NCBI GenBank assembly: GCA_009993955.1 | Contig: JAACSL010000009.1 | Span: 46,369-110,368, forward strand | DNA: 64,000 nucleotides | Origin: Paraglaciecola sp. | GTDB taxonomy: Bacteria > Pseudomonadota > Gammaproteobacteria > Enterobacterales > Alteromonadaceae | Reading direction: 5' to 3' | Part shown: one piece after another, positions 1-64,000 of the stretch | Layout of the letters: each line of letters begins with the position of its first letter | Numbering within the stretch: position 1 is the stretch's first letter | Position numbers and translations under genes: made by a program | Notes under the pieces: generated by a model | The model's database searches: none | What the model saw: the letters and a program-made list of their open reading frames with translations, nothing else | Told to the model about the DNA's origin: nothing

Positions 1-444
1 AACCCCATTGCAGTGCCTTTTTTGGCAAGAGACAAACGTGATACCACTGGTTTACTGGGTTTGACTTGGCGGCATGCGGCTAACATTCTTAAAATCAACA
101 GCATCTTTGCTTTTGATCTTTTAGAAAACGCCATCAGCAACAACGCGGCAAAATTAGGTATTCATAAATTGCGTTCAATTATCGACCAGCAATACGTGGG
201 TGATATCAATATTTTGCCGGCAGCGACCTTCGCCAATTTAAAACATATTGCGGCAAATCCAAGTTTGAAGAGCATCAGTGAGTTGATTCATCACGGTGAG
301 CGCGCCACATGGCCGCAACTGGATTTAATCAAACGTAACACCATGATCAGTAAAACCTTTGCGGGCTATCTAAAGCAGTTAAAGCTTCGCGAAGCAAGAT
401 TATTAACCCAGCACACTGAGCTGCGTCTGGTCAAAAACCAATAA
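1..444 (+). CDS. Patatin-like (SDP1/TGL4-type, DUF3336-associated) lipase, C-terminal fragment; the 5' end lies outside the window
   Basis: The frame is open from base 1. The tail motif HHGERATWPQLDLIKRNTMI resembles the conserved R-x-TW-x-L...IK.N tail of patatin TAG-lipase-like proteins. A strong terminator follows. Confidence 0.45.
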   Translation, partial: NPIAVPFLARDKRDTTGLLGLTWRHAANILKINSIFAFDLLENAISNNAAKLGIHKLRSIIDQQYVGDINILPAATFANLKHIAANPSLKSISELIHHGERATWPQLDLIKRNTMISKTFAGYLKQLKLREARLLTQHTELRLVKNQ

Positions 445-464
445 GTTTGATACGGATAAAAAAG

Positions 465-497
465 CAAAAAAAAGAGCGTCTTAAAGACGCTCTTTTA
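465..497. terminator. Bidirectional Rho-independent terminator between convergent genes
   Basis: A-run, then the GAGCGTC-TTAA-GACGCTC hairpin, then a T-run. Confidence 0.6.
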
Positions 498-511
498 CTA
501 TAAAACTGTGG

Positions 512-1111
512 TTATTTCTTGTCAGTTGTCACTGCAGTCTTAGTGCTTGGCTTTTTGACTGCTGCTTTACTTGCCGTAGCGCTTTTGTTCACTGCCGTTT
601 TTGCCGGAGTTGTTTTGCCAGACGCTTTTTTAGCGACTGGCTTTTTCACTGCAGGTGCTGCTTTAGCTGGCGCTGGCGTCGCTGCAGCAGCTTTAACTGC
701 TGGTGCTGGCTCTTGTGCTTTTACCTCTGCGGCTTTTTCTGCCACCGCTTTCTCAGCGGCTTTTTTTGCCGTCGCTTTTTGATGTGCTAATTTAGCCACT
801 ACATCAATAAGATTGTCGACGCGCTGCGACAGTTGTTCTAACTGTTGTTCACGAGTCTCACGACGGAAACCAAATGTTGCCCTTAACGCGGCTATTTTAC
901 TGTCCATCACTTGCCTCACTTGCAATTTTGCTTGTAATTGCGCTTCAAGGGATTCCCCTTTGGCGACTAATTCATTAACTAACGCACTACCCTCAACAAA
1001 CAGTTGGTCAAACTTACTGGCTGCTTGTTCACGTCCTGCTTCATAGGCACCGACGCCTGCAAGTAATGCATTGCGGGTTATGTTTTCAAGTTTCTTAGTG
1101 GATTTCAACAT
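512..1111 (-). CDS. PhaF-like PHA granule-associated protein: N-terminal phasin domain plus histone H1-like Ala/Lys/Pro-rich tail
   Basis: The N-terminus (NALLAGVGAYEAGREQAASKFDQLFVEGSALVNELVAKGE) is phasin-like. The C-terminal ~90 aa are AKKA/PAxK repeats. I chose the internal ATG at 1111 because AGGAG lies just upstream. Confidence 0.7.
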   Translation of the reverse strand: MLKSTKKLENITRNALLAGVGAYEAGREQAASKFDQLFVEGSALVNELVAKGESLEAQLQAKLQVRQVMDSKIAALRATFGFRRETREQQLEQLSQRVDNLIDVVAKLAHQKATAKKAAEKAVAEKAAEVKAQEPAPAVKAAAATPAPAKAAPAVKKPVAKKASGKTTPAKTAVNKSATASKAAVKKPSTKTAVTTDKK

Positions 1112-1174
1112 GATGCTCCTGACGGTGACTAAGGCTGGCAATCAATAGGTTTGCTGCTTAGTGTTGAAGAGAGA

Positions 1175-1197
1175 AAGTCTGGCCAAACGCCAGACTT
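1175..1197 (-). terminator. Rho-independent terminator downstream of the small phasin gene
   Basis: AGTCTGGC-caaac-GCCAGACT hairpin; on the minus strand it is followed by TTTCTCTCTT. Confidence 0.5.
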
Positions 1198-1205
1198 TAT
1201 GACAA

Positions 1206-1559
1206 TTACTTAGCAGCTAATTTAGCAACTGCGTCAGTCAGTGCGTCAATTTTAGCAGACAATTCTTCTACTTTTTGATCAGCACTTACTTTGTCTAAGC
1301 CTAACTTTTTGCGCACTTCAGCAACACGGGCTTCAACGGTTGATTTAACTTGAAACTTGTCTTTTGCTTCAGTTTCAATTTTTGCACCTTTGTCGACTAA
1401 TTCGTCAAACAATTTAGCTGCTTCAGCGCTTAATTTTTCGTAACGGCCTTGAGCTTCATCATAACTTTTACCGTAAGCACCTAAACCTGCTAACCAGATT
1501 TTACGCGCAAATTCTTCAGCTTCAGTTACTTTGCCTTTGATGGTGTCTAATTTAGTCAT
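1206..1559 (-). CDS. Phasin family protein (PhaI-like PHA granule-associated protein)
   Basis: 117 aa. The motif IWLAGLGAYGKSYDEAQGRYEKL...FDELVDKG is paralogous to the N-terminus of the neighbouring PhaF-like protein. Confidence 0.7.
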   Translation of the reverse strand: MTKLDTIKGKVTEAEEFARKIWLAGLGAYGKSYDEAQGRYEKLSAEAAKLFDELVDKGAKIETEAKDKFQVKSTVEARVAEVRKKLGLDKVSADQKVEELSAKIDALTDAVAKLAAK

Positions 1560-1718
1560 GGTTTTTTCCTCAGTTAATTAAGATGGTGTATCTCGACTGA
1601 GGATGAGAATAGAGATTTGATTTAGAAACCGCATACTAATTGAACAATTATTTGATGGGTTATCTGGTTTAATTTTTATGTGGTTGATTTTTAAGGTTTT
1701 ATTTTTTGCAAAATAATT

Positions 1719-1750
1719 GGCCAAGTGTCACTTATTTTGTGAACTTGGCC
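1719..1750 (-). terminator. Possible terminator of fadR
   Basis: GGCCAAGT-16 nt-ACTTGGCC inverted repeat 20 nt downstream of the fadR stop. The U-tract on the minus strand is weak. Confidence 0.35.
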
Positions 1751-1769
1751 GGTATCAAGACTATCTATC

Positions 1770-2480
1770 TCAGTCTACTAAGCCTTTGGGCATATCTTCG
1801 CGCATTTCTTGCCAGATTTTACCACTCTTGATGCCATAGGTTCTGATCACCAAGGGCACCTGTTTATAATCGCCATGTTGCGCTAACTCTAACAGTTGTT
1901 GGTAATAAGCTCGGGTTAACTCACGGGATTTAGGATTGGAGAAAAAGTAACCACCGATCCGAGAGTAAAGGCCTTTAAACCCGTTCATCATTAATACATA
2001 CACGGGATTACCCGATGCAAAGGCCAAGTCATGAGATAATTGATAGTCATTACCAGCAAATTCATTGGCGTTGTCGGGTTTGTCGCAATAGGCTTGAATG
2101 ATTTCTATGGCTTTGTCTTGGTTGTTTTTAATGGCGCCACGAATAAAGACTGCACTCAGATTTGTTCTTGCCGCCAGCAAATGATCGACTAGCTCAGGGA
2201 TCCCTTCTTCGTCAAGGCGGGCCAGAGTTTCCAAAATGTTTAAGCCTGAGGTTTCCCAAAAATTGTTCACTTTGGTGGGCTTGCCGTGTTGGATAGTCAG
2301 CCACCCGTCTCTGGCTAGACGCTGCAAGACTTCACGCAAGGTTGTGCGCGTAACACCGATTAATTCAGACAATTCACGCTCTGCGGGCAGAATGGTCCCA
2401 GGGGGAAAACGCCTGCTCCAAATAGATTCCACTATGTATTCTTCAGCAAATCCAGCTGGGCTTTGAGCCTTGTAAATCAT
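1770..2480 (-). CDS. fadR: Fatty acid metabolism transcriptional regulator FadR (GntR family)
   Basis: 236 aa. The N-terminus ([82 protein letters not shown]) is near-diagnostic for FadR. Synteny with nhaB and dsbB agrees. Confidence 0.95.
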
Positions 2481-2731
2481 CTACGTCTCACTTGGTTATA
2501 ATTGTTATTATAATTTGTTAACTGATTGTACCAGATGATTTTTCATCGGCACAACGAATCTTTACCCAGCACCTGAATCACATGGCAAACAGGCGAATGT
2601 TATCTCACCGTTACATTCGCCATATTAATCTTACAATAATGCCTAAGCTTTAGATTTTCCTTGCTTTTTTGGGTTACACTATTTAAAACATTGTTATATT
2701 AACAAAAAAGATTTAGCAAGGATCCTTACTT

Positions 2732-4315
2732 ATGTCCATGTCAATACCACAGGCCATTGCCGCAAATTTTTTAGGTAAAGCGCCAAATTGGTACAAACAA
2801 GCGATTATTGCCTTTCTTCTTATTAACCCTCTTCTTTTTATGGCCAATCCATTTTTAGCTGGATGGGCCTTAGTCGCTGAGTTTATCTTCACCCTGGCCA
2901 TGGCATTAAAATGTTATCCCTTGCAACCGGGCGGGATTTTATTAATTCAAGCCTTGTTTATTGGCATGACTACACCTGAGCACATGAAACATGAAATGGT
3001 GGTTAACGTAGAAGTTATCTTACTACTAGTGTTCATGGTAGCAGGTATCTACTTCATGAAGACCATGTTGTTATATCTGTTTACCAAGCTGCTGTTGAAG
3101 CTGAAAAACAAGATTACTTTATCCATTGCCTTTGCCGCTGCATCTGCCTTTTTATCAGCGTTTCTCGATGCGCTAACCGTGGTGGCGGTGATTATCACAG
3201 TGGCCATGGGCTTTTATTCTATCTATCACAAGGTGGCGTCTGGTAAAGACTTTAACTCCGACCACGACCACTCCGATGACGAACATCTCGCTCATCCAAC
3301 TCGCCAAGATTTAGAAGAATTTCGCGCTTTTTTGCGAAATCTGATGATGCACGCCGGTATTGGTACCGCTTTAGGGGGAGTGATGACCATGGTAGGTGAA
3401 CCACAAAACCTGATCATCGCCGATAAAGCGAGTTGGAATTTTGTTGAGTTCTTTTTACGCATGGCGCCCGTTACTATCCCCGTGTTTGTTGCAGGCTTAA
3501 TGACAACGTATCTGGTAGAGAAATTTAAACTGTTTACTTACGGAGCCAAACTACCCGACGTGGTGCGTGAAATTCTCACCAACTACAGTCTGGATGTGGA
3601 TAAAAATCTCACTTCACAAGACAAAGCTAAGTTGTGGGTGCAGGGTTTAATAGCGGTATGGCTGGTCATTGGTTTAGCGGGGCATTTTGCGGCGGTAGGC
3701 TTAATTGGCCTGTCTATCATTGTATTAGGCACGTCATTCACTGGCATCATTGATGAACACTCCATCGGCAAAGCGTTTGAAGAGTCCTTACCTTTCACTG
3801 CGCTCTTGTGTGTGTTTTTTGGGGTGGTCGCGGTCATCATTGATCAAGGACTATTTTCGCCGGTTATTCACTGGGTATTAAGCTACGAGGGTAAGACCCA
3901 GCTTGTATTGTTCTACCTGGCTAACGGCTTGTTATCGATGGTCAGTGACAACGTATTTGTTGGCTCTGTCTACATTACTGAAGTGGCAGCGGCTCTACAA
4001 AAAGGTGAGATTACTCGTGACCAATTTGATATGTTAGCTGTGGCCATCAACACCGGCACCAACTTACCCAGTATTGCCACACCCAATGGTCAAGCAGCGT
4101 TTTTGTTCTTATTAACGTCTGCCATCGCCCCATTACTACGTTTATCCTATGGCACCATGGTTTACATGGCTTTGCCCTACACCATCGTATTAACCATCGT
4201 TGGTTTGGCTTGTGTTTACTTTGGCCTGCAGGACATCACCAGTTGGATGTATGACGTTCACTTGATTAATCACCACTCGGCTGCGGCGGCCGCCGCTGCA
4301 GCTGCGGCGCATTAG
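2732..4315 (+). CDS. nhaB: Na+/H+ antiporter NhaB
   Basis: 527 aa polytopic membrane protein. The N-terminus ([24 protein letters not shown]) and overall length are typical of NhaB. It sits in the fadR-nhaB-dsbB synteny. The C-terminus carries a 10-Ala run. Confidence 0.93.
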
Positions 4316-4335
4316 AGACTTAGGACCTGACAATT

Positions 4336-4851
4336 ATGCTGAAAAGCTTGGCTAATTTAAGTCGCAACAACAGTGCGTGGGCAATGTTGTTGTTTTCTGC
4401 ATTGGGATTAGAAGCGGCGGCCTTGTACTTTCAATATTCAATGGAATTACGCCCGTGCATCATGTGTATTTATCAACGCACGGCTGTGTTTGGCATTCTG
4501 TTTTCAGCGCTGTTACCAGTGCTCAGCAATAACCTATTAACCCGTATGGTTGCTTATCTCGGTTGGGGAGTAAGTGCGGTGTGGGGCCTGCTCATCGCTT
4601 ATGAGCATGTTGACCTTCAGACAGCTGCCAATCCATTTTTTGCCACCTGTGAAATTGTCCCTAACTTCCCCAGTTGGGCACCGTTACACGAGTGGTTACC
4701 GAGTGTCTTTGCTGCCACGGGGGATTGCGGTGATATCAACTGGTCATTTGTTGGCATGAGTATGCCACAGTGGATGTTGGTTATTTTTGCGATTTATACG
4801 GGCATTTTGGCTTTAGTGTTGCTGGGTAAAGTATTACCCAGCAGAGCCTAG
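4336..4851 (+). CDS. dsbB: Disulfide bond formation protein B
   Basis: 171 aa with four TM segments. It has the CxxC-type pair (RPCIMCIYQR) and a second periplasmic Cys pair (ATCEIV...GDCGD). It lies downstream of nhaB, as in E. coli. Confidence 0.9.
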   Translation: MLKSLANLSRNNSAWAMLLFSALGLEAAALYFQYSMELRPCIMCIYQRTAVFGILFSALLPVLSNNLLTRMVAYLGWGVSAVWGLLIAYEHVDLQTAANPFFATCEIVPNFPSWAPLHEWLPSVFAATGDCGDINWSFVGMSMPQWMLVIFAIYTGILALVLLGKVLPSRA

Positions 4852-4890
4852 TTTACGCAGATTGTATAACACCAATCAACGCAAGCTTGT

Positions 4891-5385
4891 TTAATCCAAG
4901 TCACTTAAAGGCCAAAGGGCAATATAGTCCTCAAAATCATTGAGATCGACTTGGCTGTCAAAAATTGTCTTACCTCTTACTGACATACCGGCCTTATGCA
5001 TAGCGGCTTTTTTGCCGCCATTTAACAAGGGGTGCCAAGTAGGTAAACCTCTGCCCTCTTGTAATCGTCGATAGCTGCAACTTGGTGGCATAAAAAAGAT
5101 ATCTTGCAAGTTCTCTTTGGTCAGTTTGACACATTCGGGTACCAATACAGTGCGTTGCATATATTGGGTACAAGAACAGGTTTTAGTGTTCAAAAGGTTG
5201 CAGACGATGTTGGTATAATGCACCTGTTCGGTGGGCTGCATTTGCTCAGTGGCGGTCATTTCTTGCACGTTTTCGTCATCGATAAACTTGTGCAAACAGC
5301 ATTTGGCACAACCGTCACAAATGGATTCCCATTCAGCATCGGTCATTTGTTCTAAGGTTTTGGTTTGCCAGTATGCTTCCTTCAT
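4891..5385 (-). CDS. ycgN: YcgN family cysteine-cluster protein (UPF0260)
   Basis: The motifs WESICDGCAKCCLHKF and ...CSCTQY are typical of YcgN. Confidence 0.85.
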   Translation of the reverse strand: MKEAYWQTKTLEQMTDAEWESICDGCAKCCLHKFIDDENVQEMTATEQMQPTEQVHYTNIVCNLLNTKTCSCTQYMQRTVLVPECVKLTKENLQDIFFMPPSCSYRRLQEGRGLPTWHPLLNGGKKAAMHKAGMSVRGKTIFDSQVDLNDFEDYIALWPLSDLD

Positions 5386-5759
5386 ATATTAAATTTTAAC
5401 CACATCAGTGCCGCACTGCGATCTTCAAAGTTTTTAATAGGCAGGGCGTATTTATCAGAAAATCCCGCCACAAGATTTTGGTTATTGTCTTGAGGGTTCA
5501 CTATTCTGGCTATCTTAATGTCCGCTAACCAATTTTGCTCATGCATACGTAACATGATTGTGCTCATTTCCACAGCTGAGTAAGCCAAGATCAATTGTGT
5601 GACATCAAGCACAACATGCTTGACCTGATTCTTGCCCGCCAGCTTCACAATGTTTTTCAGCATATGCTCGGTGTCAATGGCATGTTTAATCGTGCCTTGC
5701 ACTTCACAGATTAATAATTTGTTTGGTACGTCAACTTCATGACTAAAAGTAAATGACAT
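5382..5759 (-). CDS. Hypothetical small protein, possibly STAS/anti-sigma-antagonist-like fold
   Basis: 125 aa ORF. Its stop overlaps the ycgN start (ATGA), and its start lies 3 nt after the ycgM stop, so it is clearly embedded in the operon. The fold guess is weak. Confidence 0.5.
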   Translation of the reverse strand: MSFTFSHEVDVPNKLLICEVQGTIKHAIDTEHMLKNIVKLAGKNQVKHVVLDVTQLILAYSAVEMSTIMLRMHEQNWLADIKIARIVNPQDNNQNLVAGFSDKYALPIKNFEDRSAALMWLKFNI

Positions 5760-5762
5760 AAG

Positions 5763-6446
5763 TTAATTTACCTTAGTATGGATGATAAATAGCGTGTTTT
5801 GCCCATTGTGTAGACTCAGAGTAAGTTGGTCATCATGCTGCAACGCCGCCACACCACGAGGGGTGCCGGTTAATACAATATCTCCGGGTAATAGCGTAAA
5901 GGTTTGAGAAATATGCACGATCAGCTCGTCAATCGTTGTCAGCATGTCCTTAGTATAACCTTGCTGACGTAATTCACTATTAACCGCCAATTGAAAGCTC
6001 AACGCTTGATGATCTTGCACGTCACTCTTAGGTACAAAGGCACTAACAGGACAGCTCCCATCAAAGGCTTTGGCTCTTTCCCATGGATAACCTTGCCGTT
6101 TGAGACTGTCTTGCAATTGCCTGAGGGTCAGATCAAGGGCCAAACCATAACCCCAAATCGCGTGTGTCAGTTCGGCATGTTTGGCATTTTTTAAAGGTTG
6201 TTTAATCAACACCGCCAACTCAATTTCGTTGTGGCACTCCCCTTGACCTGTGGGAAGATTGATCGCCTCATCTACCCTCACTACACCGGTGGAAGGTTTG
6301 ATAAACAACAACGGTTGCTCGGGTACACTATTTTTGAGTTCTTGAATGTGTTGTAAATAATTTCGCCCAACACACACCACCTTCCCTACGGGCAGCGCAA
6401 TAGCGTGTCCATTTACATCGTGGTGCTGGTATGTCATCAAACTCAT
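5763..6446 (-). CDS. ycgM: Fumarylacetoacetate hydrolase family protein (YcgM-like)
   Basis: 227 aa. It carries the FAH-family motifs VCVGRNYLQHIQE, NEIELAVLI and LLPGDIVLTGTPRGV. Confidence 0.85.
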   Translation of the reverse strand: MSLMTYQHHDVNGHAIALPVGKVVCVGRNYLQHIQELKNSVPEQPLLFIKPSTGVVRVDEAINLPTGQGECHNEIELAVLIKQPLKNAKHAELTHAIWGYGLALDLTLRQLQDSLKRQGYPWERAKAFDGSCPVSAFVPKSDVQDHQALSFQLAVNSELRQQGYTKDMLTTIDELIVHISQTFTLLPGDIVLTGTPRGVAALQHDDQLTLSLHNGQNTLFIIHTKVN

Positions 6447-6449
6447 TGC

Positions 6450-7424
6450 TTAACTACCCTTTTTAATCCTATCTGCCAAATAACCTACCGTCACCCCAAA
6501 ATAAGACGAACGATTCCATTTCATCAAGGTGTGAAAGTTTTCGTAGACTAAATAAATACGTCCGTTCGGGCCATCTGGCGCAATCAACGAAGCTGTTATT
6601 TTTAGTTCGGGTAAATCGCCCCCTTCATAGCGGCGAATACCTAGGGTTTGCCAATCTGCTAAGGTTCGACGTTTAGTTTGGTCTAAGCCAGCGGCGGCAA
6701 AATCAAAATCGGCGGGCACTTTTACTTGCCGTCCCCAAGTCAGCTCATCTTGCCAACCTTGCTTAGCTAAAAATTGGGCAATAGACGCAAACACATCTGC
6801 CTGATTGCGCCAAATATCTCGTTTGCCGTCACCATCAAAATCTTGTGCATAAGCCAAGAATGACGTTGGCATAAATTGACTCTGTCCCATCGCCCCTGCC
6901 CACGAGCCTTTAAAGTCATCTAGGCTGATGTGATCTTCTTGAAGTATGGTTAACGCGGCAAAAAATTCTTTTCTGAACAATGCTTCTCGACGACCATCGT
7001 AAGCCAACGACGCTAAGGCAGATAAAACCGGGAAATTACCGGTAATTTTGCCAAAATTACTTTCATTGCCCCATAAGGCCACAATAAACCGAGCTTGCAC
7101 CCCATATTGCCCAGCAATCTTGTTGAGTACATCTTGATGCTCCGTCATCAAGGCCAGTGCTTGTTTTACTTTCCAATCTGGTACCCGAGTGGCAAGGTAT
7201 GTATCTAAGGTTATTCTGCTTTCTGGTTGATTTTTATCTGCGCTCACCGCTTTCTGGTGATAAGTCACACCCGCCAAACTTTGTTGCACAAAATCCTCAG
7301 TAAAACCCAGTTGTAGCGCTTCCTGCTGCAAACCCTGCAGGTACTCGGCAAAACTTATTTGTCCATCAGTAGCACTCACCGTAGCCACAAATAGGCTGCA
7401 GGCACTACAAATAGCGAAAACCAT
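6450..7424 (-). CDS. Lytic murein transglycosylase (MltB family)
   Basis: Motifs WGNESNFG, SWAGAMGQSQFMPTSF and DFDGDGKRDIW. I chose the start at MVFAICSACSLF (signal peptide) because the longer ORF would overlap ycgL. Confidence 0.85.
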   Translation of the reverse strand: MVFAICSACSLFVATVSATDGQISFAEYLQGLQQEALQLGFTEDFVQQSLAGVTYHQKAVSADKNQPESRITLDTYLATRVPDWKVKQALALMTEHQDVLNKIAGQYGVQARFIVALWGNESNFGKITGNFPVLSALASLAYDGRREALFRKEFFAALTILQEDHISLDDFKGSWAGAMGQSQFMPTSFLAYAQDFDGDGKRDIWRNQADVFASIAQFLAKQGWQDELTWGRQVKVPADFDFAAAGLDQTKRRTLADWQTLGIRRYEGGDLPELKITASLIAPDGPNGRIYLVYENFHTLMKWNRSSYFGVTVGYLADRIKKGS

Positions 7425-7434
7425 CGCCTTCAAC

Positions 7435-7731
7435 TTATTCGCCACCCCTCCCTCCTTTTTTTCGAGTTTGCTCAGCCAAATGTGCATTAAGTAGATTTTC
7501 TGTTGGTGGCGGTAATTGCAAGTAGTAGCCTTTCTCGCTTAATTCACTGCGTAATTTTGCCATATCAACTTGCGCCAACTTTCGGTCTGCTTTGAGTGGC
7601 ATAATCATTAAAAATATCGGTGAACCAAAAGTTTGCATCAGCGCCGCAGGCACGCGTTGAAAGTCATCACGCCCTGGCACGTATAAATACGTTTCTGCTC
7701 TTCTGCTACTTTTGTATACGGCGCACAGCAC
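7435..7731 (-). CDS. ycgL: YcgL domain-containing protein
   Basis: CAVYKSSRRAETYLYV...DDFQRVP...GYYLQLPPP matches the YcgL family. The GTG start overlaps the rnd stop by 1 nt. Confidence 0.85.
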   Translation of the reverse strand: MLCAVYKSSRRAETYLYVPGRDDFQRVPAALMQTFGSPIFLMIMPLKADRKLAQVDMAKLRSELSEKGYYLQLPPPTENLLNAHLAEQTRKKGGRGGE

Positions 7732-8921
7732 TATTTTTTCCCCTCTGAGTGTATCTGCAATTGTCGTTCACGCATTTTATTGGCTAAGTCTAGCTCTGTA
7801 ATCGTCAAAAGATCCTGCAGAAACAATGGCTGACGCCAACCACTGATAAGATCGGGTACCAAACCCAGTAAGCTTGTCTCATCACGTTCAAACCAGCACC
7901 AAGCAATCAGCTGATTCACCTGCTTTTTTGACCCTACCACTTCGAGGGGAATGTTATAAGTTTCTGCCACCTTTGCGCAGCAGAGTTTAACGGCGCTGGA
8001 TACTTTCTTAAACAGGGGGAAGTCGGTTAGCCGTTCAACACGTGGGGGATACTGCTCAGCTGGACTAGTCTGACATTCCGCTACGATGTTTAACATGGCT
8101 TGGGCATGAAAACGAATTTCATGATGATTGATCCCCGAGATTGCACTTAAGGCGACCTTACTGCTGGGTTGTTTGCGAGCGATTTCAACTAAATTTTGCT
8201 CTCGCACCACAAAGTTAATCGACATATCTTTGTCACGTGCAACCTGCATTCGCCATGCTGCTAATTGTTGTAAAATTAACAACGACTTACCTGATAATTG
8301 CCAGTTATGACTGATGTTTAAGTAGGCATATTCCAAGGGCATTTGGCTTTGTTTCTTTTGTGCAAGCGCTGCAATTTCTTCTACTACCCAAACATATTTT
8401 TGCTGGTCAATGGTGTCTTTGATTAACTGCGGAAAAAGTTGCCACAAATATAAAACGTCGTTAGCTGCATAGGCACATTGCTCAGTGCTTAAGGGTCTTG
8501 CCAACCAGTCGGTGCGCGACTCACCTTTGTCAACTTGCACATTCAACATCATTTCCACCAGTTTGGCGTAGCCAAGTGATGTCCCCATTCCCAATAAACT
8601 GGCGGCTACCTGCGTATCGAAGATTGGCGTGGGCATGATCTTAAATGCTTGCCAAAAGGTCTCTAAATCTTCTGAACAAGAATGAAGAACCTTGGTGACC
8701 TTGGGATTGGTTAATAAGGTGATAAGACTGGAAAAATCATCAATTTGCTGAGGGTCGACTAACACCAAACGTTTTCCATCATAGAGTTGGATTAACCCCA
8801 ATTGTGGATAAAGTGTGCGAGTTCTTACAAATTCGGTATCCACCGCCAAGGCGTCGCCCTGATTGGCGCTAGCACAAAAAGCATTCAATTCAGCCGTTTG
8901 TGTAAGTATTTCATAGTGCAT
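7731..8921 (-). CDS. rnd: Ribonuclease D
   Basis: 396 aa. It has the DEDD 3'-5' exonuclease motifs (AVDTEF, HSCSEDLE, YAANDVLYL) and an HRDC region. It is adjacent to fadD, as in E. coli. Confidence 0.9.
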   Translation of the reverse strand: MHYEILTQTAELNAFCASANQGDALAVDTEFVRTRTLYPQLGLIQLYDGKRLVLVDPQQIDDFSSLITLLTNPKVTKVLHSCSEDLETFWQAFKIMPTPIFDTQVAASLLGMGTSLGYAKLVEMMLNVQVDKGESRTDWLARPLSTEQCAYAANDVLYLWQLFPQLIKDTIDQQKYVWVVEEIAALAQKKQSQMPLEYAYLNISHNWQLSGKSLLILQQLAAWRMQVARDKDMSINFVVREQNLVEIARKQPSSKVALSAISGINHHEIRFHAQAMLNIVAECQTSPAEQYPPRVERLTDFPLFKKVSSAVKLCCAKVAETYNIPLEVVGSKKQVNQLIAWCWFERDETSLLGLVPDLISGWRQPLFLQDLLTITELDLANKMRERQLQIHSEGKK

Positions 8922-8938
8922 GGCATTCCAAAAAACGT

Positions 8939-8967
8939 TAAAAAGCCGGCATTTTGCCGGCTTTTTG
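8939..8967 (-). terminator. Rho-independent terminator downstream of fadD (bidirectional shape)
   Basis: AAAAAGCCGGCA-TT-TTGCCGGCTTTTT. Confidence 0.6.
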
Positions 8968-8996
8968 CTTCACCAAAATCGGGGAGCAGTTAGCAA

Positions 8997-10652
8997 TTAT
9001 TTGTCGCGAAGTTCTCTGCGCAGTATCTTACCAACATTAGATTTAGGAAGCTCGTCTCTAAACTCAACTTTTTTCGGTACTTTGTAACCAGTTAAGTGTT
9101 TACGACAATGTTCGATCAACACTTTTTCAGTTAACGATTCGTTGCGTCGTACTACAAACAGTTTCACCATCTCACCTGTCGACTCATGGGGAATGCCCAC
9201 TGCCGCCACTTCAATAACGTCTGTGTGCATGGCCGCCACTTCCTCAATTTCATTGGGGAAAACATTAAAGCCTGAGACCAGAATCATGTCTTTTTTACGA
9301 TCAACAATATAAAAATAACCGTCTTCATCACAGCGCGCGATGTCACCGGTGGCCAACCAACCGTCTACGATCATTTCACTGGTGGCATCGGGACGATTTA
9401 AATAGCCCACCATCACCTGCGGGCCTTTTACCAGCATTTCACCCGCCTCGCCCATGGGTACTTCATTGCCATCTTCGTCAACTAATTTGATATCAGTAGA
9501 CGGTACCGGCATGCCGATGGAGCCCTTATAGGCTTTCAACTGCGGGGGATTCACCGTGACTGTTGGGCAACATTCGGTTAAACCGTAACCTTCTAACAGA
9601 ATTTTACCTGTGGCTTCTTGCCAGCGTTCAGCAACCGGGCGCTGTACGGCCATACCACCACCCAAGGCAAATTTTAAACGACTGAAGTCCAAATCTTTGA
9701 ACCCAGGCGTATTAAGTAAACCGTTAAATAAGGTATTAACGCCGGTGATCACTGTGAATGGGTACTTAGCCATTTCCGCAACAAACCCTGGCATGTCACG
9801 TGGGTTGGTGATCAAAAGATTGGGACAACCAAACTTCACGAAGGTTAAACAATTGCCCTGTAAAGCAAAAATATGATAGAGAGGTAAGGCGGTAACCACT
9901 AGCTCTTTGCCTGCATCGATGACAGTTTCGAGAATAGTGGACGTCTGCTCTAAGTTGGAGACAATATTGCGGTGGCTTAACATGGCGCCCTTTGACACCC
10001 CAGTGGTGCCGCCGGTGTATTGCAAAAATGCCAAATCATCACCCGTCACCACAGGGCGTTGGTAGGCTTGCTTTTTACCCTGTTTGAGCGCTTTGGTGAA
10101 AAGCTCTGCCTTGGGTAAGTTGTAAGCCGGCACCAACTTTTTAACGTTCTTCACTACGTAATTGGTGATCAATTTTTTCACAGGCGACAACATATCGCCC
10201 ACCGATGTGATCAACACTTTTTGCAATGCAGTGTGTTGAATCACTTCAGCTAGGGTACAGGCAAAGTTTTCAATGATGACAATGGCTTTGGCATTAGAAT
10301 CTTTAAGCTGATGTTGCAGTTCACGCGCGGTGTAAAGGGGATTGACGTTAACCACCACCATTCCCGCGCGAAGAATGCCAAAGAGTGCGACGGGGTATTG
10401 AATAAGGTTGGGCATCATCATGGCAACCGCATCACCCTTTTTCAGGCCGCTATTTTGCAGGTATGCAGCAAAACATTTAGATAGAGAGTCCAGTTCGGCA
10501 AACGTAATGCTTTTGCCCATGTTGATGTAGCTGGTGTTATTCGCAAATTTTGCAACACTCTGCTCCAAGATATCGACAATAGAGGCAAATCGTTCTGGAT
10601 TGATGTCTGCCGGTATTCTGGGGTCGTAATTCTTCAACCAAATTTTTTCCAC
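8997..10652 (-). CDS. fadD: Long-chain-fatty-acid--CoA ligase
   Basis: 551 aa. It has the AMP-binding motif [24 protein letters not shown] and the terminal GKILRRELR. Confidence 0.9.
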
Positions 10653-10790
10653 TGTGCCTCCAGGCTTGACTTAGTTTTTTGTTCCCTTCTATACACGCTG
10701 GGAATCACATCATTGACCAACAAAAGAGTAGGTTCAATATACCCAATGCCGCAACAAAGATAAATCAGCAAATAAACAAGTGATTAACAA

Positions 10791-11636
10791 TTATGCAATA
10801 TTTGTCAAAAATGTCGTCAATTTTGTGGCCACTTCTTGAGGATTGTCCATGTGTAGATGGTGATGTCCGGCAATGTGGGCTTTTTCTAAGGTAGTCACCC
10901 AGGTCATTCGGTTTTGCAAACTGGTGCGCATGGATTCAAATCCTTGATCACCAAGAATGACTAACATCGGGCACTGCACAGCACGCATGAAGGCTTCTAC
11001 TTGTTCCTCGGTTATGCGCAGTGAAGAAAACGTGCGTAAACGACGGTCAGTACGGAAATACCATTGGCCGTCTTGTTGATAAAGATTGCGCTCCATTAAG
11101 AGGCGCGCAGCATCTAGACTCATTTCCCCTGCTTTAGCTCGGGCTTCCACTGTGCGTTCGAAACTACTGGGATGCTGAGTAGGGCTGCGAGATGACTTCA
11201 GGCGATTATCAATGGAGTCACGCAATTGTTGAGCACTACTTTGGGCATCTTTACTCATGGGGCCAAACGACTCGATAGATACCAGCTTTTTCACGCGTTC
11301 ATGAAAACAACTGGCGTACAAGGTTGCAATGATGCCCCCCATCGAATGCCCAACTAATAGAATGTCTTGCCATTGTTGCTGTTCAATCAGTTCATGTAAG
11401 TCATACACAAAATCCATCAAATGATAGTGGCTACCATTGGGACGATGGGAGGATAAACCATGCCCAGGCAAATCCAGGGCCAGCACATAATAATCAGTGA
11501 GATAAGGGGCAAGGGGGATAAAACTGGCAGCATTATCTAACCAACCGTGCAGCGCTAAAATCATCGGCTTACTGGGGTCACCCATCGCCAAACCAGCAAT
11601 GTTCATGTGTTGCAGAGTAAATGAAACGTCTTGCAT
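10791..11636 (-). CDS. Alpha/beta-fold hydrolase
   Basis: HGWLDN oxyanion region, GHSMGG nucleophile elbow, and a C-terminal HH..H region. Confidence 0.8.
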   Translation of the reverse strand: MQDVSFTLQHMNIAGLAMGDPSKPMILALHGWLDNAASFIPLAPYLTDYYVLALDLPGHGLSSHRPNGSHYHLMDFVYDLHELIEQQQWQDILLVGHSMGGIIATLYASCFHERVKKLVSIESFGPMSKDAQSSAQQLRDSIDNRLKSSRSPTQHPSSFERTVEARAKAGEMSLDAARLLMERNLYQQDGQWYFRTDRRLRTFSSLRITEEQVEAFMRAVQCPMLVILGDQGFESMRTSLQNRMTWVTTLEKAHIAGHHHLHMDNPQEVATKLTTFLTNIA

Positions 11637-11666
11637 GCCTTTCCCACATCAATAAATAAACAAAAA

Positions 11667-11690
11667 AAAGCGGCAACACTTTGCCGCTAT
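11667..11690 (-). terminator. Rho-independent terminator downstream of the slp-like gene
   Basis: AGCGGCAA-cact-TTGCCGCT, followed on the minus strand by T8. Confidence 0.6.
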
Positions 11691-11735
11691 TTTACAAATT
11701 TGCACAACAACGGCAGCAGTTTGCCGCCATTTAAC

Positions 11736-12332
11736 CTATCGTTCAACTTTTACAGGTTTTGGTTTTGTGCTGCTGCCACTTGGCAGCGGTGCATGATGGC
11801 TGCCACGGATGTAAACACCACGATAATAAGGACGCGGATACCAACCATACCAATAGTCATAAGGCCAAACGTGCACGCTGCTGATATCTACTTCAGAAAC
11901 TTCTTTCCATAAGTAGTAGGCAGAAGACTGCAGCGTGGGGAACATGTATTTGTGTTCGCCAACTAAGCCTTCTTCAATGCCAACAAATTCGCCGGTAAAC
12001 GTCATGCTTCGACCTACTTTGTAGACCATTGGATCCATAAATCCTTGCACGTAAACACGGAAGCGACCGATGCTTTCATCAGCAGATACCGGTCTACCAT
12101 AGCTACGTAAAGGATAATAAACCACTTCCAACAAGGTCGATTCAGCTTTGTTTTCAACTTTGGCAATCACTCCACCCCAGCGCGCTGTTTGCCCTTTGAC
12201 GGTGTCAGCTTGTGATGCGGCTGTCTCGTAACTCACAAGGGCCGTGCCCTCGGGCACCTCAATTTTATCTGGGATAGTGGAACAGCCCACGGCTAACATC
12301 GTTAGTATGATCACGGCGAATTTTTTGTTCAT
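11736..12332 (-). CDS. Slp family outer-membrane lipoprotein
   Basis: Lipobox LAVGCST after MNKKFAVIILTM, and the Slp-type motif ARWGGVI. I chose the start at the internal ATG. Confidence 0.8.
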   Translation of the reverse strand: MNKKFAVIILTMLAVGCSTIPDKIEVPEGTALVSYETAASQADTVKGQTARWGGVIAKVENKAESTLLEVVYYPLRSYGRPVSADESIGRFRVYVQGFMDPMVYKVGRSMTFTGEFVGIEEGLVGEHKYMFPTLQSSAYYLWKEVSEVDISSVHVWPYDYWYGWYPRPYYRGVYIRGSHHAPLPSGSSTKPKPVKVER

Positions 12333-12470
12333 AATTGACCTCGGCAAAGTATTAATGACATACGCTAGCATAATTCTGTGCGTATTTGTCTGAACTCCAA
12401 CTGAATTTTAAACGAGACAAGCACTGATTTGGATTGCTCGCTGTACAAGGTAGGGAAAATACACGCCCAG

Positions 12471-12779
12471 CTAAATAAAAGTATCGACGCCTAACAATTG
12501 TTGAATGTCTTGACGTTGCTGATCTTTCGCCACCGCTTGATAAGCTTCAATGGCCACTTGTTGCTTCAAGCCTGTCGCCAACTTTATGGTATCACCTTGA
12601 CGAAAGGCATCTGCTTGCTGAAATACCTGTTCACTGCCGCTTTTCAGCAATATGGCAGGATTTGTTGCCTCTTCGGCTTTTTTATCAACGGGGGGAGGTG
12701 ACGGGCGCGGATTGTCCTTGCGCGCCACTGGCACATTGATGATGTTAAGTTGTGATACACCAACTGGATCTAACGCCAA
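12471..12779 (-). CDS. Hypothetical protein
   Basis: 102 aa ORF with an apparent non-ATG (TTG) start and no recognisable motif. It is the only long ORF in this gap. Confidence 0.35.
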   Translation of the reverse strand: MALDPVGVSQLNIINVPVARKDNPRPSPPPVDKKAEEATNPAILLKSGSEQVFQQADAFRQGDTIKLATGLKQQVAIEAYQAVAKDQQRQDIQQLLGVDTFI

Positions 12780-12903
12780 GCTAGCCTCTTAATTATCAAG
12801 TTATGGTTACGCACTCTTTGTTTTGCTGTGGTAATAATCCAGCAAACCAAAAGCATGTTTAGCAACTACTGTTCCAGTTTATACTACACCGTGATGACAC
12901 ACT

Positions 12904-13593
12904 TTATTCGCGCCCGGGTAGTTTCTTCCATGTCACAGTGTCACGTAAGTAAACAGGCTCAATGTCCATGACATTTTTGGCCCGCCCCGCTTTGAATTCT
13001 GCCATAGCTAAAGGCAGCATAAATTCGGCGGCAGGGTAGAGAATATCATCAGCAATCTTCAGGCTTTGTTGAGTATTCAAAGCAGCATAGGCCGCCCAAC
13101 CCGTGCCAACCCCTATGGCATCGGCATCATGAGTGATCAATAAATCCGCTTGTTCAGGCGGCAAAATCAACTCTTCGTTGATCAAATGAGCCAAACCGTT
13201 GATAGCCTGATAATGAGCGAAATACACCTCCCCCATCCTTGCATCAATGGCACAAAATACATGGCTTACCTGATGTAATTGTATGGCTTGCTGTGCCATA
13301 GCCGCGAGGGTTGATACCCCAACCACTGGCTTACCAGTGCCAAATGCCAAACCTTGCAGCATTCCGGTAGCGATTCTGACCCCAGTGAAACTGCCGGGTC
13401 CGCGGCCAAAAGCTAAACAATCCAGGTCGTGTAAACTCGCGTGTTGTTGACGCAGAATGTCGTCGACCATGGTGAGCAATACTTGGCTGTGCTGCTGAGG
13501 ACAGATATCAAAACATTGACTCTGCTGTCCTTGCCAATTCAATGCCACTGAGCATGCTTCTGTGGCTGTGTCCAATGCCAAACAATTCATCAC
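12904..13593 (-). CDS. tsaB: tRNA threonylcarbamoyladenosine biosynthesis protein TsaB (YeaZ)
   Basis: LALDTATEACSVAL ... GRGPGSFTGVRI are typical of TsaB. Its start overlaps the yoaA stop by 4 nt. Confidence 0.9.
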   Translation of the reverse strand: MMNCLALDTATEACSVALNWQGQQSQCFDICPQQHSQVLLTMVDDILRQQHASLHDLDCLAFGRGPGSFTGVRIATGMLQGLAFGTGKPVVGVSTLAAMAQQAIQLHQVSHVFCAIDARMGEVYFAHYQAINGLAHLINEELILPPEQADLLITHDADAIGVGTGWAAYAALNTQQSLKIADDILYPAAEFMLPLAMAEFKAGRAKNVMDIEPVYLRDTVTWKKLPGRE

Positions 13594-15518
13594 ATGTCCT
13601 CTTGTTCTGCTAAATTTTCTAAGAATGTTAGCGCTTTGTTTAAATCACGGGTGCGCTGCATGTTGGGCAAACTGCCAATAAAAATTTTGCCGTAGTCTTT
13701 CGTGACTAAACGATTATCACAGATCACCAACACCCCTTTGTCTTGCTCGTCGCGAATTAAACGCCCTGCTCCTTGTTTTAAGGCAATGGCCGCTTGGGGA
13801 ATTTGCAGTTGTGCAAAGGGATTACCGCCACGTTTTCGACAGTCTTCAATCCGCGCCTGCAACAAGGGGTCATCGGGTGAAGCAAAAGGCAGTTTATCAA
13901 TTAACACACAGGTCAGATCATCACCTCGCACATCCACCCCCTCCCAGAACGCTCCTGTGCCCAATAATACCGCGTGTTTATTGGCGATGTATTCGTCGAG
14001 TAAAGCCCGTTTAGTGGTGGAACCTTGCACTAACAAGGGATTGTCAATTTTGTCAGCTAACTGATTGGCAATAGCATTCAGCGTGGCGTGGCTAGTGAAT
14101 AACAAAAAACAGCGGCCACGACTGGCCTTGATTAATTGCACCGCAATAGACAGCAAGGTATCACGCATCGCAGGCGCGTTTGGCTCTGGTAAAAAACGCG
14201 GTACACACAGGATGGCTTGATTTGGGTAATCAAAGGGACTGTCGAGGGACAAAGTCGTTGCATCATGCAAACCCATTTGCTGTTGAAAGTGACTAAAACC
14301 ACCGTCCACCATCAAGGTGGCTGAGGTAAACACCCAACTGCGTTTTGGCTGGGCCACAAACTCAGCGAATTTTAGGGCAATGCTCAAGGGGGTTAAATGC
14401 AAAATAATGTGTCGTTGGGTGGTTTCATACCACAGACTCACGCCAAGCTTGCTGGTATCACACAAACGCTCGAGCTTTGCCTCACTTTCCACACAACGTT
14501 CATAGAGGCTGTCTAAGTCTTTGTCTCGACCAAGGTGTAACTTTAATACCTCGGCCAGCACCTTCAGACTGTCGCTGAGTTTACTGATATGTTGTTGAAT
14601 TTCCTGACGCTGTAAAGTGTGTCGCCAGTTGCCTTTTTGTGGGTTTTCAGGGAAAAACAAACGCAAATCGGCGACAATTAATTTGCACTTATCCGCCACA
14701 CTGCTGAGTTGCTTTGCATCTTTTAACACCGTCCGGTAGACCACGTCGATATCTCGACACATGTCTTGCAGTTGGCGGCTAGAAATGGACTCACCAAAAT
14801 ATTCACTGGCGATATCAGGAATCTGGTGGGCCTCGTCAAACACAACCACATCGGCCTCTGGGATGAGTTCGCCAAAGCCTGTGTCTTTTAAGGCCATGTC
14901 AGCAAAAAATAGGTGATGATTAACCACCACTAAATCTGCATCTAAGGCTTTGCGGCGAGCCTTGACCATGTAGCAATCTTCGTAATCTTTGCAATCCTTG
15001 CCCAAGCAGTTGTCAGCAGTAGACGTAACGAAGGGTAAAACTTTGGCGTCTTCAGCCAAGCTCTTCATTTCCCCCATGTCGCCACTTTTGGTGGTTGACG
15101 CCCATTGACGCACTTCACTCAATTCAGCCAACACCTGAGGGTCAAGTAATACACTATTTCCACCATGCTGTGCCATGCGATGCAGGCACAGGTAATTGGC
15201 TCGGCCTTTCAACAGGGCCACTTTATTATGGCTACCCAATGCTTTTTTGATGATAGGCAAATCTCGATGAAACAACTGTTCTTGGAGATTTTTAGTGCCC
15301 GTGGAAATAATGGTTTTTTTACCAGACTGAAGGGCAGGCACTAAATAGGCAAAGGTTTTGCCTGTCCCCGTGCCAGCTTCAACAATCAAGGGCACTTTGT
15401 CGGCTATGGTTTTTTCAACCGCTAAGGCCATATCCGTTTGCGCCTGCCGTGGCACAAAGCCATCAATGCCTGACGACAATCTGCCTGAAGCAGCAAATAA
15501 CTGGGAAATAACCGACAT
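13590..15518 (-). CDS. yoaA: ATP-dependent DNA helicase, DinG/YoaA family
   Basis: 642 aa. It has Walker A (EAGTGTGKT), DEAH (VFDEAHQ), an Fe-S cysteine cluster region (C..C..C) and C-terminal helicase motifs. yeaZ-yoaA synteny agrees. Confidence 0.9.
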   Translation of the reverse strand: MSVISQLFAASGRLSSGIDGFVPRQAQTDMALAVEKTIADKVPLIVEAGTGTGKTFAYLVPALQSGKKTIISTGTKNLQEQLFHRDLPIIKKALGSHNKVALLKGRANYLCLHRMAQHGGNSVLLDPQVLAELSEVRQWASTTKSGDMGEMKSLAEDAKVLPFVTSTADNCLGKDCKDYEDCYMVKARRKALDADLVVVNHHLFFADMALKDTGFGELIPEADVVVFDEAHQIPDIASEYFGESISSRQLQDMCRDIDVVYRTVLKDAKQLSSVADKCKLIVADLRLFFPENPQKGNWRHTLQRQEIQQHISKLSDSLKVLAEVLKLHLGRDKDLDSLYERCVESEAKLERLCDTSKLGVSLWYETTQRHIILHLTPLSIALKFAEFVAQPKRSWVFTSATLMVDGGFSHFQQQMGLHDATTLSLDSPFDYPNQAILCVPRFLPEPNAPAMRDTLLSIAVQLIKASRGRCFLLFTSHATLNAIANQLADKIDNPLLVQGSTTKRALLDEYIANKHAVLLGTGAFWEGVDVRGDDLTCVLIDKLPFASPDDPLLQARIEDCRKRGGNPFAQLQIPQAAIALKQGAGRLIRDEQDKGVLVICDNRLVTKDYGKIFIGSLPNMQRTRDLNKALTFLENLAEQEDM

Positions 15519-15795
15519 AAACCCTAACTGTGTGATAACAACATTCAGGCGCGATTATGCCAAAGACTGGCCTAAGTAACGAGTAGAAAACAGCTATAAA
15601 TCAATATTTTCCATGATCTGCATACGTATCAGTAAGCAAAATATTGCCGCTGTTTTACCCACTTCAGTTATGTGGTCGCAACCCACCACAGACACATCAT
15701 GCAAATGATCTTCAGTCTCATGCTAAATTTTAGTGGAATACAAAGCATTTTTAGATACCATAAATGAGCAGTAAGCCTTGAGAACATAATTGACT

Positions 15796-16359
15796 ATGCC
15801 AGATTCAGATTTTTTTACTCAACTGACGATTGCCATGAGTAATCCGCATAAGCCGGAACTCGAAAAGCTGAGACAAACGTGCAGTACCACGCTAAAAGCA
15901 ATTCCTAACGCAAATCGTGTTAGCTTGTGGAAATTTGGTGAGGATCAGGCTTATCTGCAGTGTTTATTGTGTTTTGACCAATTGGACAACGTGTATTCAT
16001 CAGATCAAGTGCTGAGGAAGGCGAATTTCCCTGAGTATTTTGCTGGGTTAACCAGCAGCAACTACATCATGGCCTCTCATGCTAGAGAGCACCAAAGCAC
16101 ACGTTGTTTTAACCAAGATTATTTCATTCCTAATCAAATTCATTCCTTATTAGATTATGTCTTGCATCATGACTTTGTGCCAACAGGGGTGATTTGTTGT
16201 GAGAGCGTAGGACGACGAGTGGAATGGCAAGAAGAAGACTTAAACGCCCTGCGCAAAATCGCCACCATCATATCGATGTTTTTTTGCCTGAATAAAGTGG
16301 GGCGTTCTGCTGGGTTGTTAACGGAGAGTGGATTAAAGTTGGCTGCCTATCTTGCCTAA
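15796..16359 (+). CDS. GAF domain-containing protein (stand-alone)
   Basis: ~187 aa. The pattern RVSLWKF...LLDYVL...GVICCESVG...W.EEDLNALRKIA is typical of small GAF proteins. I prefer the ATG at 15796 to the TTG at 15790. Confidence 0.55.
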   Translation: MPDSDFFTQLTIAMSNPHKPELEKLRQTCSTTLKAIPNANRVSLWKFGEDQAYLQCLLCFDQLDNVYSSDQVLRKANFPEYFAGLTSSNYIMASHAREHQSTRCFNQDYFIPNQIHSLLDYVLHHDFVPTGVICCESVGRRVEWQEEDLNALRKIATIISMFFCLNKVGRSAGLLTESGLKLAAYLA

Positions 16360-16407
16360 ATTTGGTTTCGTGGTATTTTCTGCGACAAATTTAATTGGAG
16401 TCTTCTC

Positions 16408-16977
16408 ATGCCTAAAGCCAGTGAAATCAAAAAGAATGCGGCCATCGAGCACGATGGCAAAGTTTATCTAATCAAAGATATCAGTAAACTCACCCCAAGT
16501 GGTCGTGGTGGTTCAAGTTTGTATCGTATGCGTTTGTATGAAGTAGGCACCGGCCTCAAGGCAGATGTAAGCTTCAAAGCAGAAGACATGCTGACCAGTG
16601 TTGATTTTGGGCGCCGTAAAGTGTCATTGTCTTATATTGACGGCAACGAATACTTTTTCATGGACAACGAAGACTATACGTCTTACCCCCTGAACCAAGA
16701 AACCATCGCCGACGAAGCTTTATTTATTACTGAAGACACCAAAGGCCTGCAAATTTTGTTGGTAGAAGGCGAACCAGTCGGTATCGAATTACCTTCAGCG
16801 GTTGATATGTTGATTGTTGAAACCGATCCCTCCATTAAAGGGGCCTCGGCCACCGCCCGCACCAAACCGGCAAAACTTTCCACTGGCTTGACCATTCAAG
16901 TACCAGAATACATTGCCAACGGCGAGCGTATTCGTGTCAACACCGACGAACATAAGTTTATTAGCCGCGCCGATTAA
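16408..16977 (+). CDS. yeiP: Elongation factor P-like protein YeiP (EfpL)
   Basis: 189 aa. [25 protein letters not shown] and an EF-P three-domain length. Confidence 0.9.
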
Positions 16978-17004
16978 GCCGCCAGTTGCGTTGCAAACGC
17001 TTAC

Positions 17005-17034
17005 AAAGCCCACGATAAAACGTGGGCTTTTTGC
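17005..17034. terminator. Rho-independent terminator after yeiP, shared with the convergent GH13 gene
   Basis: AAGCCCACG-ataaaa-CGTGGGCTT followed by TTTT. Confidence 0.6.
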
Positions 17035-17058
17035 TTGTAAAGTACTAGGTTTACGCCA

Positions 17059-18375
17059 CTATTGGCCCACCAGCACCGTATAACCCCATGCATCCAGTTT
17101 GATTTTACTGCTAGCCCTTATCTCCACGTTCTGCTGAGTAAAATACGCCTGATAAGAACCATGATGCAGGTGGCCGGAGCATTCCACCTCTTGCGCTTGA
17201 GCTGAAAAATTCAGCAGCACAAAGACTTTATTGGTGGCATGTTGCCGCACAAAACTAAACACCTTACTGGGCGCAGAATTGGGTATATGCCGCATCAAGG
17301 CGCCCCACGCGCCATTCGCAAGCGCACTGTTGGTTTTTTTTAGATTGATCAGTTGGCGGTACATATCACGTAGGGGGTGTTCCCGCCACTCAATGGGGTC
17401 GCGTTCAAAAAACGCCAGACGTTTAGGGCTCGCCGCCTCCTGCCCATTGTAAATTAACGGCATACCATCTCCGGTGAATGACAGCACTAAGGCGCAGAGC
17501 AGTCCGTCTGCAAACTGCTCAAACTCGGTGCCATCCCACGCGTTTTTATCGTGATTACTCACAAAGGTTAATTTGATGGCATCGCTGGGATAGGTTTTTT
17601 CATGCCAGGAATAATACTTAAACAGCTTTTCAATACCGAGTTGGCCCATACAAATGCCATGTACACTTTCATTCCATGTCCAGGCATAGGTCAAATCAAA
17701 GGCCTCGTAGTGCAAATCACGGCTCTCCCATTCCGCCAGCATTAATACTGGTTTGATGGTCTCGAGTTGCTGACGTACCCTCACCCAGAAATCCGTGGGC
17801 ACAAATCCGGCCACATCACAGCGAAAACCGTCGATATCACATTCTTCTACCCAGTAACGCATGGCATTGGCCATGTATTCACGTAGCGCCGTATGTGAAA
17901 AATCAAAATCAATAATGTCATCCCAATCCCACCATGGCGTGGGGTGAAAATCGCCCTTGTAATCACGGCTATACCAATGTGGATGGCTTGCCACCAGCAC
18001 ATTGTCCCAGGCACTGTGATTGGCCACCCAGTCATTGATCACGTACATGCCATGCTGATGGATAGCGTGTACCAAGGCTTTAAAATCAGCCAGACTGCCA
18101 AACTCAGGATTCACGTTTAGATAGTCTTTTATCGCATAGGGGCTGCCCAAACTCCCTTTTCGATGTAACTCGCCAATCGGGTGGATGGGCATGAGGTAGA
18201 GTATGTCAACGCCAAGGGCTTTGAGGCGCGGTAATTGCGCCTGCACACCTTTAAAATCGCCCTCTTGACTAAATTGTCGAGTATTCACCTGGTACATCAC
18301 CGCGTTTTTACACCACGGCGGGTGCACTAAACTAACTGGGTTTTTAGGGCTAAGGTCGAGATGTGGCGTTGACAT
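17059..18375 (-). CDS. Alpha-amylase family (GH13) glycoside hydrolase, cytoplasmic
   Basis: GH13 regions DWVANH, GFRCDVAGFVP, LAEWE and FVSNHD are all present. There is no signal peptide. Confidence 0.85.
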   Translation of the reverse strand: MSTPHLDLSPKNPVSLVHPPWCKNAVMYQVNTRQFSQEGDFKGVQAQLPRLKALGVDILYLMPIHPIGELHRKGSLGSPYAIKDYLNVNPEFGSLADFKALVHAIHQHGMYVINDWVANHSAWDNVLVASHPHWYSRDYKGDFHPTPWWDWDDIIDFDFSHTALREYMANAMRYWVEECDIDGFRCDVAGFVPTDFWVRVRQQLETIKPVLMLAEWESRDLHYEAFDLTYAWTWNESVHGICMGQLGIEKLFKYYSWHEKTYPSDAIKLTFVSNHDKNAWDGTEFEQFADGLLCALVLSFTGDGMPLIYNGQEAASPKRLAFFERDPIEWREHPLRDMYRQLINLKKTNSALANGAWGALMRHIPNSAPSKVFSFVRQHATNKVFVLLNFSAQAQEVECSGHLHHGSYQAYFTQQNVEIRASSKIKLDAWGYTVLVGQ

Positions 18376-18381
18376 AGGCTA

Positions 18382-20676
18382 CTACTCTCCTTGGGGTAAA
18401 CGAGGCTGTTGCAAACTGATGATCAGCGATTTATACGCAGGAGTATTACTTTTTAAGGCCACGCTGCTGATGGGGATCAAATCGTTGGTCTCTGGGTAAT
18501 AGGCTGCCGCACAGCCGCGTGGTATGTCGTAGCTCACCAAGGTAAAACCACAGGCTCGGCGTTGGGTGATAGCCTCATGTGGCCAATGACTGACGATATC
18601 GATGGTATCACCAGCTTTAAAACCTAATCGTTGGATATCTTCGCCGTGTGTAAACAGTACTTTGCGACTACCGTGAATACCGCGATAGCGATCATTATCG
18701 CTGTAAATAGTGGTGTTAAACTGGTCATGGCTGCGAATGGTCATCATCACCAAACACCCTTCAGGGGCGTTTACCCCGCTTAGGTCATGCACAATAAAGT
18801 TGGCTTTGTGGTTGGGCGTAGCAAAATGCCGGGCATCGCGCACGGCATTAGGCAGAACAAACTCGCCCTCTTGGTCGATGCGCTGATTAAAATCACTAAA
18901 TCCCGGCACTACTTTGGCAATGCCATCACGGATCAAACGGTAATCATCGCGCATGGCTAACCAATCAATTTGACTGTGCCCTAAGGTCTGTTTAGCAAGG
19001 GCCGCCACAATCGCCACTTCACTGGTTAATGCACTACTCGCTGGCGGTATTTTGCCGTGGGAAGTTTGGATCACACCCATGGAGTTTTCTACCGTGACGG
19101 TTTGTATGCCGCTGGCTTGACGATCAATTTCAGTACGCCCCAAAGCAGGCAAAATCAGCGCGGTTTTACCGGTATATAAGTGAGATTGATTGAGTTTGGT
19201 CGATACCTGTACCGTCAACTCACATTGGGCCAAGGCCTGTGCCAAAATTTGCTGATCAGGCATCGCGCGATAAAAATTCCCCCCCATGGCAAAAAACACT
19301 TTTAATTTGCCCTCGGCCATAGCGTGCACCGTATCTACGGCGTCGTAACCGGCTTCACGGGGCGCTTTAAACCGATAACATTGCTCTAAGGCATTCAAAA
19401 AAGCGGCGCCGGGTTTTTCCCAGATGCCCATGGTACGATCGCCCTGCACGTTGCTATGCCCTCGCACCGGACACACCCCTGCGCCAGGTTTTCCTAGGTT
19501 ACCTTGTAACATCAGAAAATTGGTCATGAGCTGAATATTGGCCACAGCATTTTTATGTTGGGTCATGCCCATGGCCCAGCAGCAAATGGTTTTGCTTGAT
19601 GCACAAGCGATCTCTACTGCTTGTTCAATCTCATTTTGAGTTAAGCCACTGTATTGCTCAATGTCCGTCCAAGTTGTCGCCTGAATGTCAGCGCTAAACT
19701 CAGCAAAACCATGGCAGTACTGATTAATGAAGGCCATATCTAGCACTTGCCGACCTTGATTTTGCCGTTCAAGCAAACCTTTGCACAAGCCTTTTAACAA
19801 AGCGACATCGCCATTGATTTTAATGCCGAGATGCACATCACGCAGGGCAGTGCCCTGCCCCACAACGCCTTCTACTTCTTGCGGGTTTTTGAAGCGTTTC
19901 AGGCCCGTTTCATCTAAGGGGTTGATGGCGACAATCTTCGCCCCTTGACGTTTGGCCACCTGCAATGAGCTGAGCATACGCGGGTGATTTGACCCCGGAT
20001 TTTGGCCAAAGATAAAAATCGCTTCAGCCTGCTCTAAATCTTCCAGGCTAACCGTACCTTTGCCCACACCAATGGTTTCACTCAGCCCTACGCCACTGGA
20101 CTCATGGCACATGTTTGAGCAATCAGGCAAATTATTGGTGCCGTATTCGCGTACAAACAACTGGTATAAAAATGCCGCTTCGTTGCTGGTACGACCCGAA
20201 GTGTAAAACGCGGCTTGATTGGGTGATTCAAGCCTTTGTAAGTGCTCAGCAATCAGCGCGATGCCACCCTCAAAGGTGATCGCTTCGTAATGGCTAGCGC
20301 CGGGTCTTAAGATCATCGGCTCAGTTAAACGCCCTTGTTCATTGAGCCAACGGTCTGATTGCTGTTTTAATTCGGCAACACTGTACTTGGCAAAAAAAGC
20401 TGGGCTGAGGCGTTTTAAGGTGGCTTCATCGGCCACGGCTTTGGCACCATTTTCACAAAATTCAAAGGTTGAACGCTTGTTTAAAGGATCGGGCCAAGCA
20501 CAGCCAGGGCAATCGAAGCCCTGTAACTGATTGAGTTGAGCCAACAACTTACTACCTTTGATGGGACCGACTTTGATACTCACATTTTTATAGGCCGAGA
20601 CCACGGCCGGTAAACCCGCCGCCCATTCTTTAGGGTCAGTGACCACTAAACGTTGGACCAGGCTTTTGTCGCTCAT
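18382..20676 (-). CDS. FdhF/YdeP family molybdopterin oxidoreductase
   Basis: 764 aa. It has the N-terminal Cys cluster (FDCPGCAWPD...C) and MopB-type motifs. Its start overlaps the fdhD stop by 4 nt. Confidence 0.85.
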   Translation of the reverse strand: MSDKSLVQRLVVTDPKEWAAGLPAVVSAYKNVSIKVGPIKGSKLLAQLNQLQGFDCPGCAWPDPLNKRSTFEFCENGAKAVADEATLKRLSPAFFAKYSVAELKQQSDRWLNEQGRLTEPMILRPGASHYEAITFEGGIALIAEHLQRLESPNQAAFYTSGRTSNEAAFLYQLFVREYGTNNLPDCSNMCHESSGVGLSETIGVGKGTVSLEDLEQAEAIFIFGQNPGSNHPRMLSSLQVAKRQGAKIVAINPLDETGLKRFKNPQEVEGVVGQGTALRDVHLGIKINGDVALLKGLCKGLLERQNQGRQVLDMAFINQYCHGFAEFSADIQATTWTDIEQYSGLTQNEIEQAVEIACASSKTICCWAMGMTQHKNAVANIQLMTNFLMLQGNLGKPGAGVCPVRGHSNVQGDRTMGIWEKPGAAFLNALEQCYRFKAPREAGYDAVDTVHAMAEGKLKVFFAMGGNFYRAMPDQQILAQALAQCELTVQVSTKLNQSHLYTGKTALILPALGRTEIDRQASGIQTVTVENSMGVIQTSHGKIPPASSALTSEVAIVAALAKQTLGHSQIDWLAMRDDYRLIRDGIAKVVPGFSDFNQRIDQEGEFVLPNAVRDARHFATPNHKANFIVHDLSGVNAPEGCLVMMTIRSHDQFNTTIYSDNDRYRGIHGSRKVLFTHGEDIQRLGFKAGDTIDIVSHWPHEAITQRRACGFTLVSYDIPRGCAAAYYPETNDLIPISSVALKSNTPAYKSLIISLQQPRLPQGE

Positions 20677-21605
20677 CTTGTTTTCTCCTCACCGTTGTGT
20701 GTGAGATTATGGGCTGCTGAATAGACATTGAAGCGCTGTGACTTGATAAAGCCAATTAAACACAGACCGGCTTCTTGTGCCAAGTCAATGGCTAAACTAG
20801 ACGGCGCACCAAGGGCGACCACATAACTTAACTTAGCCATTAGCGCTTTTTGCACCAATTCAAAGCCGACTCGACCACTGAGCACGACTCCCATAGGCAT
20901 GCTGGAAGCGTCCACTGTAGGCAAGCTTTGTGCAAATAAACTATCAGCATTGGCACCAATTAATTTATCCAAAGCATTATGCCGCCCCACGTCTTCACGC
21001 ACATCCATGATACGCAGTGTGCGGTCAAATAGCGCACAGGCATGATTGCCACCCGTTTGGTGAAACATAGTTTGCCCGGCCAACAATTGTTCCATGAGCA
21101 CAGGCAATTCGGCTAAGGCTAAACTGGGGACGAATGGCAGGTTTTGCCCAGAAGCCTGTTGATGGAGTCTGTCTAACAGTGAATCAATGGAATGCTGCCC
21201 GCAAATACCGCAGGCCGAATTGACATCCTCTAAGCGTTGAAATTGCTCCACTTCAAAAGGGATATTGGCCTTTAAGGTGATCAGCAGTTGATTACTTTGC
21301 TGGGCTCGTAGACGTGCTTTACCCGTATAGGTAATGCTGTGAATCGCACCGAGGTCAGACAAAGCTCCACTGGTTAATAGCCAACCCTTAATTAAGTTGA
21401 TGTCGTCACCGGGGGTGCGCATGGTGGTGAACAGGCGCTTTGTGGTGCTGCTTGTTTGTTGATCAAGAATACGTGTTTGTTTAAGCCAAATGTCTAAAGG
21501 CTCTTCAACAATCACTGCATCATCGATATGTTCTGCTAGCCAGCTTGAATAGCCACCAACATTTTTTACATAGCGAGTAATAGAATAGCTGTGAATGGGC
21601 TTCAA
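20673..21605 (-). CDS. fdhD: Formate dehydrogenase accessory sulfurtransferase FdhD
   Basis: 310 aa. It has the SACGICG catalytic Cys motif and EDVGRHNALDKLIG. Confidence 0.85.
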   Translation of the reverse strand: MKPIHSYSITRYVKNVGGYSSWLAEHIDDAVIVEEPLDIWLKQTRILDQQTSSTTKRLFTTMRTPGDDINLIKGWLLTSGALSDLGAIHSITYTGKARLRAQQSNQLLITLKANIPFEVEQFQRLEDVNSACGICGQHSIDSLLDRLHQQASGQNLPFVPSLALAELPVLMEQLLAGQTMFHQTGGNHACALFDRTLRIMDVREDVGRHNALDKLIGANADSLFAQSLPTVDASSMPMGVVLSGRVGFELVQKALMAKLSYVVALGAPSSLAIDLAQEAGLCLIGFIKSQRFNVYSAAHNLTHNGEEKTR

Positions 21606-21654
21606 GAGGTCTCTGCTACATCAATCAACAATGTGATTACCCTAGCGCAGGCAA

Positions 21655-22554
21655 TCAATAGGGTAAAGTCCCTAACCCCAAGATTAGGATCCAGGCGGCA
21701 AAAAACAGTTTTAAGTTACGTGGTGAAAAATGTAAGACCAAGCGTTTTGCCAAAATACCGCCGACAATCGCCCCCGCCCCGGCAAATAATACCACCGGCC
21801 ATTGCACAGCTTGACTGATCAGTACATGATAAATCACCGCGCCCCACACACTAAAAGCGCTGAGGATCACAGCACAAGCGATGGCGAAGGTGATATTAAA
21901 CCGCCGAAAAATCAAATACACCGCCACCAGTTCACCTACCCCTACCGATAACCAAGCCGTGATGGCTCCGCCCACCAAGGCGATGGCCATCAGGGCCAGA
22001 CGATCGAAGCCTTGCAAAATAGTACGTGGATTTACCATACTGCTCAGGGGTAGTGTGGCAAATATCGCAACCGCTAAGGCAATAGAAAACAAACCAAAGC
22101 TCATATGCAGTTGTTCTGGTTCAGATATTAAATTAAAAATAGGGGCATTGTACTGCACCAAAGCAATACCCAAAATGGACCAAGGCACCGTCAATAACAA
22201 GACTTGAGCCAATGGTTGCCACTGCTCGGCAATATGCCCAACTTGCTGTGTTAATTTACGATAAAAAGCCCACCACGTAATCGCGCCTGCGGTCATACCA
22301 CAACATTGAATGGCAAAACTGGTGGCCACCGCCATCATGGGAGTAAAACCCAGTTGTTTAAAAAATGGCATAAATACCACACCACCGCCGGCACCAGTAG
22401 AATTGGCAAATAGGGCGCCTGTCACACCCAAAAAGCTAAAACCTGCGTACTCACTAAATAAGGCTAAGGGTTGGCTTTGGGATAAAAAAATAATGCACCA
22501 AATAATCACTAAAAGCAGTCTAAGCTTTACAGCGGAAATATTGACAAGGGTCAA
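21655..22554 (-). CDS. TauE/SafE family sulfite-exporter-like membrane protein
   Basis: 299 aa polytopic protein. It has duplicated G-rich TM motifs (GAGGGVVFMPF, VGGILAKRL) typical of TauE/SafE (DUF81). Confidence 0.75.
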   Translation of the reverse strand: MTLVNISAVKLRLLLVIIWCIIFLSQSQPLALFSEYAGFSFLGVTGALFANSTGAGGGVVFMPFFKQLGFTPMMAVATSFAIQCCGMTAGAITWWAFYRKLTQQVGHIAEQWQPLAQVLLLTVPWSILGIALVQYNAPIFNLISEPEQLHMSFGLFSIALAVAIFATLPLSSMVNPRTILQGFDRLALMAIALVGGAITAWLSVGVGELVAVYLIFRRFNITFAIACAVILSAFSVWGAVIYHVLISQAVQWPVVLFAGAGAIVGGILAKRLVLHFSPRNLKLFFAAWILILGLGTLPY

Positions 22555-22669
22555 GGTAAGGGTACCTGTAGGCTAAGCGAATAAAAAGAGCGCCGACTTT
22601 GCCAGAAATCCTCGTAGCTGGCAAAGCAATTAGACTACGAGCAGGCTATTCAGGAGCTGGGTAATAATA

Positions 22670-23170
22670 ATGGTACAACTACGTCATCATCAGCAAAACC
22701 GGATCATCACCTTGATGCCTAACCGTTCAGCAAACTGGTCACAAACAAAGAAACTCATGGCTGTTATGGCGTTTTTTGTTCTGGTCATTGCGCTAGCATG
22801 GATGTTTGTGGGTGTATGGATGTTCTTGCCTTTTGCGGGTCTTGAGGTGGGTTTGTTGGCGTTTTTAATGTATCGCGTCTCCTATTCAACTTACCAAAAA
22901 CAAATCATTACCTTGCAAGGGGATCGTCTCATGTTTCAAGCAGGTGTGTATTACCCAGTTCGTGCCTGTGAGTTTAATAGGCACGATCTCGCTGTGCATA
23001 CCATAGAGCCTAAGTTACCCCTCGACCAGACGCAGCTATTTTTGCAGGATGCACGCCAGCGCATAGAAATAGCGCAGTTTCTCAATCAGGACGATCGCAA
23101 AGTACTGCTTGAGCATTTAAGAGCTGAAGGTATACATGTGCAGCGCGACTTGTGGTGGCGACAAGGCTAA
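22670..23170 (+). CDS. DUF2244-like integral membrane protein
   Basis: Two N-terminal TM helices with PFAGLEVGLLAFLMYRVSY, then a soluble tail, as in DUF2244. Confidence 0.55.
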   Translation: MVQLRHHQQNRIITLMPNRSANWSQTKKLMAVMAFFVLVIALAWMFVGVWMFLPFAGLEVGLLAFLMYRVSYSTYQKQIITLQGDRLMFQAGVYYPVRACEFNRHDLAVHTIEPKLPLDQTQLFLQDARQRIEIAQFLNQDDRKVLLEHLRAEGIHVQRDLWWRQG

Positions 23171-23182
23171 GTCATTCTGAAC

Positions 23183-23593
23183 TTAGGCTGATTTTTGGTA
23201 GATCCCTTCTTTATCTGCTGCGGCAATCACCAACAAACACAACAATAAACATACGCTGTATTCGCTGCCACCGGTGCCATGCTCGCCAACAAACCAACCA
23301 AAACGCCAGTGGATCAAAGCGATGCCCCCGACAACGATGGCCATAAAACTGATGACAACTGGGCGTGTATAACGCCCAACCATCAAAGCAATGCCACCAA
23401 CAATCTCCAGCAAGGTAATCAGCCACACCACAATAACAGGGGCGGGAAAACCGAGATTCCCCATGAATTCTGCAAACTGAGGGATGGTATCGTTAACAAT
23501 ACGCACCACGGCATGAGCCAGAAAAAATACAGCTGTCATCAGTCTTAAGATAACTAAGCTAGTTTTAAGTGAAATGCAGGGGAAAGTTGGCAT
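23183..23593 (-). CDS. DoxX family membrane protein
   Basis: 136 aa, 4 TM, with LRLMTAVFFLAHA and LLEIVGGIALMVG motifs. Confidence 0.75.
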   Translation of the reverse strand: MPTFPCISLKTSLVILRLMTAVFFLAHAVVRIVNDTIPQFAEFMGNLGFPAPVIVVWLITLLEIVGGIALMVGRYTRPVVISFMAIVVGGIALIHWRFGWFVGEHGTGGSEYSVCLLLCLLVIAAADKEGIYQKSA

Positions 23594-23624
23594 CGTTACA
23601 CGGCCTTAGGTTTTTAGTTGTTGT

Positions 23625-23963
23625 TTAGCACTTACCGGCGGCTTTTAACAGGTCGTTGCACATTGGTGCGCTGTTTTTTCCCATTTCACTACAAACAGCA
23701 TCAGAGACCACACGACCAGTAATGGTTACGGTGCCCTCAACATAACACATGTACACCTTGCCATTTTTGGTAGTCGCCGTGTAACGCGATTGCAAACCGT
23801 CATCCACACGATCAGAAATAGTGAATTGATCAGCTGTCATGCCTAGGGCAAAGGATGTTTTCTGTTGAATCGCATCATTGGTAACGGCCATCGATGCACA
23901 CCCTGCCATCACTGCTGCCAATGCTAACGCACTTAATACTTTGACATTTTTAAAACTTCTCAT
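23625..23963 (-). CDS. Hypothetical lipoprotein
   Basis: Signal peptide plus lipobox (LAAVMAGCAS). The mature part has 4 further Cys. Confidence 0.6.
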   Translation of the reverse strand: MRSFKNVKVLSALALAAVMAGCASMAVTNDAIQQKTSFALGMTADQFTISDRVDDGLQSRYTATTKNGKVYMCYVEGTVTITGRVVSDAVCSEMGKNSAPMCNDLLKAAGKC

Positions 23964-24058
23964 GGTAAACCTCAGTTAGTGTTGAAAAAAATTTTTTGCA
24001 TAGTAGCTATTGTCAGCTATTGGCCTCTACTGTCTGATCAGACAGGTATACTCGCGAG

Positions 24059-24793
24059 TTAAAAGGGGCTAGGACGGATCATCCCGGTTAACGTAGCTTT
24101 GGCCACGGCATGTTGACGGTTATAAACCTGCAACTTAGCCATAGAATTGTTGATGTGGAAATTAACCGTACGCTCTGACAAACCCAATAAAGCGCCAATT
24201 TCCCACGAACTTTTGCCATCTGCGACACGACACAAACATTCCACTTCGCGACTGGTTAAGGTTTGACTCTGTTTAACAACGGGCAGGCAAACACGCCGTA
24301 CCGCTTCGTGCAGATAACCCGCCAATAATTGCACATAGGGCAACGCTTGCTGAGTCAAGGCCTTAGCTGCATCGTTGGTCTGACCTATGGCAAAACTTAA
24401 AATACCCAACTCACCATGCGGGCTATGCACTGGCATACTGATGCCTGCTGCTAAACCAAAATCAGCGGCTTCTTGCATGACCTGTCGACTCTGTGAATTA
24501 ACAAACAAACTTGGATCGTCCCAACACACAGGCACGGTATGCTCGCTGCAATGTTTAACGATGGGGTCATGTTTGTAATGTTCTTTGGAAAAGTAGTGCG
24601 CCAACCATGCGTCTGGATAACCATTAACCGTGGTTAACTGGGCTTCGGAAAAACCACTTGGTGTGCGCAGGGCATAAATGAATGCATCAAAACCCATCGA
24701 GTTGCTCAGATGTCTGCACAATGCGGTGATCTCAGCCAAACTCTTGGTATCAGCAAAACCCAACAGGCTGTTGTGGAAATGATGAATATGCAT
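24059..24793 (-). CDS. LuxR family transcriptional regulator with N-terminal autoinducer-binding domain (LuxR solo)
   Basis: The W-x3-Y-x8-DP-x13-W pattern sits in GYPDAWLAHYFSKEHYKHDPIVKHCSEHTVPVCW. The C-terminal HTH is LTSREVECLCRVADGKSSWEIGALLGLSERTVNFHINN. Confidence 0.85.
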   Translation of the reverse strand: MHIHHFHNSLLGFADTKSLAEITALCRHLSNSMGFDAFIYALRTPSGFSEAQLTTVNGYPDAWLAHYFSKEHYKHDPIVKHCSEHTVPVCWDDPSLFVNSQSRQVMQEAADFGLAAGISMPVHSPHGELGILSFAIGQTNDAAKALTQQALPYVQLLAGYLHEAVRRVCLPVVKQSQTLTSREVECLCRVADGKSSWEIGALLGLSERTVNFHINNSMAKLQVYNRQHAVAKATLTGMIRPSPF

Positions 24794-25141
24794 CACCGCT
24801 ACCTTGCCAACGCTGCATATTGACTTGAACTAATCACCACGGGTAACACAATTTGCTCCCTAACAGGTAGAGAACGTTGCAAACCGGTATTCAGCAGGAT
24901 GTTTGTATCTTTAATCACCATGGTGCTGGGCTAATAATGACTAAAAGTCACCAGCATAGTGGTGGTATACAACAGTGCGAGCAGTAGCAACACAAATTTG
25001 TGTTTTAACTTCATAGAGAAAGTGAGAGTCGGTCAAAAGATGACCGTAGCATTCACTGTTGGCTAGTAAACGAGCAATAGCCAAATGTCACGAATTTACT
25101 ACAATTTGTAATGCTGACATTTGGCTAAAAGTTTATTAAAT

Positions 25142-26257
25142 TCAGAATTTTAGCGTATTTATTTGGGCGATATTGAGTTCGCCGGCTAGGGCTGTTTTGT
25201 ACATGGCTTCGATAGCATCTGCCCCAGTGTAACTTGCCTCGGAAATATGCTGTTCTATCAACTGATTAAAGCCCTGCCAAGCCTTGGCATAGCGCAGGGC
25301 AAAGCCTTCTTGCCCCCATTCTGCGCTACGTTTTTTAACCTGACTTGGCGCAAAGAAAAACTCACTGTGTAATTGCCCCTCAGGTTTGTCATGTTGTGCA
25401 TCAACATCCGTTGAACCAATTAATAACAGTTTTGCCTGCAAACTTTGTTGCAAATGCAGCAGCAATGTTTTGTTGCCAGAGAAGTCTAGTACCCAAGTTC
25501 CGCTGTTGGCTGATAACTGTGTGGTATCAGGATAGGCTAATACCTCATCATAACAGCCTAGCTGTTTGGTAAACGCCACATTACTGGGCGAAGTTAAACC
25601 GACAACTTGATAGTCTAAACCTCGCTCAGCGCGATGTTTCATTAATAAGTGGGCTGCGCCGTAGGCCGTTTTACTGGATGCGCTGGTAAGCACAATTTGG
25701 CCAAGCGATGTACCTTGTGCGCCCATCTGTTGCAAAGTTTCTCCCACGTAGTCATCGAGCACAAACGAGGTTAAAAACAGTGGACGAAAATTAAGTTGCC
25801 ACGCCTCTTTGTCTGCGCGGTAACCGGGATCGACAGCCGTTCTTTGATAGTAATCATATACCGGCGAAATACTCTTGCGTTTTGCATGTATATCGTAAAA
25901 ACCATGGCTGGTGTTTTTGCCCGCCTGCATGACTAAATGGGAGGCCATGGGCAAATAACCAAATACCCTTTCTCCCACTTTCACCTCAGCATGCTTAGAT
26001 GCAACAACCGTAGCAAAACCCCACACTGGCACAATATCCCAGCCTTCGGCGGCGGGGAAAAAGCCCCAATACGCCATTTTCTCACCAAATAGGGCGTAGG
26101 TGATGTTGTTGGCTGACAAACCAAATGAATCTACCTGCAACAACACTTCATCTGTCTGTAATTGTTTGGCATCAAAAGCAATGGCCAAGGTTTTGGTTTG
26201 GGCAAGATTGTGTCGATTGACCCAAATTTCAGTGATCTGATTTGGCAATTTTTCCAT
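25142..26257 (-). CDS. DUF2855 family protein
   Basis: 371 aa. The N-terminus (VNRHNLAQTK...DEVLLQVDSFGLSANNITYALFGEKMAYWGFFPA) recalls DUF2855, from memory. Confidence 0.6.
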   Translation of the reverse strand: MEKLPNQITEIWVNRHNLAQTKTLAIAFDAKQLQTDEVLLQVDSFGLSANNITYALFGEKMAYWGFFPAAEGWDIVPVWGFATVVASKHAEVKVGERVFGYLPMASHLVMQAGKNTSHGFYDIHAKRKSISPVYDYYQRTAVDPGYRADKEAWQLNFRPLFLTSFVLDDYVGETLQQMGAQGTSLGQIVLTSASSKTAYGAAHLLMKHRAERGLDYQVVGLTSPSNVAFTKQLGCYDEVLAYPDTTQLSANSGTWVLDFSGNKTLLLHLQQSLQAKLLLIGSTDVDAQHDKPEGQLHSEFFFAPSQVKKRSAEWGQEGFALRYAKAWQGFNQLIEQHISEASYTGADAIEAMYKTALAGELNIAQINTLKF

Positions 26258-26359
26258 TATTTGTATAGCTCCTCTTTGTGTATTGCTGTCGATATTAGGT
26301 GTTATTCGGCCTTTATGACATAATCTTTATGAATGACAAAAAATAAGCAGGTCTGATTT

Positions 26360-27583
26360 ATGCCACAGTTTGATTTAGTAATTTTTGGTGCAAGCAGTTT
26401 TGTGGGGCAAATTCTCTGTCGCCACCTGCAACACTTGCAAGAAGAGCAAGGGCTGGTTTTTTCTTGGGCCATTGCCGGACGTTCTGCGGCTAAATTAAGT
26501 GCACTTAAAGCTGAACTTGGCTTGCAAGAGCTCGAGGTCATCGTGGCAAACGCAGACGATGAAATGCAATTACAAGCCATGTGTCAACGCAGCAAGGTGG
26601 TAGTATCAACCGTCGGGCCCTACGCTTTATTCGGCGAGTTATTAGTAAAAACTTGCGTAAGCCAAGGCACAGACTATTGCGATTTAACCGGTGAAGTGCA
26701 GTGGATCGCCAAGATGTTGGCGCGTTATGAGCACGTGGCGAAAATCACTGGGGCGCGCATCGTCAACTGTTGCGGCTTTGACTCGGTACCTTCTGATCTC
26801 GGTGTGTATTTTTTGCAACAACACGCCAAACAGCAACAGGGGGAATATTGTCCTTCCGTGAAAATGCGGGTGCAAACCATGCGTGGTGAGGCCTCTGGCG
26901 GCACCGTGGCTAGCATGACCAATATCTTTAAAGAGGTGGCCTTTGACCGCCAGTTACGCCGCACCCTTGCTGATCCCTATGCCATTTGCCCAGCGGAATT
27001 TCAGTCGCGGATTAGCCAAAAAACCATGAACCTACCCCAGTATGATGACGATTTTTCTTCTTGGGTGGCACCCTTTGTGATGGCCGTGATCAATACCCGT
27101 ATCGTGTTGAGAAGTAATGCCTTATTGGCTGAACCTTACAGCCAAGAATTTAGCTATAACGAAGCCATGTTGACCGGCCAAGGTGTCATTGGCAGCACGC
27201 TTGCCATGGGCATTGGGGCAGGTTTAGGCGGGTTTGCTATGGCCGCCGTAATTCCCCCTACTCGTTGGTTAATGACACGTACTTTTTTACCTAAACCAGG
27301 AGAAGGCCCCAGTGAGCAGGCCCAACGCGAAGGCAGCTACGACTTACGCTTTTTAGGCATTAGCCCATCAGGTCAACACATCAAAGCGCGCGTGACAGGG
27401 GATCAGGATCCAGGCTACGGTTCAACCGCTAAAATTCTGGCGCAAGCGGCATTATGTCTCTGCCAAGACATAAATAAAGAGACAAAAGGCGGTGGATTCT
27501 GGACGCCAGCAGCCATCTTTGGTGAGACTCTCATTCAGCGACTCGAACAGCATGCTGGATTGCGCTTTGAGCTAATTCCTTAG
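26360..27583 (+). CDS. Saccharopine dehydrogenase-like NAD(P)-binding protein (trans-acting enoyl reductase-like)
   Basis: FDLVIFGASSFVGQIL Rossmann motif, and TVGPYALFGE. Confidence 0.8.
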   Translation: MPQFDLVIFGASSFVGQILCRHLQHLQEEQGLVFSWAIAGRSAAKLSALKAELGLQELEVIVANADDEMQLQAMCQRSKVVVSTVGPYALFGELLVKTCVSQGTDYCDLTGEVQWIAKMLARYEHVAKITGARIVNCCGFDSVPSDLGVYFLQQHAKQQQGEYCPSVKMRVQTMRGEASGGTVASMTNIFKEVAFDRQLRRTLADPYAICPAEFQSRISQKTMNLPQYDDDFSSWVAPFVMAVINTRIVLRSNALLAEPYSQEFSYNEAMLTGQGVIGSTLAMGIGAGLGGFAMAAVIPPTRWLMTRTFLPKPGEGPSEQAQREGSYDLRFLGISPSGQHIKARVTGDQDPGYGSTAKILAQAALCLCQDINKETKGGGFWTPAAIFGETLIQRLEQHAGLRFELIP

Positions 27584-28554
27584 TGGGTATCTGGTCCATG
27601 TCTTTTTCTGCATTATTGAGGTGGATGAGCTTTTGGTTATGGCAGGGTTTTGTTGGTTTGCCAGCCTATGCTGCAGCCTCATGTGTAGAGCAGAATGTCA
27701 GCGTGCAAGTGTTGGGCTCTGGCGGGCCAGAGTTAGATGATGGTCGTGCATCGACTAGCTACCTTATTTGGCACAATAATCGAGCACGGGTGTTGGTTGA
27801 TGCTGGGCCAGGCAGCAGCGTCAACTTTGGTCGGTCGACTGCACAGTTTACTGATCTTGATGTGATCTTGCTCAGCCACTTACATGCGGATCACAGCAGT
27901 GATTTACCTGCTTACATCAAGGGAGCTTACTTCAGCAATCGCCAGCGAATATTGCCTATCTATGGACCAGACAAAAATACCTTAATGCCGTCTACAACGG
28001 AGTTTGTTGAACGTTTATTTGGTGCCAAGGGCGTATACCCGTATTTATCTGACAACTTGCCTGTACCTGGGGATGTACCTAACAATACCGAAAAGTTCAC
28101 CTTACACGCCCATGATATTCCGCTTACCCACGATAACGTTGTGCGACACAGGTTGTCACCCAATCTTTCGGTGAGTGCAATGGCGGTTCACCACGGCCCG
28201 GTTGCTGCATTGGCTTGGCGAGTCAACCTTGCTGGCTGCCTCATCAGTTTTTCAGGAGACATGAGCAACCAATGGCACAAACTGGCTATGTTTGCTAAAG
28301 AGTCGGATCTTCTGGTGATGCACAACGCAGTACCAGAACAGACAAATGCCATTGCACGTAATCTGCACATGCCGCCTTCTGAAATTGGCAACATTGCTCA
28401 GCAAGCAAAAGTGAAACAGCTATTACTGAGCCATTTTATGAACCGAACCAATAACGTACAGTCACAGACCGTGGCAATAATTCAACAACATTATGCCGGT
28501 AAGGTCAGTTTGGCAGACGATTTAATGCATTATAAGCTTGGTGCTTTCCCCTAA
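27583..28554 (+). CDS. MBL-fold metallo-hydrolase, secreted
   Basis: Signal-like N-terminus, then LLSHLHADHSSDL. The GTG at 27583 overlaps the upstream stop; an alternative ATG lies at 27598. Confidence 0.8.
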   Translation: MGIWSMSFSALLRWMSFWLWQGFVGLPAYAAASCVEQNVSVQVLGSGGPELDDGRASTSYLIWHNNRARVLVDAGPGSSVNFGRSTAQFTDLDVILLSHLHADHSSDLPAYIKGAYFSNRQRILPIYGPDKNTLMPSTTEFVERLFGAKGVYPYLSDNLPVPGDVPNNTEKFTLHAHDIPLTHDNVVRHRLSPNLSVSAMAVHHGPVAALAWRVNLAGCLISFSGDMSNQWHKLAMFAKESDLLVMHNAVPEQTNAIARNLHMPPSEIGNIAQQAKVKQLLLSHFMNRTNNVQSQTVAIIQQHYAGKVSLADDLMHYKLGAFP

Positions 28555-28569
28555 CCCATAAGGCCTGTT

Positions 28570-28923
28570 ATGACCTGGTTGATCAGTAAATATCTCCTCA
28601 CCGCCGCCATTATCGTAGCTGTGTCTGAGGTAGCCAAAAAAAGCGACAAACTTGGCGCATTGATAGTTGCGCTGCCCTTAGTCACCATTTTGGCTATGGT
28701 GTGGTTGTATATTGAGCAACAACCCTTAGCGAAGATCGCCAACCACGCGTGGTATACCTTTTGGTATGTGGTGCCCACCCTGCCGATGTTTTTAGTTTTT
28801 CCGCTGTTGTTACATAAATTTGGCTTTTGGTTAGCCTTGGCTTTGAGCGCAGTTTTCACTGTCGTTTGTTTTGTGCTTTTTGCCTTGTTGCTTAAAAATT
28901 TTGGGATTGACCTCCTTCCTTAG
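28570..28923 (+). CDS. DUF3147 family membrane protein
   Basis: 117 aa, 4 TM. LISKYLLTAAIIVAVSEVAKKSDKLGALIVALPLVT. Confidence 0.6.
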   Translation: MTWLISKYLLTAAIIVAVSEVAKKSDKLGALIVALPLVTILAMVWLYIEQQPLAKIANHAWYTFWYVVPTLPMFLVFPLLLHKFGFWLALALSAVFTVVCFVLFALLLKNFGIDLLP

Positions 28924-29099
28924 TAACCTCTGGCATATAAGTTCAAAATTATCGTTGTGGTGCAACAAACAAAGATCTTATGATGCAGGCGGGCTTAGGT
29001 TTTACCTAGCATTTTAACCAGCCATAAATTGGCCGCAGCGCTAAGCAATACTGAGTAGTTAGCTGTGTAAAGCCACCCTACTATGCGAGGCGTTTGAGC

Positions 29100-29954
29100 A
29101 TGATGTACAAGACCTTTTCGCGTAAGCATCGCGTCATGTTTGGTTGCCTGCGTTACCTACTGCTGACTGCGTATTTAAGTTTAAACACTGTGGTGGCGCA
29201 GGAGATTCTTTTTGTCGGCGAAGCCGTACCACCACTGATTATCGTAGACGAAGTAAATCACAAAAGTGGTGCCCTCGTGGAACTCGCACAAGCCCTCATC
29301 GACAGTACTAAGGTAAAAGCCAATATCGCCATCATACCCTGGGCCAGAGCAGTTGAAATGGCGCGTAACGATGAAAATGTTGTGCTGTTATCTGTCTTAA
29401 AAACCGAAGCACGAGAGCCGCAGTTTCAATGGATTGGCAAAGTGCATGAAGCACGAGCCCATTTGATTGCCTTAAAAAACCGCCCCGATGTAGTCATCAG
29501 CAATCTCGACGACGCTTATTCGCTGCGACTTGGCTCAGTGCGCGGTTATGGTTCAGCCAACTACCTAGTCAACAAAGGTTTTAAAGAAGGCACAAACTTA
29601 GTATTAGCCAGTAATTCGGAACAAATGTGGGGACTACTGTTTAACAAACGGGTTGATATGGTGTTGTCGAATTTCGAAACCAGCCCATTTGAAATACAAA
29701 ATGCTGGTTTCGACCCCTTGCAAGTAAAAGACTTATTGGAGATTCCAGCCTTAACCCACGAATTGCAGTTTGCCACCGGACACAAGACCTCGGCAGAAAT
29801 CGTTGCAGTGCTCACCCAAGGTTTAGTAAACCTGAAAAAAATGGCATGTACCGCAACATTAAAACCCGCTGGGGACTCGCGGCAGACTAAGCTCAGGCTA
29901 GGAAAAGTGAGTCACAATACTACCAAGCGGCACACCGCGTTTTACGGTAAGTAA
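29100..29954 (+). CDS. Family-3 type periplasmic solute-binding protein; the C-terminus is probably frameshifted at an A7 tract
   Basis: Signal peptide, then the PPLIIVDE...WARA... pattern. The native-looking C-terminus GMYRNIKTRWGLAAD* is in another frame after 29841 (see finding). Confidence 0.6.
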   Translation: MMYKTFSRKHRVMFGCLRYLLLTAYLSLNTVVAQEILFVGEAVPPLIIVDEVNHKSGALVELAQALIDSTKVKANIAIIPWARAVEMARNDENVVLLSVLKTEAREPQFQWIGKVHEARAHLIALKNRPDVVISNLDDAYSLRLGSVRGYGSANYLVNKGFKEGTNLVLASNSEQMWGLLFNKRVDMVLSNFETSPFEIQNAGFDPLQVKDLLEIPALTHELQFATGHKTSAEIVAVLTQGLVNLKKMACTATLKPAGDSRQTKLRLGKVSHNTTKRHTAFYGK

Positions 29955-30096
29955 GCTATGTTATTAAGCACTGAAACCATGACAAAAAATCTAATGGATT
30001 AGCGCAAAAATTCTTCATTGCTCAATGCCGCCCCTGCCACTACAATCCGCGACACATCCTATCGATCCACTGTAAAAAACAAGCAAGCGAGCACAG

Positions 30097-31323
30097 GTGA
30101 ATAAATTTGAGTTTATCCAGATCCGACGGTTCATCGTTAAACTGGGCAAAATGTTACACAAATACGGCACACCTGCTTTTCGTTTAGAGGCCTACCTCAA
30201 TGAAGTGGCCGATTATCTTGGGGTGCATGCCTCGTTTATTGCTACCCCCACATCTATTACCTTTGTGATTTGGAGCGACAAACACGAAGACGAATATTAC
30301 CACGCAGCCCGTTTGCAGCCTGGTGAAATGGACATGAATGCCCTGTCTCTCACCGACGAGCTAGCGAACTTATTATTAAGTGGTGAAATCAACATTATTG
30401 ATGCTGACAAACGCCTAGATGAGATCAACCTTTTGCCCAGCCCTTACGGTAAAGTAATTACGGGCATAGCCTTTATTATGTCAACCAGTGCCTTTGCCAT
30501 GTTGATGGGCGCCAGTTGGCCCGAAGTATTGTGGTCAGGTTGCCTCGGCTTATTGGCTTATTTTTGGACATTGTGGGCAGGTATTTCAAAACGCGTAAAC
30601 CTGATGTTGGAACCGGCCACGTCGTTTGCAGCAGGTTTGCTGGCTTGTGCCATCAGCCGTTACCTTGATCCCGGCATCAATATTCCTTTGATCGTCTTAT
30701 CGTCGGTGATCATCCTAGTGCCCGGTTTGTCTCTCACCATGGGTTTGGCCGAGCTGTCATCACGCAATTTAGTTTCGGGCACCGCACGGGTCATGGATGC
30801 CATTATGCAATTATTTAAATTGTATTTTGGGGCATTTTTAGGCATCAGTATCGGCTTTAGTTTATTTGGTGAAAACGAATTTAAACTGGCGTCATCAATG
30901 CCCTATTGGACCACGTGGCTCGCCGTATTTTTATTGTGTTTTGGCCTAGTGGCTATCTTTCGCACCCGCTTAAAACATATTCCGTGGGCAGTGTTGTCCG
31001 CGTTTATCGCCTACTCTGCCACGACGTGGAGTTCATCTTTTATGGACTTTGGTTTAGGCACCTTTGTTGGCGCGTTTGCCTTGGGCGTTTACGCCAACCT
31101 CTTCACTCGTATTGCCAACGCCCCAGCGAGTATCGTCGCCATGCACGGACTCATTGTCTTAGTGCCCGGCTCCAAAACCTACATTGGCCTCAATGCTTTT
31201 GTATCGGGGCAAGACTTTGTGCAAGCAGAGCATGTCGGTCAAGAAGTGTTTTTGATCTTTATGTCGCTAGTGGCAGGGCTAATTTTTGCGAATGTGGTGA
31301 TGCCCACCAAAAAAGCCCTGTAA
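30097..31323 (+). CDS. Threonine/serine exporter (ThrE) family protein
   Basis: 408 aa. GKMLHKYGTPAFRLEAYL, then ~10 TM (DUF1212 plus DUF3815 architecture). Confidence 0.8.
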   Translation: MNKFEFIQIRRFIVKLGKMLHKYGTPAFRLEAYLNEVADYLGVHASFIATPTSITFVIWSDKHEDEYYHAARLQPGEMDMNALSLTDELANLLLSGEINIIDADKRLDEINLLPSPYGKVITGIAFIMSTSAFAMLMGASWPEVLWSGCLGLLAYFWTLWAGISKRVNLMLEPATSFAAGLLACAISRYLDPGINIPLIVLSSVIILVPGLSLTMGLAELSSRNLVSGTARVMDAIMQLFKLYFGAFLGISIGFSLFGENEFKLASSMPYWTTWLAVFLLCFGLVAIFRTRLKHIPWAVLSAFIAYSATTWSSSFMDFGLGTFVGAFALGVYANLFTRIANAPASIVAMHGLIVLVPGSKTYIGLNAFVSGQDFVQAEHVGQEVFLIFMSLVAGLIFANVVMPTKKAL

Positions 31324-31631
31324 AGCGATGGCACTGCAGTCTAGTCGGCGAGTTTCAAGCTTAGCCCAACATCTCGATTGGCGTAATCACCAGTTGCTAG
31401 TAAAGGGCTTTGGCCTTCATGGTAAGTTATCGGCTTTCAACAGAAACAAGTGGGCAGGCGCTTCGGCATGCGCTGGCTTAAATCAAAGCGTCACAACCAG
31501 CGCCACAACCAGCGCCACAGCACCACCCAAATACGTATCCACTAGGGATGATATTGTCTATTCAGAGGGCGGGCGTATAAACTAGCGTGTGAGTGCGCTG
31601 TGGTGATGACAGCTTGTTTATAATTTAGCGG

Positions 31632-31889
31632 ATGAGTGGATTAGATATGCCAATAAAAAAATGGATTATTCAGTATGCCATAGCGCTACCCATTGTTTTT
31701 GTGGTTCTGGCTGGGGTGCAATACCTGAAAGGCAGAAGTCTTGAATACGCCATTGAATTCGGTATTTTGTGGGCAGTGGTGGCGATCACGGTATTTGCGC
31801 TTCGCCGTTTGTATAATTATCGCAAAAATATCCACTGTGCTGTTTGCAATGATATAACCAATAACCAGCAAAATTCTGATCGTCGCTAA
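31632..31889 (+). CDS. Small two-TM membrane protein, hypothetical
   Basis: 85 aa with two clear hydrophobic helices and a basic linker. The start is ambiguous (31632 or 31647). Confidence 0.45.
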   Translation: MSGLDMPIKKWIIQYAIALPIVFVVLAGVQYLKGRSLEYAIEFGILWAVVAITVFALRRLYNYRKNIHCAVCNDITNNQQNSDRR

Positions 31890-31989
31890 ACTTGGCTATT
31901 GCCTCACATATGCCGTGACTCAACACATCGTCACATGCTGGCTTTTTGGTTTGTTAGTTTACTGACCAACCACGCCGTGATTGCGCCCC

Positions 31990-32682
31990 TCACCTGCGGC
32001 CAACTGAGGTTGCGAGGCTTTTAAACACACGATAACTAATGGCCAACAGCAAACAAATACCGGCTGGGAAAAACAGTGCATAAAACGCAAAACGCTGAAA
32101 AAACCATGCGCCGACTGTACCACCCAAAATAAAGCCGACGATAATCAACATAAATAACCCTGCTTTGCGAGAATCGAATTTGTCACCGCGTAAGGCTGCC
32201 CCTAACATCAAATCTAAATCAGTAAAAATGCCGGTCACATGCGTGGTACGGATGACCGCCCCGCTGTAGGTGGTGACCATTGCGTTTTGTAATCCACAGG
32301 CAGCAGAAGCCAAGAAATGCCCTGCTCCATGCCCTTGGGTTAACAATGCACTGGCGCCCAGCAATAAAAAAACCTCAATCAAGAGCAGGGTGTCATAGTC
32401 ACGACCAAAACGCAGTGTATTGCCGGTGATCAACCAACCTGATAACGCAGCCCCCACCAAAAAGCTGACTAATATGCCGATTAAATGCAGCACACTAAAC
32501 GACGCAGCGATTAACTGCGTGCCCACTAATGTTGCTGTGCCAGATAAATGTGACACTGATTGATGTTCAAATCCCAGCAAACCAATGGCGTTTACCGTGC
32601 CAGCAATCAATGCTAAAACAAAGGCTCCAACTTCTATCCAGCGCGGCAATTTACTAAACACGGTTATTCTCTTAATCAACAA
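31990..32682 (-). CDS. YoaK family (DUF1275) membrane protein
   Basis: ALIAGTVNAIGLLGFEHQSVSHLSGTAT is typical of DUF1275. Confidence 0.8.
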   Translation of the reverse strand: MLIKRITVFSKLPRWIEVGAFVLALIAGTVNAIGLLGFEHQSVSHLSGTATLVGTQLIAASFSVLHLIGILVSFLVGAALSGWLITGNTLRFGRDYDTLLLIEVFLLLGASALLTQGHGAGHFLASAACGLQNAMVTTYSGAVIRTTHVTGIFTDLDLMLGAALRGDKFDSRKAGLFMLIIVGFILGGTVGAWFFQRFAFYALFFPAGICLLLAISYRVFKSLATSVGRR

Positions 32683-32804
32683 AATCAGCGGTCAGTGTAA
32701 ATAATAAACTGCTGAAATGCAGGTGGTGCTGCTCTTTTTTCTAGCGTCCACCAACGCTATCCCGCCTTTGCAAACTATTCATTCATTGCAAGGCAGGACA
32801 TACG

Positions 32805-33650
32805 TCACCACGTATAACCAATGCCCACTGCAAACAAAGCATTGCGGTTATCATCTAACAGTGGGCTCAGCGCAATGTTGTCATCCAGGCGTTCTGCACT
32901 AATCCGACTAATTAAGGTCCAGTGTTGGTCAATAAATACCAACATAGACAGCCCCACTTGATAATTCACTGCGTCTTTTGTCACCGCATAAGCATTGCGC
33001 CCCACTAGCACATTTTGTTGTGCAGCACTGACACCATACACACTGTTTACATAGCTCATTTCAAGCCATGTTGCCGAGACACTAAAATCAATATTAACGG
33101 TGTCTCTATAGCGTAAAACAGGCAAGCTCAGGTCAAATGTCGCCGTCAACCCTTTAGATTGGTCTGACATGTCTTGGGCAAGATCTAGCGACATAAAATA
33201 CCCCGATATACCCAGATTAAATGTGGTTTCGCCACGTGGGGCTTCATACCCGTCGAATACTGCATGTTCTTCTAGGGTGGTGAGAAAAGGAAGGTTTTGG
33301 TCGTAGCTATCGTCTCGATAACCCACGGCTACGTATACACTGACTTCGTCGTGCCAGCTTACGCCATAACCAAAACCTTGTTCTGCGGATAAAAACCAGT
33401 TCCCATAGCGAAGATCAATGTAGGGCACAGCCAGTACTTGGGTGTCGTAGCCACGCCAGGCTTTACTGTCAGCCATCAGGATCCCTCCCAGACTCAGTTG
33501 CCATGCAGACTCTGTGGTAGCTGGCTTGGCATCGCTTTGTGCTTGGGCACTGTGATTCATGCTCAATAAACCTGCGCATACACAGCCACAATATAGGACG
33601 TGTCGAAAAATAATAGGTTGAATAAAGGTGGGGTTTAACATGGGAGTCAT
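32805..33650 (-). CDS. MipA/OmpV family outer-membrane protein
   Basis: Signal peptide, a beta-barrel-like alternating pattern and a terminal aromatic (GIGYTW). It is divergent from a two-component system, a common context. Confidence 0.75.
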   Translation of the reverse strand: MTPMLNPTFIQPIIFRHVLYCGCVCAGLLSMNHSAQAQSDAKPATTESAWQLSLGGILMADSKAWRGYDTQVLAVPYIDLRYGNWFLSAEQGFGYGVSWHDEVSVYVAVGYRDDSYDQNLPFLTTLEEHAVFDGYEAPRGETTFNLGISGYFMSLDLAQDMSDQSKGLTATFDLSLPVLRYRDTVNIDFSVSATWLEMSYVNSVYGVSAAQQNVLVGRNAYAVTKDAVNYQVGLSMLVFIDQHWTLISRISAERLDDNIALSPLLDDNRNALFAVGIGYTW

Positions 33651-33825
33651 CTCGGTAGTGATATTGTTGGCAAGCTTAGCCTGTCAAATTTCTTCAGGCA
33701 GGGTGCAAATGTCACGATGTACAAGGCCTTGAAGAAAGTTTGCTGTGCCTTTGACAATCGTGACATTTGGCTATTCCAGTAAGCCTTGCAGTGTGCAAAG
33801 ATGAGCCACGTTTCTGGCTTTTGTT

Positions 33826-34992
33826 TTGCCGATATTTATGACCTTGCATAAACACCTCATTGAAATAAGTCTGTATGTCTTTGCGTGGCTCGTGGTGATT
33901 GGGGTGAGCATTGTTTTGTGGCACAACGGCGAATACCCGAACTTACCGCCGTTGTCTGTTGCCACCTTGTTACCTGCACTGGCTTGGTATGGGCTTTTTT
34001 TGGTTGCCCTGCTGTCTTGCCGGCGCACTTTACTCAAACGTAAGGTCACGCAAAGGCAACGTCATCATCAGCTTTTTTGTTTAATCATCTGTTTGTTTAG
34101 TTTTACTGTCCTAGTCGACTACTTTTTCTTTATGACGGTAGGCATATTATTGGTATTAACACTTGCCCAATTTGCCCCCGTTCTGCGCCCATCCTACGCC
34201 TGGAGTTTGGCTATTATTGGTCCAGCGGTGTTTGCAACCGCGGAATATTTTATTACCTGCAGTTTTAGCCTAGAAACTAAATTACTGTATATGGTCTTCA
34301 ATTGTTTAGTGCTGTTGTTCAGCTATAGCATGTTGTCTGAACGCCAAGAGGTAGAAAAATCTAATCAACTGATTCGAGAGTTGCAAGCGACTCAAACCCT
34401 ACTCAGTGCTGCCAGCCGCCGCGAAGAACGTTTACGCATTTCTCGCGATTTACATGATGCCCTTGGTCATAAACTCACTGCCCTTAAACTGCAGTTAGAA
34501 ATTGCCACTAACATTGAAAACGGCCAACACAGCACAAACATTCAGCAAGCTAAAGCGATCAGCGATTTGTTGCTTTCTGACGTGCGTCAGGCGGTATCAG
34601 ATTTTCGCCATGACTCAGCCATCGAACTCGGTGAAGCATTACAATCGCTGACGCATCATTTGCCGGGTTTGATGGTAGACCTACAAGTAGATCTCGATGA
34701 GACTCAGCTCAGTGCCAGACAAGCTGAGGTATTGTTTCGCTGCGCACAGGAATCCATCACCAATATTATGCGCCACTCCAATGCCGACCATTGCACACTT
34801 AAATTACAGCAATGCGGTGACGACATCGTGCATACGGTGACAGACAACGGTAAGCAAGTTAATCCAATTAATGCCGGCAATGGCCTGACTGGCATGGCTG
34901 AACGAGTGAGCAAGTTAGATGGCAAATTACATTACGCCATGAGCCAACTTGGCTTTTCCCTCAACGTCGTTATCCCTGCAGACTTGGCATAG
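33826..34992 (+). CDS. Sensor histidine kinase (HisKA_3/NarX-LiaS type)
   Basis: Multi-TM N-terminus, the H-box RISRDLHDALGHKLTAL, and the HATPase motif DNGKQ...GNGLTGMAERV. The start is uncertain (TTG 33826 or ATG 33838). Confidence 0.85.
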   Translation: MPIFMTLHKHLIEISLYVFAWLVVIGVSIVLWHNGEYPNLPPLSVATLLPALAWYGLFLVALLSCRRTLLKRKVTQRQRHHQLFCLIICLFSFTVLVDYFFFMTVGILLVLTLAQFAPVLRPSYAWSLAIIGPAVFATAEYFITCSFSLETKLLYMVFNCLVLLFSYSMLSERQEVEKSNQLIRELQATQTLLSAASRREERLRISRDLHDALGHKLTALKLQLEIATNIENGQHSTNIQQAKAISDLLLSDVRQAVSDFRHDSAIELGEALQSLTHHLPGLMVDLQVDLDETQLSARQAEVLFRCAQESITNIMRHSNADHCTLKLQQCGDDIVHTVTDNGKQVNPINAGNGLTGMAERVSKLDGKLHYAMSQLGFSLNVVIPADLA

Positions 34993-35001
34993 GAAACGCA
35001 C

Positions 35002-35697
35002 ATGCAAATTGCAAGCTCAGCGCTGTTAACCCCGATCAAAATTTTATTGGTAGATGATCAAAACCTGGTGCGCATGGGCATTTGTGGCTTGTTGGAGTTA
35101 CGCCCCCATCTGCATGTGATTGCGCAATTAAGTGATGGCACGGCGGTGTTAGATACCATTAAAAGCCATCAGCCAGATATTTTATTGCTGGATATTCGGA
35201 TGCCTAAAATGGATGGTATTCAAGTTTTGCATGCCTTACAAAAAGCCAATATTGTGATCCCAACGTTGATGTTGACCACCTTTGATGAGCACGAGTTGGT
35301 GTTGTCATGTATGAAGGCTGGCGCTAAAGGTTATCTGCGCAAGGATGTGAGCCTACCCATGTTAATCGCTGCAGTGGAAGCCGTGGCAGCAGGTGAACTT
35401 TGGGTGCAACCGGCTGTAACGTATCCGATGAACACCTATCGCGAAGCAGTGCAGCAAAACAACCCAAATAAATCTTTTGATAAAAGCACGCTCCAGCAGC
35501 TTTATGAACCCCTTACCAAGGGTGAGTTGCAAGTGCTGCACCTTATCGCAGCCGGTTACTCCGGTAACGAAATTGCCGACGCCTTGCACAAATCCGTGGG
35601 TCGCATCCGCAACATAACCTCTGCCATTCTCGCTAAACTACAAGTAAGAGATCGCACTAGGGCTGCCCTAAAAGCCATTGAGTTGGGGTTGATTTAA
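35002..35697 (+). CDS. NarL/LuxR-family response regulator
   Basis: REC domain (LLVDDQ, LLDIRMPKMDG, K in GAKGYL) plus a LuxR HTH (LTKGELQVLHLIAAGYSGNEIADAL). Confidence 0.9.
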   Translation: MQIASSALLTPIKILLVDDQNLVRMGICGLLELRPHLHVIAQLSDGTAVLDTIKSHQPDILLLDIRMPKMDGIQVLHALQKANIVIPTLMLTTFDEHELVLSCMKAGAKGYLRKDVSLPMLIAAVEAVAAGELWVQPAVTYPMNTYREAVQQNNPNKSFDKSTLQQLYEPLTKGELQVLHLIAAGYSGNEIADALHKSVGRIRNITSAILAKLQVRDRTRAALKAIELGLI

Positions 35698-35813
35698 ACA
35701 CACACTTGTCTGTTTTTGCCTTGTGCCAAGCTCCTTGTGCCAAGCTCCTTATGCATCATCTTGCTTAATTCATGGGCATAAGGCCTAGGTAAGTTCAGGG
35801 CCAAGTGTGCTGA

Positions 35814-36539
35814 TTAGGCCAAATGCCTACCACCATCTAAATGCACAGTGCGGCCAGTGATGTACTCACTGTCGAGTAAATAGGCCACCGCTTTGGCCGC
35901 CTCTTGTGCACCGGGACAAATTTGCAATAAAGACTTCTTTAAGGTTTTTTGCCGATATGCCTCAGTGTCATCGTCATTGAACATCAACAAGCTTGGGGCA
36001 AGGCTATTCACCTTCACTTTCGGCGCCAACATGGCAGAAAAAGACAGGGTCAAATTATGCAGAGCTGCTTTACTTGCCGCATAGGCAATATGTTTACGAC
36101 TACCTTTATCCTGCAAATAATCGGTCATATGGATAATGTCACTGACCTCAGGGCTGGCGAGCAACAAGGGCTGCAAGGCTAGATTGATTTGATAGGGCGC
36201 ACTGGCATGAATTTGCATCATCTGCGCAAATAAAACAGCTGGATCACTCTCCTCACTTTCAGCCAACCATTCGGACGCATTGTGGATAAGCGCGCGCACA
36301 CTACTAAAACGCTGGCTAATTTCATGGCAAAATGCCGTTACACTACTTGCGCTAGAAAAGTCAGCCTGCATGCTATCAATGCCCTGTGCATGCAAGTCAC
36401 TGAGGGAGTCGCGGTGAGTACGATAGGTAACTAATACCTTGTATCCATTACGATTCAGATGCTGAGCTATCGCCAAACCCAAACGTTGTGCGCCACCGGT
36501 GATGATCACTGGATTGCTGTTTTTATCTAAGATTGCCAA
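35814..36539 (-). CDS. folM: Dihydromonapterin reductase / short-chain pteridine reductase (FolM-like SDR)
   Basis: ITGGAQRLGLAIA cofactor motif and YAASKAAL catalytic YxxxK. The divergent pairing with folE is typical of folM. Confidence 0.65.
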   Translation of the reverse strand: MAILDKNSNPVIITGGAQRLGLAIAQHLNRNGYKVLVTYRTHRDSLSDLHAQGIDSMQADFSSASSVTAFCHEISQRFSSVRALIHNASEWLAESEESDPAVLFAQMMQIHASAPYQINLALQPLLLASPEVSDIIHMTDYLQDKGSRKHIAYAASKAALHNLTLSFSAMLAPKVKVNSLAPSLLMFNDDDTEAYRQKTLKKSLLQICPGAQEAAKAVAYLLDSEYITGRTVHLDGGRHLA

Positions 36540-36735
36540 ATCTATTCTCTCTTTTTTGCATAAAGTAATCCGAATTGCCCTTGCTTACGTTTCTGATGTC
36601 ACTATGATCACACTATGTCATAAAAACGACACATCTGTTTAATGAGCTTGGTGGGTTGTTAAATGTAAACGTTGAATGCTAGGTACAGACCAACATAAAT
36701 TTGACCTTATCAGTCCGCTTTCAAAGGAAGTATGC

Positions 36736-37413
36736 ATGTTAAAAACCAAAGTGGTGTCAGTACACAACACCTTGTCAGACCAAGCACTTGCCGTGCGTGA
36801 GGCCCTAATTAAACATGGCCTTGAAACACCGATGGTGGAAAATGGTTTGAGTGATGCAGAAAAACGCGCCCGTATCCAAGCGTCAATGTTACACATTATG
36901 CAAACCCTCGGTTTAGATCTCAATGACGATAGCTTGAGTGATACCCCCACGCGTATCGCAAAAATGTATGTTGACGAGATCTTTGCTGGTTTAGATTACC
37001 GCCATTTTCCCAAAGTCACCGCCATCGACAATAAAATGCAAACCGAAGAAATGGTTAAAGTCAGTGATATCAGTTTAACCAGTACCTGCGAACACCATTT
37101 TGTGACCATTGATGGCGTGGCAACCGTTGCTTACATCCCTAAAGAGCGGGTCTTGGGCTTATCGAAAATTAATCGCATCGTTGATTTTTTTGCCCAACGC
37201 CCGCAGGTGCAAGAGCGCCTAACCCAGCAAGTGTTAGTGGCACTGCAAACCATAGTGGGCACAGAGGACGTGGCCGTAACCATCAACGCCACGCACTACT
37301 GTGTAAAAGCTCGGGGCATCCGCGACCATAGCTCTAACACCAAAACCAGTGCCCTAGGCGGCCGGTTCAAGCAAGAACCTGCCCTGCGTGCCGAGTTTTT
37401 TGCCAAAGATTAA
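36736..37413 (+). CDS. folE: GTP cyclohydrolase I (type 1)
   Basis: Long identical stretches to E. coli FolE: [74 protein letters not shown]. The ATG at 36736 follows AAGGAAG. Confidence 0.95.
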
Positions 37414-37576
37414 GTGCCTCCCTGCCGTGGATAAACTGCCTTTGGTAGTTTATCCACCTTCTGCCTCAAGCCTCTTTTGTTTTTTAGCCCTTTTGCGCTA
37501 AGCTCGATCGCCATTAATACATGGGGCTGGCACGCCCTGCCTGTAAAAATACGCCAGACAAAATAAGGAAAACCAC

Positions 37577-37963
37577 ATGAAACGTGTAACAGGAATAGGT
37601 GGGATATTTTTTAAAGCGCAAGACCCCAAAGCCCTAGGACAATGGTACAAAAAACACTTAGGCATAGCGGTTGATGACTGGGGTGGCACGTCTTTTAGTT
37701 GGGTGAATGAAGCAAACCCCAAGGGCATAGGCAGCACGGTGTGGTGTCCATTTAAAGCAGATAGCGATTATTTTGCCCCCAGCACCGCGAGTTTCATGAT
37801 CAATTATCGGGTAGATGATCTACATGTGGTGTTGGCCTTACTGCGAGAAGAAGGCTGCAATGTGGTCGACAAAGTTGAAGAGTCTGACTTTGGCAAATTC
37901 GGCTGGGTCATTGATCCTGAAGGCAATAAAGTAGAACTCTGGCAGGCGCCGGCTGGCGCTTGA
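37577..37963 (+). CDS. VOC (glyoxalase/bleomycin resistance) family protein
   Basis: 128 aa. GIGGIFFKAQDPKAL..WY...LG and DPEGNKVELWQ. Confidence 0.8.
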   Translation: MKRVTGIGGIFFKAQDPKALGQWYKKHLGIAVDDWGGTSFSWVNEANPKGIGSTVWCPFKADSDYFAPSTASFMINYRVDDLHVVLALLREEGCNVVDKVEESDFGKFGWVIDPEGNKVELWQAPAGA

Positions 37964-37974
37964 TAACCCTGCTA

Positions 37975-38084
37975 TTTATTGCACTTTTTATTGCACTTTA
38001 TTACGTTTTATTGCCCGTGAGTGACGATGTGCAAAAGTGACGATGTACAAGAGTGACAAATTACAAGAGTGGCGATGTACAAGC
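37975..38084. repeat. Two adjacent degenerate tandem repeat arrays between convergent genes
   Basis: TTTATTGCAC-like unit x4 (period 10-12) at 37975-38016. Then the 16-bp unit GTGACGATGTACAAGA x4 at 38021-38084. Confidence 0.75.
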
Positions 38085-38110
38085 AGTCTGATTTTGCTCA
38101 GACGGATGTT

Positions 38111-38593
38111 TTACTCCACTGCGTTTTTTTGGATTGTCTGATGAATCGCTTTGACCTGCATTAATGCCGCTGAGCCATAGTATTTACTGAGCTCAAAGGT
38201 AAATATTCCAGCCTGAACAGCGGGATCAGCCATAACCCATTGGCGGGCTTCTTCCATTGACTCAGTGTTGAGAATAAACAATCCGCGTTTTGGCTTGGCG
38301 TCCACAAATGGACCGGCTAAAACCAGATGGCCCTCATCCGCTAACTTACCCATATTGGCAAAATGCCCGGCAAATAAACGTGTTCGTTCTGCTTGGTCAG
38401 TAATGCGGGCATCGGCTTCACCTGTGAGCAAGGTGACAAAAATATAACTTTTCATCCCGTAGTCATCGGCACCCAATTGTTTCGCCAGTTCGGCATTGTA
38501 GCCATAGGGCGGTTCAGCCGCGTAAGCTTGATTGATTAAGGCACTACAAGCTAACACTAAGCCATGCAGTAACACACGATAACTTTTTTTCAT
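38111..38593 (-). CDS. YciI-like domain protein with signal peptide
   Basis: MKKSYRVLLHGLVLACSALINQAYA signal, then the YciI-like region LAGPF...GLFILN...A..W...DP. Confidence 0.65.
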   Translation of the reverse strand: MKKSYRVLLHGLVLACSALINQAYAAEPPYGYNAELAKQLGADDYGMKSYIFVTLLTGEADARITDQAERTRLFAGHFANMGKLADEGHLVLAGPFVDAKPKRGLFILNTESMEEARQWVMADPAVQAGIFTFELSKYYGSAALMQVKAIHQTIQKNAVE

Positions 38594-38927
38594 GCAACCC
38601 AACCAAAACGTTAAATGGAACATCATTTCAAGCTAACCAATGTTGTATGGGAGGTCAAGCTACGTTGAGGTCTATCGTTCAAACACCCGTTGTGAAGCAC
38701 CACTATTGGATGCGCTGTTTCACCCATCATTGGAAAGTGACAATATGGTTTTGATCTGAGTGTTAAGTTAGAGACCTAAGAATTTTCCAGCGTTGTAGTC
38801 CTCAGGCCTCATGACAGCTGCTGGCAAAATGTGGCGAATCAGGGTGAGTTACCCCGAGTTTACCCTTATTTTTTATTTACACTAATCTATTCCTATCGAC
38901 CGATGCTGATACAATGGTTGGCAGAAA

Positions 38928-39731
38928 ATGATTTTTCACCACGCGCCCTACTTTATGATGGCTATTTCAACAAAACTTGGCCTGCTATTTTGCATTTCGT
39001 TATTTTTTAGCGCCTTTGGCGCCAGTGCTGAGTGCACTAAAACCATGAGTTGGTCTGATGACTACCCCTACAGCTTTAAACGCCAAGCAACTGACCGTCA
39101 ACCCACCGGTTCCAGTGTGGAAATTGTCTCCTTGGTATTTGCTAAACTCAATTGCCAATTGCGTTTTGTCGAATTGCCTTGGGCAAGAGCATTAGTTGAG
39201 CTAAAGGAGGGCCGCATAGATGTTGTATTCAATGCCTATTTAAGAGACGAAAGGCAAGACTTTGCTTGGTACTCACAAATTGAATTTCATTCTCTTAATA
39301 TATTGTTTCTGCGTAACGACGATTTACGCAAATATCCTGTGAAGTCGTTAGGCGATATTCAGAAGTATCAGCTCAGAATTGGTACACAAATAAACGTGTC
39401 TTACGGGCTTGAGTTTGATGCGCTGATGACACAACCCACCTTTTCGTCGTTAATCGAAACTAACTCTCACCGAAAAGCACTGTGGAGAATGTTGCAACTA
39501 AAAAGAATTGACGGCGTTATTGCTGATAAACATACCGGTTTAGCAGAACTGAAACAAATGGGCTTAAGTCATGTAATTGGCTTAACTGAGTTAACGATAT
39601 CAAGTGAAGCAACTCATTTTACTTTTTCAAAAAAAACCACAGAATCACTTTTTGTTCAGGCCTTTGATTCCGAATTACACACATTGCTGCAATCAGGCGT
39701 CATCAATACGATAGAGCGTAAATACGAATAA
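38928..39731 (+). CDS. Family-3 type periplasmic solute-binding protein (orphan)
   Basis: Signal peptide, ELPWARAL motif, C-terminus LLQSGVINTIERKYE. No transporter genes are adjacent. The start may be the internal ATG near 38955. Confidence 0.65.
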   Translation: MIFHHAPYFMMAISTKLGLLFCISLFFSAFGASAECTKTMSWSDDYPYSFKRQATDRQPTGSSVEIVSLVFAKLNCQLRFVELPWARALVELKEGRIDVVFNAYLRDERQDFAWYSQIEFHSLNILFLRNDDLRKYPVKSLGDIQKYQLRIGTQINVSYGLEFDALMTQPTFSSLIETNSHRKALWRMLQLKRIDGVIADKHTGLAELKQMGLSHVIGLTELTISSEATHFTFSKKTTESLFVQAFDSELHTLLQSGVINTIERKYE

Positions 39732-39759
39732 GGTTTAATCCACCCACCCAAATCAACAA

Positions 39760-40059
39760 TTACACGTAAACATCTAAATGTGTAAATGCCGGTGTTTCAG
39801 GATCTTGTTTACTGCCTTCGTTGGCTTGTTCTTGGTTAGCATCGTCGGCGGCTGAATCGCTGTCTTGCTCTTTCTTTTTCTTGGGCAACGATTGCTGTTG
39901 CTGACGGGCTTCACGTTCTTCGAGGTGCAACGCTTGCTCTTTATCGTTTAATTCACGCAGGGCACTTTCCTTGGTGACTTTCTCTACTTTGAGTTCGTCA
40001 TGGGCAATCGGTACCGTGCCTTGGCGCGGTAGAATCGAAAATAATAAATCACTACTCAT
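39760..40059 (-). CDS. Hypothetical charged, low-complexity protein
   Basis: 99 aa ORF, Gln/Lys/Glu/Asp-rich, with no recognisable domain. Confidence 0.35.
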   Translation of the reverse strand: MSSDLLFSILPRQGTVPIAHDELKVEKVTKESALRELNDKEQALHLEEREARQQQQSLPKKKKEQDSDSAADDANQEQANEGSKQDPETPAFTHLDVYV

Positions 40060-40241
40060 GATATCCCTCCACTGACACTGTACATAAATTAATCAGACTT
40101 ACCCTGTATCGTAACAAAACGCATGGACTTTAGCCTGTTTGATCTGGTTGATGTTTTCGCTACTTCCTATTGCTTAGAGGCAGTTTAGGCGATTTAGTTT
40201 TAACTAAGAGGCAAAAAGCTGCGTATTGCTGGTATTTTGAC

Positions 40242-40270
40242 TTGCATTAACAAGACCAATTGCATAATGT
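40242..40270 (+). promoter_or_regulatory. Candidate sigma70 promoter of the his operon
   Basis: TTGCAT - 17 bp - TAATGT, about 65 nt upstream of the leader ATG. Confidence 0.3.
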
Positions 40271-40333
40271 ATGCGCCTCGAATGAGTTGGCAGGGAAATT
40301 CGTCCCGCAATTCAAACAATAGGATCAGATAAC

Positions 40334-40375
40334 ATGAAAAACACACTGCGCGTTGTCCATCACCATAGAGCTTAA
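40334..40375 (+). CDS. hisL: his operon leader peptide (MKNTLRVVHHHRA)
   Basis: 13-codon ORF with AGGA 9 nt upstream and three consecutive His codons (CAT CAC CAT). It lies directly upstream of an attenuator and hisG. Confidence 0.7.
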   Translation: MKNTLRVVHHHRA

Positions 40376-40468
40376 CCTTTCAGGTTTAGGCTGGAAGGTT
40401 AGTTAAATCCTTCCAGTGGCGCAGAAAATTTTCTCAACCCTCGGAAGGTAACTTTCGGGGGTTTTTTG
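40374..40468 (+). promoter_or_regulatory. his attenuator: overlapping alternative hairpins ending in an intrinsic terminator
   Basis: AACCTTTCAG (40374-83) can pair with CTGGAAGGTT (40391-400). CTGGAAGG can pair with CCTTCCAG (40409-16). CCTTCC can pair with GGAAGG (40443-48). The terminator is CCCTCGGAA-ggtaac-TTTCGGGGG plus T6 (40438-40467). Confidence 0.7.
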
Positions 40469-40548
40469 CATTAATGGTGCTGAGAATTCCAAATTGATAA
40501 ATACGCTTATTTTAAGCCGTTGAAAAATATAAAGAAGTGGGAAATAAC

Positions 40549-41448
40549 ATGAGTGATAGTAATAGACTTCGCATTGCCGTACAAAAATCAGGACGTTTAA
40601 GCGACGACAGCATTGCTTTATTAAAAGCCATAGGGATTAAGTTGCAGATCCGCGATCGTTTGTTGATTGCTCATTCCACTAATCAGCCCATTGATTTGTT
40701 GTTGGTGCGTGATGATGATATTCCCGGTCTGGTCATGGACGGCGTGGTGGATCTGGGTTTTATCGGCGAAAACGAATTAGAAGAAAAAATGCTTGAACGC
40801 CAGGCAGCCGGTAAACAACACAACTATATCGAGTTACGTCGTCTGGATTACGGCGGCTGCCGTTTATCCATTGCGGTACCCAATGAGTTTGATTACCAAG
40901 GTGTGCAATCATTGGCTGGTAAAAAAGTCGCCACCACCTATCCCTTTTTGTTAGAACGTTTTTTTAAAGAGAATAAGGTTAATGCCCAAGCTGTGATGTT
41001 AACTGGCTCTGTGGAAGTCGCGCCGCGTGCCGGTGTAGCTGATGCCATTTGTGATTTGGTCTCCACTGGCGCAACGCTTGAAGCCAATGGTTTGCACGAA
41101 GAAGACGTGATTTTCCGCTCCAAGGCGGTATTCATTCAACGTGCCGCTGAATTGCCAGCAAGTAAACAAGCCCTGATCAATAAATTGCTGCCGCGTATTG
41201 ACGGGGTGATCCAAGCCAAAGAAAGTAAGTACATTATGTTGCACGCGCCAAAGGCATATCTGGAACAGGTGAAAACCCTGTTACCTGGCTCGGAAAACCC
41301 AACCGTACTGCCGCTAGCAGGTAACGACCAAACGGTAGCGATACACGTAGTGAGCCCTGAGAATTTGTTTTGGGAAACCATGGAAAAACTCAAAGCCTTG
41401 GGTTGCAGCTCTATCCTGGTGATGCCCATTGAAAAGATGATGAATTAG
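40549..41448 (+). CDS. hisG: ATP phosphoribosyltransferase (long form)
   Basis: 299 aa from ATG 40549. [29 protein letters not shown]. Confidence 0.93.
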
Positions 41449-41461
41449 GAGTTGATGTAAC

Positions 41462-42760
41462 ATGCAAACGTGGTCATCTTTAAATGCAGAGCAACGCCAG
41501 CAGCTATTGAGTCGTCCGGCTATGGCTGATTCTGCAGCACTTAGCCAAGGTGTGTCTGCGATCATTCAACAAGTACGCGAACAAGGTGATGCAGCTTTAT
41601 TGAGTCTCACTGCACGCTTTGATGGTATTCAGTTGGCTGATTTAACCCTGCCTGCCAGCGCCATGCAAGATCTGGCAAGTCAGCTTAAGCCAAAGGTCAA
41701 ACAAGCCATTGACCAAGCCTATCAAAATATTAAGGCCTTTCATCAAGCTCAGTATCCACAAGACGTTAAAGTAGAAACCGCCCCCGGCGTGTTGTGTGAA
41801 CTCAAACATGCGCCACTGGCTGCGGTTGGCTTATACATTCCCGGTGGCACGGCACCTCTGCCCTCAACTGTGTTAATGCTAGGTGTGAGTGCGCAAGTGG
41901 CGGGATGTCAACGCAAAGTATTGTGCACGCCACCGAATAAGCAGGGAGAGATAGCTATCGAAATTCGTTATGCCGCCTCGTTGTGTGGCATTGATGAAAT
42001 TTATTTGGTGGGGGGTGCACAAGCCATTGCCGCTCTAGCCCTAGGCACGCAAAGTATTCAAAAGGTCGATAAGATTTTTGGTCCAGGCAATAGTTATGTG
42101 ACTGAAGCGAAACAGCAGGTTAGCCGCATCCCAGCCGGACCTGCCATTGATATGCCAGCCGGCCCTTCTGAGGTATTGGTGATTGCTGACGCTAAGGCCA
42201 ATCCGGTTTTTGTTGCCGCTGATTTACTCTCACAAGCCGAACATGGCGCTGACTCACAAGCAGTATTGGTATCAGACAGTGCCAGTTTAATCGACGCAGT
42301 GAAAAACGAAGTAACACGTCAATTGAGCACCCTAAGCCGTCAGAGCATTGCCAGCCAGGCCGTGCAACATAGCCGCTATATTCTCACTGAATCACTGGAG
42401 CAGGCATTTGCGGTGAGCAATGCTTATGCACCAGAACATTTGATCGTACAAACTGACGACGCACGTTCTGCCCTGCCTCATCTGACCAACGCTGGGTCGA
42501 TTTTTGTTGGCAAGTGGTCACCCGAATCAGCCGGAGACTACGCCAGTGGCACCAATCACGTACTGCCTACCTATGGGTATGCACGCAATTATTCGAGTTT
42601 GGGTTTGGCGGATTTTATGCGCCGCTATACGGTGCAAGAACTCAGCTATCAAGGTTTACAAACGATTGGCGCAGCCATTATGGATCTGGCCGACGCTGAG
42701 GGCTTAGACGCTCACCGTCAGGCTGTAGCCCTACGTTTACAACAAGGAGAGCAAGCCTAA
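41462..42760 (+). CDS. hisD: Histidinol dehydrogenase
   Basis: 432 aa. IFGPGNSYVTEAK, SQAEHG, APEHL, GDYASGTNHVLPT. Confidence 0.95.
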   Translation: MQTWSSLNAEQRQQLLSRPAMADSAALSQGVSAIIQQVREQGDAALLSLTARFDGIQLADLTLPASAMQDLASQLKPKVKQAIDQAYQNIKAFHQAQYPQDVKVETAPGVLCELKHAPLAAVGLYIPGGTAPLPSTVLMLGVSAQVAGCQRKVLCTPPNKQGEIAIEIRYAASLCGIDEIYLVGGAQAIAALALGTQSIQKVDKIFGPGNSYVTEAKQQVSRIPAGPAIDMPAGPSEVLVIADAKANPVFVAADLLSQAEHGADSQAVLVSDSASLIDAVKNEVTRQLSTLSRQSIASQAVQHSRYILTESLEQAFAVSNAYAPEHLIVQTDDARSALPHLTNAGSIFVGKWSPESAGDYASGTNHVLPTYGYARNYSSLGLADFMRRYTVQELSYQGLQTIGAAIMDLADAEGLDAHRQAVALRLQQGEQA

Positions 42761-43872
42761 TGCTCAGTAGCCAACAGTTAGTTGACAAATTAGTCTGTGC
42801 CAACCTCAAAGCCTTAGTACCTTACGAGTCGGCACGGCGCTTGTTTGCTGCCAGTGATAACGGTGCCACAGCGCAAGTACCCGTGTGGCTCAACGCTAAT
42901 GAGTCCCCCTTTGCCAATGACTATGCGTTAGATTGTGCGCGCCTCAACCGTTATCCAGATTGCCAGCCGGCCAGTGTTATCAAAGCTTATGCCGCCTATG
43001 CTGGGGTCAATAACAAACAACTATTGGTTAGTCGCGGGGCGGATGAAGGCATCGAGTTATTGATCCGCGCTTTCTGTACCCCGGGACAAGACCGGATTTT
43101 AATCTGTCCCCCCACTTACGGTATGTATGCCATTAGTGCGCAAACCTGTAATGTTGGCGTAGAAACCGCCCCATTATTAGCGGATTTCTCCTTGGATTTG
43201 GATGCCATCAAAGCCCTCAAAGACAAGGTCAATTTGGTGTTTATCTGCTCGCCCAATAATCCAACGGGCACCAGCGTCGCTGCACAGCAAATTAAGGCGG
43301 TGCTTGAGCATTTCGCTGACTCGGCATTAGTGGTGGTGGACGAAGCTTATATTGAATTTGATGCAACCAGCAGTTTTGCGCCGCAGCTGGTTAATTATCC
43401 AAATTTAGTGATATTACGCACGCTGTCTAAGGCCTTCGCGTTGGCTGGTATTCGCTGTGGATTTACCCTCGCAAACGACGTCATTATTCATACCTTATTA
43501 AAGGTCATTGCCCCTTATCCGCTGCCAGAGCCCGTGGCACAAATTGCCAGTCAGGCCCTGAGTGACAAAGGCTTAGCGTTGATGAATGGGCAAGTTAGCC
43601 AGATAGCCCAGCAGAAGCAGCGTTTAAAACAGGCATTAAACTGCTTTGCCGACATTGAGTTAGTGGGTGATGACAAGGCTAATTTTATTTTATTTCGCTG
43701 CGCCCAAAAACAAGGCCTGATGGATTTTCTGGTAAGCGCTAAGGTGTTTATTCGCGACCAAAGTAAACAACGCAATCTTAATAATTGTCTGCGGATTACC
43801 GTGGGTGATGCTGAACAAAATCAACAGTTACTTGATCTGATAGGTCAATTTTTTCAAAGAGCAGGACAATAA
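42760..43872 (+). CDS. hisC: Histidinol-phosphate aminotransferase
   Basis: 370 aa. LNANESP, PNNPTG, and [14 protein letters not shown] (PLP Lys). The ATG overlaps the hisD stop. Confidence 0.93.
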
Positions 43873-43874
43873 CC

Positions 43875-44945
43875 ATGAGTCAAATGCCGATACTTTTTAT
43901 TGACCGTGATGGTACCTTGGTTGAAGAGCCCGCCATCGATAAACAACTTGATAGCCTCGAAAAATTAGTCTTCGAGCCCGACGTCATCCCAGTATTACTC
44001 AAATTACAGCAAGCTGGGTTTCGTCTAGTGATGGTGAGCAATCAAGATGGTCTGGGCACCAACAGCTTTCCACAAGCCGATTTTGATGCACCGCACAACA
44101 TGATGATGGCGCTTTTTGCCAGCCAAGGCGTTAAATTTGATGAAGTCTTAATCTGCCCACACTTTGCCGCAGACAACTGCAGTTGTCGCAAACCCAATTT
44201 AGGTTTAGTTAAAGACTACCTGCAACAGGGTAAAGTGGATTTTAGCCGTTCCTACGTCATTGGTGATCGGGAAACCGACTTGCAACTGGCGAGTAATATG
44301 GGCATCGTGGGCATCCGTTACGACCGCCTCAGTTACAATTGGTTGGCCATCCAAAAACAGTTATTAAACTCAGCACGCATTGCCAGCGTGGTGCGAAAGA
44401 CCTCAGAAACCAATATTGAAGTGACCGTAAATCTCGATTCTTCGGCAAAATCTTCTATTCATACTGGTTTGGGATTTTTTGACCACATGCTGGATCAGAT
44501 TGCTACCCATGGGGGCTTCGAACTGAAACTTAAAACCGATGGTGACTTGCACATCGATGATCACCACAGTGTGGAAGACACCGCCTTAGCCTTGGGTGAG
44601 TCCTTAAAAAAAGCCTTGGGTGACAAGCGTGGTATTGGGCGCTTTGGTTTTGCCTTGCCCATGGATGAATGTCGAGCCGAATGCATTATGGACATTTCTA
44701 ATCGTCCACACCTCAAATTTGACGCACGTTTTACCCGTGAACACGTAGGCGAATTGGCCACCGAGATGGTGCCGCATTTTTTTTATTCCATTGCCCAAGC
44801 CATGGGATTGTCGCTGCACTTGAGTACCACTGAAGGCAATGCCCATCATCAGGTAGAAAGCTTGTTTAAGGTATTTGGCCGCGCCCTGCGTCAAGCCATT
44901 CACAAACAAGGTGATACCTTGCCAAGCAGTAAAGGAGCGCTGTAA
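43875..44945 (+). CDS. hisB: Bifunctional histidinol-phosphatase / imidazoleglycerol-phosphate dehydratase
   Basis: 356 aa. FIDRDGTL (HAD) N-terminal half, [13 protein letters not shown] and HHQVES in the C-terminal half. Confidence 0.95.
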
Positions 44946-44948
44946 GTC

Positions 44949-45554
44949 ATGGCCATGCAAAATATCGTGATTGTGAACACCGGTTGCGCCAATATTTCTT
45001 CGGTGAAATTTGCCGTGGAACGCCTCGGTGTTAAGGTCACAGTGAGTGATAATACCGAGATTATTCAGGGCGCTGATAAGGTATTTTTGCCCGGTGTCGG
45101 CAGTGCCAATGCCGCCATGGCGAGCATTGAACACAAGCATTTAGTGACCTGTATTCAAGGCTTAACTCAGCCGGTATTAGGCATTTGCTTAGGCATGCAA
45201 CTCATGGTGGAAAAATCAGCTGAGAGTTTACAAGACTTCACCCCTTGCTTAAACCTCATCCCGGGTGAGGTAAAACGCATGCAAGTAGGTGAGTTGCGTT
45301 TACCTCACATGGGCTGGAACACGGTGACACCGCTGGACAGCCTAAGCCTATTTAAGGGCATTCCCAACGGCACGTATTTTTATTTTGTGCACAGTTTTGC
45401 GGTTGCCATCAGCCAATACACCTTGGCGAGTTGCCAATACGGCATGGCTTTTTCGGCGGCGCTGCACAAAGATAATTTTTACGGTGTGCAATTTCACCCC
45501 GAACGTTCGAGTGACGCGGGTGCCCAGTTATTACAAAACTTTATCGAGTTATAA
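44949..45554 (+). CDS. hisH: Imidazole glycerol phosphate synthase, glutamine amidotransferase subunit
   Basis: 201 aa. GICLGMQL catalytic Cys, FVHSF, QFHPERS. Confidence 0.93.
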
Positions 45555-45556
45555 GC

Positions 45557-46291
45557 ATGATCATTCCCGCCATAGATTTAATTGACGGCTCTGTTGTTCG
45601 CCTCTACCAAGGTGACTACGCACAAAAAACCGAATACCAACTCAATCCTATTGATGTGGTGCATGACTACGCAAATCAAGGGGCAACGTGGTTACACATT
45701 GTTGATTTGACTGGGGCAAAAGATACCAGTCAACGCCAGCTTGATTTGATTCAGCGCATGGTGGCAACAAAACGCATGGACTTTCAAGCCGGTGGTGGCA
45801 TTCGCTCTGAGCGGGATGTAGCACAATTACTGGAAATCGGCGTAAAACGGGTGGTGATTGGCTCCTTGGCGGTACAGCAACCTGCATTAGTGAAAGGATG
45901 GGTGCAACACTACGGTAGCGAAGCGATTGTCTTGGCTTTAGACATCAACATCGACCCCGCCGGCAACAAGTTTATTGCCACCCATGGTTGGCAGAAAAAT
46001 TCTGAGGTTGCCATTGAAGCGCTGTTAGACGACTTTTTAGCCGTGGGCGCTAAACATGTATTGTGCACCGACATCAGCCGCGACGGCACCTTACAGGGCG
46101 CTAATCATCAGTTGTATACTGAACTCTGTGCACGTTTTCCCACGGTGGGCTGGCAGGCCTCGGGGGGCATAGGTCAATTAGCTGACATCGACGCCCTTAA
46201 ACCAACGGGGGTCAGTGGCGTCATTTTGGGTCGCGCACTACTGGAAGGAAAATTCACCCTGGAGCAAGCCATTGCTTGTTGGCAAAATTAG
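45557..46291 (+). CDS. hisA: ProFAR isomerase
   Basis: 244 aa. [18 protein letters not shown], and [11 protein letters not shown]. Confidence 0.93.
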
Positions 46292-46446
46292 CGGCTGTTT
46301 AGCCTTGTATACAACAGCGACAACGTAAAAAACCATGAGAGGATTGCAGCGCATTGACGCTTGCTGAATAATCTCAATCTTTAGCCACATTGCTGATAAC
46401 TATTCAACCCAGCAGTGCAAAAGTTTACAACATAGGAATACACAAC

Positions 46447-47442
46447 ATGGCGGCCTTTGGTACAGTATTTATGCCCTTAATGGCATCAACAAGCTTCGAA
46501 AACGCACAGTGGAAGCCAGCAGAGATGGTTCCCTCCAATAGCATCACCATGCATCCCGGTGCCCATGTTTTGCATTATTCGAGCACCTGTTTTGAAGGCC
46601 TCAAAGCGTTTCGCCATGCCGATGGCAGTATTCATGTATTTCGCATGGACAAAAATATTCAACGTTTTGCCCAAAGTAGCCGTTTTCTATCTTTGCCGGC
46701 GATTGATGAAACACAAGTAGAAAACATGATCCTTGATGTTGTTGCCCATTATGCGGCTGATGTGCCAGAGCCACCGGGCTCCATGTATATTCGTCCTACG
46801 CACATTGGTACAGAAGGGTCGATTGGCAAAGCGGCCAGTCCCTCACTCACGTCGATGTCGTATGTATTGTTATCGCCAGTTGGCGACTACTTCTCCGGTG
46901 GCGCCAAACCCCTACGTATTTTATTAGACGAAACGGGTATGCGCTGTGCACCACATATGGGCATGATCAAAAGCGGTGGTAACTATGCCAGCGCCCTTGG
47001 GCCGATTTTAAAAGCCAAGGCAGAGGTACAAGCAGACCAGATTTTGTTCTGTCCCAATGGCGATGTACAAGAAACCGGCGCGGCCAACTTCTTATTGATA
47101 GACGGTAACGAAATTATTACCAAGGCGCTGGATTCAAGCTTTTTACATGGTGTTACCCGCGACTCTATCCTAACCCTAGCCAAAGATTTAGGCATGCAAG
47201 TCAGTGAACGGAATTTGACCGTAACTGAACTCTTAGAGCGCGCCGCGAAACCCGGTGTTGAGGCGGCATTGTCTGGCACCGCTGCAGTATTAACCCCCAT
47301 TGGTACTTTTATTCATCATAACCAAGAACATCGTGTCGGTTCAGGTGAGGCTGGCCCAACAACACAAAAGTTACGTCAAGCCTTGAACGATATTCAATGG
47401 GGCAAAGCCCCAGATAACCATGGCTGGTTGACAAAAATTTAA
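46447..47442 (+). CDS. Branched-chain amino acid aminotransferase-like (fold type IV PLP enzyme), inserted in the his operon
   Basis: 331 aa from ATG 46447 (AGGAA upstream). HYSSTCFEGLKAFR, IRPT..G, and MIKSGGNYASAL (putative PLP Lys), GVTRDSIL. Confidence 0.8.
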   Translation: MAAFGTVFMPLMASTSFENAQWKPAEMVPSNSITMHPGAHVLHYSSTCFEGLKAFRHADGSIHVFRMDKNIQRFAQSSRFLSLPAIDETQVENMILDVVAHYAADVPEPPGSMYIRPTHIGTEGSIGKAASPSLTSMSYVLLSPVGDYFSGGAKPLRILLDETGMRCAPHMGMIKSGGNYASALGPILKAKAEVQADQILFCPNGDVQETGAANFLLIDGNEIITKALDSSFLHGVTRDSILTLAKDLGMQVSERNLTVTELLERAAKPGVEAALSGTAAVLTPIGTFIHHNQEHRVGSGEAGPTTQKLRQALNDIQWGKAPDNHGWLTKI

Positions 47443-47541
47443 GCGGCGAGCGGCAAGTAAAAAGCGAGTGAAGCTTGGTATTAGCGTTTAGCTCGCCGCA
47501 CGCAGCGTGTTCACGTTGCACGTTGCTCGCCGCACGTTGCA
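47443..47541. repeat. Repeat-rich GC-biased intergenic element between the aminotransferase gene and hisF
   Basis: GCGGCGAGC (47443-51) is inverted relative to GCTCGCCGC (47491-99 and 47525-33). GCTCGCCGCACG occurs twice and CACGTTGCA twice. Confidence 0.65.
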
Positions 47542-47565
47542 CACATACATGAATGAAGGAAGACA

Positions 47566-48339
47566 ATGTTAGCAAGACGTATTATCCCCTGTTTAGATGT
47601 TAAAGATGGCAAAGTGGTCAAGGGTGTGCAGTTTCGCAACCATGAAATCATCGGTGACATTGTACCTTTAGCCAAGCGTTATGCCGAAGAAGGCGCGGAT
47701 GAACTGGTGTTTTATGATATCACCGCATCCAGTGATCAACGGGTGGTGGATAAAAGCTGGGTGAGCCGTATTGCACAAGTGATTGATATTCCGTTTTGTG
47801 TGGCAGGCGGCATTAAAACCGTTGAACAAGCGGGGCACATTCTGGAAATGGGCGCAGACAAAATTTCAGTCAACTCCCCTGCCCTCGCTGATCCTGCGTT
47901 GATCACACGTTTACACGATACCTATGGACAACAGTGTGTGGTGGTGGGTATCGACAGTTATTTTAATGCCCAAACAGGTGTCTATCAGGTACATCAATAT
48001 ACCGGCGATGAAAGTCGCACTCAAATAACCCACTGGCAAACCGCCGACTGGGTCAACGAAGTTCAGCAACGAGGTGCCGGTGAAATTGTGCTTAATTGCA
48101 TGAATCAAGATGGCGTGCGTCAAGGTTATGACCTGAGCCAACTGGCGGCTATTCGCCAAACATGTAAAGTGCCGTTAATTGCCTCAGGTGGTGCTGGCGC
48201 CATGCAACATTTTAAAGATGTGTTTATGCAAGCTGACGTAGACGGCGCGTTAGCCGCCTCTGTGTTTCACAAAGGCATTATTCCCATTGCTGAGTTAAAA
48301 GCCTTTTTACGTGCCGAGCACATAGCCATAAGAGATTAA
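47566..48339 (+). CDS. hisF: Imidazole glycerol phosphate synthase, cyclase subunit
   Basis: 257 aa. [40 protein letters not shown]. Confidence 0.95.
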
Positions 48340-48340
48340 G

Positions 48341-48961
48341 ATGTTAATTAATAAAGATAATGTAAGTGAATTGGCTTGGCACAAAATGGACGAGCTGCTG
48401 CCTTGTATTGTGCAACATGCCGTAAGTGGCAAAGTGCTGATGCAAGGTTTTATGAATGCAGAAGCGGTATTAAAAACCCTTGATAGTGGCAAAGTCACCT
48501 TTTTTAGTCGTTCTAAACAACGTTTATGGACCAAGGGCGAAACCTCAAATCATACACTGACACTTGTCGAAATCAGCGCAGATTGCGACGCCGATTCAAT
48601 TTTAGTCTTAGCTCATCCCAATGGCCCCACCTGCCATACGGGGTCTGAAACCTGCTGGTCGGCCAGCCAATCAGCTGATTTAAGCTTTATTGGTGAACTA
48701 GAGCAAATCATTGCATCGCGCAAAGGGGCAGATCCAGATTCGAGTTATACCGCCAGTTTGTATGCTAAAGGCATCAAACGTATCGCGCAAAAAGTCGGTG
48801 AAGAAGGCGTAGAAACCGCCCTAGCGGCCACGGTTAAAGACTTAAATGAGCTTAAAAACGAGAGTGCTGATCTGCTCTATCACTTAATTGTCTTGCTGCA
48901 AGCCAGTGATCTTACCCTCAGTGATGTAGTAGGGGTGTTACGCGCTAGACATAAAAAATAA
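48341..48961 (+). CDS. hisI: Bifunctional phosphoribosyl-AMP cyclohydrolase / phosphoribosyl-ATP pyrophosphatase
   Basis: 206 aa. LLPCIVQH...[15 protein letters not shown], and the C-terminal HisE region [10 protein letters not shown]...ESADLLYHL. Confidence 0.93.
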
Positions 48962-48984
48962 ATAGTCATAACCCGGCTTAAACA

Positions 48985-49027
48985 AAAGGGGCAGTCATCG
49001 CGCATGTTTGCCCCTTCTTTTTTTGTT
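48985..49027 (+). terminator. Rho-independent terminator of the his operon
   Basis: AAGGGGCA-15 nt-TGCCCCTT followed by CTTTTTTTTG. Confidence 0.65.
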
Positions 49028-49199
49028 ACCAATCTCTGTCTACCATAATATCCAACCAAAATCGTATACGCCTCCTGATTTACAGAATTCTTGCTTTCAC
49101 ATTAAGACTAAACCATTGTTTTATAGGGAATAATAGCTATATCATGTTCACTATCGACGGCCATAGCTGACGTTTTTATACACAAACGGATTAGAACAC

Positions 49200-50126
49200 A
49201 TGCATTCAGAGTTATTAGTACCAGCGTCACAATGTGATAACTGTTATACCCAGTTGCAGGGGCTGTATTGCCATCAATGTGGTCAAGAAAAACGCAATAT
49301 TTTGCGGAATGTATTTAGCTCGGTAGGCGAGTTTTTTGGTGAATTTAGCAATTGGGATGCACGCATCTGGCGAACATTAATGCCCCTATGGTTTAAACCA
49401 GGCAGGTTGACACGAAACTATGTGCAAGGTCACCGTGTGCCTTATGTGCCGGCGTTGCGTTTGTATTTGTTTACCTCAATTATTGCTGGATTATTATTTT
49501 CACAGTTGGTCTCGACGGATGAGCTACATTTTCAACAAAACCAAGACTTTGTCGGCGTAAAGTTCGGCACGCCTCAAACTGAAAAAACTGAGGAAAAAAC
49601 CATTCTCAGTGTTAGCGCTTCTCCCCAAAAAAGTGCCGAAGACGCAACGTTTATTGACGAATTAGAAACCAAACTCAACGCCAAAATGGCAAATCTGCAG
49701 GAGCGACCAGAGTTAGCCATTGCTAAATTTTTCTCACTCGCTCCGCAGATGATGTTTTTATTATTACCGGTGTTTGCCTTGCTCATGAAGTTACTGTATC
49801 TGCGACGTCAGCGTTACTACTTAGAACATTTAATTTATTGCCTGCATACCCATAGTTTTTTGCTGCACAGCTTAATAATACTTGCCCTACTCAACACCAT
49901 GGCAAGCAAAATAAGTGATCTCACTTGGCTAGTAAGCGCCCTACGCATCAGCAGTTTTGGACTGATTTTGTATATGCTCCTGTATCTATTTCTCAGCCAA
50001 AAACACTACTACCAACAAGGTTGGCGCAAAACTTTGGCAAAATTTGTCATTCTGAACACCGTTTACAGTGTGCTGTTCAGTTTTGCCCTGACCATCGCCA
50101 TTGTTTTGTCTATTTTTTGGTCTTAA
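49200..50126 (+). CDS. DUF3667 domain-containing membrane protein (N-terminal zinc ribbon)
   Basis: CDNCYTQLQGLYCHQCGQ zinc-ribbon-like motif, then several TM helices. The family assignment is from memory. Confidence 0.6.
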   Translation: MHSELLVPASQCDNCYTQLQGLYCHQCGQEKRNILRNVFSSVGEFFGEFSNWDARIWRTLMPLWFKPGRLTRNYVQGHRVPYVPALRLYLFTSIIAGLLFSQLVSTDELHFQQNQDFVGVKFGTPQTEKTEEKTILSVSASPQKSAEDATFIDELETKLNAKMANLQERPELAIAKFFSLAPQMMFLLLPVFALLMKLLYLRRQRYYLEHLIYCLHTHSFLLHSLIILALLNTMASKISDLTWLVSALRISSFGLILYMLLYLFLSQKHYYQQGWRKTLAKFVILNTVYSVLFSFALTIAIVLSIFWS

Positions 50127-50145
50127 GTGCGTTAATGCGCAAGTA

Positions 50146-50463
50146 TTAAGCGCTCAATAGCACACTCAGCAGTAGCGTGGCTAACGCACCCACCACTGCC
50201 CCACCCGCAAAGATCACAAAATGCAGTCGCGGGTTGGGCACAGGTTGTAGCGTTTTTTCTTCAGGTTTGGGCACAGCAAACAACACCTCGCGTTTCACTT
50301 CAAAGGCCACACACAAGGCCATGATGGTCTCCAGCGAGGCGCTACCTTGGTTTTCAACACGCTGAATGGTGCGCAAGTTGACATCACACACCTCTGACAG
50401 CTGCTGTTGCGTCCACTGCTTCGAAAGTCTCAGTGACTTAACGATGTCGCCGCGTAACTCCAT
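50146..50463 (-). CDS. XRE-family helix-turn-helix protein with C-terminal transmembrane anchor
   Basis: IVKSLRLSKQWTQQQLSEVCDVNLRTIQRVENQ is an HTH_3 motif. The C-terminal FVIFAGGAVVGALATLLLSVLL is a TM helix. Confidence 0.75.
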   Translation of the reverse strand: MELRGDIVKSLRLSKQWTQQQLSEVCDVNLRTIQRVENQGSASLETIMALCVAFEVKREVLFAVPKPEEKTLQPVPNPRLHFVIFAGGAVVGALATLLLSVLLSA

Positions 50464-50469
50464 GGCTGT

Positions 50470-50904
50470 TTATGCCCAAAATTTCATAATAAGGCTCACA
50501 GAGCTGTAGCCCACCACGGCGCCTAAAAGCGCTGCGAGAATGATCACCCAAATGGATGTTTTCTTAGCGTTGGGCAGGTAAGCTTTACTCTCTTTTGCCA
50601 CTAATACATCGTTGGCATACAAACTTACCTGCACTTCCCCCGTGGCAAACTTAGCCAAATACACCTCTGCACGATACTGGATCTCACCGACAGTGAAATA
50701 GTGTTGACTGAGTCGACCAAATAACTTGTGTTTAATCGATACAGGATGATTGTTAACGTACATGGTTTCTTTGCCTGACCACGCTGAGCCGTGCATAGAA
50801 ATGTCATTGCCTTGATGATCGAAGTAAAACCAGTAGCCATTTTTCATGCTGACCTGACTCATAGCGGCATCTCTGTTAATGTTGATAGTTTGATTGTCTT
50901 TCAT
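50470..50904 (-). CDS. Hypothetical C-terminally anchored membrane protein
   Basis: 144 aa from the ATG preceded by AAGGAG. It has a beta-rich soluble part and a C-terminal TM (IWVIILAALLGAVVGYSSVSLI). It ends 6 nt before the XRE gene. Confidence 0.55.
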   Translation of the reverse strand: MKDNQTININRDAAMSQVSMKNGYWFYFDHQGNDISMHGSAWSGKETMYVNNHPVSIKHKLFGRLSQHYFTVGEIQYRAEVYLAKFATGEVQVSLYANDVLVAKESKAYLPNAKKTSIWVIILAALLGAVVGYSSVSLIMKFWA

Positions 50905-51030
50905 TTTATGCTCCTTGTTAATAGCCAGCACATTGAAGGTTATTTACCCTTGGGTGAAAACGGCAGATTTACGACAGTCAGGGCAATGGGCGTACGACAG
51001 TCGTGCTGTCGTACACCCCAAAAAGTAAAT

Positions 51031-51059
51031 TTGACAAACCAATCCCAGTCCCTTAACTT
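51031..51059 (+). promoter_or_regulatory. Candidate sigma70 promoter of the AKR-dioxygenase-yeiH unit
   Basis: TTGACA (51031-36), 17-bp spacer, TAACTT (51054-59). The GH31 promoter has the identical architecture. Confidence 0.5.
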
Positions 51060-51077
51060 ATGTCTTATATAAGACAT
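51060..51077. promoter_or_regulatory. Operator-like perfect palindrome ATGTCTTATATAAGACAT
   Basis: 18-bp perfect palindrome beginning immediately after the -10-like hexamer (core TGTCTT from 1 nt after it), 26 nt before the AKR ATG. The same core occurs at 56999-57028 and 62138-62153. Confidence 0.65.
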
Positions 51078-51102
51078 GATTTTATCAAGCGAGAGTATCT
51101 AG

Positions 51103-52068
51103 ATGCCTGATCAGCAAAAGCAAATGCCCAAGGTGGGTTTTGGCCTATGGAAAGTAGCTAAAGAGACTTGTGCAGACGCCGTTTATAACGCGATTAAAGT
51201 GGGTTATCGCCATCTTGACAGTGCCAGCGATTATGGCAACGAGGTGGAAGTGGGCCAAGGAATTCAGCGCGCGCTTGCCGATAAATTATGCCGCCGCGAA
51301 GACCTATGGATCACCTCAAAATTGTGGAATACCTACCACCGCAAAGAGCATGTTGAACCGGCAATACGCAAAAGTTTGCACGATTTACAACTTGATTATC
51401 TAGATCTCTATCTGATTCATTTTCCCATTGCTCAGCCCTATGTCGATTTTAACGACCGTTACCCGCCGGAGTGGATTTTTGATCCCAAGGCTGCTGAGCC
51501 AAAAATGGAAATCGCACCAGTGCCCTTGTACGAAACGTGGCAGGGCATGGAAGCTCTGGTTGAAGCCGGTCTGACCCATAAAATTGGCGTGTGCAACTAC
51601 AATACTGGCCTACTCAATGATTTGATGGCCTACGCAAAGATTAAACCTGCGGTATTACAAGTTGAGTCACACCCTTATCTTACCCAGCAACGTTTGATGC
51701 AATTGGCTCGCGATTACGCCATCGAGGTAACCGCATTCTCCCCGCTGGGTGCTTTGTCTTATTTAGAGTTAGACATGGCAGGGGCACAAGAATCCGTTTT
51801 AGAGCAAGCAGTAGTCAAACAAGCCGCTAAACGCCTAAACAAAACGCCCGCACAAGTGGTTTTACGCTGGGGTGTGCAACGAGGTAACGCTATTGTGCCC
51901 AAGACATCTCGCCCTGAACGCCTTGCAGAAAATTTGGCGATCTTTGATTTTTCCCTCTCAGAGCAAGAAATGGCGGCCATTGATGCATTAAACTGCAACC
52001 GACGTTTTAACGATCCTGGTCAGTTCTGTGCTGCAGCATTTCACAAATTTTATCCTATTTACGATTGA
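51103..52068 (+). CDS. Aldo/keto reductase (xylose-reductase-like subgroup)
   Basis: 321 aa. GFGLWK, the catalytic tetrad context LDSASDYGNE / SKLWN / LIHFP, and LDYLDLYLIHFP. Confidence 0.85.
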   Translation: MPDQQKQMPKVGFGLWKVAKETCADAVYNAIKVGYRHLDSASDYGNEVEVGQGIQRALADKLCRREDLWITSKLWNTYHRKEHVEPAIRKSLHDLQLDYLDLYLIHFPIAQPYVDFNDRYPPEWIFDPKAAEPKMEIAPVPLYETWQGMEALVEAGLTHKIGVCNYNTGLLNDLMAYAKIKPAVLQVESHPYLTQQRLMQLARDYAIEVTAFSPLGALSYLELDMAGAQESVLEQAVVKQAAKRLNKTPAQVVLRWGVQRGNAIVPKTSRPERLAENLAIFDFSLSEQEMAAIDALNCNRRFNDPGQFCAAAFHKFYPIYD

Positions 52069-52076
52069 GGTAAGCC

Positions 52077-53066
52077 ATGGCCACATCAGCAATTCAATAT
52101 GTTAGCGTCGCCAATCAATTGCACTGCAACAACAGCGTTTTTCCCAGTGTGATTGTCAACAATGAAAGTGTGAAAACACTGGCCGAGTGCCGGGATTGGA
52201 TTGCTGAACATCGTGAGGAATTGGAAAGTACCCTACGTGAATCTGGCGCGATTTTATTTCGCGGTTTTCCCATGAATTCTGCAGAAACCTTTGATGAATT
52301 CTCCAGTGCCTTTGGTTACCCCAATTTTACTTATCAAGAATCCTTGTCTAACGCAGTAAGGATCAACTTCACTAAGCGGGTTTTTACCGCCAATGAAGCG
52401 CCCAAAGAAGTCGAGATCTTCTTACATCACGAAATGGCACAAACGCCGATTTCTCCAACTAAACTGTTTTTCTTTTGTAAAACGGCGGCAGAACAAGGGG
52501 GAGCAACACCTTTGTGCCGTTCTGATATGTTGTACGCAGAGTTTGCCCGTCAACAACCAGAGTGGGCAGAACAGTTTGCAAACAAAGGGCTTAAATACAC
52601 CACACAGATGCCCGCTGAAAATGATATCAATTCTGGCCAAGGACGCAGTTGGAAAAGCACTCTAAACGTTGAAAATACGGCTCAAGCAGAAACTAAATTA
52701 ACGGAACTGGGTTACACGTGGACTTGGTTAGACGATGGCAGTTTGCGCGCCACTACGCCAATTTTACCCGCTGTGATTGATATTGGTCAGGGTCAAAAAG
52801 TGTTCTACAACCAACTGATTGCGGCATTCATGGGTTGGAAGGGAGTCAGAGAGAATCCAGCTAAAGCTATCACCTTTGGTGACGGCAGCCATATTCCCAT
52901 CGGCGCTTTGGAACTGATGGTTAAACTGTCTGAAGATTATACCTTTGATGTACCGTGGCAAGACGGTGATATGGCCTTGGTCGATAACTACATTGCCATG
53001 CATGGTCGTCGTCCTTACTCGGGTGAACGTAAACGTCAAGTCTTAGTTGCCTTAGCCATTGATTGA
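52077..53066 (+). CDS. TauD/TfdA-family Fe(II)/2-oxoglutarate dioxygenase (clavaminate-synthase-like subgroup)
   Basis: 329 aa. LHHEMAQ (H-x-E metal ligands), distal IAMHGRRPY (His plus Arg), and GGATPLC. Confidence 0.75.
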   Translation: MATSAIQYVSVANQLHCNNSVFPSVIVNNESVKTLAECRDWIAEHREELESTLRESGAILFRGFPMNSAETFDEFSSAFGYPNFTYQESLSNAVRINFTKRVFTANEAPKEVEIFLHHEMAQTPISPTKLFFFCKTAAEQGGATPLCRSDMLYAEFARQQPEWAEQFANKGLKYTTQMPAENDINSGQGRSWKSTLNVENTAQAETKLTELGYTWTWLDDGSLRATTPILPAVIDIGQGQKVFYNQLIAAFMGWKGVRENPAKAITFGDGSHIPIGALELMVKLSEDYTFDVPWQDGDMALVDNYIAMHGRRPYSGERKRQVLVALAID

Positions 53067-53104
53067 ACAACATTACATAAGCTTATTTTGCTGTAGGTGC
53101 TGAT

Positions 53105-54103
53105 ATGGACAAGGTAAAAACCTTCATACCCGGTATTGTGGTGGCCACCATAACGGGTTTTGCTGCGCTGTTTTTGTCCGAGCATTATGGCGCGCCTGCC
53201 ATGTTATTTGCCCTACTCTTAGGCATTGCCCTTTCGTTTCTATACGAAGAAACCAAATGCAAAACGGGCATCGAATTTACCGCTTGTCATATTCTGCGTA
53301 TTGGCGTTGCCCTGTTGGGTTTGCGCATCGCCTTTGGTGATTTAGCCGCATTGGGCTGGAAAACCGCGCTGGTCCTAATCATCGCCATCGCTACAACCAT
53401 AACCTTTGGCATGTTGGTCGCCAAAGCCTTTGGTTTGAGTAAACGCTTTGGTGTATTGAGCGGAGGTGCTGTGGGTATTTGTGGTGCATCGGCAGCCATG
53501 GCCATTGCCGCTGTATTACCCGAGGGGCCAGAGAAAGAACGCGATACGATTTTGACGGTGATTGGTGTCACGGCTTTATCCACCATTGCCATGGTGTTAT
53601 ACCCCATCATTGCCGGTTTACTCGAGCTTGATCCCACTAGCACCAGCATTTTTCTAGGCGGCACCATTCATGATGTGGCGCAAGTGGTGGGAGCTGGCTA
53701 TTCAGTATCTGAACAAACCGGTGATTTAGCGACCCTGACAAAATTGGTTCGGGTGGCCTATTTGATGCCTGTAGTTTTGTGCATTTTATTTGTGATAAAA
53801 CTGAATTTAAGTAAGCAAAACCAAGCGGGTGAATTGCAAGCTAAGTCGCCTGGTTTACCCGGTTTTTTAATCGCATTTATTGTGTTGATGACTCTAAACA
53901 GTCTGGTCGAACTGCCCAGTCTTGTGACCACCAGTGCCAACGAGTTGTCACGTTTTGCTCTTGTGGTTGCCATTACCGCCATTGGCATGAAATCCAACCT
54001 GCGTCGCCTGTTAACTGTCGGCATTCGCCCCATCTTATTGCTGATCCTCGAAACCCTGTGGATTGCTGGCTTAATTCTGCTTAGCCTACCCTACTTGGCA
54101 TAA
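53105..54103 (+). CDS. yeiH: YeiH family (UPF0324; putative sulfate exporter family) membrane protein
   Basis: 332 aa, ~10 TM. ILRIGVALLGLRI, GGAVGICGASAA, GGTIHDVAQVVGAG. Confidence 0.8.
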   Translation: MDKVKTFIPGIVVATITGFAALFLSEHYGAPAMLFALLLGIALSFLYEETKCKTGIEFTACHILRIGVALLGLRIAFGDLAALGWKTALVLIIAIATTITFGMLVAKAFGLSKRFGVLSGGAVGICGASAAMAIAAVLPEGPEKERDTILTVIGVTALSTIAMVLYPIIAGLLELDPTSTSIFLGGTIHDVAQVVGAGYSVSEQTGDLATLTKLVRVAYLMPVVLCILFVIKLNLSKQNQAGELQAKSPGLPGFLIAFIVLMTLNSLVELPSLVTTSANELSRFALVVAITAIGMKSNLRRLLTVGIRPILLLILETLWIAGLILLSLPYLA

Positions 54104-54481
54104 AACAATCGCTCAGGGCACAAATCCCTCGCCTTCACACCTAAAAACAGTAGATCGGGTAAGCAGGACCAGCAGCGATTGACTGCTTCCCATTGACCCT
54201 ACCATGAATCAAGCAAACAACAGATTTAGACTGGCTAATCGTGCTGGCTAATCGTGTTAAAGCTGAAAAATCATTCTAGGTATGGCCTGCATATTTTCAT
54301 GGGGCTGAAAGACAAAGACACTAACACTCACTCACGCCACCACAGAATCTCGCCTTGTCGATGTCAGGCAATGTGTGTTTGTGGATTGGGCTTGAGCACA
54401 GACGCCCTTGAATGGGTGTGGCAATGCATAGCGTATTAACACAGCGCAACTGGGCACTGCCTGATAGACAAAAGCAAGACA

Positions 54482-54506
54482 GAAAAAAGGCGCCTTGCGG
54501 CGCCCC
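54482..54506 (-). terminator. Rho-independent terminator of the TonB-dependent receptor gene
   Basis: The minus strand reads GGGGCGCC-GCAA-GGCGCC-TTTTTTCT, about 20 nt after the stop. Confidence 0.65.
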
Positions 54507-54526
54507 GGGACACACAAAAACTTAAG

Positions 54527-56884
54527 TTAGAACTTCGCTCTTAACTGCACACCAAAATACCGATCTGCGTCACGTGGGATCTGATAACGGAAACCGTCAC
54601 CAGAATAGGTGGTAATAAAACTCTCATCCGTTAAATTTTTACCGATGAGGGTAATCCGGTAGTCATCGTCGTTAAACGAAAACGCTAAACTGGCATTTAA
54701 AATCGCATAGTCGGGTAATAAATCCACGGCACTTGGCGTTCCGCCTGGTGCACCCGCATAGATTTCGTCAGTGTAGACATAAGAGCTGTTTAAGATCACA
54801 TCCATATCAGCCAGTTCCCAGGTGTATTCGCCTACCACTGAGTATTTTAAGTCTGGCGAGAAGGGAATATCAGCACCTGAGCGACCATCACAGGTAGTGG
54901 AACCCGCTGGACATAAAAACTCATCAATTTCAGCGTCCACGCTGGCAAAACCGCCGGAAAGCGTGAAGTGCTCAGACACTTGCCACAAAAAGTCTGCTTC
55001 GATACCTTGGGTAATCACCGAACCCGCGTTGGTTAAACGGGTGATGGTCACACCATCGAGCAGTTCAGAGTTGTTGGCTTGGAAGCCATCGATGTTGGTG
55101 CGGAACAAGGCTGCGTTGAAAATTAAATCGCGGCTTGCATATTTATAGCCCAATTCATAGGCATCCGACGATTCTTTGCCGATGGGCAATGTATCGTTGG
55201 TATTCATGTTGTAAAACACGTTAAACGCTGGACCTTTGTACCCTTGCGAATACGTTGCATACACCATGCTGCCTTTGCTTAAATCGTATTGTGCGCCTAA
55301 CTTAATGGCAAAATTGGTTTCATCGGTTTTGCCCGAATAATTGGTGGCAGAATCACGCACACCGATACCACCACGACCATATTCATCATTGTTACGACGA
55401 TTATGATTGAAGCTGACTTCATCATCGGTATAACGCATACCAAACAATAAACGTAAGTCTTCGCTTAGGTGATATTTACCGTCACCAAACAAGGCCCAGT
55501 TATCAAACTGGGTGTTCATAAATGCCGTGGCACTGACGATGTCATTGCGGTTACACGAGATTAAATTGTCAGCAATAAACTGGTCGGCTTGTTCGGCAGT
55601 TGGCGAGGTTTGTCCCAGCTTAGTGCTCAAATAATTTTGAATAGTGGCGGTTAAATTACCTGAGCAACTGGCGTCACGGGTAAAGTTACGCTCAGACTGC
55701 TGTTGCCACCAAAAAAAGCCCACTTGATATTCAAGGTCGTTGCCAATCGGTGAGGCGAGACGAAATTCTTGTGAAGTTTGTTTCCAATTCTGAATACCGG
55801 TGTCATGTAATAAAAACGTGCCGGTGGGGATGGGCTGCGTGCCGCCAATCGAAGTAAAGTCCCCTTCGCGCAATTCAGTGTTATCCCAACTGCGGAATGC
55901 CGTGATAGACGTAAACTCATGGCTGCCCATGGGCTTATCAATTTGCATCGAGAATCCGGTGGTTTCATCTAAGGTGCGAGTTTCAAAATCGTGATCGATC
56001 TTGCGTTGATCTAAGTCAAAATCGCCCGCGCCTGAGCTATTGGGCAACGCTTCTGAATTGGGGTGACGGTTACTTGGGGTGAGTTCCAAATCGGCACAGC
56101 AATTGTCGTTTGATTTCATGTTTTCGAAAATGAATAACATGTCAGTGTCACCGGCTGCTTCCAATTTCAACATGGCACGCAAACCTTCTTTGTCGTAACC
56201 ATTGGTCATTTCATTGGTGTATACATTATTAATGTATCCATCATATTGCGACTTCAATACGGTCAGACTACCTTGAGCGTTGTCACTCAACTCCCCTGAA
56301 ACACTGGTTTTTAAGCGGTATTCGTTGCCTTGGTAAAGGCTAATTTCGGCATTGCCTTCAAAGCCTGTGGTGGGTTTTTTAGTGGTAATGTTCACCACAC
56401 CGGCTGAGGCATTTTTGCCAAACAACGTGCCTTGTGGGCCACGTAATACCTCGATACGCTCTAAGTCATACAAATCAATAAACGCTTGCCCTGAGCGACC
56501 TAATACAACTCCGTCAACCACGGTAGAGACACTGGGCTCGGCGGCGACACTGAAAGAAATCGTGCCTATGCCCCGGATAGTGATGGCTGAGTTACGGTTT
56601 GTATTACCTTTACGGAAACTGACAGAAGGGACTAATCCTTGCAAACCTTCGATGTTGGCTGAAAACGCTGCGTTAATTTGATCTTCACGTAATACCGACA
56701 CCGCCACCGGTACTTCATTCAGGTTTTCCACGCGCTTTTGCGCCGTCACCGTGATTTTTTCCAGTAAGCCTTGATCTTCTTTCGGCTCTTCTTGAGCCAT
56801 CGCTGTCGAGCTCAGAGCTACATAGCTAGACATAGCCAATGCAGCGGTGATGCCGCTAGTTAGTTTACTTAAAGTGAATCGCAT
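54527..56884 (-). CDS. TonB-dependent outer-membrane receptor
   Basis: 785 aa. Signal peptide, plug region (ITVTAQKRVENLNEVPVAVSV, RGIGT), and C-terminal ...QLRAKF with a terminal Phe. Confidence 0.9.
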   Translation of the reverse strand: MRFTLSKLTSGITAALAMSSYVALSSTAMAQEEPKEDQGLLEKITVTAQKRVENLNEVPVAVSVLREDQINAAFSANIEGLQGLVPSVSFRKGNTNRNSAITIRGIGTISFSVAAEPSVSTVVDGVVLGRSGQAFIDLYDLERIEVLRGPQGTLFGKNASAGVVNITTKKPTTGFEGNAEISLYQGNEYRLKTSVSGELSDNAQGSLTVLKSQYDGYINNVYTNEMTNGYDKEGLRAMLKLEAAGDTDMLFIFENMKSNDNCCADLELTPSNRHPNSEALPNSSGAGDFDLDQRKIDHDFETRTLDETTGFSMQIDKPMGSHEFTSITAFRSWDNTELREGDFTSIGGTQPIPTGTFLLHDTGIQNWKQTSQEFRLASPIGNDLEYQVGFFWWQQQSERNFTRDASCSGNLTATIQNYLSTKLGQTSPTAEQADQFIADNLISCNRNDIVSATAFMNTQFDNWALFGDGKYHLSEDLRLLFGMRYTDDEVSFNHNRRNNDEYGRGGIGVRDSATNYSGKTDETNFAIKLGAQYDLSKGSMVYATYSQGYKGPAFNVFYNMNTNDTLPIGKESSDAYELGYKYASRDLIFNAALFRTNIDGFQANNSELLDGVTITRLTNAGSVITQGIEADFLWQVSEHFTLSGGFASVDAEIDEFLCPAGSTTCDGRSGADIPFSPDLKYSVVGEYTWELADMDVILNSSYVYTDEIYAGAPGGTPSAVDLLPDYAILNASLAFSFNDDDYRITLIGKNLTDESFITTYSGDGFRYQIPRDADRYFGVQLRAKF

Positions 56885-56998
56885 AGTGTGCTCCAGACAT
56901 TGTCTTTTTTGTAGTGTCTATAATCCCGTTATCTCGCAACAACCTATCCGGCGCCGATGGTGTGCATGCAGCCGTGGTTGAGATAGCTTAGTCGCTGG

Positions 56999-57028
56999 TA
57001 TCTTTTGTCTTATATAAGACAAAAGATA
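56999..57028. promoter_or_regulatory. 30-bp perfect palindrome TATCTTTTGTCTTATATAAGACAAAAGATA (operator-like) between dctP and the TonB-dependent receptor gene
   Basis: Verified base by base. It has the same TGTCTTATATAAGACA core as the other two sites. TATCTT occupies the -10-like position on both strands. Confidence 0.7.
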
Positions 57029-57103
57029 AACTAACTAAGTTGTAAAACAATTGCAAATAGTTTGTTAATTTAATTGCATCACACGGAAACGCGTAAAGAC
57101 TGA

Positions 57104-58141
57104 CTACATTGCAGGGCTGCACTGAGCTACAGCATCATCCAGAAGGGTAAGCCACTGGGGGCCAAAACGCTTAGCAAACCAAGGACGCATTTTTTGACTG
57201 GCATCAACAAAAGCTTTTTTCTCTTCGACTGAGAGCCGATAGATAGTGCCACCGGCGGCTTCAAACAAACGATAAGAGTTGGCTTCTTGGTCTTTAACAT
57301 ATTGATTGGCTGCCTGCGCCTGCAGCGCGAAACCTTGCAAAACTAATTGTTGAATATCAGCCGGTAAACCTTGCCACACGGGTTCAGAAAACCACCAAAG
57401 AGTGGCCATGTATGAATGCCCATCGAGGATCACATACTTCAAATGCTCTTCTAGTTTCGCACCAATAATATCTTGAATCCCGTTTTTACTGCCTTCCACT
57501 ACACCAGTTGCCAACGCCGTGTATAGTTCAGCCCACGAGATGGGGGTGGGATTAGCCCCTAGCTGGCGAACCAACTCTTGTTGAATATCAGCCTCTGTGG
57601 TGCGAATTTTTAAACCTTTCAGATCATCAGGGCTATGCACCGCTTTATCGGTGGTAGCAAAATTTCGCCAGCCCCCCGTATTTGATACACCAAGCAAACG
57701 CAAATTCAGCCCCTGTTGCAGCACTTGTCTGCGCATTTCATCCATTAATGGTCCCCAGAGAACACATTCCGCTTGGCTATCGTCGGTAAAAACATAAGGT
57801 AAATCAATAACCTGCGCGGGGCTGAAAAAGTTACCCGTGCCTCCTGCGGTACTGGGGAAAATCTCTAATACACCCTTTTGCAGATTACCAATGCACTCGG
57901 CCACACTGCCACAAAATTGCCCCGATGGATAAAGTTGCACCTGCACCCTACCCTGACTTTGTTGTTCGACATACTGCTTAAAAACCAGCAGACCAATGTA
58001 GTCTTCGTCTTGAGTGGAAGCCTGAATCGAGGCTTTGATGGTAAATTCGGCATGTTTAACCGTGCTATTGAACAGGCCAATGGCACAGACCATCACTACC
58101 GTGGCGTAGATCAACAGTAAGGCCTTGCGTTTGGTTGTCAT
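57104..58141 (-). CDS. TRAP transporter substrate-binding protein (DctP family)
   Basis: 345 aa from the ATG at 58141 (the longer ORF starts at TTG 58156). N-terminal anchor/signal, then the DctP-like pattern; it lies directly after dctM. Confidence 0.8.
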   Translation of the reverse strand: MTTKRKALLLIYATVVMVCAIGLFNSTVKHAEFTIKASIQASTQDEDYIGLLVFKQYVEQQSQGRVQVQLYPSGQFCGSVAECIGNLQKGVLEIFPSTAGGTGNFFSPAQVIDLPYVFTDDSQAECVLWGPLMDEMRRQVLQQGLNLRLLGVSNTGGWRNFATTDKAVHSPDDLKGLKIRTTEADIQQELVRQLGANPTPISWAELYTALATGVVEGSKNGIQDIIGAKLEEHLKYVILDGHSYMATLWWFSEPVWQGLPADIQQLVLQGFALQAQAANQYVKDQEANSYRLFEAAGGTIYRLSVEEKKAFVDASQKMRPWFAKRFGPQWLTLLDDAVAQCSPAM

Positions 58142-58142
58142 C

Positions 58143-59429
58143 TTAGGCAAACCCAAACCAGCGAGGTAAGGTCATGGTTAGCACCGGGAAATAGGTGATG
58201 AGCAAGATAACCAAGGCTTCAACGGCTAAAAACGGCAGCATTTCTATGGCAATATTTTCGGTTTTTTCCCCTGACACCGAGGCAGCCACAAATAACACTA
58301 AACCCATGGGTGGTGTAGCCAGCCCAACGGTTAAATTCACACACATAATCACAGCAAAGTGCAAGGGGTCGACCCCCAAGGTAATAAAGATCGGCGCCAA
58401 TACTGGCCCTAAAATCAAAATCGCCGGGCCAGCGTCGAGAAACATGCCAATAGCAAACAAAAATAAGTTGATAATCAACAACAGCAACAAGACATTGTCG
58501 GTGATGCCAACTATCTGCTGGGCCATTAAATCGGCCATGCCCGACACCGTGATGATCCAAGCAAAGGTCACGGCCGAACCGACCAATAATAAAATGGTGC
58601 CAGACTGAATGGCTGAGTTAACCAAGATTACAGGCAAGGAACTTGACTTCAGGGTTTTGGTAAAGAACAGGGTAATGATCAAAGCATAACCCGCTGCCAC
58701 TGCTGCAGCTTCAGTGGGTGTGAACACACCAAGCACAATGCCACCGAGCAAGATTACCGGTGTTAACAGCGGCAGAAAGGAGCCTTTAAGGGCTTGACCA
58801 CGCTCTGTCCACGTTGCTTTAAGGTTAGCCACCGGATAATTGCGTTTTTTCGCAATTCGGCTGGTCACCAGCATCAAACCCACACAAATCAATAAACCCG
58901 GTACTATCCCTGCTAAAAACATACCGGCCACCGATACGTTCATAATAAAGGCATATAAAATCATGATCCCAGAGGGCGGAATAATCGGCCCGATCACCGA
59001 TGAAGCCGCGGTCACCGCTGCGGCAAAACGCCGACTGTAGCCGTTTTGTTCCATGGCCGGGATCAGCATTTTGCCTAAGGCTGAGGTATCGGCTACCGCA
59101 GAGCCTGATAAACCTGCAAATAAGACTGAGGACAAAATATTCACTTGCGCCAAACCACCCCGGTAATGACCGATCAGGGTTTGACTAAAACGCACGATGG
59201 ACTGAGTGATGCCACCTTGATTCATGAGTTCACCCGCGAGGATGAAAAACGGTACCGCCATCAAGGGAAATGAATTCATCCCGGAATACAAACGGGTCAA
59301 TAAGGCAGAGAAAAATACTTCGTTGCCATCAATAAGCAAACTGACACCAGGGCCAATCAGTAAAGCAAAAACCACCGGAGTACCCGCCGTGAGTAACAGT
59401 AAAAACACCCAAAAATAACTTAACGACAT
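58143..59429 (-). CDS. TRAP transporter large permease (DctM family)
   Basis: 428 aa, ~12 TM. LMAVPFFILAGELMNQGGI. Confidence 0.88.
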   Translation of the reverse strand: MSLSYFWVFLLLLTAGTPVVFALLIGPGVSLLIDGNEVFFSALLTRLYSGMNSFPLMAVPFFILAGELMNQGGITQSIVRFSQTLIGHYRGGLAQVNILSSVLFAGLSGSAVADTSALGKMLIPAMEQNGYSRRFAAAVTAASSVIGPIIPPSGIMILYAFIMNVSVAGMFLAGIVPGLLICVGLMLVTSRIAKKRNYPVANLKATWTERGQALKGSFLPLLTPVILLGGIVLGVFTPTEAAAVAAGYALIITLFFTKTLKSSSLPVILVNSAIQSGTILLLVGSAVTFAWIITVSGMADLMAQQIVGITDNVLLLLLIINLFLFAIGMFLDAGPAILILGPVLAPIFITLGVDPLHFAVIMCVNLTVGLATPPMGLVLFVAASVSGEKTENIAIEMLPFLAVEALVILLITYFPVLTMTLPRWFGFA

Positions 59430-59430
59430 G

Positions 59431-60075
59431 TCAGTATTGCTCGCGAATGAGGGGCTGTGACCAGGTGCTCAGTTGCATGAGCAGCTTTTCGATGCCCACC
59501 AGCCAAATTGAGCCAAAGACAAAGGGCGTGCACAAGTAAAAATACGCGAGTTTCACTGGCAGTGAAGACGCATATATTTGCCAACCGCCTTGCACAAATT
59601 CAAGGCTTTGCTTAAAAAACAGGCCACTCACTACCAACAACAATAGGGTGATGAGCAAGTTCGATAATTTATATAGGCTAGGTGGTAGCGCGTCAGCAAA
59701 CATATCAATGGAGACATTAAGATTTTCACGGTAAGCCCAAGGTGCAACCAAACAGGCTATCCACACCATAAAAAACTTGGCCAATTCTTCTGTCCAGCCA
59801 AGAGAATTGTTGAGGCCATACCTGAATATCACTTGAGCAATGATCATCACTAACATCAGTGCGAGGAGCACACCAGCCAGATATTTGGCCAGTAAACTGA
59901 CCGCATAATTGAATTTCGCCAGTCCGTTAAGTAGTGGGGCTAACACGATGCAAAGCCCAGAGTAATGTCGTGCATCAGCGCCAATACTGTGTTTATCAAC
60001 ACTAACACTCACTCCAATAGTGACTGATTTGCACGGTGTTACCCAGTTGTTCGGTGTGTTCGACATCTGGGCCAA
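59431..60075 (-). CDS. TRAP transporter small permease (DctQ family); start uncertain
   Basis: 4 TM. FRYGLNNSLGWTEELAKFFMVWIACL. The ATG at 60075 would overlap the GH31 3' end by 74 nt; an alternative GTG lies at about 59946. Confidence 0.75.
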   Translation of the reverse strand: MAQMSNTPNNWVTPCKSVTIGVSVSVDKHSIGADARHYSGLCIVLAPLLNGLAKFNYAVSLLAKYLAGVLLALMLVMIIAQVIFRYGLNNSLGWTEELAKFFMVWIACLVAPWAYRENLNVSIDMFADALPPSLYKLSNLLITLLLLVVSGLFFKQSLEFVQGGWQIYASSLPVKLAYFYLCTPFVFGSIWLVGIEKLLMQLSTWSQPLIREQY

Positions 60076-62074
60076 TGGCTAAGTCGTGACCTTGTTTCAC
60101 AAAAACGGCCATCTCCTGCCAAGCTAGCTTAAGCTTATGGATACGACCACCGCTAAACACTTGTTTGTCAGCAAAAGCTAACCAGTCGCCCTCTGGTAGG
60201 TAAAACTCAACCTCGCCTCCGGGTTGTACGCAGGGTACCACCAAGAGGCTATCACCAAACATAAACTGCAATTCAAAGCCCCAGCTCAAACGTTCCAATG
60301 GGAAAGCCAAGGCCATGGCTCGCATCACAGGCAAACCCGTTTCACTGGCTTGTTGCATGGTGCGATAAATATAAGGCAGTAGTTTGTAGCGCAGTTTTAA
60401 AGCAATATTCACTGCGGCTTCCGCTTCAGGTCCATAACTCCACGGTTCACGTTGACCGATGCCATGCAAACGCATGTGGGCAGAAAAGACCGCGGTTTGT
60501 GACCAGCGTACAAATAATTCTGGATCCCGCATGTCCTTGTAAAAGCCACCCACATCAGTGGCGAAATAAGGAGAACCTGACATGCCCCAAGACAAAGCGC
60601 CACGTATGCTGCCCACTAAACCACCCCAATCGGCTTGAGGATCACCCCCCCATTGGCTGGGATAACGTTGTGAGCCAATCCACGCAGAGCGACTGAATAA
60701 AAACGGCCCAGATTGACAGTAGGCCTCGGCGGCTTGATAGACACAACGGTTGTATAACAAACTATAAATATTGTGCAGGCGCAAACCAGAGTCACCGTTG
60801 TAGGCAAGCATGTTGTCATCTTCTACCTGCTCACCAAAGTCGGCTTTAATCATATCAATACCCAAGTCAAACAAGGGTTTGTGTGATTCTAGCCAAAACT
60901 GAAACGCATCGGGGTGAGTGAAGTCGACGATGCCCGATTCAGGCAGCGGGGTGAGCACTTCGGCAAAGGCACTCATGTCCCATTGGTAACGATAGGCTTC
61001 GCCAGTACGCTTGTCTTTGAGTAACCAGCCCTTGCGCGCCATCTCTGCAAACAAAGGGTTGGCCACTGAAACCAAGGGATACTCCCAAATACAAATTTTA
61101 AAGTTCAGGGCTTTTAGCTGATTAAGCACCGCGGCAGGGTCGGTATAACGCTTTTTGTCCCACTCAAAAGCAAAACGGGTATCGGTGTCCTGCCATGCTC
61201 GGCCGTCTAAGGTGATCACATCACAAGGCATGTGGTGCTCACGTACCGCTTTGGCCGTAGCCAGTAACTCTGGCACATCGCGATAATAGGCTTTGGAGAG
61301 AATCACCCCCAAACTCCAAAATGGTGGTACAGGGGCTTTACCGGTTAATTGAGTGTAGCCTTCGATAATGGCCTGACCATCTTCACCGCGCAAAATAAAC
61401 ACATCCATGGCGGGATCTTCCACGACCAGACTGTAAGCGCGGTTTGACCACGGCGCATACCCAACCGCATGGGTAACCGGTGCGGGTGTGTGCACAAATG
61501 TTCCCCAGCCTTTGGGACTCCAACAAAATGGCGTATTTTTGTAGGATATTTCTGCGTTGACACCCAAGGCATCATGATTGTAGGAGCGCAGCAGTTGCCC
61601 ACGTTTATTCAAGCCCGCCCATTTTTCCCCGAGACCAAAGACCGGCTCTTCTGGCGCAAGATCAAAACTCAGCAACCACCCTTCTGGTACTTTTGCCAAA
61701 GGTGGTAAACGATACTGGCGAACAAAGTGCCCATCGTTTGGTGTGCGTTGGATAAGTGTGTCGCCACAATGTAAAGTAAAGGCAAATGGACGTTTTTGAC
61801 AGCGTAACCGCCACTCGCCACTATGAATAAGCACAAACTCATCTTGATCGTCTATGCGACAAGGCAATTGTGCAGGTAGGCACTGTAACATGCCGTAATC
61901 ATGAAGATTTTGTTTGCCTATTTGCAGCCGAACAGCAAAATCAAAAAACATGAGACTCAAGCTACCTTCAGTCGTCTCAATACTTACCTCAAGACCACTT
62001 GTAGCCAGGCTGGCTTTGCCAATTAGTTCAAGTTGTTTAACCTTATTCCAATTGGGCGAATTGCAGTCGAGCAT
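60002..62074 (-). CDS. Glycoside hydrolase family 31 (YicI-like alpha-glycosidase)
   Basis: 690 aa. The nucleophile region IKADFGE, WGGD, DVGGF, and long collinear similarity to E. coli YicI as recalled. There is no signal peptide. Confidence 0.85.
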   Translation of the reverse strand: MLDCNSPNWNKVKQLELIGKASLATSGLEVSIETTEGSLSLMFFDFAVRLQIGKQNLHDYGMLQCLPAQLPCRIDDQDEFVLIHSGEWRLRCQKRPFAFTLHCGDTLIQRTPNDGHFVRQYRLPPLAKVPEGWLLSFDLAPEEPVFGLGEKWAGLNKRGQLLRSYNHDALGVNAEISYKNTPFCWSPKGWGTFVHTPAPVTHAVGYAPWSNRAYSLVVEDPAMDVFILRGEDGQAIIEGYTQLTGKAPVPPFWSLGVILSKAYYRDVPELLATAKAVREHHMPCDVITLDGRAWQDTDTRFAFEWDKKRYTDPAAVLNQLKALNFKICIWEYPLVSVANPLFAEMARKGWLLKDKRTGEAYRYQWDMSAFAEVLTPLPESGIVDFTHPDAFQFWLESHKPLFDLGIDMIKADFGEQVEDDNMLAYNGDSGLRLHNIYSLLYNRCVYQAAEAYCQSGPFLFSRSAWIGSQRYPSQWGGDPQADWGGLVGSIRGALSWGMSGSPYFATDVGGFYKDMRDPELFVRWSQTAVFSAHMRLHGIGQREPWSYGPEAEAAVNIALKLRYKLLPYIYRTMQQASETGLPVMRAMALAFPLERLSWGFELQFMFGDSLLVVPCVQPGGEVEFYLPEGDWLAFADKQVFSGGRIHKLKLAWQEMAVFVKQGHDLAIGPDVEHTEQLGNTVQISHYWSEC

Positions 62075-62137
62075 GTCTCATTACCTTCAATATTCTGCTG
62101 GGTTATTTAGATTGCAATGCTCACAAAACGCAGCTAC

Positions 62138-62153
62138 ATTCTTATATAAGACA
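62138..62153. promoter_or_regulatory. Third copy of the operator motif (ATTCTTATATAAGACA; 14/16 match)
   Basis: On the minus strand it reads TGTCTTATATAAGAAT, 1 nt after the TAACTT -10 hexamer. It lies 64 nt upstream of the GH31 ATG and 170 nt upstream of the gntR ATG. Confidence 0.6.
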
Positions 62154-62154
62154 C

Positions 62155-62183
62155 AAGTTATAACAGTGTTAATTTTTTGTCAA
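62155..62183 (-). promoter_or_regulatory. Candidate sigma70 promoter of the GH31-dctQMP operon
   Basis: The minus strand reads TTGACA (62183-78), 17-bp spacer, TAACTT (62160-55), identical to the AKR promoter. Confidence 0.5.
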
Positions 62184-62322
62184 TGCACTTAAAGACCACG
62201 GGATTTTTGCTGGAAACGATAGATCGTTAGCCATAACAAAAAAAGAGTTATTGTATAAGACTGCAGGAATAACTATGCTGCAAGGCTTATTTTTACAGGC
62301 AGGCAATGTAGCAGTTTGAACT

Positions 62323-63072
62323 ATGAAAGAAATTCGCTTCGATAATAAGCTCAGTAGCACTGGACCGGTATTCAAACCACTTTACAAACAAGTGGAAGAA
62401 CACATTAAACAACTCATTGTCGAGCAGCGCTGGAAACCGGGTGATATGTTACCAAACGAATTTCAGTTGGCGGCAGAGCTGAATGTAAGCCAAGGCACCA
62501 TGCGTAAAGCCCTAAATAGCCTGACCGATACAAAAGTATTAACCCGAAAACAAGGGGTGGGCACCTTCGTTTCTGAGCACACCGCGCAAAATGGATTATT
62601 TCGATTTTTCCCCATCATCGCTGATGGCAACAATCCTGAACTACCCAAAGCGGAACTGCTGTCCATTGATTCACAAGTACCCGATAAACTGGTTGCCAAC
62701 GCCCTGGAGCTGAGTAACAAAGACAAGGTGATTGTGATGCGCCGCAGACGCATATTAAATGATGAATACTGCATTGCCGAGACAATATACCTGCCCTATG
62801 TGTATTTCAAAAACATCCTTGAGATCACGGACATTCCTCACACCTTGTATCACTTTTATCAAACCCACTTTAACCTGACTGTGCACAGCACCCAAGATGC
62901 GATAAAAGCTGATTTGGCCGATGAGTTAGATGCGCAGCTGATGAACATTGCCGTAGGCGAGCCGATTTTATCCGTGCAACGCACCGTTCATTCTTTGAAT
63001 GGAAAGGCTATGGAGTTTCGCATTAGCCGTTGTAGAAGTGACAAATATCACTATTTGGTGAAGCTCAATTAA
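62323..63072 (+). CDS. GntR family transcriptional regulator, HutC subfamily (UTRA effector domain)
   Basis: 249 aa. PLYKQVEEHIKQLI...W.PGDMLPNEFQLAAELNVSQGTMRKALNSL...VLTRKQGVGTFV, and a C-terminal UTRA-length domain. Confidence 0.88.
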   Translation: MKEIRFDNKLSSTGPVFKPLYKQVEEHIKQLIVEQRWKPGDMLPNEFQLAAELNVSQGTMRKALNSLTDTKVLTRKQGVGTFVSEHTAQNGLFRFFPIIADGNNPELPKAELLSIDSQVPDKLVANALELSNKDKVIVMRRRRILNDEYCIAETIYLPYVYFKNILEITDIPHTLYHFYQTHFNLTVHSTQDAIKADLADELDAQLMNIAVGEPILSVQRTVHSLNGKAMEFRISRCRSDKYHYLVKLN

Positions 63073-63161
63073 AAACCTAATGGCAAACAAGGGTAGCGTA
63101 GAGCAAAACTCGACATCGCCAACTCGATGTAGACTGCTCAATTAAGCCAGCCCAGTCACCC

Positions 63162-64000
63162 TCATTTAAACCAGTCTTGCTGCAGAAACTCGTCAATAAA
63201 CCAGGTCATGGCTTTACCACTTTTGCCCTTTTCGCTGGCCAAGTAGATGGGTAAGGCAGTCCTCGGAAAGGCGCAGCTTTTTGCCACCAACTCACCACTA
63301 GCAAGTTGCGCTTTAATTAAGTGCAAGGGCAAAAAACCCACTCCTAAGCCTTGGATCTGCGCTTGAATTTTGCTCTGCATGGATGACACTCGAATTTGCT
63401 GTTTGCTGGAAAACAAACCACTGGAACGAGTGGGCAAGGTACGCGAGCTATCTGCCACAACTATGGTGGGATAACCGTTAATGTGTTGGCTTTCAATCAG
63501 CCCCACAAAATCAGCCAAAGGATGGGTGGCGGCTACCGCAAACACAAACTCAAGTTGCCCTAACAGATGCACAGTAAACTGTCCTTTGGGTAGTTCTCCC
63601 GTCACCCCTAGAGCGATATCAGCACGATGACTATGTAGGGCGTCCCAACCACCACCGAGTACTTCTTCCATCACCGTAATTTCTACGTGTTTGTTGAGCT
63701 GGCAAAATCGCTGGATCACCTCAAATACCCCTTGGTCAGGTATTACCGTATCTTTGGCTATGGTCAGGCTTGCTTCCCAACCCGACTCAAGTTGTTGGAC
63801 TTTGTCTTGCAATTGGTCTGAGGCATTGAGCAGAACAAGTCCTTCTTCTAACAGCAGTTTGCCCGCTGGTGTCAGTACCGCACGTTTTGCACTGCGGTCA
63901 AATATGACGATACCCAGATCACTTTCTAATTTCTGCACGGTGTACGTGAGGGCTGACGGCACCTTATGCAAGGCAGTGGCAGCAGCGGCAAAACTGCCTT
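63162..64000 (-). CDS. LysR family transcriptional regulator; the N-terminus runs off the window
   Basis: The frame stays open to base 64000 (GSFAAAATALHKVPSALTYTVQKLE is the LysR HTH). A C-terminal substrate-binding domain follows. Confidence 0.85.
   Translation of the reverse strand, partial: GSFAAAATALHKVPSALTYTVQKLESDLGIVIFDRSAKRAVLTPAGKLLLEEGLVLLNASDQLQDKVQQLESGWEASLTIAKDTVIPDQGVFEVIQRFCQLNKHVEITVMEEVLGGGWDALHSHRADIALGVTGELPKGQFTVHLLGQLEFVFAVAATHPLADFVGLIESQHINGYPTIVVADSSRTLPTRSSGLFSSKQQIRVSSMQSKIQAQIQGLGVGFLPLHLIKAQLASGELVAKSCAFPRTALPIYLASEKGKSGKAMTWFIDEFLQQDWFK

What the first reader, a model, noticed from the sequence alone, without database searches (positions are those of the whole stretch)
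51031..63072. Candidate co-regulated glycoside/organosulfonate utilisation locus (AKR, Fe/2OG dioxygenase, YeiH exporter, TonB receptor, GH31-TRAP, GntR)
Seen in the sequence:
- A + strand unit holds an aldo/keto reductase, a TauD-family dioxygenase and a YeiH-family membrane protein, with gaps of 8 and 38 nt.
- A - strand unit holds GH31-dctQ-dctM-dctP, with overlaps or 1-nt gaps.
- A separately transcribed TonB-dependent receptor and a HutC-type GntR regulator complete the set.
- All three promoter regions carry the same palindrome, so they probably form one regulon.

Established knowledge, as I recall it: oxygenolytic sulfoquinovose pathways combine a GH31 sulfoquinovosidase, an oxygenase that releases sulfite from C6, an aldo/keto reductase that reduces 6-oxo-glucose, and a sulfite/sulfate exporter. 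This is the sulfo-ASMO pathway of Agrobacterium; I also recall an Fe/2OG-dioxygenase variant reported in a marine Marinomonas. DctP-type TRAP systems normally need an anionic group on the substrate, and YeiH-family proteins have been proposed as sulfate exporters in sulfonate degraders.

Inference: the locus may catabolise a sulfo-sugar glycoside, or another anionic alpha-glycoside, taken up across both membranes by a TBDR plus TRAP route. Two details do not fit the known pathway. The GH31 lacks the canonical sulfonate-binding residues by eye. The dioxygenase looks clavaminate-synthase-like (HxE) rather than TauD-like (HxD). It could therefore be a divergent or new pathway.
Basis: partly seen in the sequence, partly recalled or inferred. 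Interest (0 to 1): 0.8.

Follow-up and report, generated by a model that had tools for sequence, protein, structure and literature searches.

The report
Sulfoquinovose-glycoside breakdown gene cluster

Summary
Every sequence observation is confirmed: the genes, the gaps and overlaps, and a 14-bp palindrome (GTCTTATATAAGAC) in all three promoter regions.

The organism is a Paraglaciecola. The locus belongs to the published Alteromonadales sulfo-SDO + SqgH sulfoquinovose (SQ) / sulfoquinovosyl-glycerol (SQGro) cluster (Alteromonas macleodii, Nat Commun 2025).

- **GH31:** 61-62% identical to A. macleodii SqgH-type proteins. It keeps all four SqgH substrate residues and the Asp-Asp dyad, and lacks the YihQ RWY motif.
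- **Dioxygenase:** 70% identical to an AmSqoD-type enzyme. It has the H-x-E...H triad and the Gln and Trp that bind SQ in the MaSqoD crystal structure.

Across 80 related genome loci the dioxygenase travels with the AKR (74), YeiH (52), GH31 (46), TonB receptor (38) and GntR (38). The palindrome recurs before the same operons in about 60 loci.

Differences from the characterised clusters:
- a DctPQM TRAP transporter sits where they have a sodium:solute symporter;
- no sulfite dehydrogenase or TauE lies in the window;
- the reductase is xylose-reductase-like, not SquF/SmoB-like.

Verdict: interpretation supported, new member of a known kind, modest interest.

The parts
51031..51036 (+). TTGACA, possible -35 box of the AKR-sqoD-yeiH promoter (inferred only)
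   Evidence: Read directly from the sequence. The consensus promoter scan did not report it.
51062..51075 (.). Operator O1: GTCTTATATAAGAC, exact (extended palindrome ATGTCTTATATAAGACAT), 28 nt upstream of the AKR start
   Evidence: The same site lies upstream of the AKR gene in about 60 related loci.
51103..52068 (+). Aldo/keto reductase, predicted NADPH-dependent 6-dehydroglucose reductase. It is xylose-reductase-like, not SquF/SmoB-type.
   Evidence: - PF00248, E 1e-46.
- Best solved relatives are yeast aldose/xylose reductases, E 7.6e-91.
- Tetrad D39/Y44/K73/H106 read from the sequence.
- Adjacent to the dioxygenase in 74 of 80 loci.
- 69% identical to the Alteromonas cluster's AKR.
52077..53066 (+). 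Fe(II)/2-oxoglutarate sulfoquinovose dioxygenase, AmSqoD type
   Evidence: - PF02668.
- PDB 9yut (MaSqoD) E 1.4e-66.
- 70% identical to the AmSqoD-type protein of Alteromonas sp. S015.
- H117/E119/H309, M120, Q122 and W254 conserved.
53105..54103 (+). YeiH/PF03601-family membrane protein, predicted sulfite/sulfate exporter
   Evidence: - PF03601, E 2.7e-66.
- TIGR00698, 143 bits, below its cut-off.
- Follows the dioxygenase in 52 of 80 loci.
- Its counterpart MASE_18000 is called a sulfate transporter in PMC12780224.
54487..54506 (-). Intrinsic terminator of the TonB-receptor gene
   Evidence: GGGGCGCC-GCAA-GGCGCCTT followed by TTTTCTGTCT.
54527..56884 (-). TonB-dependent outer-membrane receptor, predicted SQ/SQGro gate
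   Evidence: - Plug and barrel domains.
- N-terminal signal-like sequence.
- 58% identical to the Alteromonas cluster's receptor.
- The A. macleodii receptor was 107-fold more abundant on SQ.
57007..57020 (.). Operator O2: GTCTTATATAAGAC, exact, 122 nt upstream of the receptor start
   Evidence: Conserved between the receptor gene and the transporter gene in related loci.
57104..58141 (-). DctP-type TRAP solute-binding protein (the longest ORF reaches 58156)
   Evidence: - PF03480; gene call of 345 aa.
- Best solved relative is the isethionate-binding IseP, 8t9t, E 8.6e-40.
- Anion clamp R164/R185/N225/W208 retained.
58143..59429 (-). DctM, TRAP large permease
   Evidence: PF06808, E 1.7e-112. 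85-96% identical in the other TRAP-type loci.
59431..60012 (-). DctQ, TRAP small permease (the longest ORF reaches 60075)
   Evidence: PF04290. Gene call of 193 aa.
60002..62074 (-). GH31 sulfoquinovosidase of the SqgH clade, cytoplasmic
   Evidence: - Three GH31 domains.
- 61-62% identical to A. macleodii SqgH-type proteins; 30% to YicI; 26% to YihQ.
- R300/T375/K410/F511 and D412/D478 present.
- No hydrophobic N-terminus.
62139..62152 (.). Operator O3: TTCTTATATAAGAC (1 mismatch), 65 nt upstream of the GH31 start in the divergent GH31/GntR region
62248..62261 (.). Weak operator-like site TTATTGTATAAGAC (3 mismatches), 62 nt upstream of the GntR start; possible autoregulation, uncertain
   Evidence: At 3 mismatches the count is within chance expectation.
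62323..63072 (+). HutC-subfamily GntR regulator, predicted repressor of the three units
   Evidence: GntR wHTH and UTRA domains. 59% identical to the Alteromonas cluster's regulator. Present in 38 of 80 loci.

Best explanation
The locus is a sulfoquinovose (SQ) / sulfoquinovosyl-glycerol (SQGro) utilisation regulon of the 'sulfo-SDO + SqgH' type.

Proposed mechanism:
1. SQGro, and probably free SQ, released from algal sulfolipid crosses the outer membrane through the TonB-dependent receptor.
2. The DctP protein captures it in the periplasm by its sulfonate group, and DctQM imports it.
3. The cytoplasmic GH31 (SqgH clade) hydrolyses SQGro to SQ and glycerol.
4. The Fe(II)/2-oxoglutarate dioxygenase (SqoD) hydroxylates C6 of SQ. 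This releases sulfite and 6-dehydroglucose, and turns 2-oxoglutarate into succinate and CO2.
5. The adjacent aldo/keto reductase reduces 6-dehydroglucose to glucose.
6. The YeiH-family protein exports the sulfite (or sulfate).
7. The HutC-type GntR protein binds the palindrome TGTCTTATATAAGACA in front of all three units and is presumably released by SQ or SQGro.

Shown here:
- gene content and operator sites;
- orthology and residue conservation with characterised enzymes;
- conservation of the gene set and of the operator across genera.

Taken from papers on relatives:
- the enzymatic activities;
- induction by SQ;
- growth on SQ and SQGro.

Inferred:
- the substrate of the TRAP system and of the receptor;
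- the role of the AKR and of YeiH;
- repression by GntR and its inducer.
For: 1. Known system. In A. macleodii ATCC 27126 the cluster MASE_17990-18035 is induced by SQ and SQGro. AmSqoD releases sulfite and 6-dehydroglucose from SQ. AmSqgH hydrolyses SQGro and PNP-SQ but not PNP-Xyl or PNP-Glc. The TonB receptor rises 107-fold (PMC12780224).

2. GH31 membership.
- P0246 represents a >=90% identity cluster that contains A. macleodii proteins. It carries R302/T377/K412/F513 at exactly the published AmSqgH positions.
- The window protein is 61-62% identical to it and has R300/T375/K410/F511 plus D412/D478.
- YicI has W and a gap at the first two positions.
- The YihQ RWY motif is absent. Identity is 30% to YicI and 26% to YihQ.

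3. Dioxygenase membership.
- It is 70% identical to the Alteromonas sp. S015 protein, whose H121/E123/H313 match the AmSqoD numbering.
- The lid loop TYQESLSNAVRINFT and the SGQGRSW motif are the same in both, and the mapped positions within them are invariant across the SQ-context loci L001-L067.
- H117/E119/H309, M120, Q122 and W254 match the SQ-binding residues of the MaSqoD crystal structure.

4. Neighbourhood in 80 genome loci. AKR 74, YeiH 52, GH31 46, receptor 38, GntR 38, SorA 37, SorB 36, SSF symporter 34, DctP 16, TauE 15.
- Wherever enough flank is present, GH31 is followed by either an SSF symporter or DctQMP, never both, at the same position.

5. Operator.
- 3 sites at <=1 mismatch in the window against 0.01 expected.
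- The same palindrome lies in front of the AKR, receptor and GH31/transporter operons in Paraglaciecola, Alteromonas, Aliiglaciecola and Arenicella.
- In Marinomonas and Balneatrix it was seen only before the AKR gene.
- Core TCTTATA.AAGA is nearly invariant.

6. DctP. Its best solved relative is the sulfonate-binding IseP. The sulfonate clamp R156/R177/N217/W200 is conserved. The residues that fit the pocket to small isethionate are replaced by smaller ones.
Against: - Nothing was measured for this organism.
- The reference AmSqgH and AmSqoD sequences were reached indirectly, through cluster membership and exact agreement of residue numbering, not by accession.
- The published SqgH substrate residues come from modelling, docking and mutagenesis, not from a crystal structure.
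- The dioxygenase is only 36% identical to the crystallised MaSqoD and equally close (37%) to the uncharacterised plant protein At3g21360. Its lid loop differs from both.
- The AKR is not of the SquF/SmoB type that was shown to reduce 6-dehydroglucose.
- No sulfite dehydrogenase or TauE lies within the 64 kb.
- All experimentally tested relatives whose locus I could inspect use an SSF symporter, not a TRAP system.
Confidence: 0.85

Rival explanations
1. The locus handles a different anionic alpha-glucoside. One example is a 6-O-sulfated sugar desulfated oxidatively in the manner of the AtsK alkylsulfatase. Another is a sulfoquinovoside other than SQGro, such as a partly deacylated sulfolipid. 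Either way the end result is the same: 6-dehydroglucose is reduced by the AKR and the sulfur oxyanion is exported by YeiH.
For: - The TRAP system replaces the SSF symporter of the characterised clusters, so substrate range could differ.
- TonB receptors usually serve larger or scarcer substrates.
- The dioxygenase lid loop differs from that of MaSqoD.
- The YeiH family is annotated as a putative sulfate exporter.
Against: - The dioxygenase shares 70% identity, its lid loop and the SGQGRSW motif with the AmSqoD-type enzyme; AmSqoD itself was shown to act on SQ.
- The GH31 keeps every SqgH substrate residue.
- SSF and TRAP occupy the same slot in otherwise orthologous operons under the same operator. 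This argues for the same substrate.
Confidence: 0.08
2. This is an ordinary alpha-xyloside or xyloglucan-oligosaccharide locus: a YicI-like alpha-xylosidase plus a xylose reductase, as automatic annotation suggests.
For: - Sources name the GH31 'alpha-xylosidase'.
- NCBIfam's best hit is the alpha-xylosidase model, at 415 bits, below its 606-bit cut-off.
- The best solved relatives are YicI and fungal xylose reductases.
- CAZy-type HMMs formally place SqgH in GH31_3.
Against: - Only 30% identity to YicI, against 61-62% to SqgH-type proteins. R300 and T375 are SqgH-specific.
- AmSqgH has no activity on PNP-Xyl, and YicI has none on PNP-SQ.
- A neutral xyloside would not explain the DctP-type TRAP system, the SQ dioxygenase or the YeiH exporter, which share one operator.
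Confidence: 0.03
3. The dioxygenase is an amino-acid or peptide hydroxylase of the SyrP / clavaminate-synthase kind, unrelated to its neighbours. The clustering is fortuitous.
For: One source names the identical protein 'SyrP protein'. There are faint NCBIfam hits to arginine/enduracididine beta-hydroxylases, E 4e-5 to 7e-4.
Against: - Those hits cover about 40-50 C-terminal residues and lie far below their cut-offs.
- No NRPS or biosynthetic genes are nearby.
- The AKR is adjacent in 74 of 80 loci, and the operator is shared.
Confidence: 0.01

Closest known systems
Alteromonas macleodii ATCC 27126 sulfo-SDO + SqgH cluster (MASE_17990-18035; Ma et al., Nat Commun 2025, PMC12780224)
   Same: - Orthologous AKR (69%), SqoD (70%), YeiH (64%), SqgH-clade GH31 (62%), TonB receptor (58%) and HutC-type GntR (59%). 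Identities are to the near-identical Alteromonas sp. S015 locus.
- The same operator palindrome in front of the same units.
- A cytoplasmic GH31 without the RWY motif.
   Different: - The inner-membrane importer is a DctPQM TRAP system rather than a sodium:solute symporter.
- No TauE gene and no SorAB sulfite dehydrogenase at the locus or anywhere in the 64-kb window.
- The gene order is rearranged: AKR-sqoD-yeiH is convergent with the receptor, and GntR is divergent from GH31.
Oceanospirillaceae sulfo-ASDO cluster (Marinobacterium aestuarii / Marinomonas ushuaiensis: SqoD, SquF, GntR, TRAP SqoKLM; Ye et al., iScience 2023; MaSqoD structures 9yut-9yux)
   Same: - The same chemistry: an Fe/2OG SQ dioxygenase followed by an NADPH reductase.
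- A TRAP importer and a GntR regulator.
- The H-x-E...H triad, and the Gln and Trp that contact SQ.
   Different: - The dioxygenase is only 36% identical and has a different lid loop.
- The reductase is xylose-reductase-like, not SquF/SmoB-like.
- That cluster has no sulfoquinovosidase, TonB receptor or exporter. [quoted passage not shown]
- Relatedness of the two TRAP binding proteins could not be tested.
Agrobacterium tumefaciens sulfo-SMO (smo) pathway
   Same: The same logic: import the glycoside, cleave it with a GH31 SQase, release sulfite oxygenolytically from C6, and reduce 6-oxo-glucose to glucose.
   Different: - A flavin monooxygenase SmoC/SmoA instead of an Fe/2OG dioxygenase.
- An ABC importer SmoEFGH.
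- A YihQ-type (GH31_13) SQase.
- A SmoB-type AKR.
E. coli YicI/YicJ alpha-xyloside locus (GH31_3)
   Same: YicI is among the closest solved structures for the GH31, E 2.9e-95. The Asp nucleophile, the Asp acid/base, K and F are shared.
   Different: - 30% identity.
- W315 and a gap where SqgH has R302 and T377.
- YicI is inactive on PNP-SQ.
- There are no sulfur-handling genes.
Isethionate TRAP binding protein IseP (Oleidesulfovibrio alaskensis, PDB 8t9t)
   Same: It is the best solved relative of the window's DctP. The sulfonate clamp R156/R177/N217 and W200 are conserved.
   Different: The match is moderate, E 8.6e-40. Pocket residues D77, S95, N98, Y153 and H244 are replaced by V, T, G, G and T. 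This fits a bulkier ligand (inference).

Membership tests
SqgH clade of GH31 sulfoquinovosidases | GH31 fold with the catalytic Asp nucleophile and Asp acid/base | tested here: met
   Three GH31 Pfam domains. D412 and D478 align with YicI D416/D482 and YihQ D405/D472.
SqgH clade of GH31 sulfoquinovosidases | Published substrate residues R302, T377, K412, F513 (AmSqgH numbering) | tested here: met
   - The window has R300/T375/K410/F511, and all 11 locus-derived cluster GH31s aligned have the same residues.
- YicI has W, a gap, K and F. YihQ has M, a gap, M and Y.
- So only R and T discriminate.
SqgH clade of GH31 sulfoquinovosidases | Closer to AmSqgH than to GH31_3 (YicI) or GH31_13 (YihQ) | tested here: met
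   61.8% identity to the A. macleodii protein OZB97055.1, against 29.6% to YicI and 26.1% to YihQ. No maximum-likelihood tree with all 20 subfamilies was made.
SqgH clade of GH31 sulfoquinovosidases | No signal peptide (cytoplasmic enzyme) | tested here: met
   The N-terminus MLDCNSPNWNKVKQLELIGK has no hydrophobic stretch. This was judged by inspection only.
SqgH clade of GH31 sulfoquinovosidases | Hydrolyses SQGro and PNP-SQ but not PNP-Xyl or PNP-Glc | not testable with these tools
   Needs an enzyme assay.
YihQ-type sulfoquinovosidases (GH31_13) | Q/E-RWY sulfonate-recognition motif (EcYihQ Q288, R301, W304, Y508) | tested here: not met
   The window has Q295, D298, F301 and F511 at these columns. 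Overall match to YihQ structures is E 1e-34.
SqoD sulfoquinovose dioxygenases | TauD/TfdA fold with a 2-His-1-carboxylate triad of the H-x-E...H type | tested here: met
   PF02668. H117/E119/H309 align with MaSqoD H115/E117/H308 and AmSqoD H121/E123/H313.
SqoD sulfoquinovose dioxygenases | SQ-contacting residues of the MaSqoD crystal structure (Q120, W253, M118 backbone, A185 backbone, A89 backbone) | tested here: inconclusive
   - Q122, W254 and M120 are conserved.
- A185/I186 become G187/Q188.
- The 84-93 lid loop (PYIGGAAPRSQ) is replaced by TYQESLSNAVR.
- The backbone contacts cannot be judged from sequence.
SqoD sulfoquinovose dioxygenases | Orthology with a biochemically validated member (AmSqoD) | tested here: met
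   - 70% identity to the Alteromonas sp. S015 enzyme, which carries the AmSqoD numbering.
- The lid loop and SGQGRSW motif are the same.
- The neighbours are the same.
SqoD sulfoquinovose dioxygenases | SQ- and 2OG-dependent release of sulfite and 6-dehydroglucose | not testable with these tools
   Needs an enzyme assay.
SquF/SmoB 6-dehydroglucose reductases | Membership of the SmoB-like AKR group (the SquF marker cluster UniRef50_A0A0K0Y4B2, built on >50% identity to its reference; MaSquF is 52% identical to SmoB) | tested here: not met
   - SmoB structures (7BBY-7BC1) are not among the 60 best PDB matches, all with E <= 2.4e-62.
- The best matches are yeast aldose/xylose reductases, E 7.6e-91.
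- SmoB was solved with a Salmonella AKR (4R9O) as the search model.
- A direct alignment was not possible.
Aldo/keto reductase superfamily | Asp-Tyr-Lys-His catalytic tetrad | tested here: met
   D39, Y44, K73 and H106 lie in the motifs LDSASDYGNE, SKLWN and LIHFP. PF00248 matches over the full length.
DctP-type TRAP transporter | DctP, DctQ and DctM genes together, and the two-arginine/asparagine anion clamp in the binding protein | tested here: met
   PF03480, PF04290 and PF06808 lie in one operon. R164/R185/N225 align with IseP R156/R177/N217.
HutC subfamily of GntR regulators | N-terminal GntR winged helix plus C-terminal UTRA domain, with a palindromic operator | tested here: met
   PF00392 and PF07702. 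A conserved 16-bp palindrome TGTCTTATATAAGACA. Binding itself was not tested.
sulfo-SDO gene cluster (Alteromonadales type) | Sulfite detoxification genes (SorAB sulfite dehydrogenase, TauE) next to the exporter | tested here: not met
   - No SorA, SorB or TauE homologue lies in the 64-kb window.
- They are present in 37, 36 and 15 of the 80 loci.
- The paper notes that Pseudoalteromonas clusters also lack sulfite-metabolism genes, so this feature is optional.

The most novel reading that the evidence does not exclude
The TRAP-type version of the cluster, seen in Paraglaciecola, Aliiglaciecola and some uncultured gammaproteobacteria, may not be a simple transporter swap.

Together with the TonB receptor it could take up a different sulfoquinovoside from the symporter-type clusters. 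Candidates are a partly deacylated sulfolipid or another 6-sulfonated or 6-sulfated alpha-glucoside.

In strains without a sulfite dehydrogenase, the sulfur would then leave the cell as sulfite through YeiH. That would give this lineage a distinct ecological role.
Probability: 0.12. Interest if true: 0.5.

Novelty: new member of a known kind. Interest (0 to 1): 0.25.

Why it matters
Sulfoquinovose is made on a scale of about 10 billion tonnes a year. Alteromonadaceae are proposed to be among its main marine consumers (PMC12780224).

This locus adds no new chemistry, but it contributes three things:
- It extends the pathway to Paraglaciecola. No paper in the searchable library mentions that genus together with sulfoquinovose.
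- It names concrete, testable uptake candidates: a TonB receptor, and a TRAP system that occupies exactly the slot of the symporter in the characterised clusters.
- It gives a precise, widely conserved operator for the pathway's GntR regulator. That operator can be used to find further regulon members and to annotate the many genes now mislabelled 'alpha-xylosidase', 'taurine dioxygenase' or 'SyrP'.

Tried and rejected
- **Finding the A. macleodii proteins directly.** Protein searches list only the best 120 hits, and A. macleodii was not among them. A third search with the A. gracilis GH31, followed by a cluster look-up, reached A. macleodii sequences indirectly. The accessions WP_014951134.1 and WP_014951130.1 were never seen.
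- **Supplementary files of PMC12780224.** These would show the gene-cluster figure for other genera, but they are not held. I therefore cannot say whether TRAP-type clusters were already drawn there.
- **Tag-to-gene mapping in the paper.** The paper calls the receptor MASE_18030. By synteny in Alteromonas sp. S015 the ten genes would put the symporter at that tag and the receptor at 18035. I could not resolve this.
- **Direct comparison of the AKR with SmoB/SquF, and of DctP with SqoK or the Roseobacter SQ-binding protein.** No sequences were obtainable. Only the indirect PDB ranking is available.
- **Consensus promoter scan.** It gave fewer hits than shuffles and none at the expected places. 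The -35 box at 51031 is read by eye only.
- **Search for SorAB, TauE or an SSF symporter in the window, and for remnants of them in the 423-nt YeiH/receptor spacer.** Nothing was found.
- **Rfam scan.** No RNA family lies in the locus.
- **Rejected ideas.**
  - Alpha-xyloside locus.
  - Amino-acid hydroxylase.
  - That H-x-E argues against a sulfonate dioxygenase. It is the SqoD motif.
  - That the adjacent LysR gene (63162 to beyond 64000) belongs to the cluster. It is not conserved next to it in other loci.

Full report
**1. Observation**

Plus strand:
- AKR 51103-52068
- TauD-family dioxygenase 52077-53066
- PF03601/YeiH-family protein 53105-54103
- The gaps between them are 8 and 38 nt.

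Minus strand:
- GH31 60002-62074
- DctQ, DctM and DctP down to 57104
- These are joined by an overlap and 1-nt gaps.

A TonB-dependent receptor lies at 54527-56884 (-). A GntR+UTRA regulator lies at 62323-63072 (+). The receptor gene ends in a strong intrinsic terminator at 54506-54487.

The palindrome GTCTTATATAAGAC is exact at 51062 and at 57007, and has one mismatch at 62139. Each site lies in a promoter region. That is three hits at <=1 mismatch against 0.01 expected by shuffling.

An identical dioxygenase is on record from a Paraglaciecola MAG, and the nearest genome loci are Paraglaciecola.

Upstream lies the histidine operon with its leader, then a DUF3667 gene and a small HTH gene pair. 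The locus therefore sits in ordinary chromosomal context.

**2. What the proteins resemble**

| Protein | Best solved relatives |
|---|---|
| Dioxygenase | 9yut, the Marinobacterium aestuarii SQ dioxygenase MaSqoD (E 1.4e-66); Arabidopsis At3g21360 (E 5e-65) |
| GH31 | YicI-type enzymes (E about 1e-97); YihQ sulfoquinovosidases only E 1e-34 |
| AKR | yeast aldose/xylose reductases (E 7.6e-91) |
| DctP | isethionate-binding TRAP protein IseP (E 8.6e-40) |

**3. What is already published**

- Ye et al. 2023 described the sulfo-ASDO pathway in Oceanospirillaceae: SqoD, the reductase SquF, a GntR regulator and a TRAP system, with no sulfoquinovosidase.
- Lee et al. 2026 solved MaSqoD. The triad is H115/E117/H308, and SQ is held by Q120, W253 and backbone groups.
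- Ma et al. (Nat Commun, December 2025) showed that Alteromonas macleodii grows on SQ and SQGro using the cluster MASE_17990-18035. That cluster holds:
  - AmSqoD, which is 34% identical to MaSqoD;
  - a GH31 of a new clade, SqgH, which lacks the YihQ Q/E-RWY motif, uses R302/T377/K412/F513 and is inactive on xyloside and glucoside;
  - a 'sulfate transporter';
  - a two-component sulfite dehydrogenase;
  - a TonB receptor induced 107-fold.

**4. Membership tests**

*GH31*
- I reached A. macleodii GH31 sequences through a third protein search and a cluster look-up.
- The representative of that >=90% cluster (P0246, 688 aa) has R, T, K and F at exactly positions 302, 377, 412 and 513.
- A named A. 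macleodii member is 98.7% identical to it.
- The window GH31 is 61-62% identical to these proteins, 30% to E. coli YicI and 26% to YihQ.
- It has R300/T375/K410/F511 and the catalytic D412/D478.
- At the YihQ R301/W304/Y508 columns it has D298/F301/F511.

*Dioxygenase*
- It is 70% identical to that of Alteromonas sp. S015. That strain's GH31 is 97.7% identical to the A. macleodii-type representative.
- The S015 dioxygenase carries H121/E123/H313, the AmSqoD numbering.
- Both proteins share the lid loop TYQESLSNAVRINFT and the SGQGRSW motif. The positions mapped within these are invariant across the loci in SQ context.
- H117/E119/H309, M120, Q122 and W254 match MaSqoD.

**5. Gene neighbourhood**

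In 80 genome loci around close homologues of the dioxygenase (58-86% identity), these neighbours recur:

| Neighbour | Loci (of 80) |
|---|---|
| AKR | 74 |
| YeiH | 52 |
| GH31 | 46 |
| TonB receptor | 38 |
| GntR | 38 |
| SorA | 37 |
| SorB | 36 |
| Sodium:solute symporter (SSF) | 34 |
| DctP | 16 |
| TauE | 15 |

Two main layouts exist:
- **Alteromonas/Pseudoalteromonas type:** receptor, SSF, GH31, (TauE), GntR, AKR, SqoD, YeiH, (SorAB).
- **Paraglaciecola type, as in the window:** AKR, SqoD, YeiH, (SorAB), receptor, DctP, DctM, DctQ, GH31, GntR.

Every GH31 with enough flank is followed by either SSF or DctQMP, never both. I read this as a like-for-like transporter replacement.

The window has no SorAB, TauE or SSF anywhere in its 64 kb. 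The two closest genome loci (L001 and L002) also lack SorAB at this position.

**6. Regulon**
- The palindrome recurs upstream of the AKR operon, the receptor gene and the GH31/transporter operon in about 60 loci from Paraglaciecola, Alteromonas, Aliiglaciecola and Arenicella.
- In a Marinomonas locus and in Balneatrix it was found only upstream of the AKR gene.
- It is absent from loci where the dioxygenase sits in an unrelated context.
- The consensus from 109 distinct sites is TGTCTTATATAAGACA, with a nearly invariant core.
- This is a strong phylogenetic footprint for the HutC-type regulator. Binding, and the inducer, are inferred.

**7. Transport**
- DctP keeps the domain-II clamp that binds the sulfonate of isethionate in IseP. 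R156/R177/N217/W200 correspond to R164/R185/N225/W208.
- The residues that close the IseP pocket on a two-carbon ligand (D77, S95, N98, Y153, H244) are V, T, G, G and T here.
- This fits a bulkier sulfonate, but it is only an inference.

**8. Differences that remain**
- The AKR is not of the SmoB/SquF type. SmoB structures are absent from the 60 best PDB matches. The 6-dehydroglucose reductase role rests on adjacency (8-nt gap, 74 of 80 loci) and on the chemistry.
- All experimentally tested relatives whose loci I could inspect are of the symporter type.
- No paper in the library mentions Paraglaciecola together with sulfoquinovose.
- A 2026 review calls SQ uptake by aquatic bacteria largely unknown.

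**9. Verdict**
- The locus is a Paraglaciecola member of the published Alteromonadales sulfo-SDO + SqgH system, in a TRAP-transporter layout without local sulfite oxidation.
- It is not a new pathway.
- Its modest value lies in the uptake candidates, the defined operator and the correction of misleading automatic names.

Noticed in passing
window 46390-47442 (+): A class IV aminotransferase gene (PF01063) sits inside the histidine operon between hisA (45557-46291) and hisF (47566-48339). The same arrangement appears on several metagenome contigs of this organism.
   Followed up: partly
window 40351-40466 (+): Histidine operon leader (Rfam RF00514, 52.6 bits), just upstream of hisG at 40537.
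   Followed up: no
window 50146-50931 (-): A small gene pair lies directly upstream of the cluster: a 105-aa HTH_3 (XRE-type) protein and a 153-aa protein with no Pfam match. It could be a toxin-antitoxin-like or mobile remnant at the cluster boundary.
   Followed up: no
window 54104-54526: This 423-nt non-coding spacer between the convergent yeiH and receptor genes contains a tandem 13-nt duplication (ctggctaatcgtg x2, about 54232-54257). Other Paraglaciecola carry sorAB and/or a TrkA_N-domain gene at this position, so it may be a deletion scar. No sequence remnant was found.
   Followed up: partly
L002 (NZ_JBGQOM010000002.1, labelled Flavobacterium sp. W21_SRS_FM6): This assembly carries the complete cluster at 75-96% amino-acid identity to the window, in the same order. 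That is implausible for a Flavobacterium. The genome is probably mislabelled or contaminated with a Paraglaciecola.
   Followed up: no
L072, L075-L078 (Pseudomonadales / gammaproteobacterial MAGs): Dioxygenases 58-63% identical to the window's enzyme sit without the AKR. L072, the one aligned in detail, has nearly the same lid loop. Their neighbours are a luciferase-like monooxygenase, a GFO/IDH/MocA oxidoreductase and a fatty-acid desaturase. In L068, L071, L073 and L074 the AKR-dioxygenase pair lies near a cytochrome P450 gene instead. These contexts are unexplained.
   Followed up: partly
PDB 1y0z / At3g21360 compared with window 52077-53066: The uncharacterised Arabidopsis protein At3g21360 keeps the HHEMAQ motif, the Trp and a GGA-APR lid loop like that of MaSqoD. 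It is as close to the bacterial SQ dioxygenases (35-40% identity) as the two bacterial types are to each other. It might be a plant SQ dioxygenase.
   Followed up: no
window 51103-52068: The closest solved relatives of this bacterial AKR are fungal xylose/aldose reductases (E about 1e-91), well ahead of the other top matches listed. Its evolutionary origin was not examined.
   Followed up: no
L009, L011, L013, L017, L020 (P. mesophila, P. chathamensis, P. polaris and relatives): In these species AKR-sqoD-yeiH (followed by sorAB in all but L020), with its operator, lies apart from any GH31, TRAP or receptor gene within 10 kb. A 72%-identical GH31 exists elsewhere in P. polaris. The regulon can therefore be split across the genome.
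   Followed up: partly

Follow-up and report, generated by a model that had tools for sequence, protein, structure and literature searches.

A probable sulfoquinovose dioxygenase of the Alteromonadaceae type in Paraglaciecola, encoded between a xylose-reductase-like aldo/keto reductase and a YeiH-family membrane protein

Described sulfoquinovose dioxygenase systems and the present locus

The membranes of algae and plants contain the sulfosugar sulfoquinovose (SQ). Marine bacteria can remove its sulfur group with SqoD, a sulfoquinovose:2-oxoglutarate dioxygenase, and by this sulfolytic route a single bacterium can use all six SQ carbons, the sulfur being given back as sulfite or sulfate. Gene clusters for this sulfo-SDO (also sulfo-ASDO) pathway were described between 2023 and 2026, and a genome mining based on the reductase SquF in 2023 reportedly located the pathway only in Oceanospirillaceae. 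In Alteromonas macleodii ATCC 27126, the cluster comprises MASE_17990-18035, including MASE_18010 (an aldo/keto reductase, AKR) and MASE_18020, and its dioxygenase AmSqoD converts free SQ to sulfite and 6-dehydroglucose (PMC12780224, Nat Commun 2025). The second assayed type is MaSqoD of Marinobacterium aestuarii (PDB 9yut-9yux; PMC12951627, PMC10507154), whose kcat/KM for SQ is about 10^2 M-1 s-1. Ma-type clusters also carry a TRAP transporter and a GntR regulator, with YeiH in the Marinomonas version, but differ from the locus reported here in having a SquF/SmoB-type reductase and an NAD-dependent GH188 (Gfo/Idh/MocA) glycosidase.

The window (the whole stretch of 64,000 nucleotides that was analysed) carries an entire sulfo-SDO cluster, and the closest named records to the locus are from Paraglaciecola. 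Three open reading frames on the + strand form its core, namely those for an AKR at 51103-52068, a TauD-family protein at 52077-53066 and YeiH at 53105-54103. The gaps between them measure 8 nt and 38 nt, so that the arrangement given in the original prediction, in which the gene for a 329-aa PF02668 protein with an HxE triad is separated by 8 nt from an AKR gene on its upstream side and by 38 nt from yeiH on the other, was confirmed from the reading frames and their translation. Drawing on homology, conserved residues, synteny, a shared palindrome and gene-bridging RNA contigs, we propose with a probability of roughly 0.85 that the gene at 52077-53066 encodes SqoD, the Fe(II)/2OG-dependent SQ dioxygenase of the sulfo-SDO pathway, in its Alteromonadaceae form.

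The core order AKR-SqoD-YeiH is common to the window and A. macleodii (where the third gene is a 'sulfate transporter'), as are an SqgH-type GH31 glycosidase, a GntR regulator and a TonB receptor, although the window cluster comes from another genus. In locus L039 of Alteromonas the order is TBDR-SSF-GH31-TauE-GntR/AKR-SqoD-YeiH-SorA-small protein, which fits the published MASE_17990-18035 layout. Compared with Alteromonas, the window has TRAP DctPQM in place of the SSF symporter, lacks TauE and the SorA-type sulfite dehydrogenase pair, and places the GH31-TRAP-receptor block downstream rather than upstream of the AKR operon. With this locus, a further genus joins those carrying the Alteromonadaceae-type cluster, in a form that has TRAP uptake and lacks the SorA-type sulfite dehydrogenase.

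In the proposed pathway, SQ or SQ-glycerol would cross the outer membrane via the TonB receptor and the inner membrane via TRAP, whereupon free SQ would be released by the SqgH-type GH31. SqoD would then use an Fe(IV)-oxo intermediate to hydroxylate SQ at C6, and the resulting α-hydroxysulfonate would collapse into 6-dehydroglucose and sulfite; succinate and CO2 would be formed alongside. The C6 aldehyde would be reduced to glucose with NAD(P)H by the upstream AKR, and the toxic sulfite (or sulfate) would be exported by the downstream YeiH. The AKR-SqoD-YeiH operon, the receptor gene and the GH31-TRAP operon, which share the palindrome, would all be under the neighbouring GntR/HutC regulator. 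The chemistry of SqoD is taken from the papers on its relatives, while we infer the roles of the AKR, YeiH, receptor and TRAP transporter.

Family, active site and substrate of the dioxygenase

The dioxygenase gene is present as a single copy in the 4.16-Mb genome, and its product matches PF02668 with 108.5 bits (cut-off 27). Using phmmer, its best solved relatives were found to be MaSqoD (9yut; E 1.4e-66, 228 bits) and the Arabidopsis 'clavaminate synthase-like protein' At3g21360 (1y0z; E 5e-65, 223 bits), with all other solved structures matching at E > 0.007. The predicted model (pLDDT 92) superposes on 1y0z with a TM of 0.91-0.93, an rmsd of 1.9 Å and 36% identity in Foldseek, making the plant protein the closest solved fold, whereas TauD, BBOX and VioC are equally distant (TM 0.52-0.57); MaSqoD was compared by sequence alone, the Foldseek comparison having used 1y0z. 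Relatives are named 'alpha-ketoglutarate-dependent taurine dioxygenase' in databases, some of which label them 'SyrP protein' or 'clavaminate synthase-like'. Re-annotation would be useful, since the public labels for the gene go no further than 'TauD/TfdA family' or 'taurine dioxygenase'.

The window protein is 68-70% identical to orthologues from Alteromonas species, including A. stellipolaris, in clusters arranged as published for A. macleodii. It is through these congeneric orthologues and through gene order that the protein is connected to the assayed AmSqoD; the identity to the congeners is higher than the 60% cut-off applied by the authors to SqoD (PMC12780224). A. stellipolaris itself grows on SQ (PMC12780224), and its protein pairs with that of the window on a quick IQ-TREE phylogeny in which the long branches P0165 and P0287, lying beside this pair, are probably misplaced. 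Identity to MaSqoD is about 34-36%, and on the same tree the AmSqoD and MaSqoD types belong to separate, deeply branching clades within the At3g21360-like subfamily.

The translation displays LHHEMAQ (H117, E119), GGATPLC and MHGRRPY (H309). The triad H117/E119/H309 aligns with H115/E117/H308 of MaSqoD in the same HxE...H form, and its numbering is that of AmSqoD (H121/E123/H313) minus 4. HxE is the native triad of both characterised SQ dioxygenases (PMC12951627, PMC12780224), which renders outdated the earlier view that the substrate was genuinely open; SQ, which had been among several assay substrates listed, is now the one indicated by homology and context. In the 9yut alignment, the SQ contacts M118 (through its backbone), Q120 and W253 of MaSqoD correspond to M120, Q122 and W254, while in the lid loop Y85 corresponds directly to Y86 and R92 probably to R95, past a two-residue insertion. 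Along with the triad, these five residues are invariant among 119 orthologues. Across the wider At3g21360-like subfamily, the Gln contact is kept in 70 of 90 representatives and the Trp in 54, so that the contacts are to be regarded as necessary but, by themselves, no proof of SQ specificity. The original prediction had proposed sulfonate-binding Arg/His residues as a criterion for the pocket; this would mislead, as the sulfonate in MaSqoD is held by a neutral Gln and a backbone-amide network (PMC12951627).

One alternative retains the chemistry and alters the natural substrate, which would then be an SQ derivative or another sulfosugar, such as SQ-glycerol or an oxidised or epimeric sulfosugar. 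In its favour, the pocket lining departs from that of MaSqoD at two positions (I186 to Q188 and V249 to A250), the lid loop is two residues longer, the residues contacting SQ recur across a large subfamily, and Balneatrix and one Marinomonas genome have the AKR-SqoD pair by itself, with neither a glycosidase nor an SQ transporter in the vicinity. This alternative is nevertheless unlikely, given that AmSqoD, from the same orthologue group and cluster type, acts on free SQ (PMC12780224), that the window cluster has a dedicated SqgH-type glycosidase to free SQ, and that none of the contacts varies in the 119 orthologues. Less probable still is a TauD-like sulfur scavenger taking sulfite from small aliphatic sulfonates such as taurine or isethionate for assimilation, as membership of PF02668 and the taurine dioxygenase names of relatives might suggest. 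The E. coli TauD shares the Pfam family and the chemistry (α-hydroxylation of the sulfonate followed by elimination of sulfite), but it possesses an HxD motif and a cationic Arg/His sulfonate clamp rather than HxE with a neutral Gln/backbone network, and it serves sulfur scavenging rather than carbon assimilation. No solved TauD was matched at E <= 1 by phmmer, the TM was only about 0.54, and MaSqoD was inactive on taurine, homotaurine, DHPS and cysteinolic acid (PMC12951627); sugar uptake, a glycosidase, a reductase, a GntR/HutC regulator and a sulfur exporter are moreover the opposite of what scavenging would call for.

The original prediction had placed the protein nearer to the clavaminate-synthase-like branch, which would make it an enzyme akin to VioC, AsnO or SyrP that hydroxylates an amino acid or small amine. 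Beyond the HxE triad and the 'SyrP protein' or 'clavaminate synthase-like' names of some relatives, what speaks for such an enzyme is a weak C-terminal similarity to VioC, CmnC and GntD, which amounts to E values of 0.04-0.7 over only about 50 residues and to 12-23 bits against curated cut-offs of 345-419 (GntD, 23.1 vs 345; VioC, 18.8 vs 418.6). The TM to VioC (0.52-0.53) was no better than that to TauD, and no NRPS, siderophore or amino-acid genes were found in the cluster by Pfam, the partners being a glycosidase and a sugar-type reductase; of the three alternatives, this one appears the most improbable. [quoted passage not shown]

At3g21360 keeps HHEMAQ, the Trp of a GW motif and the distal HxR, although it is a plant protein and its proxy on the tree falls in the clade of the Ma-type enzymes, not in that of the window. 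Given that the two assayed types occupy different deep clades and that the plant protein retains the SQ contacts, SQ dioxygenases may make up much of the At3g21360-like subfamily, At3g21360 included. We would give even odds to this corollary taken jointly with a second proposal, that AKR-SqoD-YeiH constitutes a self-contained cassette from SQ to glucose and exported sulfite, in which the AKR took the role of SquF/SmoB and YeiH that of the sulfite exporter.

The reductase and the fate of the sulfur

The AKR (321 aa; PF00248, 159.6 bits) is a putative NAD(P)H-dependent 6-dehydroglucose reductase of the xylose/aldose-reductase-like kind. It retains the catalytic tetrad (D39/Y44/K73/H106) and, among solved structures, scores best against fungal xylose reductases (290-308 bits); its gene adjoins sqoD in 74 of 80 loci. 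SmoB was absent among its best 60 solved relatives, whereas the SquF-type AKR of Marinomonas matches SmoB (7bbz) with 339 bits. The window AKR and this Marinomonas protein are only 22% identical (E 6e-10), and membership of SquF, as used by the authors, denotes >50% identity within one UniRef50 cluster; the AKR was on this ground ruled out as a SquF/SmoB member, though it could still act like SquF. Both it and SmoB/SquF (PDB 7bby-7bc1) belong to the same superfamily (AKR, PF00248), lie beside a C-S-cleaving oxygenase and are expected to catalyse the same reaction, but the former groups with xylose/aldose reductases and SquF with YdhF-like AKRs. Judged from sequence, the AKR would be a non-orthologous replacement of SquF/SmoB. 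The confinement of the 2023 mining to Oceanospirillaceae can be explained on this basis, the reductase here being non-SquF. Going beyond the published texts are the xylose-reductase-like, non-orthologous nature of this AKR and the presence of YeiH also in a cluster from Marinomonas that carries the other SqoD type.

YeiH, a 332-aa UPF0324 inner-membrane protein, matches PF03601 with 224 bits (cut-off 24.5) over profile positions 1-303 of 304, and scores 142.7 bits against a cut-off of 232.6 for NCBIfam TIGR00698 ('YeiH family putative sulfate export transporter'). The gene is the sole copy in the genome and comes after sqoD in the Alteromonadaceae loci; its product would export the sulfite (or sulfate) freed by SqoD. 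It is 47% identical to the YeiH of the Marinomonas cluster with the Ma-type SqoD, and the presence of the gene there, beside the other SqoD type, fits sulfite export. Deletion of yeiH was reported to render Salmonella sensitive to sulfite, and YeiH to give sulfite resistance (PMC12880088, J Bacteriol 2026). PF03601 is shared over its full length with YeiH of Salmonella and E. coli (a 'putative sulfate exporter' family), as is the physiological logic of relieving sulfite stress, but the window gene lies in a GntR/HutC-marked catabolic operon and not beside the sulfite-sensing LysR regulator YeiE. The recurrence of YeiH in these clusters offers a testable physiological role for a widespread and poorly characterised family of membrane proteins.

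With Alteromonas SorA as query, no SorA-type sulfite dehydrogenase was found in the genome, and a TauE gene is also missing from the window cluster. A sulfite dehydrogenase role for the only PF00174 gene of the genome was rejected, its partner being a Ferric_reduct protein in the manner of MsrPQ.

Uptake, glycosidase and transcription

The SqgH-type GH31, AKR, TRAP transporter, TonB receptor and GntR regulator all lie within 12 kb, and across the 80 loci YeiH, GH31, GntR and the TonB receptor accompany AKR-SqoD throughout Alteromonadaceae. The TonB-dependent receptor (54527-56884, - strand; plug and β-barrel domains), to which those of related clusters are 57-88% identical, probably takes up SQ or SQ-glycerol across the outer membrane; the receptor of the A. 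macleodii cluster was up 107-fold on SQ (PMC12780224). The TRAP transporter (57104-60075, - strand) is composed of DctP (57104-58156), DctM (58143-59429) and DctQ (59431-60075), matching PF03480, PF06808 and PF04290, respectively, and its DctP and DctM are 43% and 63% identical to those of the Marinomonas SqoD-cluster system. The true start of DctQ probably lies downstream of the listed TTG.

The glycosidase (60002-62074, - strand; 690 aa, three GH31 domains) is predicted to be a sulfoquinovosidase of the SqgH type. Its nearest solved structures are YicI-type (323-331 bits, against 123 bits for YihQ), and the same affinity for YicI over YihQ was published for AmSqgH (PMC12780224). By sequence it falls in the SqgH clade, since it resembles the YicI-type subfamily 3 more closely than subfamily 13 (YihQ) and is located in a sulfo-SDO cluster. 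It is 61-64% identical to the GH31 of the Alteromonas clusters, where the cut-off of the authors was 50% and the comparison is with congeners rather than AmSqgH. The GntR/HutC-type regulator (62323-63072, + strand; GntR HTH and UTRA domains in Pfam) is 57-61% identical to those in Alteromonas clusters and probably represses all three transcription units.

Upstream of the AKR gene, a promoter-like TTGACA (51031-51036) and TAACTT (51054-51059) are separated by a 17-nt spacer and followed directly by the palindrome ATGTCTTATATAAGACAT (51060-51077, + strand), the whole element spanning 51031-51077. A second copy, TGTCTTATATAAGACA (57006-57021), lies upstream of the TonB receptor gene, and a third, degenerate copy with two mismatches (62138-62153) in the GH31/GntR intergenic region, such that the palindrome occurs at the promoters of the AKR operon, the receptor gene and the GH31-TRAP operon alike. 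The 16-nt core is found three times in the window against 0.19 expected, and in 63 of 74 related loci the same palindrome lies <=350 nt upstream of the AKR gene; the palindrome is probably the operator of the GntR/HutC regulator.

AKR, SqoD and YeiH look to be co-transcribed as one operon, in keeping with the original prediction. They share the palindrome upstream, the genes for SqoD and YeiH each have a ribosome-binding site ahead of them (GAGG and AGGTG), and no terminator-like or promoter-like + strand site was found between the three. A 3026-nt metatranscriptome contig corresponds to 51134-54159, covering just these three genes with no cover over the adjoining 50451-50901, and a second metatranscriptome run spans the AKR/SqoD junction; such RNA contigs are no proof of a single transcript, DNA carry-over being possible. 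Runs with matching DNA were labelled as aquifer, groundwater and hot-springs metagenomes.

The dioxygenase and its relatives

The finding in the window resolves to the known pathway of sulfoquinovose (SQ) breakdown, the 329-aa TauD-family protein (52077-53066, + strand; PF02668, 108.5 bits) being, as judged from its sequence, a predicted orthologue of the SQ dioxygenase SqoD in a variant cluster. Its gene is present as one copy in the 4.16-Mb genome (completeness 100% by marker genes), and its translation contains the LHHEMAQ, GGATPLC and MHGRRPY motifs originally reported. Close relatives (66-96% identity) all belong to Alteromonadaceae and allied marine Gammaproteobacteria (Paraglaciecola, Glaciecola, Aliiglaciecola, Alteromonas, and Arenicella), with database labels of “TauD/TfdA family”, “taurine dioxygenase” or “SyrP” only. 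In A. macleodii, the enzyme MASE_18005 (AmSqoD) was demonstrated to release sulfite and 6-dehydroglucose from SQ and to be induced 58-fold on this substrate; its H121/E123/H313 triad corresponds to the window numbering plus 4 (Nat Commun 2025, PMC12780224). The nearest named neighbour on the tree is the SqoD of A. stellipolaris (68% identity), a species with demonstrated SQ use (PMC12780224). Enzymes of the Marinobacterium aestuarii (Ma) type share only 34-36% identity with the window SqoD, and the Am- and Ma-types fell into two separate, well-supported deep clades in a quick tree. In a sample of the family, SqoD orthologues occurred in 35 of 250 genomes and 9 of 59 genera; within the genus of the window, the count was 8 of 8 genomes.

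A sequence search against all solved structures returned two stand-outs, 9yut (E 1.4e-66) and Arabidopsis At3g21360 (1y0z, E 5e-65), the third-best match reaching only E 0.007. Entries 9yut-9yux, five in all, correspond to the five states reported for MaSqoD in Chem Sci 2026 (PMC12951627), where the triad was assigned to His115/Glu117/His308, and SQ binding to a neutral network of Gln120, Trp253, and the backbone of Met118, Ala89 and Ala185, together with Tyr85 and Arg92 of the lid-loop; C2/C3 sulfonates were not turned over. By alignment, the triad corresponds to H117/E119/H309 in the window SqoD, Gln120, Trp253, Met118 and Tyr85 to Q122, W254, M120 and Y86, and Arg92 probably to R95, past a two-residue loop insertion; these eight residues are invariant in 119 orthologues (66-100% identity). 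In contrast, MaSqoD Ala185/Ile186 and Val249 are replaced by G187/Q188 and A250. The AlphaFold model (pLDDT 92, pTM 0.90) superposes on At3g21360 with TM 0.91-0.93 and an rmsd of 1.9 Å, against TM 0.52-0.57 for TauD, BBOX, VioC, and other family members. Given the two solved stand-outs, the residue mapping, and the fold comparison, the window SqoD is a member of a distinct SqoD/At3g21360 subfamily; the greater closeness to the clavaminate-synthase-like branch in the original prediction thus has no meaningful basis, TauD, BBOX and VioC being equally distant by fold.

The Arabidopsis protein itself retains HHEMAQ, a YxGGAAPR lid-loop, the SQ-stacking Trp, and the distal HxR. The quick tree puts its proxy (representatives P0259 and P0200) on the Ma side, in the clade that also holds Ma-type SqoD, with the Am-type in the sister clade. 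It is conceivable that plants remove the sulfonate from the headgroup of their own sulfolipid.

Cluster layout and comparison

The SQ cluster in the window is complete. Its + strand carries, behind a promoter and palindrome, an aldo/keto reductase (AKR) gene (51103-52068; PF00248), sqoD, and a YeiH gene (53105-54103; PF03601), separated by 8 and 38 nt as predicted. By Pfam, the minus strand carries a TonB-dependent receptor and GH31-DctQ-DctM-DctP, with a divergent GntR/UTRA regulator completing the cluster. The listed DctQ ORF (59431-60075, TTG start) shares 74 nt with the 3' end of GH31 (60002-62074); its true start probably lies further downstream, since the Pfam match leaves out its first 73 residues. 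The closest relatives of the GH31 protein are YicI-type enzymes (323-331 bits, compared with 123 bits for the classical sulfoquinovosidase YihQ), the pattern published for the new SqgH clade (PMC12780224).

Among 80 loci compared from named genomes, AKR adjoins SqoD in 74, and the Alteromonadaceae loci have YeiH after SqoD, with GH31, GntR, and a TonB receptor close by. The order at one Alteromonas locus, TBDR-SSF-GH31-TauE-GntR/AKR-SqoD-YeiH-SorA-small protein, fits the ten-gene MASE_17990-18035 description, running from a sulfite dehydrogenase pair, “sulfate transporter” and SqoD through to SqgH and the receptor (PMC12780224). The window cluster differs in having TRAP in place of SSF, and in lacking both TauE and a SorA-type sulfite dehydrogenase. 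The Alteromonas SorA query found no such dehydrogenase in the whole genome, and the sole PF00174 gene was rejected as a candidate, having an MsrPQ-like Ferric_reduct partner. Sulfite probably leaves the cell instead of being oxidised by an enzyme of the cluster.

The same cluster (75-96% protein identity) occurs in NZ_JBGQOM010000002.1, attributed to “Flavobacterium sp. W21_SRS_FM6”. A genome search assigned a genome with a hit at the corresponding coordinate (G126, C2:148264) to the genus of the window; the record seems either misnamed or a mixed assembly.

Putative reductase and exporter

The window AKR (tetrad D39/Y44/K73/H106) has fungal xylose reductases as its best solved relatives (290-308 bits), and is a different AKR from the characterised 6-dehydroglucose reductase SquF/SmoB. 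In a Marinomonas Ma-type cluster, ordered YeiH-DctPMQ-AKR/GntR-Gfo/Idh/MocA-SqoD, the AKR matches SmoB at 339 bits and is only 22% identical to that of the window. The reductase step here would accordingly fall to a putative non-orthologous AKR, C6-aldehyde reduction by an aldose-reductase-type enzyme being chemically plausible. A 2023 survey using SquF as its marker found the pathway only in Oceanospirillaceae, a restriction explained by the marker missing this AKR, and the main text of the 2025 A. macleodii paper leaves the reductase unmentioned (PMC12780224).

YeiH, encoded by the sole PF03601 gene of the genome, follows SqoD throughout the Alteromonadaceae loci in the position of MASE_18000, the “sulfate transporter”. 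A homologue with 47% identity (L091:1593-2588, genome G015) occurs in one of two Marinomonas Ma-type clusters inspected and is missing from the other (L092); the cluster that has it also carries SquF, TRAP, and a GH188-like Gfo/Idh/MocA gene. Independent genetic work in Salmonella identified YeiH as its main sulfite-resistance determinant (PMC12880088), and a Bordetella homologue is implicated in sulfur homeostasis. The window YeiH is best read as a putative exporter of SqoD-derived sulfite, or of sulfate.

Transcription of the unit

Each of the three transcription units has the 16-nt palindrome TGTCTTATATAAGACA upstream, at 51061, 57006, and 62138 (the last with two mismatches), with 3 found against 0.19 expected. 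At AKR it immediately abuts a TTGACA-17-TAACTT promoter, and a closely similar palindrome precedes AKR in 63 of 74 loci from several families. The same palindrome stands upstream of bare two-gene AKR-SqoD loci in Marinomonas sp. 2405UD68-3 and Balneatrix alpica, where only an EamA transporter is nearby and no glycosidase, SQ transporter or YeiH is found within 10 kb.

No terminator or promoter-like site was found between the three genes on the + strand. One public metatranscriptome yields an error-free contig of 3026 nt that alone spans 51134-54159, starting 31 nt into the AKR gene and ending 56 nt beyond the yeiH stop, with zero RNA cover of the adjoining 50451-50901. The AKR/SqoD junction is also crossed in a second run, and the contigs of the three runs end at 54148-54188. 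This favours one tricistronic AKR-SqoD-YeiH transcript over the separate expression of yeiH, by which the original prediction would have been refuted, with the reservation that a contig is no proof of a single molecule. Near-identical sequence to 51000-54200 is found in about 20 public runs labelled aquifer/groundwater metagenome (2017) and in three aquifer metatranscriptomes (2020), surprising labels for a sulfosugar cluster of Alteromonadaceae.

Follow-up and report, generated by a model that had tools for sequence, protein, structure and literature searches.

A candidate operator of a HutC-type GntR repressor at three promoters of a sulfoquinovose cluster in Paraglaciecola

Sulfoquinovose (SQ) and its glycerol glycoside constitute a very large marine flux of carbon and sulfur, and Alteromonadaceae are reported to be its principal consumers (PMC12780224). 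In a sister genus of Paraglaciecola, A. macleodii ATCC 27126 has a cluster for SQ and sulfoquinovosyl glycerol (SQGro; MASE_17990-18035), which combines the sulfo-SDO pathway with SqgH and was characterised in 2025. SQ and SQGro raise its expression 2-223-fold, the receptor MASE_18030 being up 107-fold on SQ, and induction and growth on these substrates are published for this strain only (PMC12780224). The word "regulator" is absent from the main text of that paper, and no regulator or operator is described there. In E. coli the SQ cluster is controlled by a local repressor, CsqR (YihW), which acts at several sites within the cluster and is released by SQ and SQGro (PMC8006165). A motif relevant to the present locus comes from SdhR, a regulator of the HutC subfamily of GntR proteins, for which the motif TCTTATGTCTTATATAAGACATAAGA was derived in silico (Suvorova, Ravcheev & Gelfand 2012, J Bacteriol 194:3234, as quoted in PMC4494728). 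The quoting paper gives GT and AC 4 nt apart as the usual arrangement of HutC operators and lists SdhR as an exception (PMC4494728). A literature search turned up no experiments on SdhR, nor on SQ regulators other than CsqR.

The window analysed here is a stretch of 64 kb from Paraglaciecola sp. Its plus strand encodes an aldo-keto reductase (AKR, 51103-52068), which is a candidate 6-dehydroglucose reductase and not an orthologue of SquF/SmoB, followed by a SqoD-type Fe/2-oxoglutarate sulfoquinovose dioxygenase (52077-53066) and a putative sulfate/sulfite exporter recognised by its match to the PF03601/YeiH family (53105-54103). On the minus strand lie a TonB-dependent receptor orthologous to the A. 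macleodii-type MASE_18030 (54527-56884), the TRAP solute-binding subunit DctP (57104-58141; 42% identity to M. ushuaiensis SqoK), the large permease DctM (58143-59429; 63% identity to the M. ushuaiensis TRAP DctM), the small permease DctQ (59431-60012) and a SqgH-type GH31 sulfoquinovosidase (60002-62074). The 2-His-1-carboxylate triad of the dioxygenase, H117/E119/H309, corresponds to H121/E123/H313 of AmSqoD; the HHEMAQ stretch is common to MaSqoD (9YUT), and the residue aligned to MaSqoD Trp253 is also conserved. In the GH31 enzyme R300, T375, K410 and F511 align with the SQGro-binding residues R302/T377/K412/F513 of AmSqgH, as expected for the SqgH clade. Compared with the Alteromonas locus of the published layout (L124), identity amounts to 69% for SqoD, 62% for SqgH, 71% for the AKR, 63% for the exporter, 57% for the receptor and 58% for the regulator; the SQGro-binding residues of the L124 GH31 stand at the published numbers. 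The genes called simply AKR, GH31 and TonB receptor in the sequence-only reading of this DNA can thus be placed, by orthology and published residues, in a characterised SQ pathway, and as judged from these comparisons the locus is a sulfoquinovose/sulfoquinovosyl-glycerol cluster of the kind characterised in A. macleodii.

Two other assignments were rejected. The GH31 enzyme is not a YihQ-type (GH31_13) sulfoquinovosidase: R301 and W304 (E. coli numbering) fall in a 6-residue deletion, Y508 is replaced by Phe, and identity is 26%. The YihQ signature R301/W304/Y508 is missing because the enzyme belongs to the separate SqgH clade. Nor is the cluster a canonical Marinomonas-type sulfo-ASDO cluster, since the AKR is xylose-reductase-like and not SquF-like, the dioxygenase shares just 32% identity with M. 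ushuaiensis SqoD, and the two regulators are no orthologues of each other.

Three intergenic regions of the cluster carry copies of one palindrome with the 16-bp core TGTCTTATATAAGACA. The core is exact at 51061-51076 and 57006-57021. The first copy lies within an 18-bp perfect palindrome, ATGTCTTATATAAGACAT (candidate operator O-A, 51060-51077, over the predicted start at ~51066), and the second within a 30-bp perfect palindrome, TATCTTTTGTCTTATATAAGACAAAAGATA (candidate operator O-T, 56999-57028). The third, ATTCTTATATAAGACA (candidate operator O-G, 62138-62153), matches the core at 14/16 positions, has a perfectly palindromic central 12 bp and covers the predicted start, ~62148, of the sqgH-dctQMP operon. 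These three sites had been described in the same terms in the sequence-only reading, which had also seen no further full core by eye; a systematic scan of the 64 kb allowing ≤3 mismatches agrees, giving exactly these 3 copies where chance predicts 0.19 (none of 100 shuffles yields 3). When only the 12-bp core is searched with ≤2 mismatches, one extra match appears at 62249-62260 (TATTGTATAAGA), and it is a portion of a degenerate fourth site 5' of gntR (O-R, GTTATTGTATAAGACT, 62247-62262), 61 bp before the gntR ATG. The element TATAAGAC at 62254-62261, earlier taken for a half-site, is indeed present, but it is a remnant of a full autoregulatory site: relatives have the complete sequence TATCTTGTATAAGAyA at this place. 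Half-site-like elements had also been pointed out near the receptor ribosome-binding site, AGACAtTGTCT and TGTCT at 56895-56919. They exist, but a role as half-sites was discarded, their conservation being limited to L007 and L008, the closest two relatives.

The AKR-sqoD-exporter operon is preceded on the plus strand by TTGACA (51031-51036), a 17-nt spacer and TAACTT (51054-51059), and 1 nt further on the core begins. The sqgH promoter repeats this arrangement on the minus strand (TTGACA 62183-62178, 17 nt, TAACTT 62160-62155, 1 nt, core), so the identity of the two promoters noted before holds in every element. Both -35 hexamers are conserved in relatives. The sqgH -10 is kept in L007-L030, L032 and L038, and TTGACA-16/17 nt-TAnnnT abutting the core is kept at the AKR promoter in L027, L029, L031, L035, L037 and L124; in orthologous loci this unit directly adjoins the core at both the AKR and the GH31 promoters. 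The -35 of these promoters is perfect and the -10 weak: TAACTT matches TATAAT at T1, A2 and T6, that is 3/6, and a generic sigma-70 scanner with a 4-of-6 rule for the -10 misses both promoters for this reason. The CTTA of the AKR -10 also fits the outer TCTTA box of the SdhR-type motif.

The receptor promoter is of a slightly different type. Here the sequence-only reading had placed TATCTT (57028-57023, minus strand) in the position equivalent to TAACTT. It does stand 1 nt before the core, but as a promoter hexamer it fails: relatives have CGTCTT or CATCTT, and an alternative promoter TTTACw-N18-TATCTT has its geometry broken by a 7-nt indel in the lineage of the window. The promoter that is conserved across genera is TTGCAA (57056-57051, minus strand) separated by 17 nt from TAGTTT (57033-57028), with a start predicted near 57021 on the minus strand. 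TTGCA is invariant in 16 aligned loci, as are T and A at positions 1-2 and T at position 6 of the -10 in 16/16 sequences (alignment A1), and the -35/-10 spacing is unaffected by the 7-nt indel. The TATCTT flank appears to behave as an outer operator box. Across loci receptor promoters follow TTGCAw-17-TAnnTT, 2-14 nt before the core, and in Colwellia-type loci the core lies between -35 and -10. All these promoter assignments are predictions from consensus and conservation. In the window the operators start 1-6 nt past the -10 at all three promoters, and the conserved overlap of promoter and core in relatives supports the earlier suggestion that the operator would overlap the transcription start.

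This geometry bears on the direction of regulation. It is conceivable that the regulator binds these sites and activates, or acts in both ways, since direction is not readable from sequence and -10 hexamers of 3/6 are typical of promoters needing help. We consider this improbable. At every promoter class the operators either cover the -10 and start, follow them downstream, or fall between -35 and -10, as repressor sites do; none has its centre around -41 or -61, and with a perfect -35, TTGACA, a need for an activator is less likely. Moreover, the characterised members of the HutC family (NagR/YvoA, DasR, HutC, TreR and PhnF) are repressors, freed by a metabolite of their pathway.

The 30-bp palindrome, situated between dctP and the receptor gene, could alternatively act mainly as an RNA hairpin that terminates, attenuates or stabilises read-through from sqgH-dctQMP, and not, or not only, as an operator. 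The region folds into a long structure reaching past the palindrome (-40.8 kcal/mol, z = -5.1), the terminator scan reports no other terminator between dctP and the receptor gene, and symmetric changes at the junctions (t/a, c/g) keep the palindrome long in six loci. As an intrinsic terminator, however, it is deficient, its stem being AT-rich with no T-run past 56999 on the minus strand, and the scan does not report it. The extended arms are missing in most orthologues, whereas neither the 16-bp core nor the TCTT box on the promoter side varies; the identical core occurs at two other promoters where a 3' hairpin is impossible, and a conserved promoter stands just upstream of the palindrome. 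An RNA element as the main function is therefore decidedly unlikely, and the operator reading is retained for this site as for the others. No riboswitch or other known RNA was found with Rfam in the long receptor leader.

For phylogenetic footprinting, 32 orthologous Alteromonadaceae loci (611 kb in total) were used. They contain 69 copies of the motif with ≤2 mismatches, against ~0.3 by chance, and 66 of the 69 are located ≤330 bp upstream of the AKR, the TonB-dependent receptor, GH31 or gntR. This placement at four genes is kept despite differing gene order and transporter. Sites orthologous to O-A stand before the AKR gene in 9 loci as well as in L124 and L043/L101, and for O-G there are 32 distinct orthologous sites. 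The 12-bp core is near-invariant (≤1 mismatch in the roughly 80 compared sites) while the flanks diverge, and it is conserved over regulator identities from 88% down to 58%, over rearrangements and over the exchange of a TRAP for an SSS transporter. The autoregulatory site is degenerate in the window and absent in Alteromonas; P. chathamensis retains gntR with its own site, the cluster not being nearby. The loci were retrieved via the regulator gene, so the co-occurrence of motif and regulator is partly by construction; this bias is lessened by three loci that were reached via the dioxygenase or the DNA motif (L124, L043 and L101) and also by a negative control, namely the SQ clusters of Marinomonas, Alginatibacterium and Reinekea with their other HutC regulator, in which no TGTCTTATATAAGACA-like sites were found. 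The distant alphaproteobacterial loci L039-L041 were set aside as SQ clusters, since Pfam shows sugar-acid dehydratases and glycosyltransferases there.

A perfect palindrome that is rich in AT and occurs several times may also call to mind a generic dispersed repeat (REP- or MITE-like), and scatter of the motif over non-promoter contexts had been named beforehand as the observation that would speak for it. Such scatter was seen neither in the 64 kb, where all 3 copies belong to promoters of the cluster, nor in the 611 kb, where no copy lies outside the cluster promoters save at one further promoter and flanking repeat structure is lacking. The positions are orthologous and conserved across genera, and the 66 of 69 copies stand at four promoter classes. 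Over these 64 kb and 611 kb the dispersed-repeat reading is effectively refuted.

The gene next to O-G and O-R, gntR (62323-63072, plus strand), encodes a proposed repressor with the domain architecture of the HutC subfamily, an N-terminal GntR winged helix-turn-helix (PF00392, 74.3 bits, residues 20-83) and a C-terminal UTRA domain (PF07702, 98.4 bits, residues 108-243). Its nearest relatives in the PDB are 2ra5 (an uncharacterised putative transcriptional regulator), YvoA/NagR and DasR. The recognition helix reads VSQGTMRKA; typical helices of the HutC family have SR-x where this regulator has SQG. The operator departs from the typical HutC geometry as well, the core having the form GT-N10-AC (GTCTTATATAAGAC) with extra outer boxes. 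It had been proposed from the letters alone that a GntR/HutC protein recognises the palindrome and that this gene is the obvious candidate repressor; the domains, the conservation of the motif and its co-variation with the DNA-binding domain back the former, and the position of the gene beside its predicted sites is consistent with the latter.

It may still be asked whether the sites are bound by another factor, either the LysR-type regulator encoded from 63162 onward or a global regulator, with GntR a bystander. The LysR gene adjoins gntR in the window and in L001-L006, and extra conserved AACAAA and TTAACA blocks near the receptor and GH31 promoters suggest that a second factor acts there. 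In most orthologous loci, however, the LysR gene is not syntenic, and the motif lacks the T-N11-A form of LysR sites. Its presence follows the type of HutC DNA-binding domain through three unrelated regulons, it is missing from loci with a different HutC protein, and PMC4494728 already assigns it to the HutC family. Binding by another factor is thus very unlikely. Altogether, with good confidence, the palindrome is predicted to be the operator of the adjacent HutC-type GntR protein, an inducer-released repressor acting at three SQ promoters; binding, the sign of the regulation and the nature of the effector are inferred.

The proposed mechanism is as follows. In the absence of inducer a dimer of the regulator would occupy TGTCTTATATAAGACA, possibly with more subunits on the flanking TCTTA-like boxes. 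Since the operators begin so close past the -10, they would span about -6 to +16, and the bound repressor would block RNA polymerase at the promoters that drive AKR-sqoD-exporter, the TonB receptor and sqgH-dctQMP. An SQ-derived ligand (SQ or sulfoquinovosyl glycerol) on the UTRA domain would free the repressor, so that uptake through the TonB receptor and TRAP, deglycosylation by SqgH, desulfonation by SqoD, reduction by the AKR and the export of sulfite/sulfate would be switched on jointly. The weak fourth site may provide residual autoregulation.

The resemblance to the SdhR-type motif is close. TCTTATGTCTTATATAAGACATAAGA includes the 16-bp core exactly, so that two of the sites agree with it at 16/16 core positions and the third at 14/16; over the full 26-bp motif, 57001-57026 agrees at 24/26. 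The receptor site has the four-box structure TCTTt-TG-TCTTA-TA-TAAGA-CA-aAAGA, which corresponds to the "additional symmetry" of the SdhR motif, and at the AKR and GH31 sites outer CTTA boxes lie on the promoter side. SdhR and the window regulator have in common the helix VSQGT[VM]RKA as well as the wing R[RK]QG.GTFV, and in both cases a site adjoins the regulator's own gene. The proteins differ in the rest: overall identity is 28-32% and that of the UTRA domain 22-26%. SdhR-type sites belong to the divergon mdh <-> gntR-sdhCDAB (+acnB) of the TCA cycle in high-GC bacteria, and no TCA-cycle genes are found beside the window regulator, which is proposed to serve SQ uptake and catabolism in Alteromonadaceae and is expected to have a different effector. 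As judged by these sequence comparisons, it is a paralogue of SdhR and not an orthologue.

Among 11 sequences from three regulon types the elements VSQGT[VM]RKA, R.QG.GT.V and PLY.Q are invariant, and the DNA-binding domain shows 40-57% identity versus 22-34% for UTRA. In 78 metagenome loci with the SdhR-type 24-mer, a HutC gene adjoins the site in most. The motif thus tracks the HutC DNA-binding-domain type into unrelated regulons. A wider scheme is put forward only tentatively, with more doubt than belief: the recognition module (helix VSQGT[VM]RKA with operator TCTTA-TG-TCTTA-TA-TAAGA-CA-TAAGA) might have been kept with hardly any change while the effector domain diverged for at least three unrelated regulons (TCA cycle/SdhR, sugar-acid dehydratases and SQ). 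In the SQ regulon the outer box might have merged with the -10 (TAACTTA-TGTC), so that polymerase and repressor would compete for identical bases, and at sites with two outer boxes, as at the receptor, a higher-order complex might bind and give the tightest repression.

The proposed operator adds a control layer missing from the A. macleodii study, one HutC repressor with three or four operators, which would jointly switch uptake across the outer membrane, transport across the inner one, deglycosylation, desulfonation and the export of sulfite. The motif offers a sequence handle for further members of the regulon, for example a GlpD-like gene of a single genome, in keeping with a use of the glycerol released. 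The regulator-operator pair would be a ready design for a sulfoquinovose biosensor, and it clearly illustrates how an operator with its DNA-binding module is used again in regulons with different effectors. This regulator and its sites are newly described for the SQ pathway; the motif type itself is already published, and the repressor control is of the ordinary kind and not a new mechanism.

Compared with the A. macleodii cluster, the window has a TRAP transporter in place of the SSS symporter, TauE and SorAB are not nearby, and the AKR operon is convergent with the receptor gene; the Alteromonas locus L124 has the same three operators. CsqR is a functional analogue of the window regulator, but it belongs to the DeoR family, binds cooperatively along DNA at an unrelated operator and serves the sulfo-EMP pathway. 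The HutC-type GntR protein of the sulfo-ASDO clusters of Marinomonas and Marinobacterium (PMC10507154) is of the same subfamily (GntR and UTRA) and sits in a like cluster (SqoD, TRAP, AKR). Proteins of this Marinomonas type have 28-30% identity to the window regulator and the helix VA[IV]GTLRK, and regulators were probably recruited independently in the two kinds of SQ cluster. With the classical HutC repressors the window regulator shares the domain architecture and a palindromic operator overlapping the promoter, and its proposed release by a metabolite is likened to theirs.

The three palindromes lie in the intergenic regions 5' of an aldo-keto reductase (AKR) operon, a receptor gene and a GH31-TRAP operon. 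As assigned by Pfam and NCBIfam, the cluster encodes an AKR (51103-52068, +), a TauD-family dioxygenase (52077-53066, +), a putative PF03601/YeiH sulfate exporter (53105-54103, +), a TonB-dependent receptor (54527-56884, -), TRAP subunits DctP, DctM and DctQ (57104-60012, -), a GH31 glycosidase (60002-62074, -) and a HutC-type GntR+UTRA regulator (62323-63072, +). All coordinates of the sequence-only reading were confirmed: the perfect palindromes of 18 bp (51060-51077) and 30 bp (56999-57028), the match to the core TGTCTTATATAAGACA at 14/16 positions (62138-62153), and TTGACA-17-TAACTT one base 5' of the core at 51031-51059 (+) and 62183-62155 (-). A pattern search of the window at ≤3 mismatches returned only the same three copies in 64 kb vs 0.19 expected, and shuffles never reached three. 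The TAACTT promoters were not called by a generic sigma-70 scan of the window because TAACTT shares only three positions (T1, A2 and T6) with TATAAT.

Several other features accompany these genes. A good intrinsic terminator (54487-54506, -; GGGGCGCC-GCAA-GGCGCCTT followed by a T-run) is placed just 3' of the receptor gene, in its convergent gap with the exporter gene, and probably ends both transcription units. A second, unrelated palindrome of 23 bp (50992-51014, GTACGACAG-TCGTG-CTGTCGTAC) is situated 17 bp 5' of the AKR -35 element, with a third TACGACAGTC copy (50970-50979) 13 bp ahead of it; it was not found at the AKR promoters of relatives. It may be the operator of its divergent neighbours, which encode a 144-aa protein without a Pfam match (50470-50904, -) and an XRE-type HTH protein (50146-50463, -). 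Pfam places HisF at 47566-48339 and HisIE at 48341-48961, with more ORFs from 43875, and a histidine operon leader (Rfam RF00514, 52.6 bits; 40351-40466) lies 5' of the histidine biosynthesis genes. The window contains no tRNA genes.

The arrangement TTGACA-17-TAACTT-N-core of the GH31 promoter is kept in Paraglaciecola, Glaciecola and Brumicola, and AKR promoters carry TTGACA 16-17 nt 5' of a TAnnnT hexamer abutting the core. The core of the Colwellia and Pseudocolwellia loci is located between -35 and -10, with a second half-site 26 bp downstream. At the receptor, TATCTT had been taken as the counterpart of the -10 hexamer; it is not conserved, being CGTCTT or CATCTT in many relatives, and the invariant element directly 5' of the core is TCTT-y. 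The alignment of 16 receptor upstream regions shows an invariant TTGCA, 17 nt and then TAnnTT, the operator beginning 2-14 nt past the latter; in the window this conserved promoter is TTGCAA (57056-57051) and TAGTTT (57033-57028) on the minus strand. A 7-nt indel between TAnnTT and the TCTT box leaves TTGCAw-17-TAnnTT intact in all aligned sequences. The same indel breaks, in the window's lineage, the geometry of another candidate, TTTACw-18-TATCTT, which was rejected.

All three window operators start 1-6 nt past a -10 hexamer and, judging from this geometry, should cover the transcription start. Such positions count against the regulator acting as an activator, which is unlikely. The 30-bp palindrome could also work as an RNA hairpin, and it folds well (z = -5.1); however, it has no U-tract and its long arms are not conserved, which makes this role quite unlikely. 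The AGACA/TGTCT half-sites reported near the receptor RBS are present, but AGACAtTGTCT (56895-56905, directly 5' of the RBS) is shared by just the two closest relatives, L007 and L008, whereas the RBS context GGAGaACAC-ATG is kept in all. Conserved blocks around the receptor -35 (57040-57066, -) contain invariant AACAAA and T.AC and form TTAACA-N14-TGTTAA in some relatives, and the GH31 promoter spacer (aaTTTAACACTACTA, 62161-62177) is unusually conserved. Both may represent the site of a second regulator.

With the regulator as query, 35 loci were retrieved from genomes: three belong to distant Alphaproteobacteria, the others (58-88% identity) to Paraglaciecola, Glaciecola, Brumicola, Colwellia, Pseudocolwellia, Aestuariibacter and Planctobacterium. 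The 32 orthologous loci (611 kb) contain 69 motif copies at ≤2 mismatches, vs ~0.3 by chance. All except three are located ≤330 bp upstream of AKR, receptor, GH31 or gntR (66/69); the remainder are two receptor-side sites outside this distance rule and one site 5' of a GlpD-like gene. Phylogenetic footprinting, which the sequence-only reading had proposed, thus finds the motif kept at the same promoter classes, and the probability that the palindrome is a generic repeat is negligible. The 12-bp core TCTTATATAAGA is near-invariant (≤1 mismatch in the sites used) and the surrounding DNA is divergent. The motif arrangement survives the placement of the AKR operon after the regulator in Glaciecola-type loci and the presence of an SSS symporter in place of TRAP in Colwellia- and Alteromonas-type loci.

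The inner-membrane transporter swaps by lineage (TRAP DctPQM in Paraglaciecola and Glaciecola; SSS in Alteromonas, Colwellia and Aestuariibacter), and receptor, GH31 and operators are unmoved despite the swap (loci L031, L033-L037 and L124 vs the window). An Aestuariibacter MAG has one more operator copy (L035:15002-15017), 45 bp ahead of a GlpD-like FAD-dependent dehydrogenase gene, which would fit the use of glycerol freed from sulfoquinovosyl glycerol (SQGro). The closest relative of the window locus, L007 (NZ_JBGQOM010000002.1, a 648-kb contig; proteins 74-95% identical across the locus), is titled 'Flavobacterium sp. W21_SRS_FM6'; it looks as if this label is wrong or the assembly mixed.

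A fourth site class, TATCTTGTATAAGAyA, is located 56 bp ahead of the gntR start in 11 distinct sequences and is followed by conserved AGTTAATATTA. The search with the 12-bp core adds a window site at 62249-62260, 5' of the regulator gene. The half-site described there is indeed present, but GTTATTGTATAAGACT (62247-62262) reads as a decayed version of this full site rather than a mere half-site. P. chathamensis S18K6 (L012) retains the regulator gene together with its own site, and the GH31, TRAP, receptor and AKR genes are all absent within 10 kb of it. This regulator is flanked by ABC exporters and a PhoD-like phosphatase; a 72%-identical dioxygenase (P0036) is encoded elsewhere in P. chathamensis.

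The 12-bp core appears within the predicted motif of the HutC-family regulator SdhR, as quoted in PMC4494728 from a 2012 paper; PMC4494728 was the single hit for this core in the full-text literature. Window segment 57001-57026 (TCTTtTGTCTTATATAAGACAaAAGA) matches the SdhR motif at 24/26 positions, and CTTA of TAACTTA in the AKR and GH31 promoters corresponds to its outer box; the authors of the motif described weaker extra boxes 7-12 nt from the centre in many GntR-family sites. Symmetric changes are seen at the junctions of the 30-bp palindrome (56999-57028), t/a in the lineage of the window as opposed to c/g in other loci (L019, L020, L022); SdhR sites have a/t at the corresponding base pairs.

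A metagenome scan with an SdhR-specific 24-mer gave 78 contigs (median GC 0.60). By BLAST, 46 of them carry a HutC-type gene with 28-42% identity to the window regulator, usually directly beside the site. Most of these genes are SdhR-type (28-32% identity); at two such loci (Pfam) the regulator gene is located between mdh and sdhC plus sdhA, with acnB near in one. A third HutC group, 37-40% identical, stands beside galactarate/altronate-type dehydratases in high-GC bacteria, with palindromes at L039:9917-9932, L072:1716-1739 and L096:1321-1344. Since the same palindrome accompanies this group too, a minimum of three unrelated regulons share one type of operator. Two of the 78 contigs are Alteromonadaceae AKR-dioxygenase operons. 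In the regulator alignment all groups share an invariant recognition helix, VSQGT[VM]RKA, and an invariant wing, R.QG.GT.V. Relative to SdhR, the window regulator has 40-44% identity over its DNA-binding domain and 22-26% over UTRA. This suggests that it is a paralogue of SdhR with the same DNA specificity.

The validated M. ushuaiensis locus and the Alginatibacterium and Reinekea loci of the sulfoquinovose (SQ) dioxygenase (SqoD) clade also encode a GntR+UTRA protein, 28-30% identical to the window regulator and with the helix VA[IV]GTLRK; no motif copies are found in their promoter regions. The motif therefore appears to follow the type of DNA-binding domain rather than the pathway, and the P. 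chathamensis locus, with regulator and site and without the cluster genes, points the same way conversely. Binding of a different factor to the sites is very unlikely, as both synteny and this co-variation count against it. Quite probably, a HutC-type repressor would sit on operators over the start sites of the three transcription units, weakly cover its own promoter, and be freed by an SQ-derived ligand.

The Marinomonas/Marinobacterium sulfo-ASDO pathway (PMC10507154) fits the cluster only partially and was rejected. The window dioxygenase scores 228 bits against MaSqoD (9YUT) and keeps HHEMAQ and the residues aligned to MaSqoD Trp253 and Tyr85, but its identity to the M. ushuaiensis enzyme is only 32%; the AKR is xylose-reductase-like, and the GH31 protein differs from YihQ in lacking the signature R301/W304/Y508. 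This is resolved by the proper reference, the cluster MASE_17990-18035 by which A. macleodii ATCC 27126 grows on SQ and SQGro (PMC12780224). Its AmSqoD is 34% identical to MaSqoD. The sulfoquinovosidase AmSqgH belongs to a new GH31 clade close to GH31_3, and its binding residues are R302, T377, K412 and F513. A TonB receptor, a sulfate transporter and a sulfite dehydrogenase are further members of the cluster, whose proteins are up 2-223-fold on SQ/SQGro, the receptor 107-fold (PMC12780224).

The Alteromonas locus L124, retrieved via a dioxygenase homologue, matches the ten-gene layout of this cluster and carries the reported residues with their numbering unchanged. The window proteins are 57-71% identical to those of L124, and the aligned residues are R300/T375/K410/F511 and H117/E119/H309. 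L124 carries three motif copies, at the receptor, GH31 (perfect 16-mer) and AKR (TTGACA-17-TAACTT-a-core) promoters, and its regulator is 58% identical to that of the window. The main text of PMC12780224 mentions no regulator, and in the searchable literature no SQ regulator has been characterised except CsqR, an unrelated DeoR-type protein. Control of this kind is ordinary; the motif class dates from an in silico prediction of 2012 (as quoted in PMC4494728), and the characterisation of the pathway from 2025 (PMC12780224). Apparently new are the link from this regulator and its operators to the Alteromonadaceae SQ regulon and the reuse by this regulon of the SdhR operator and recognition helix.
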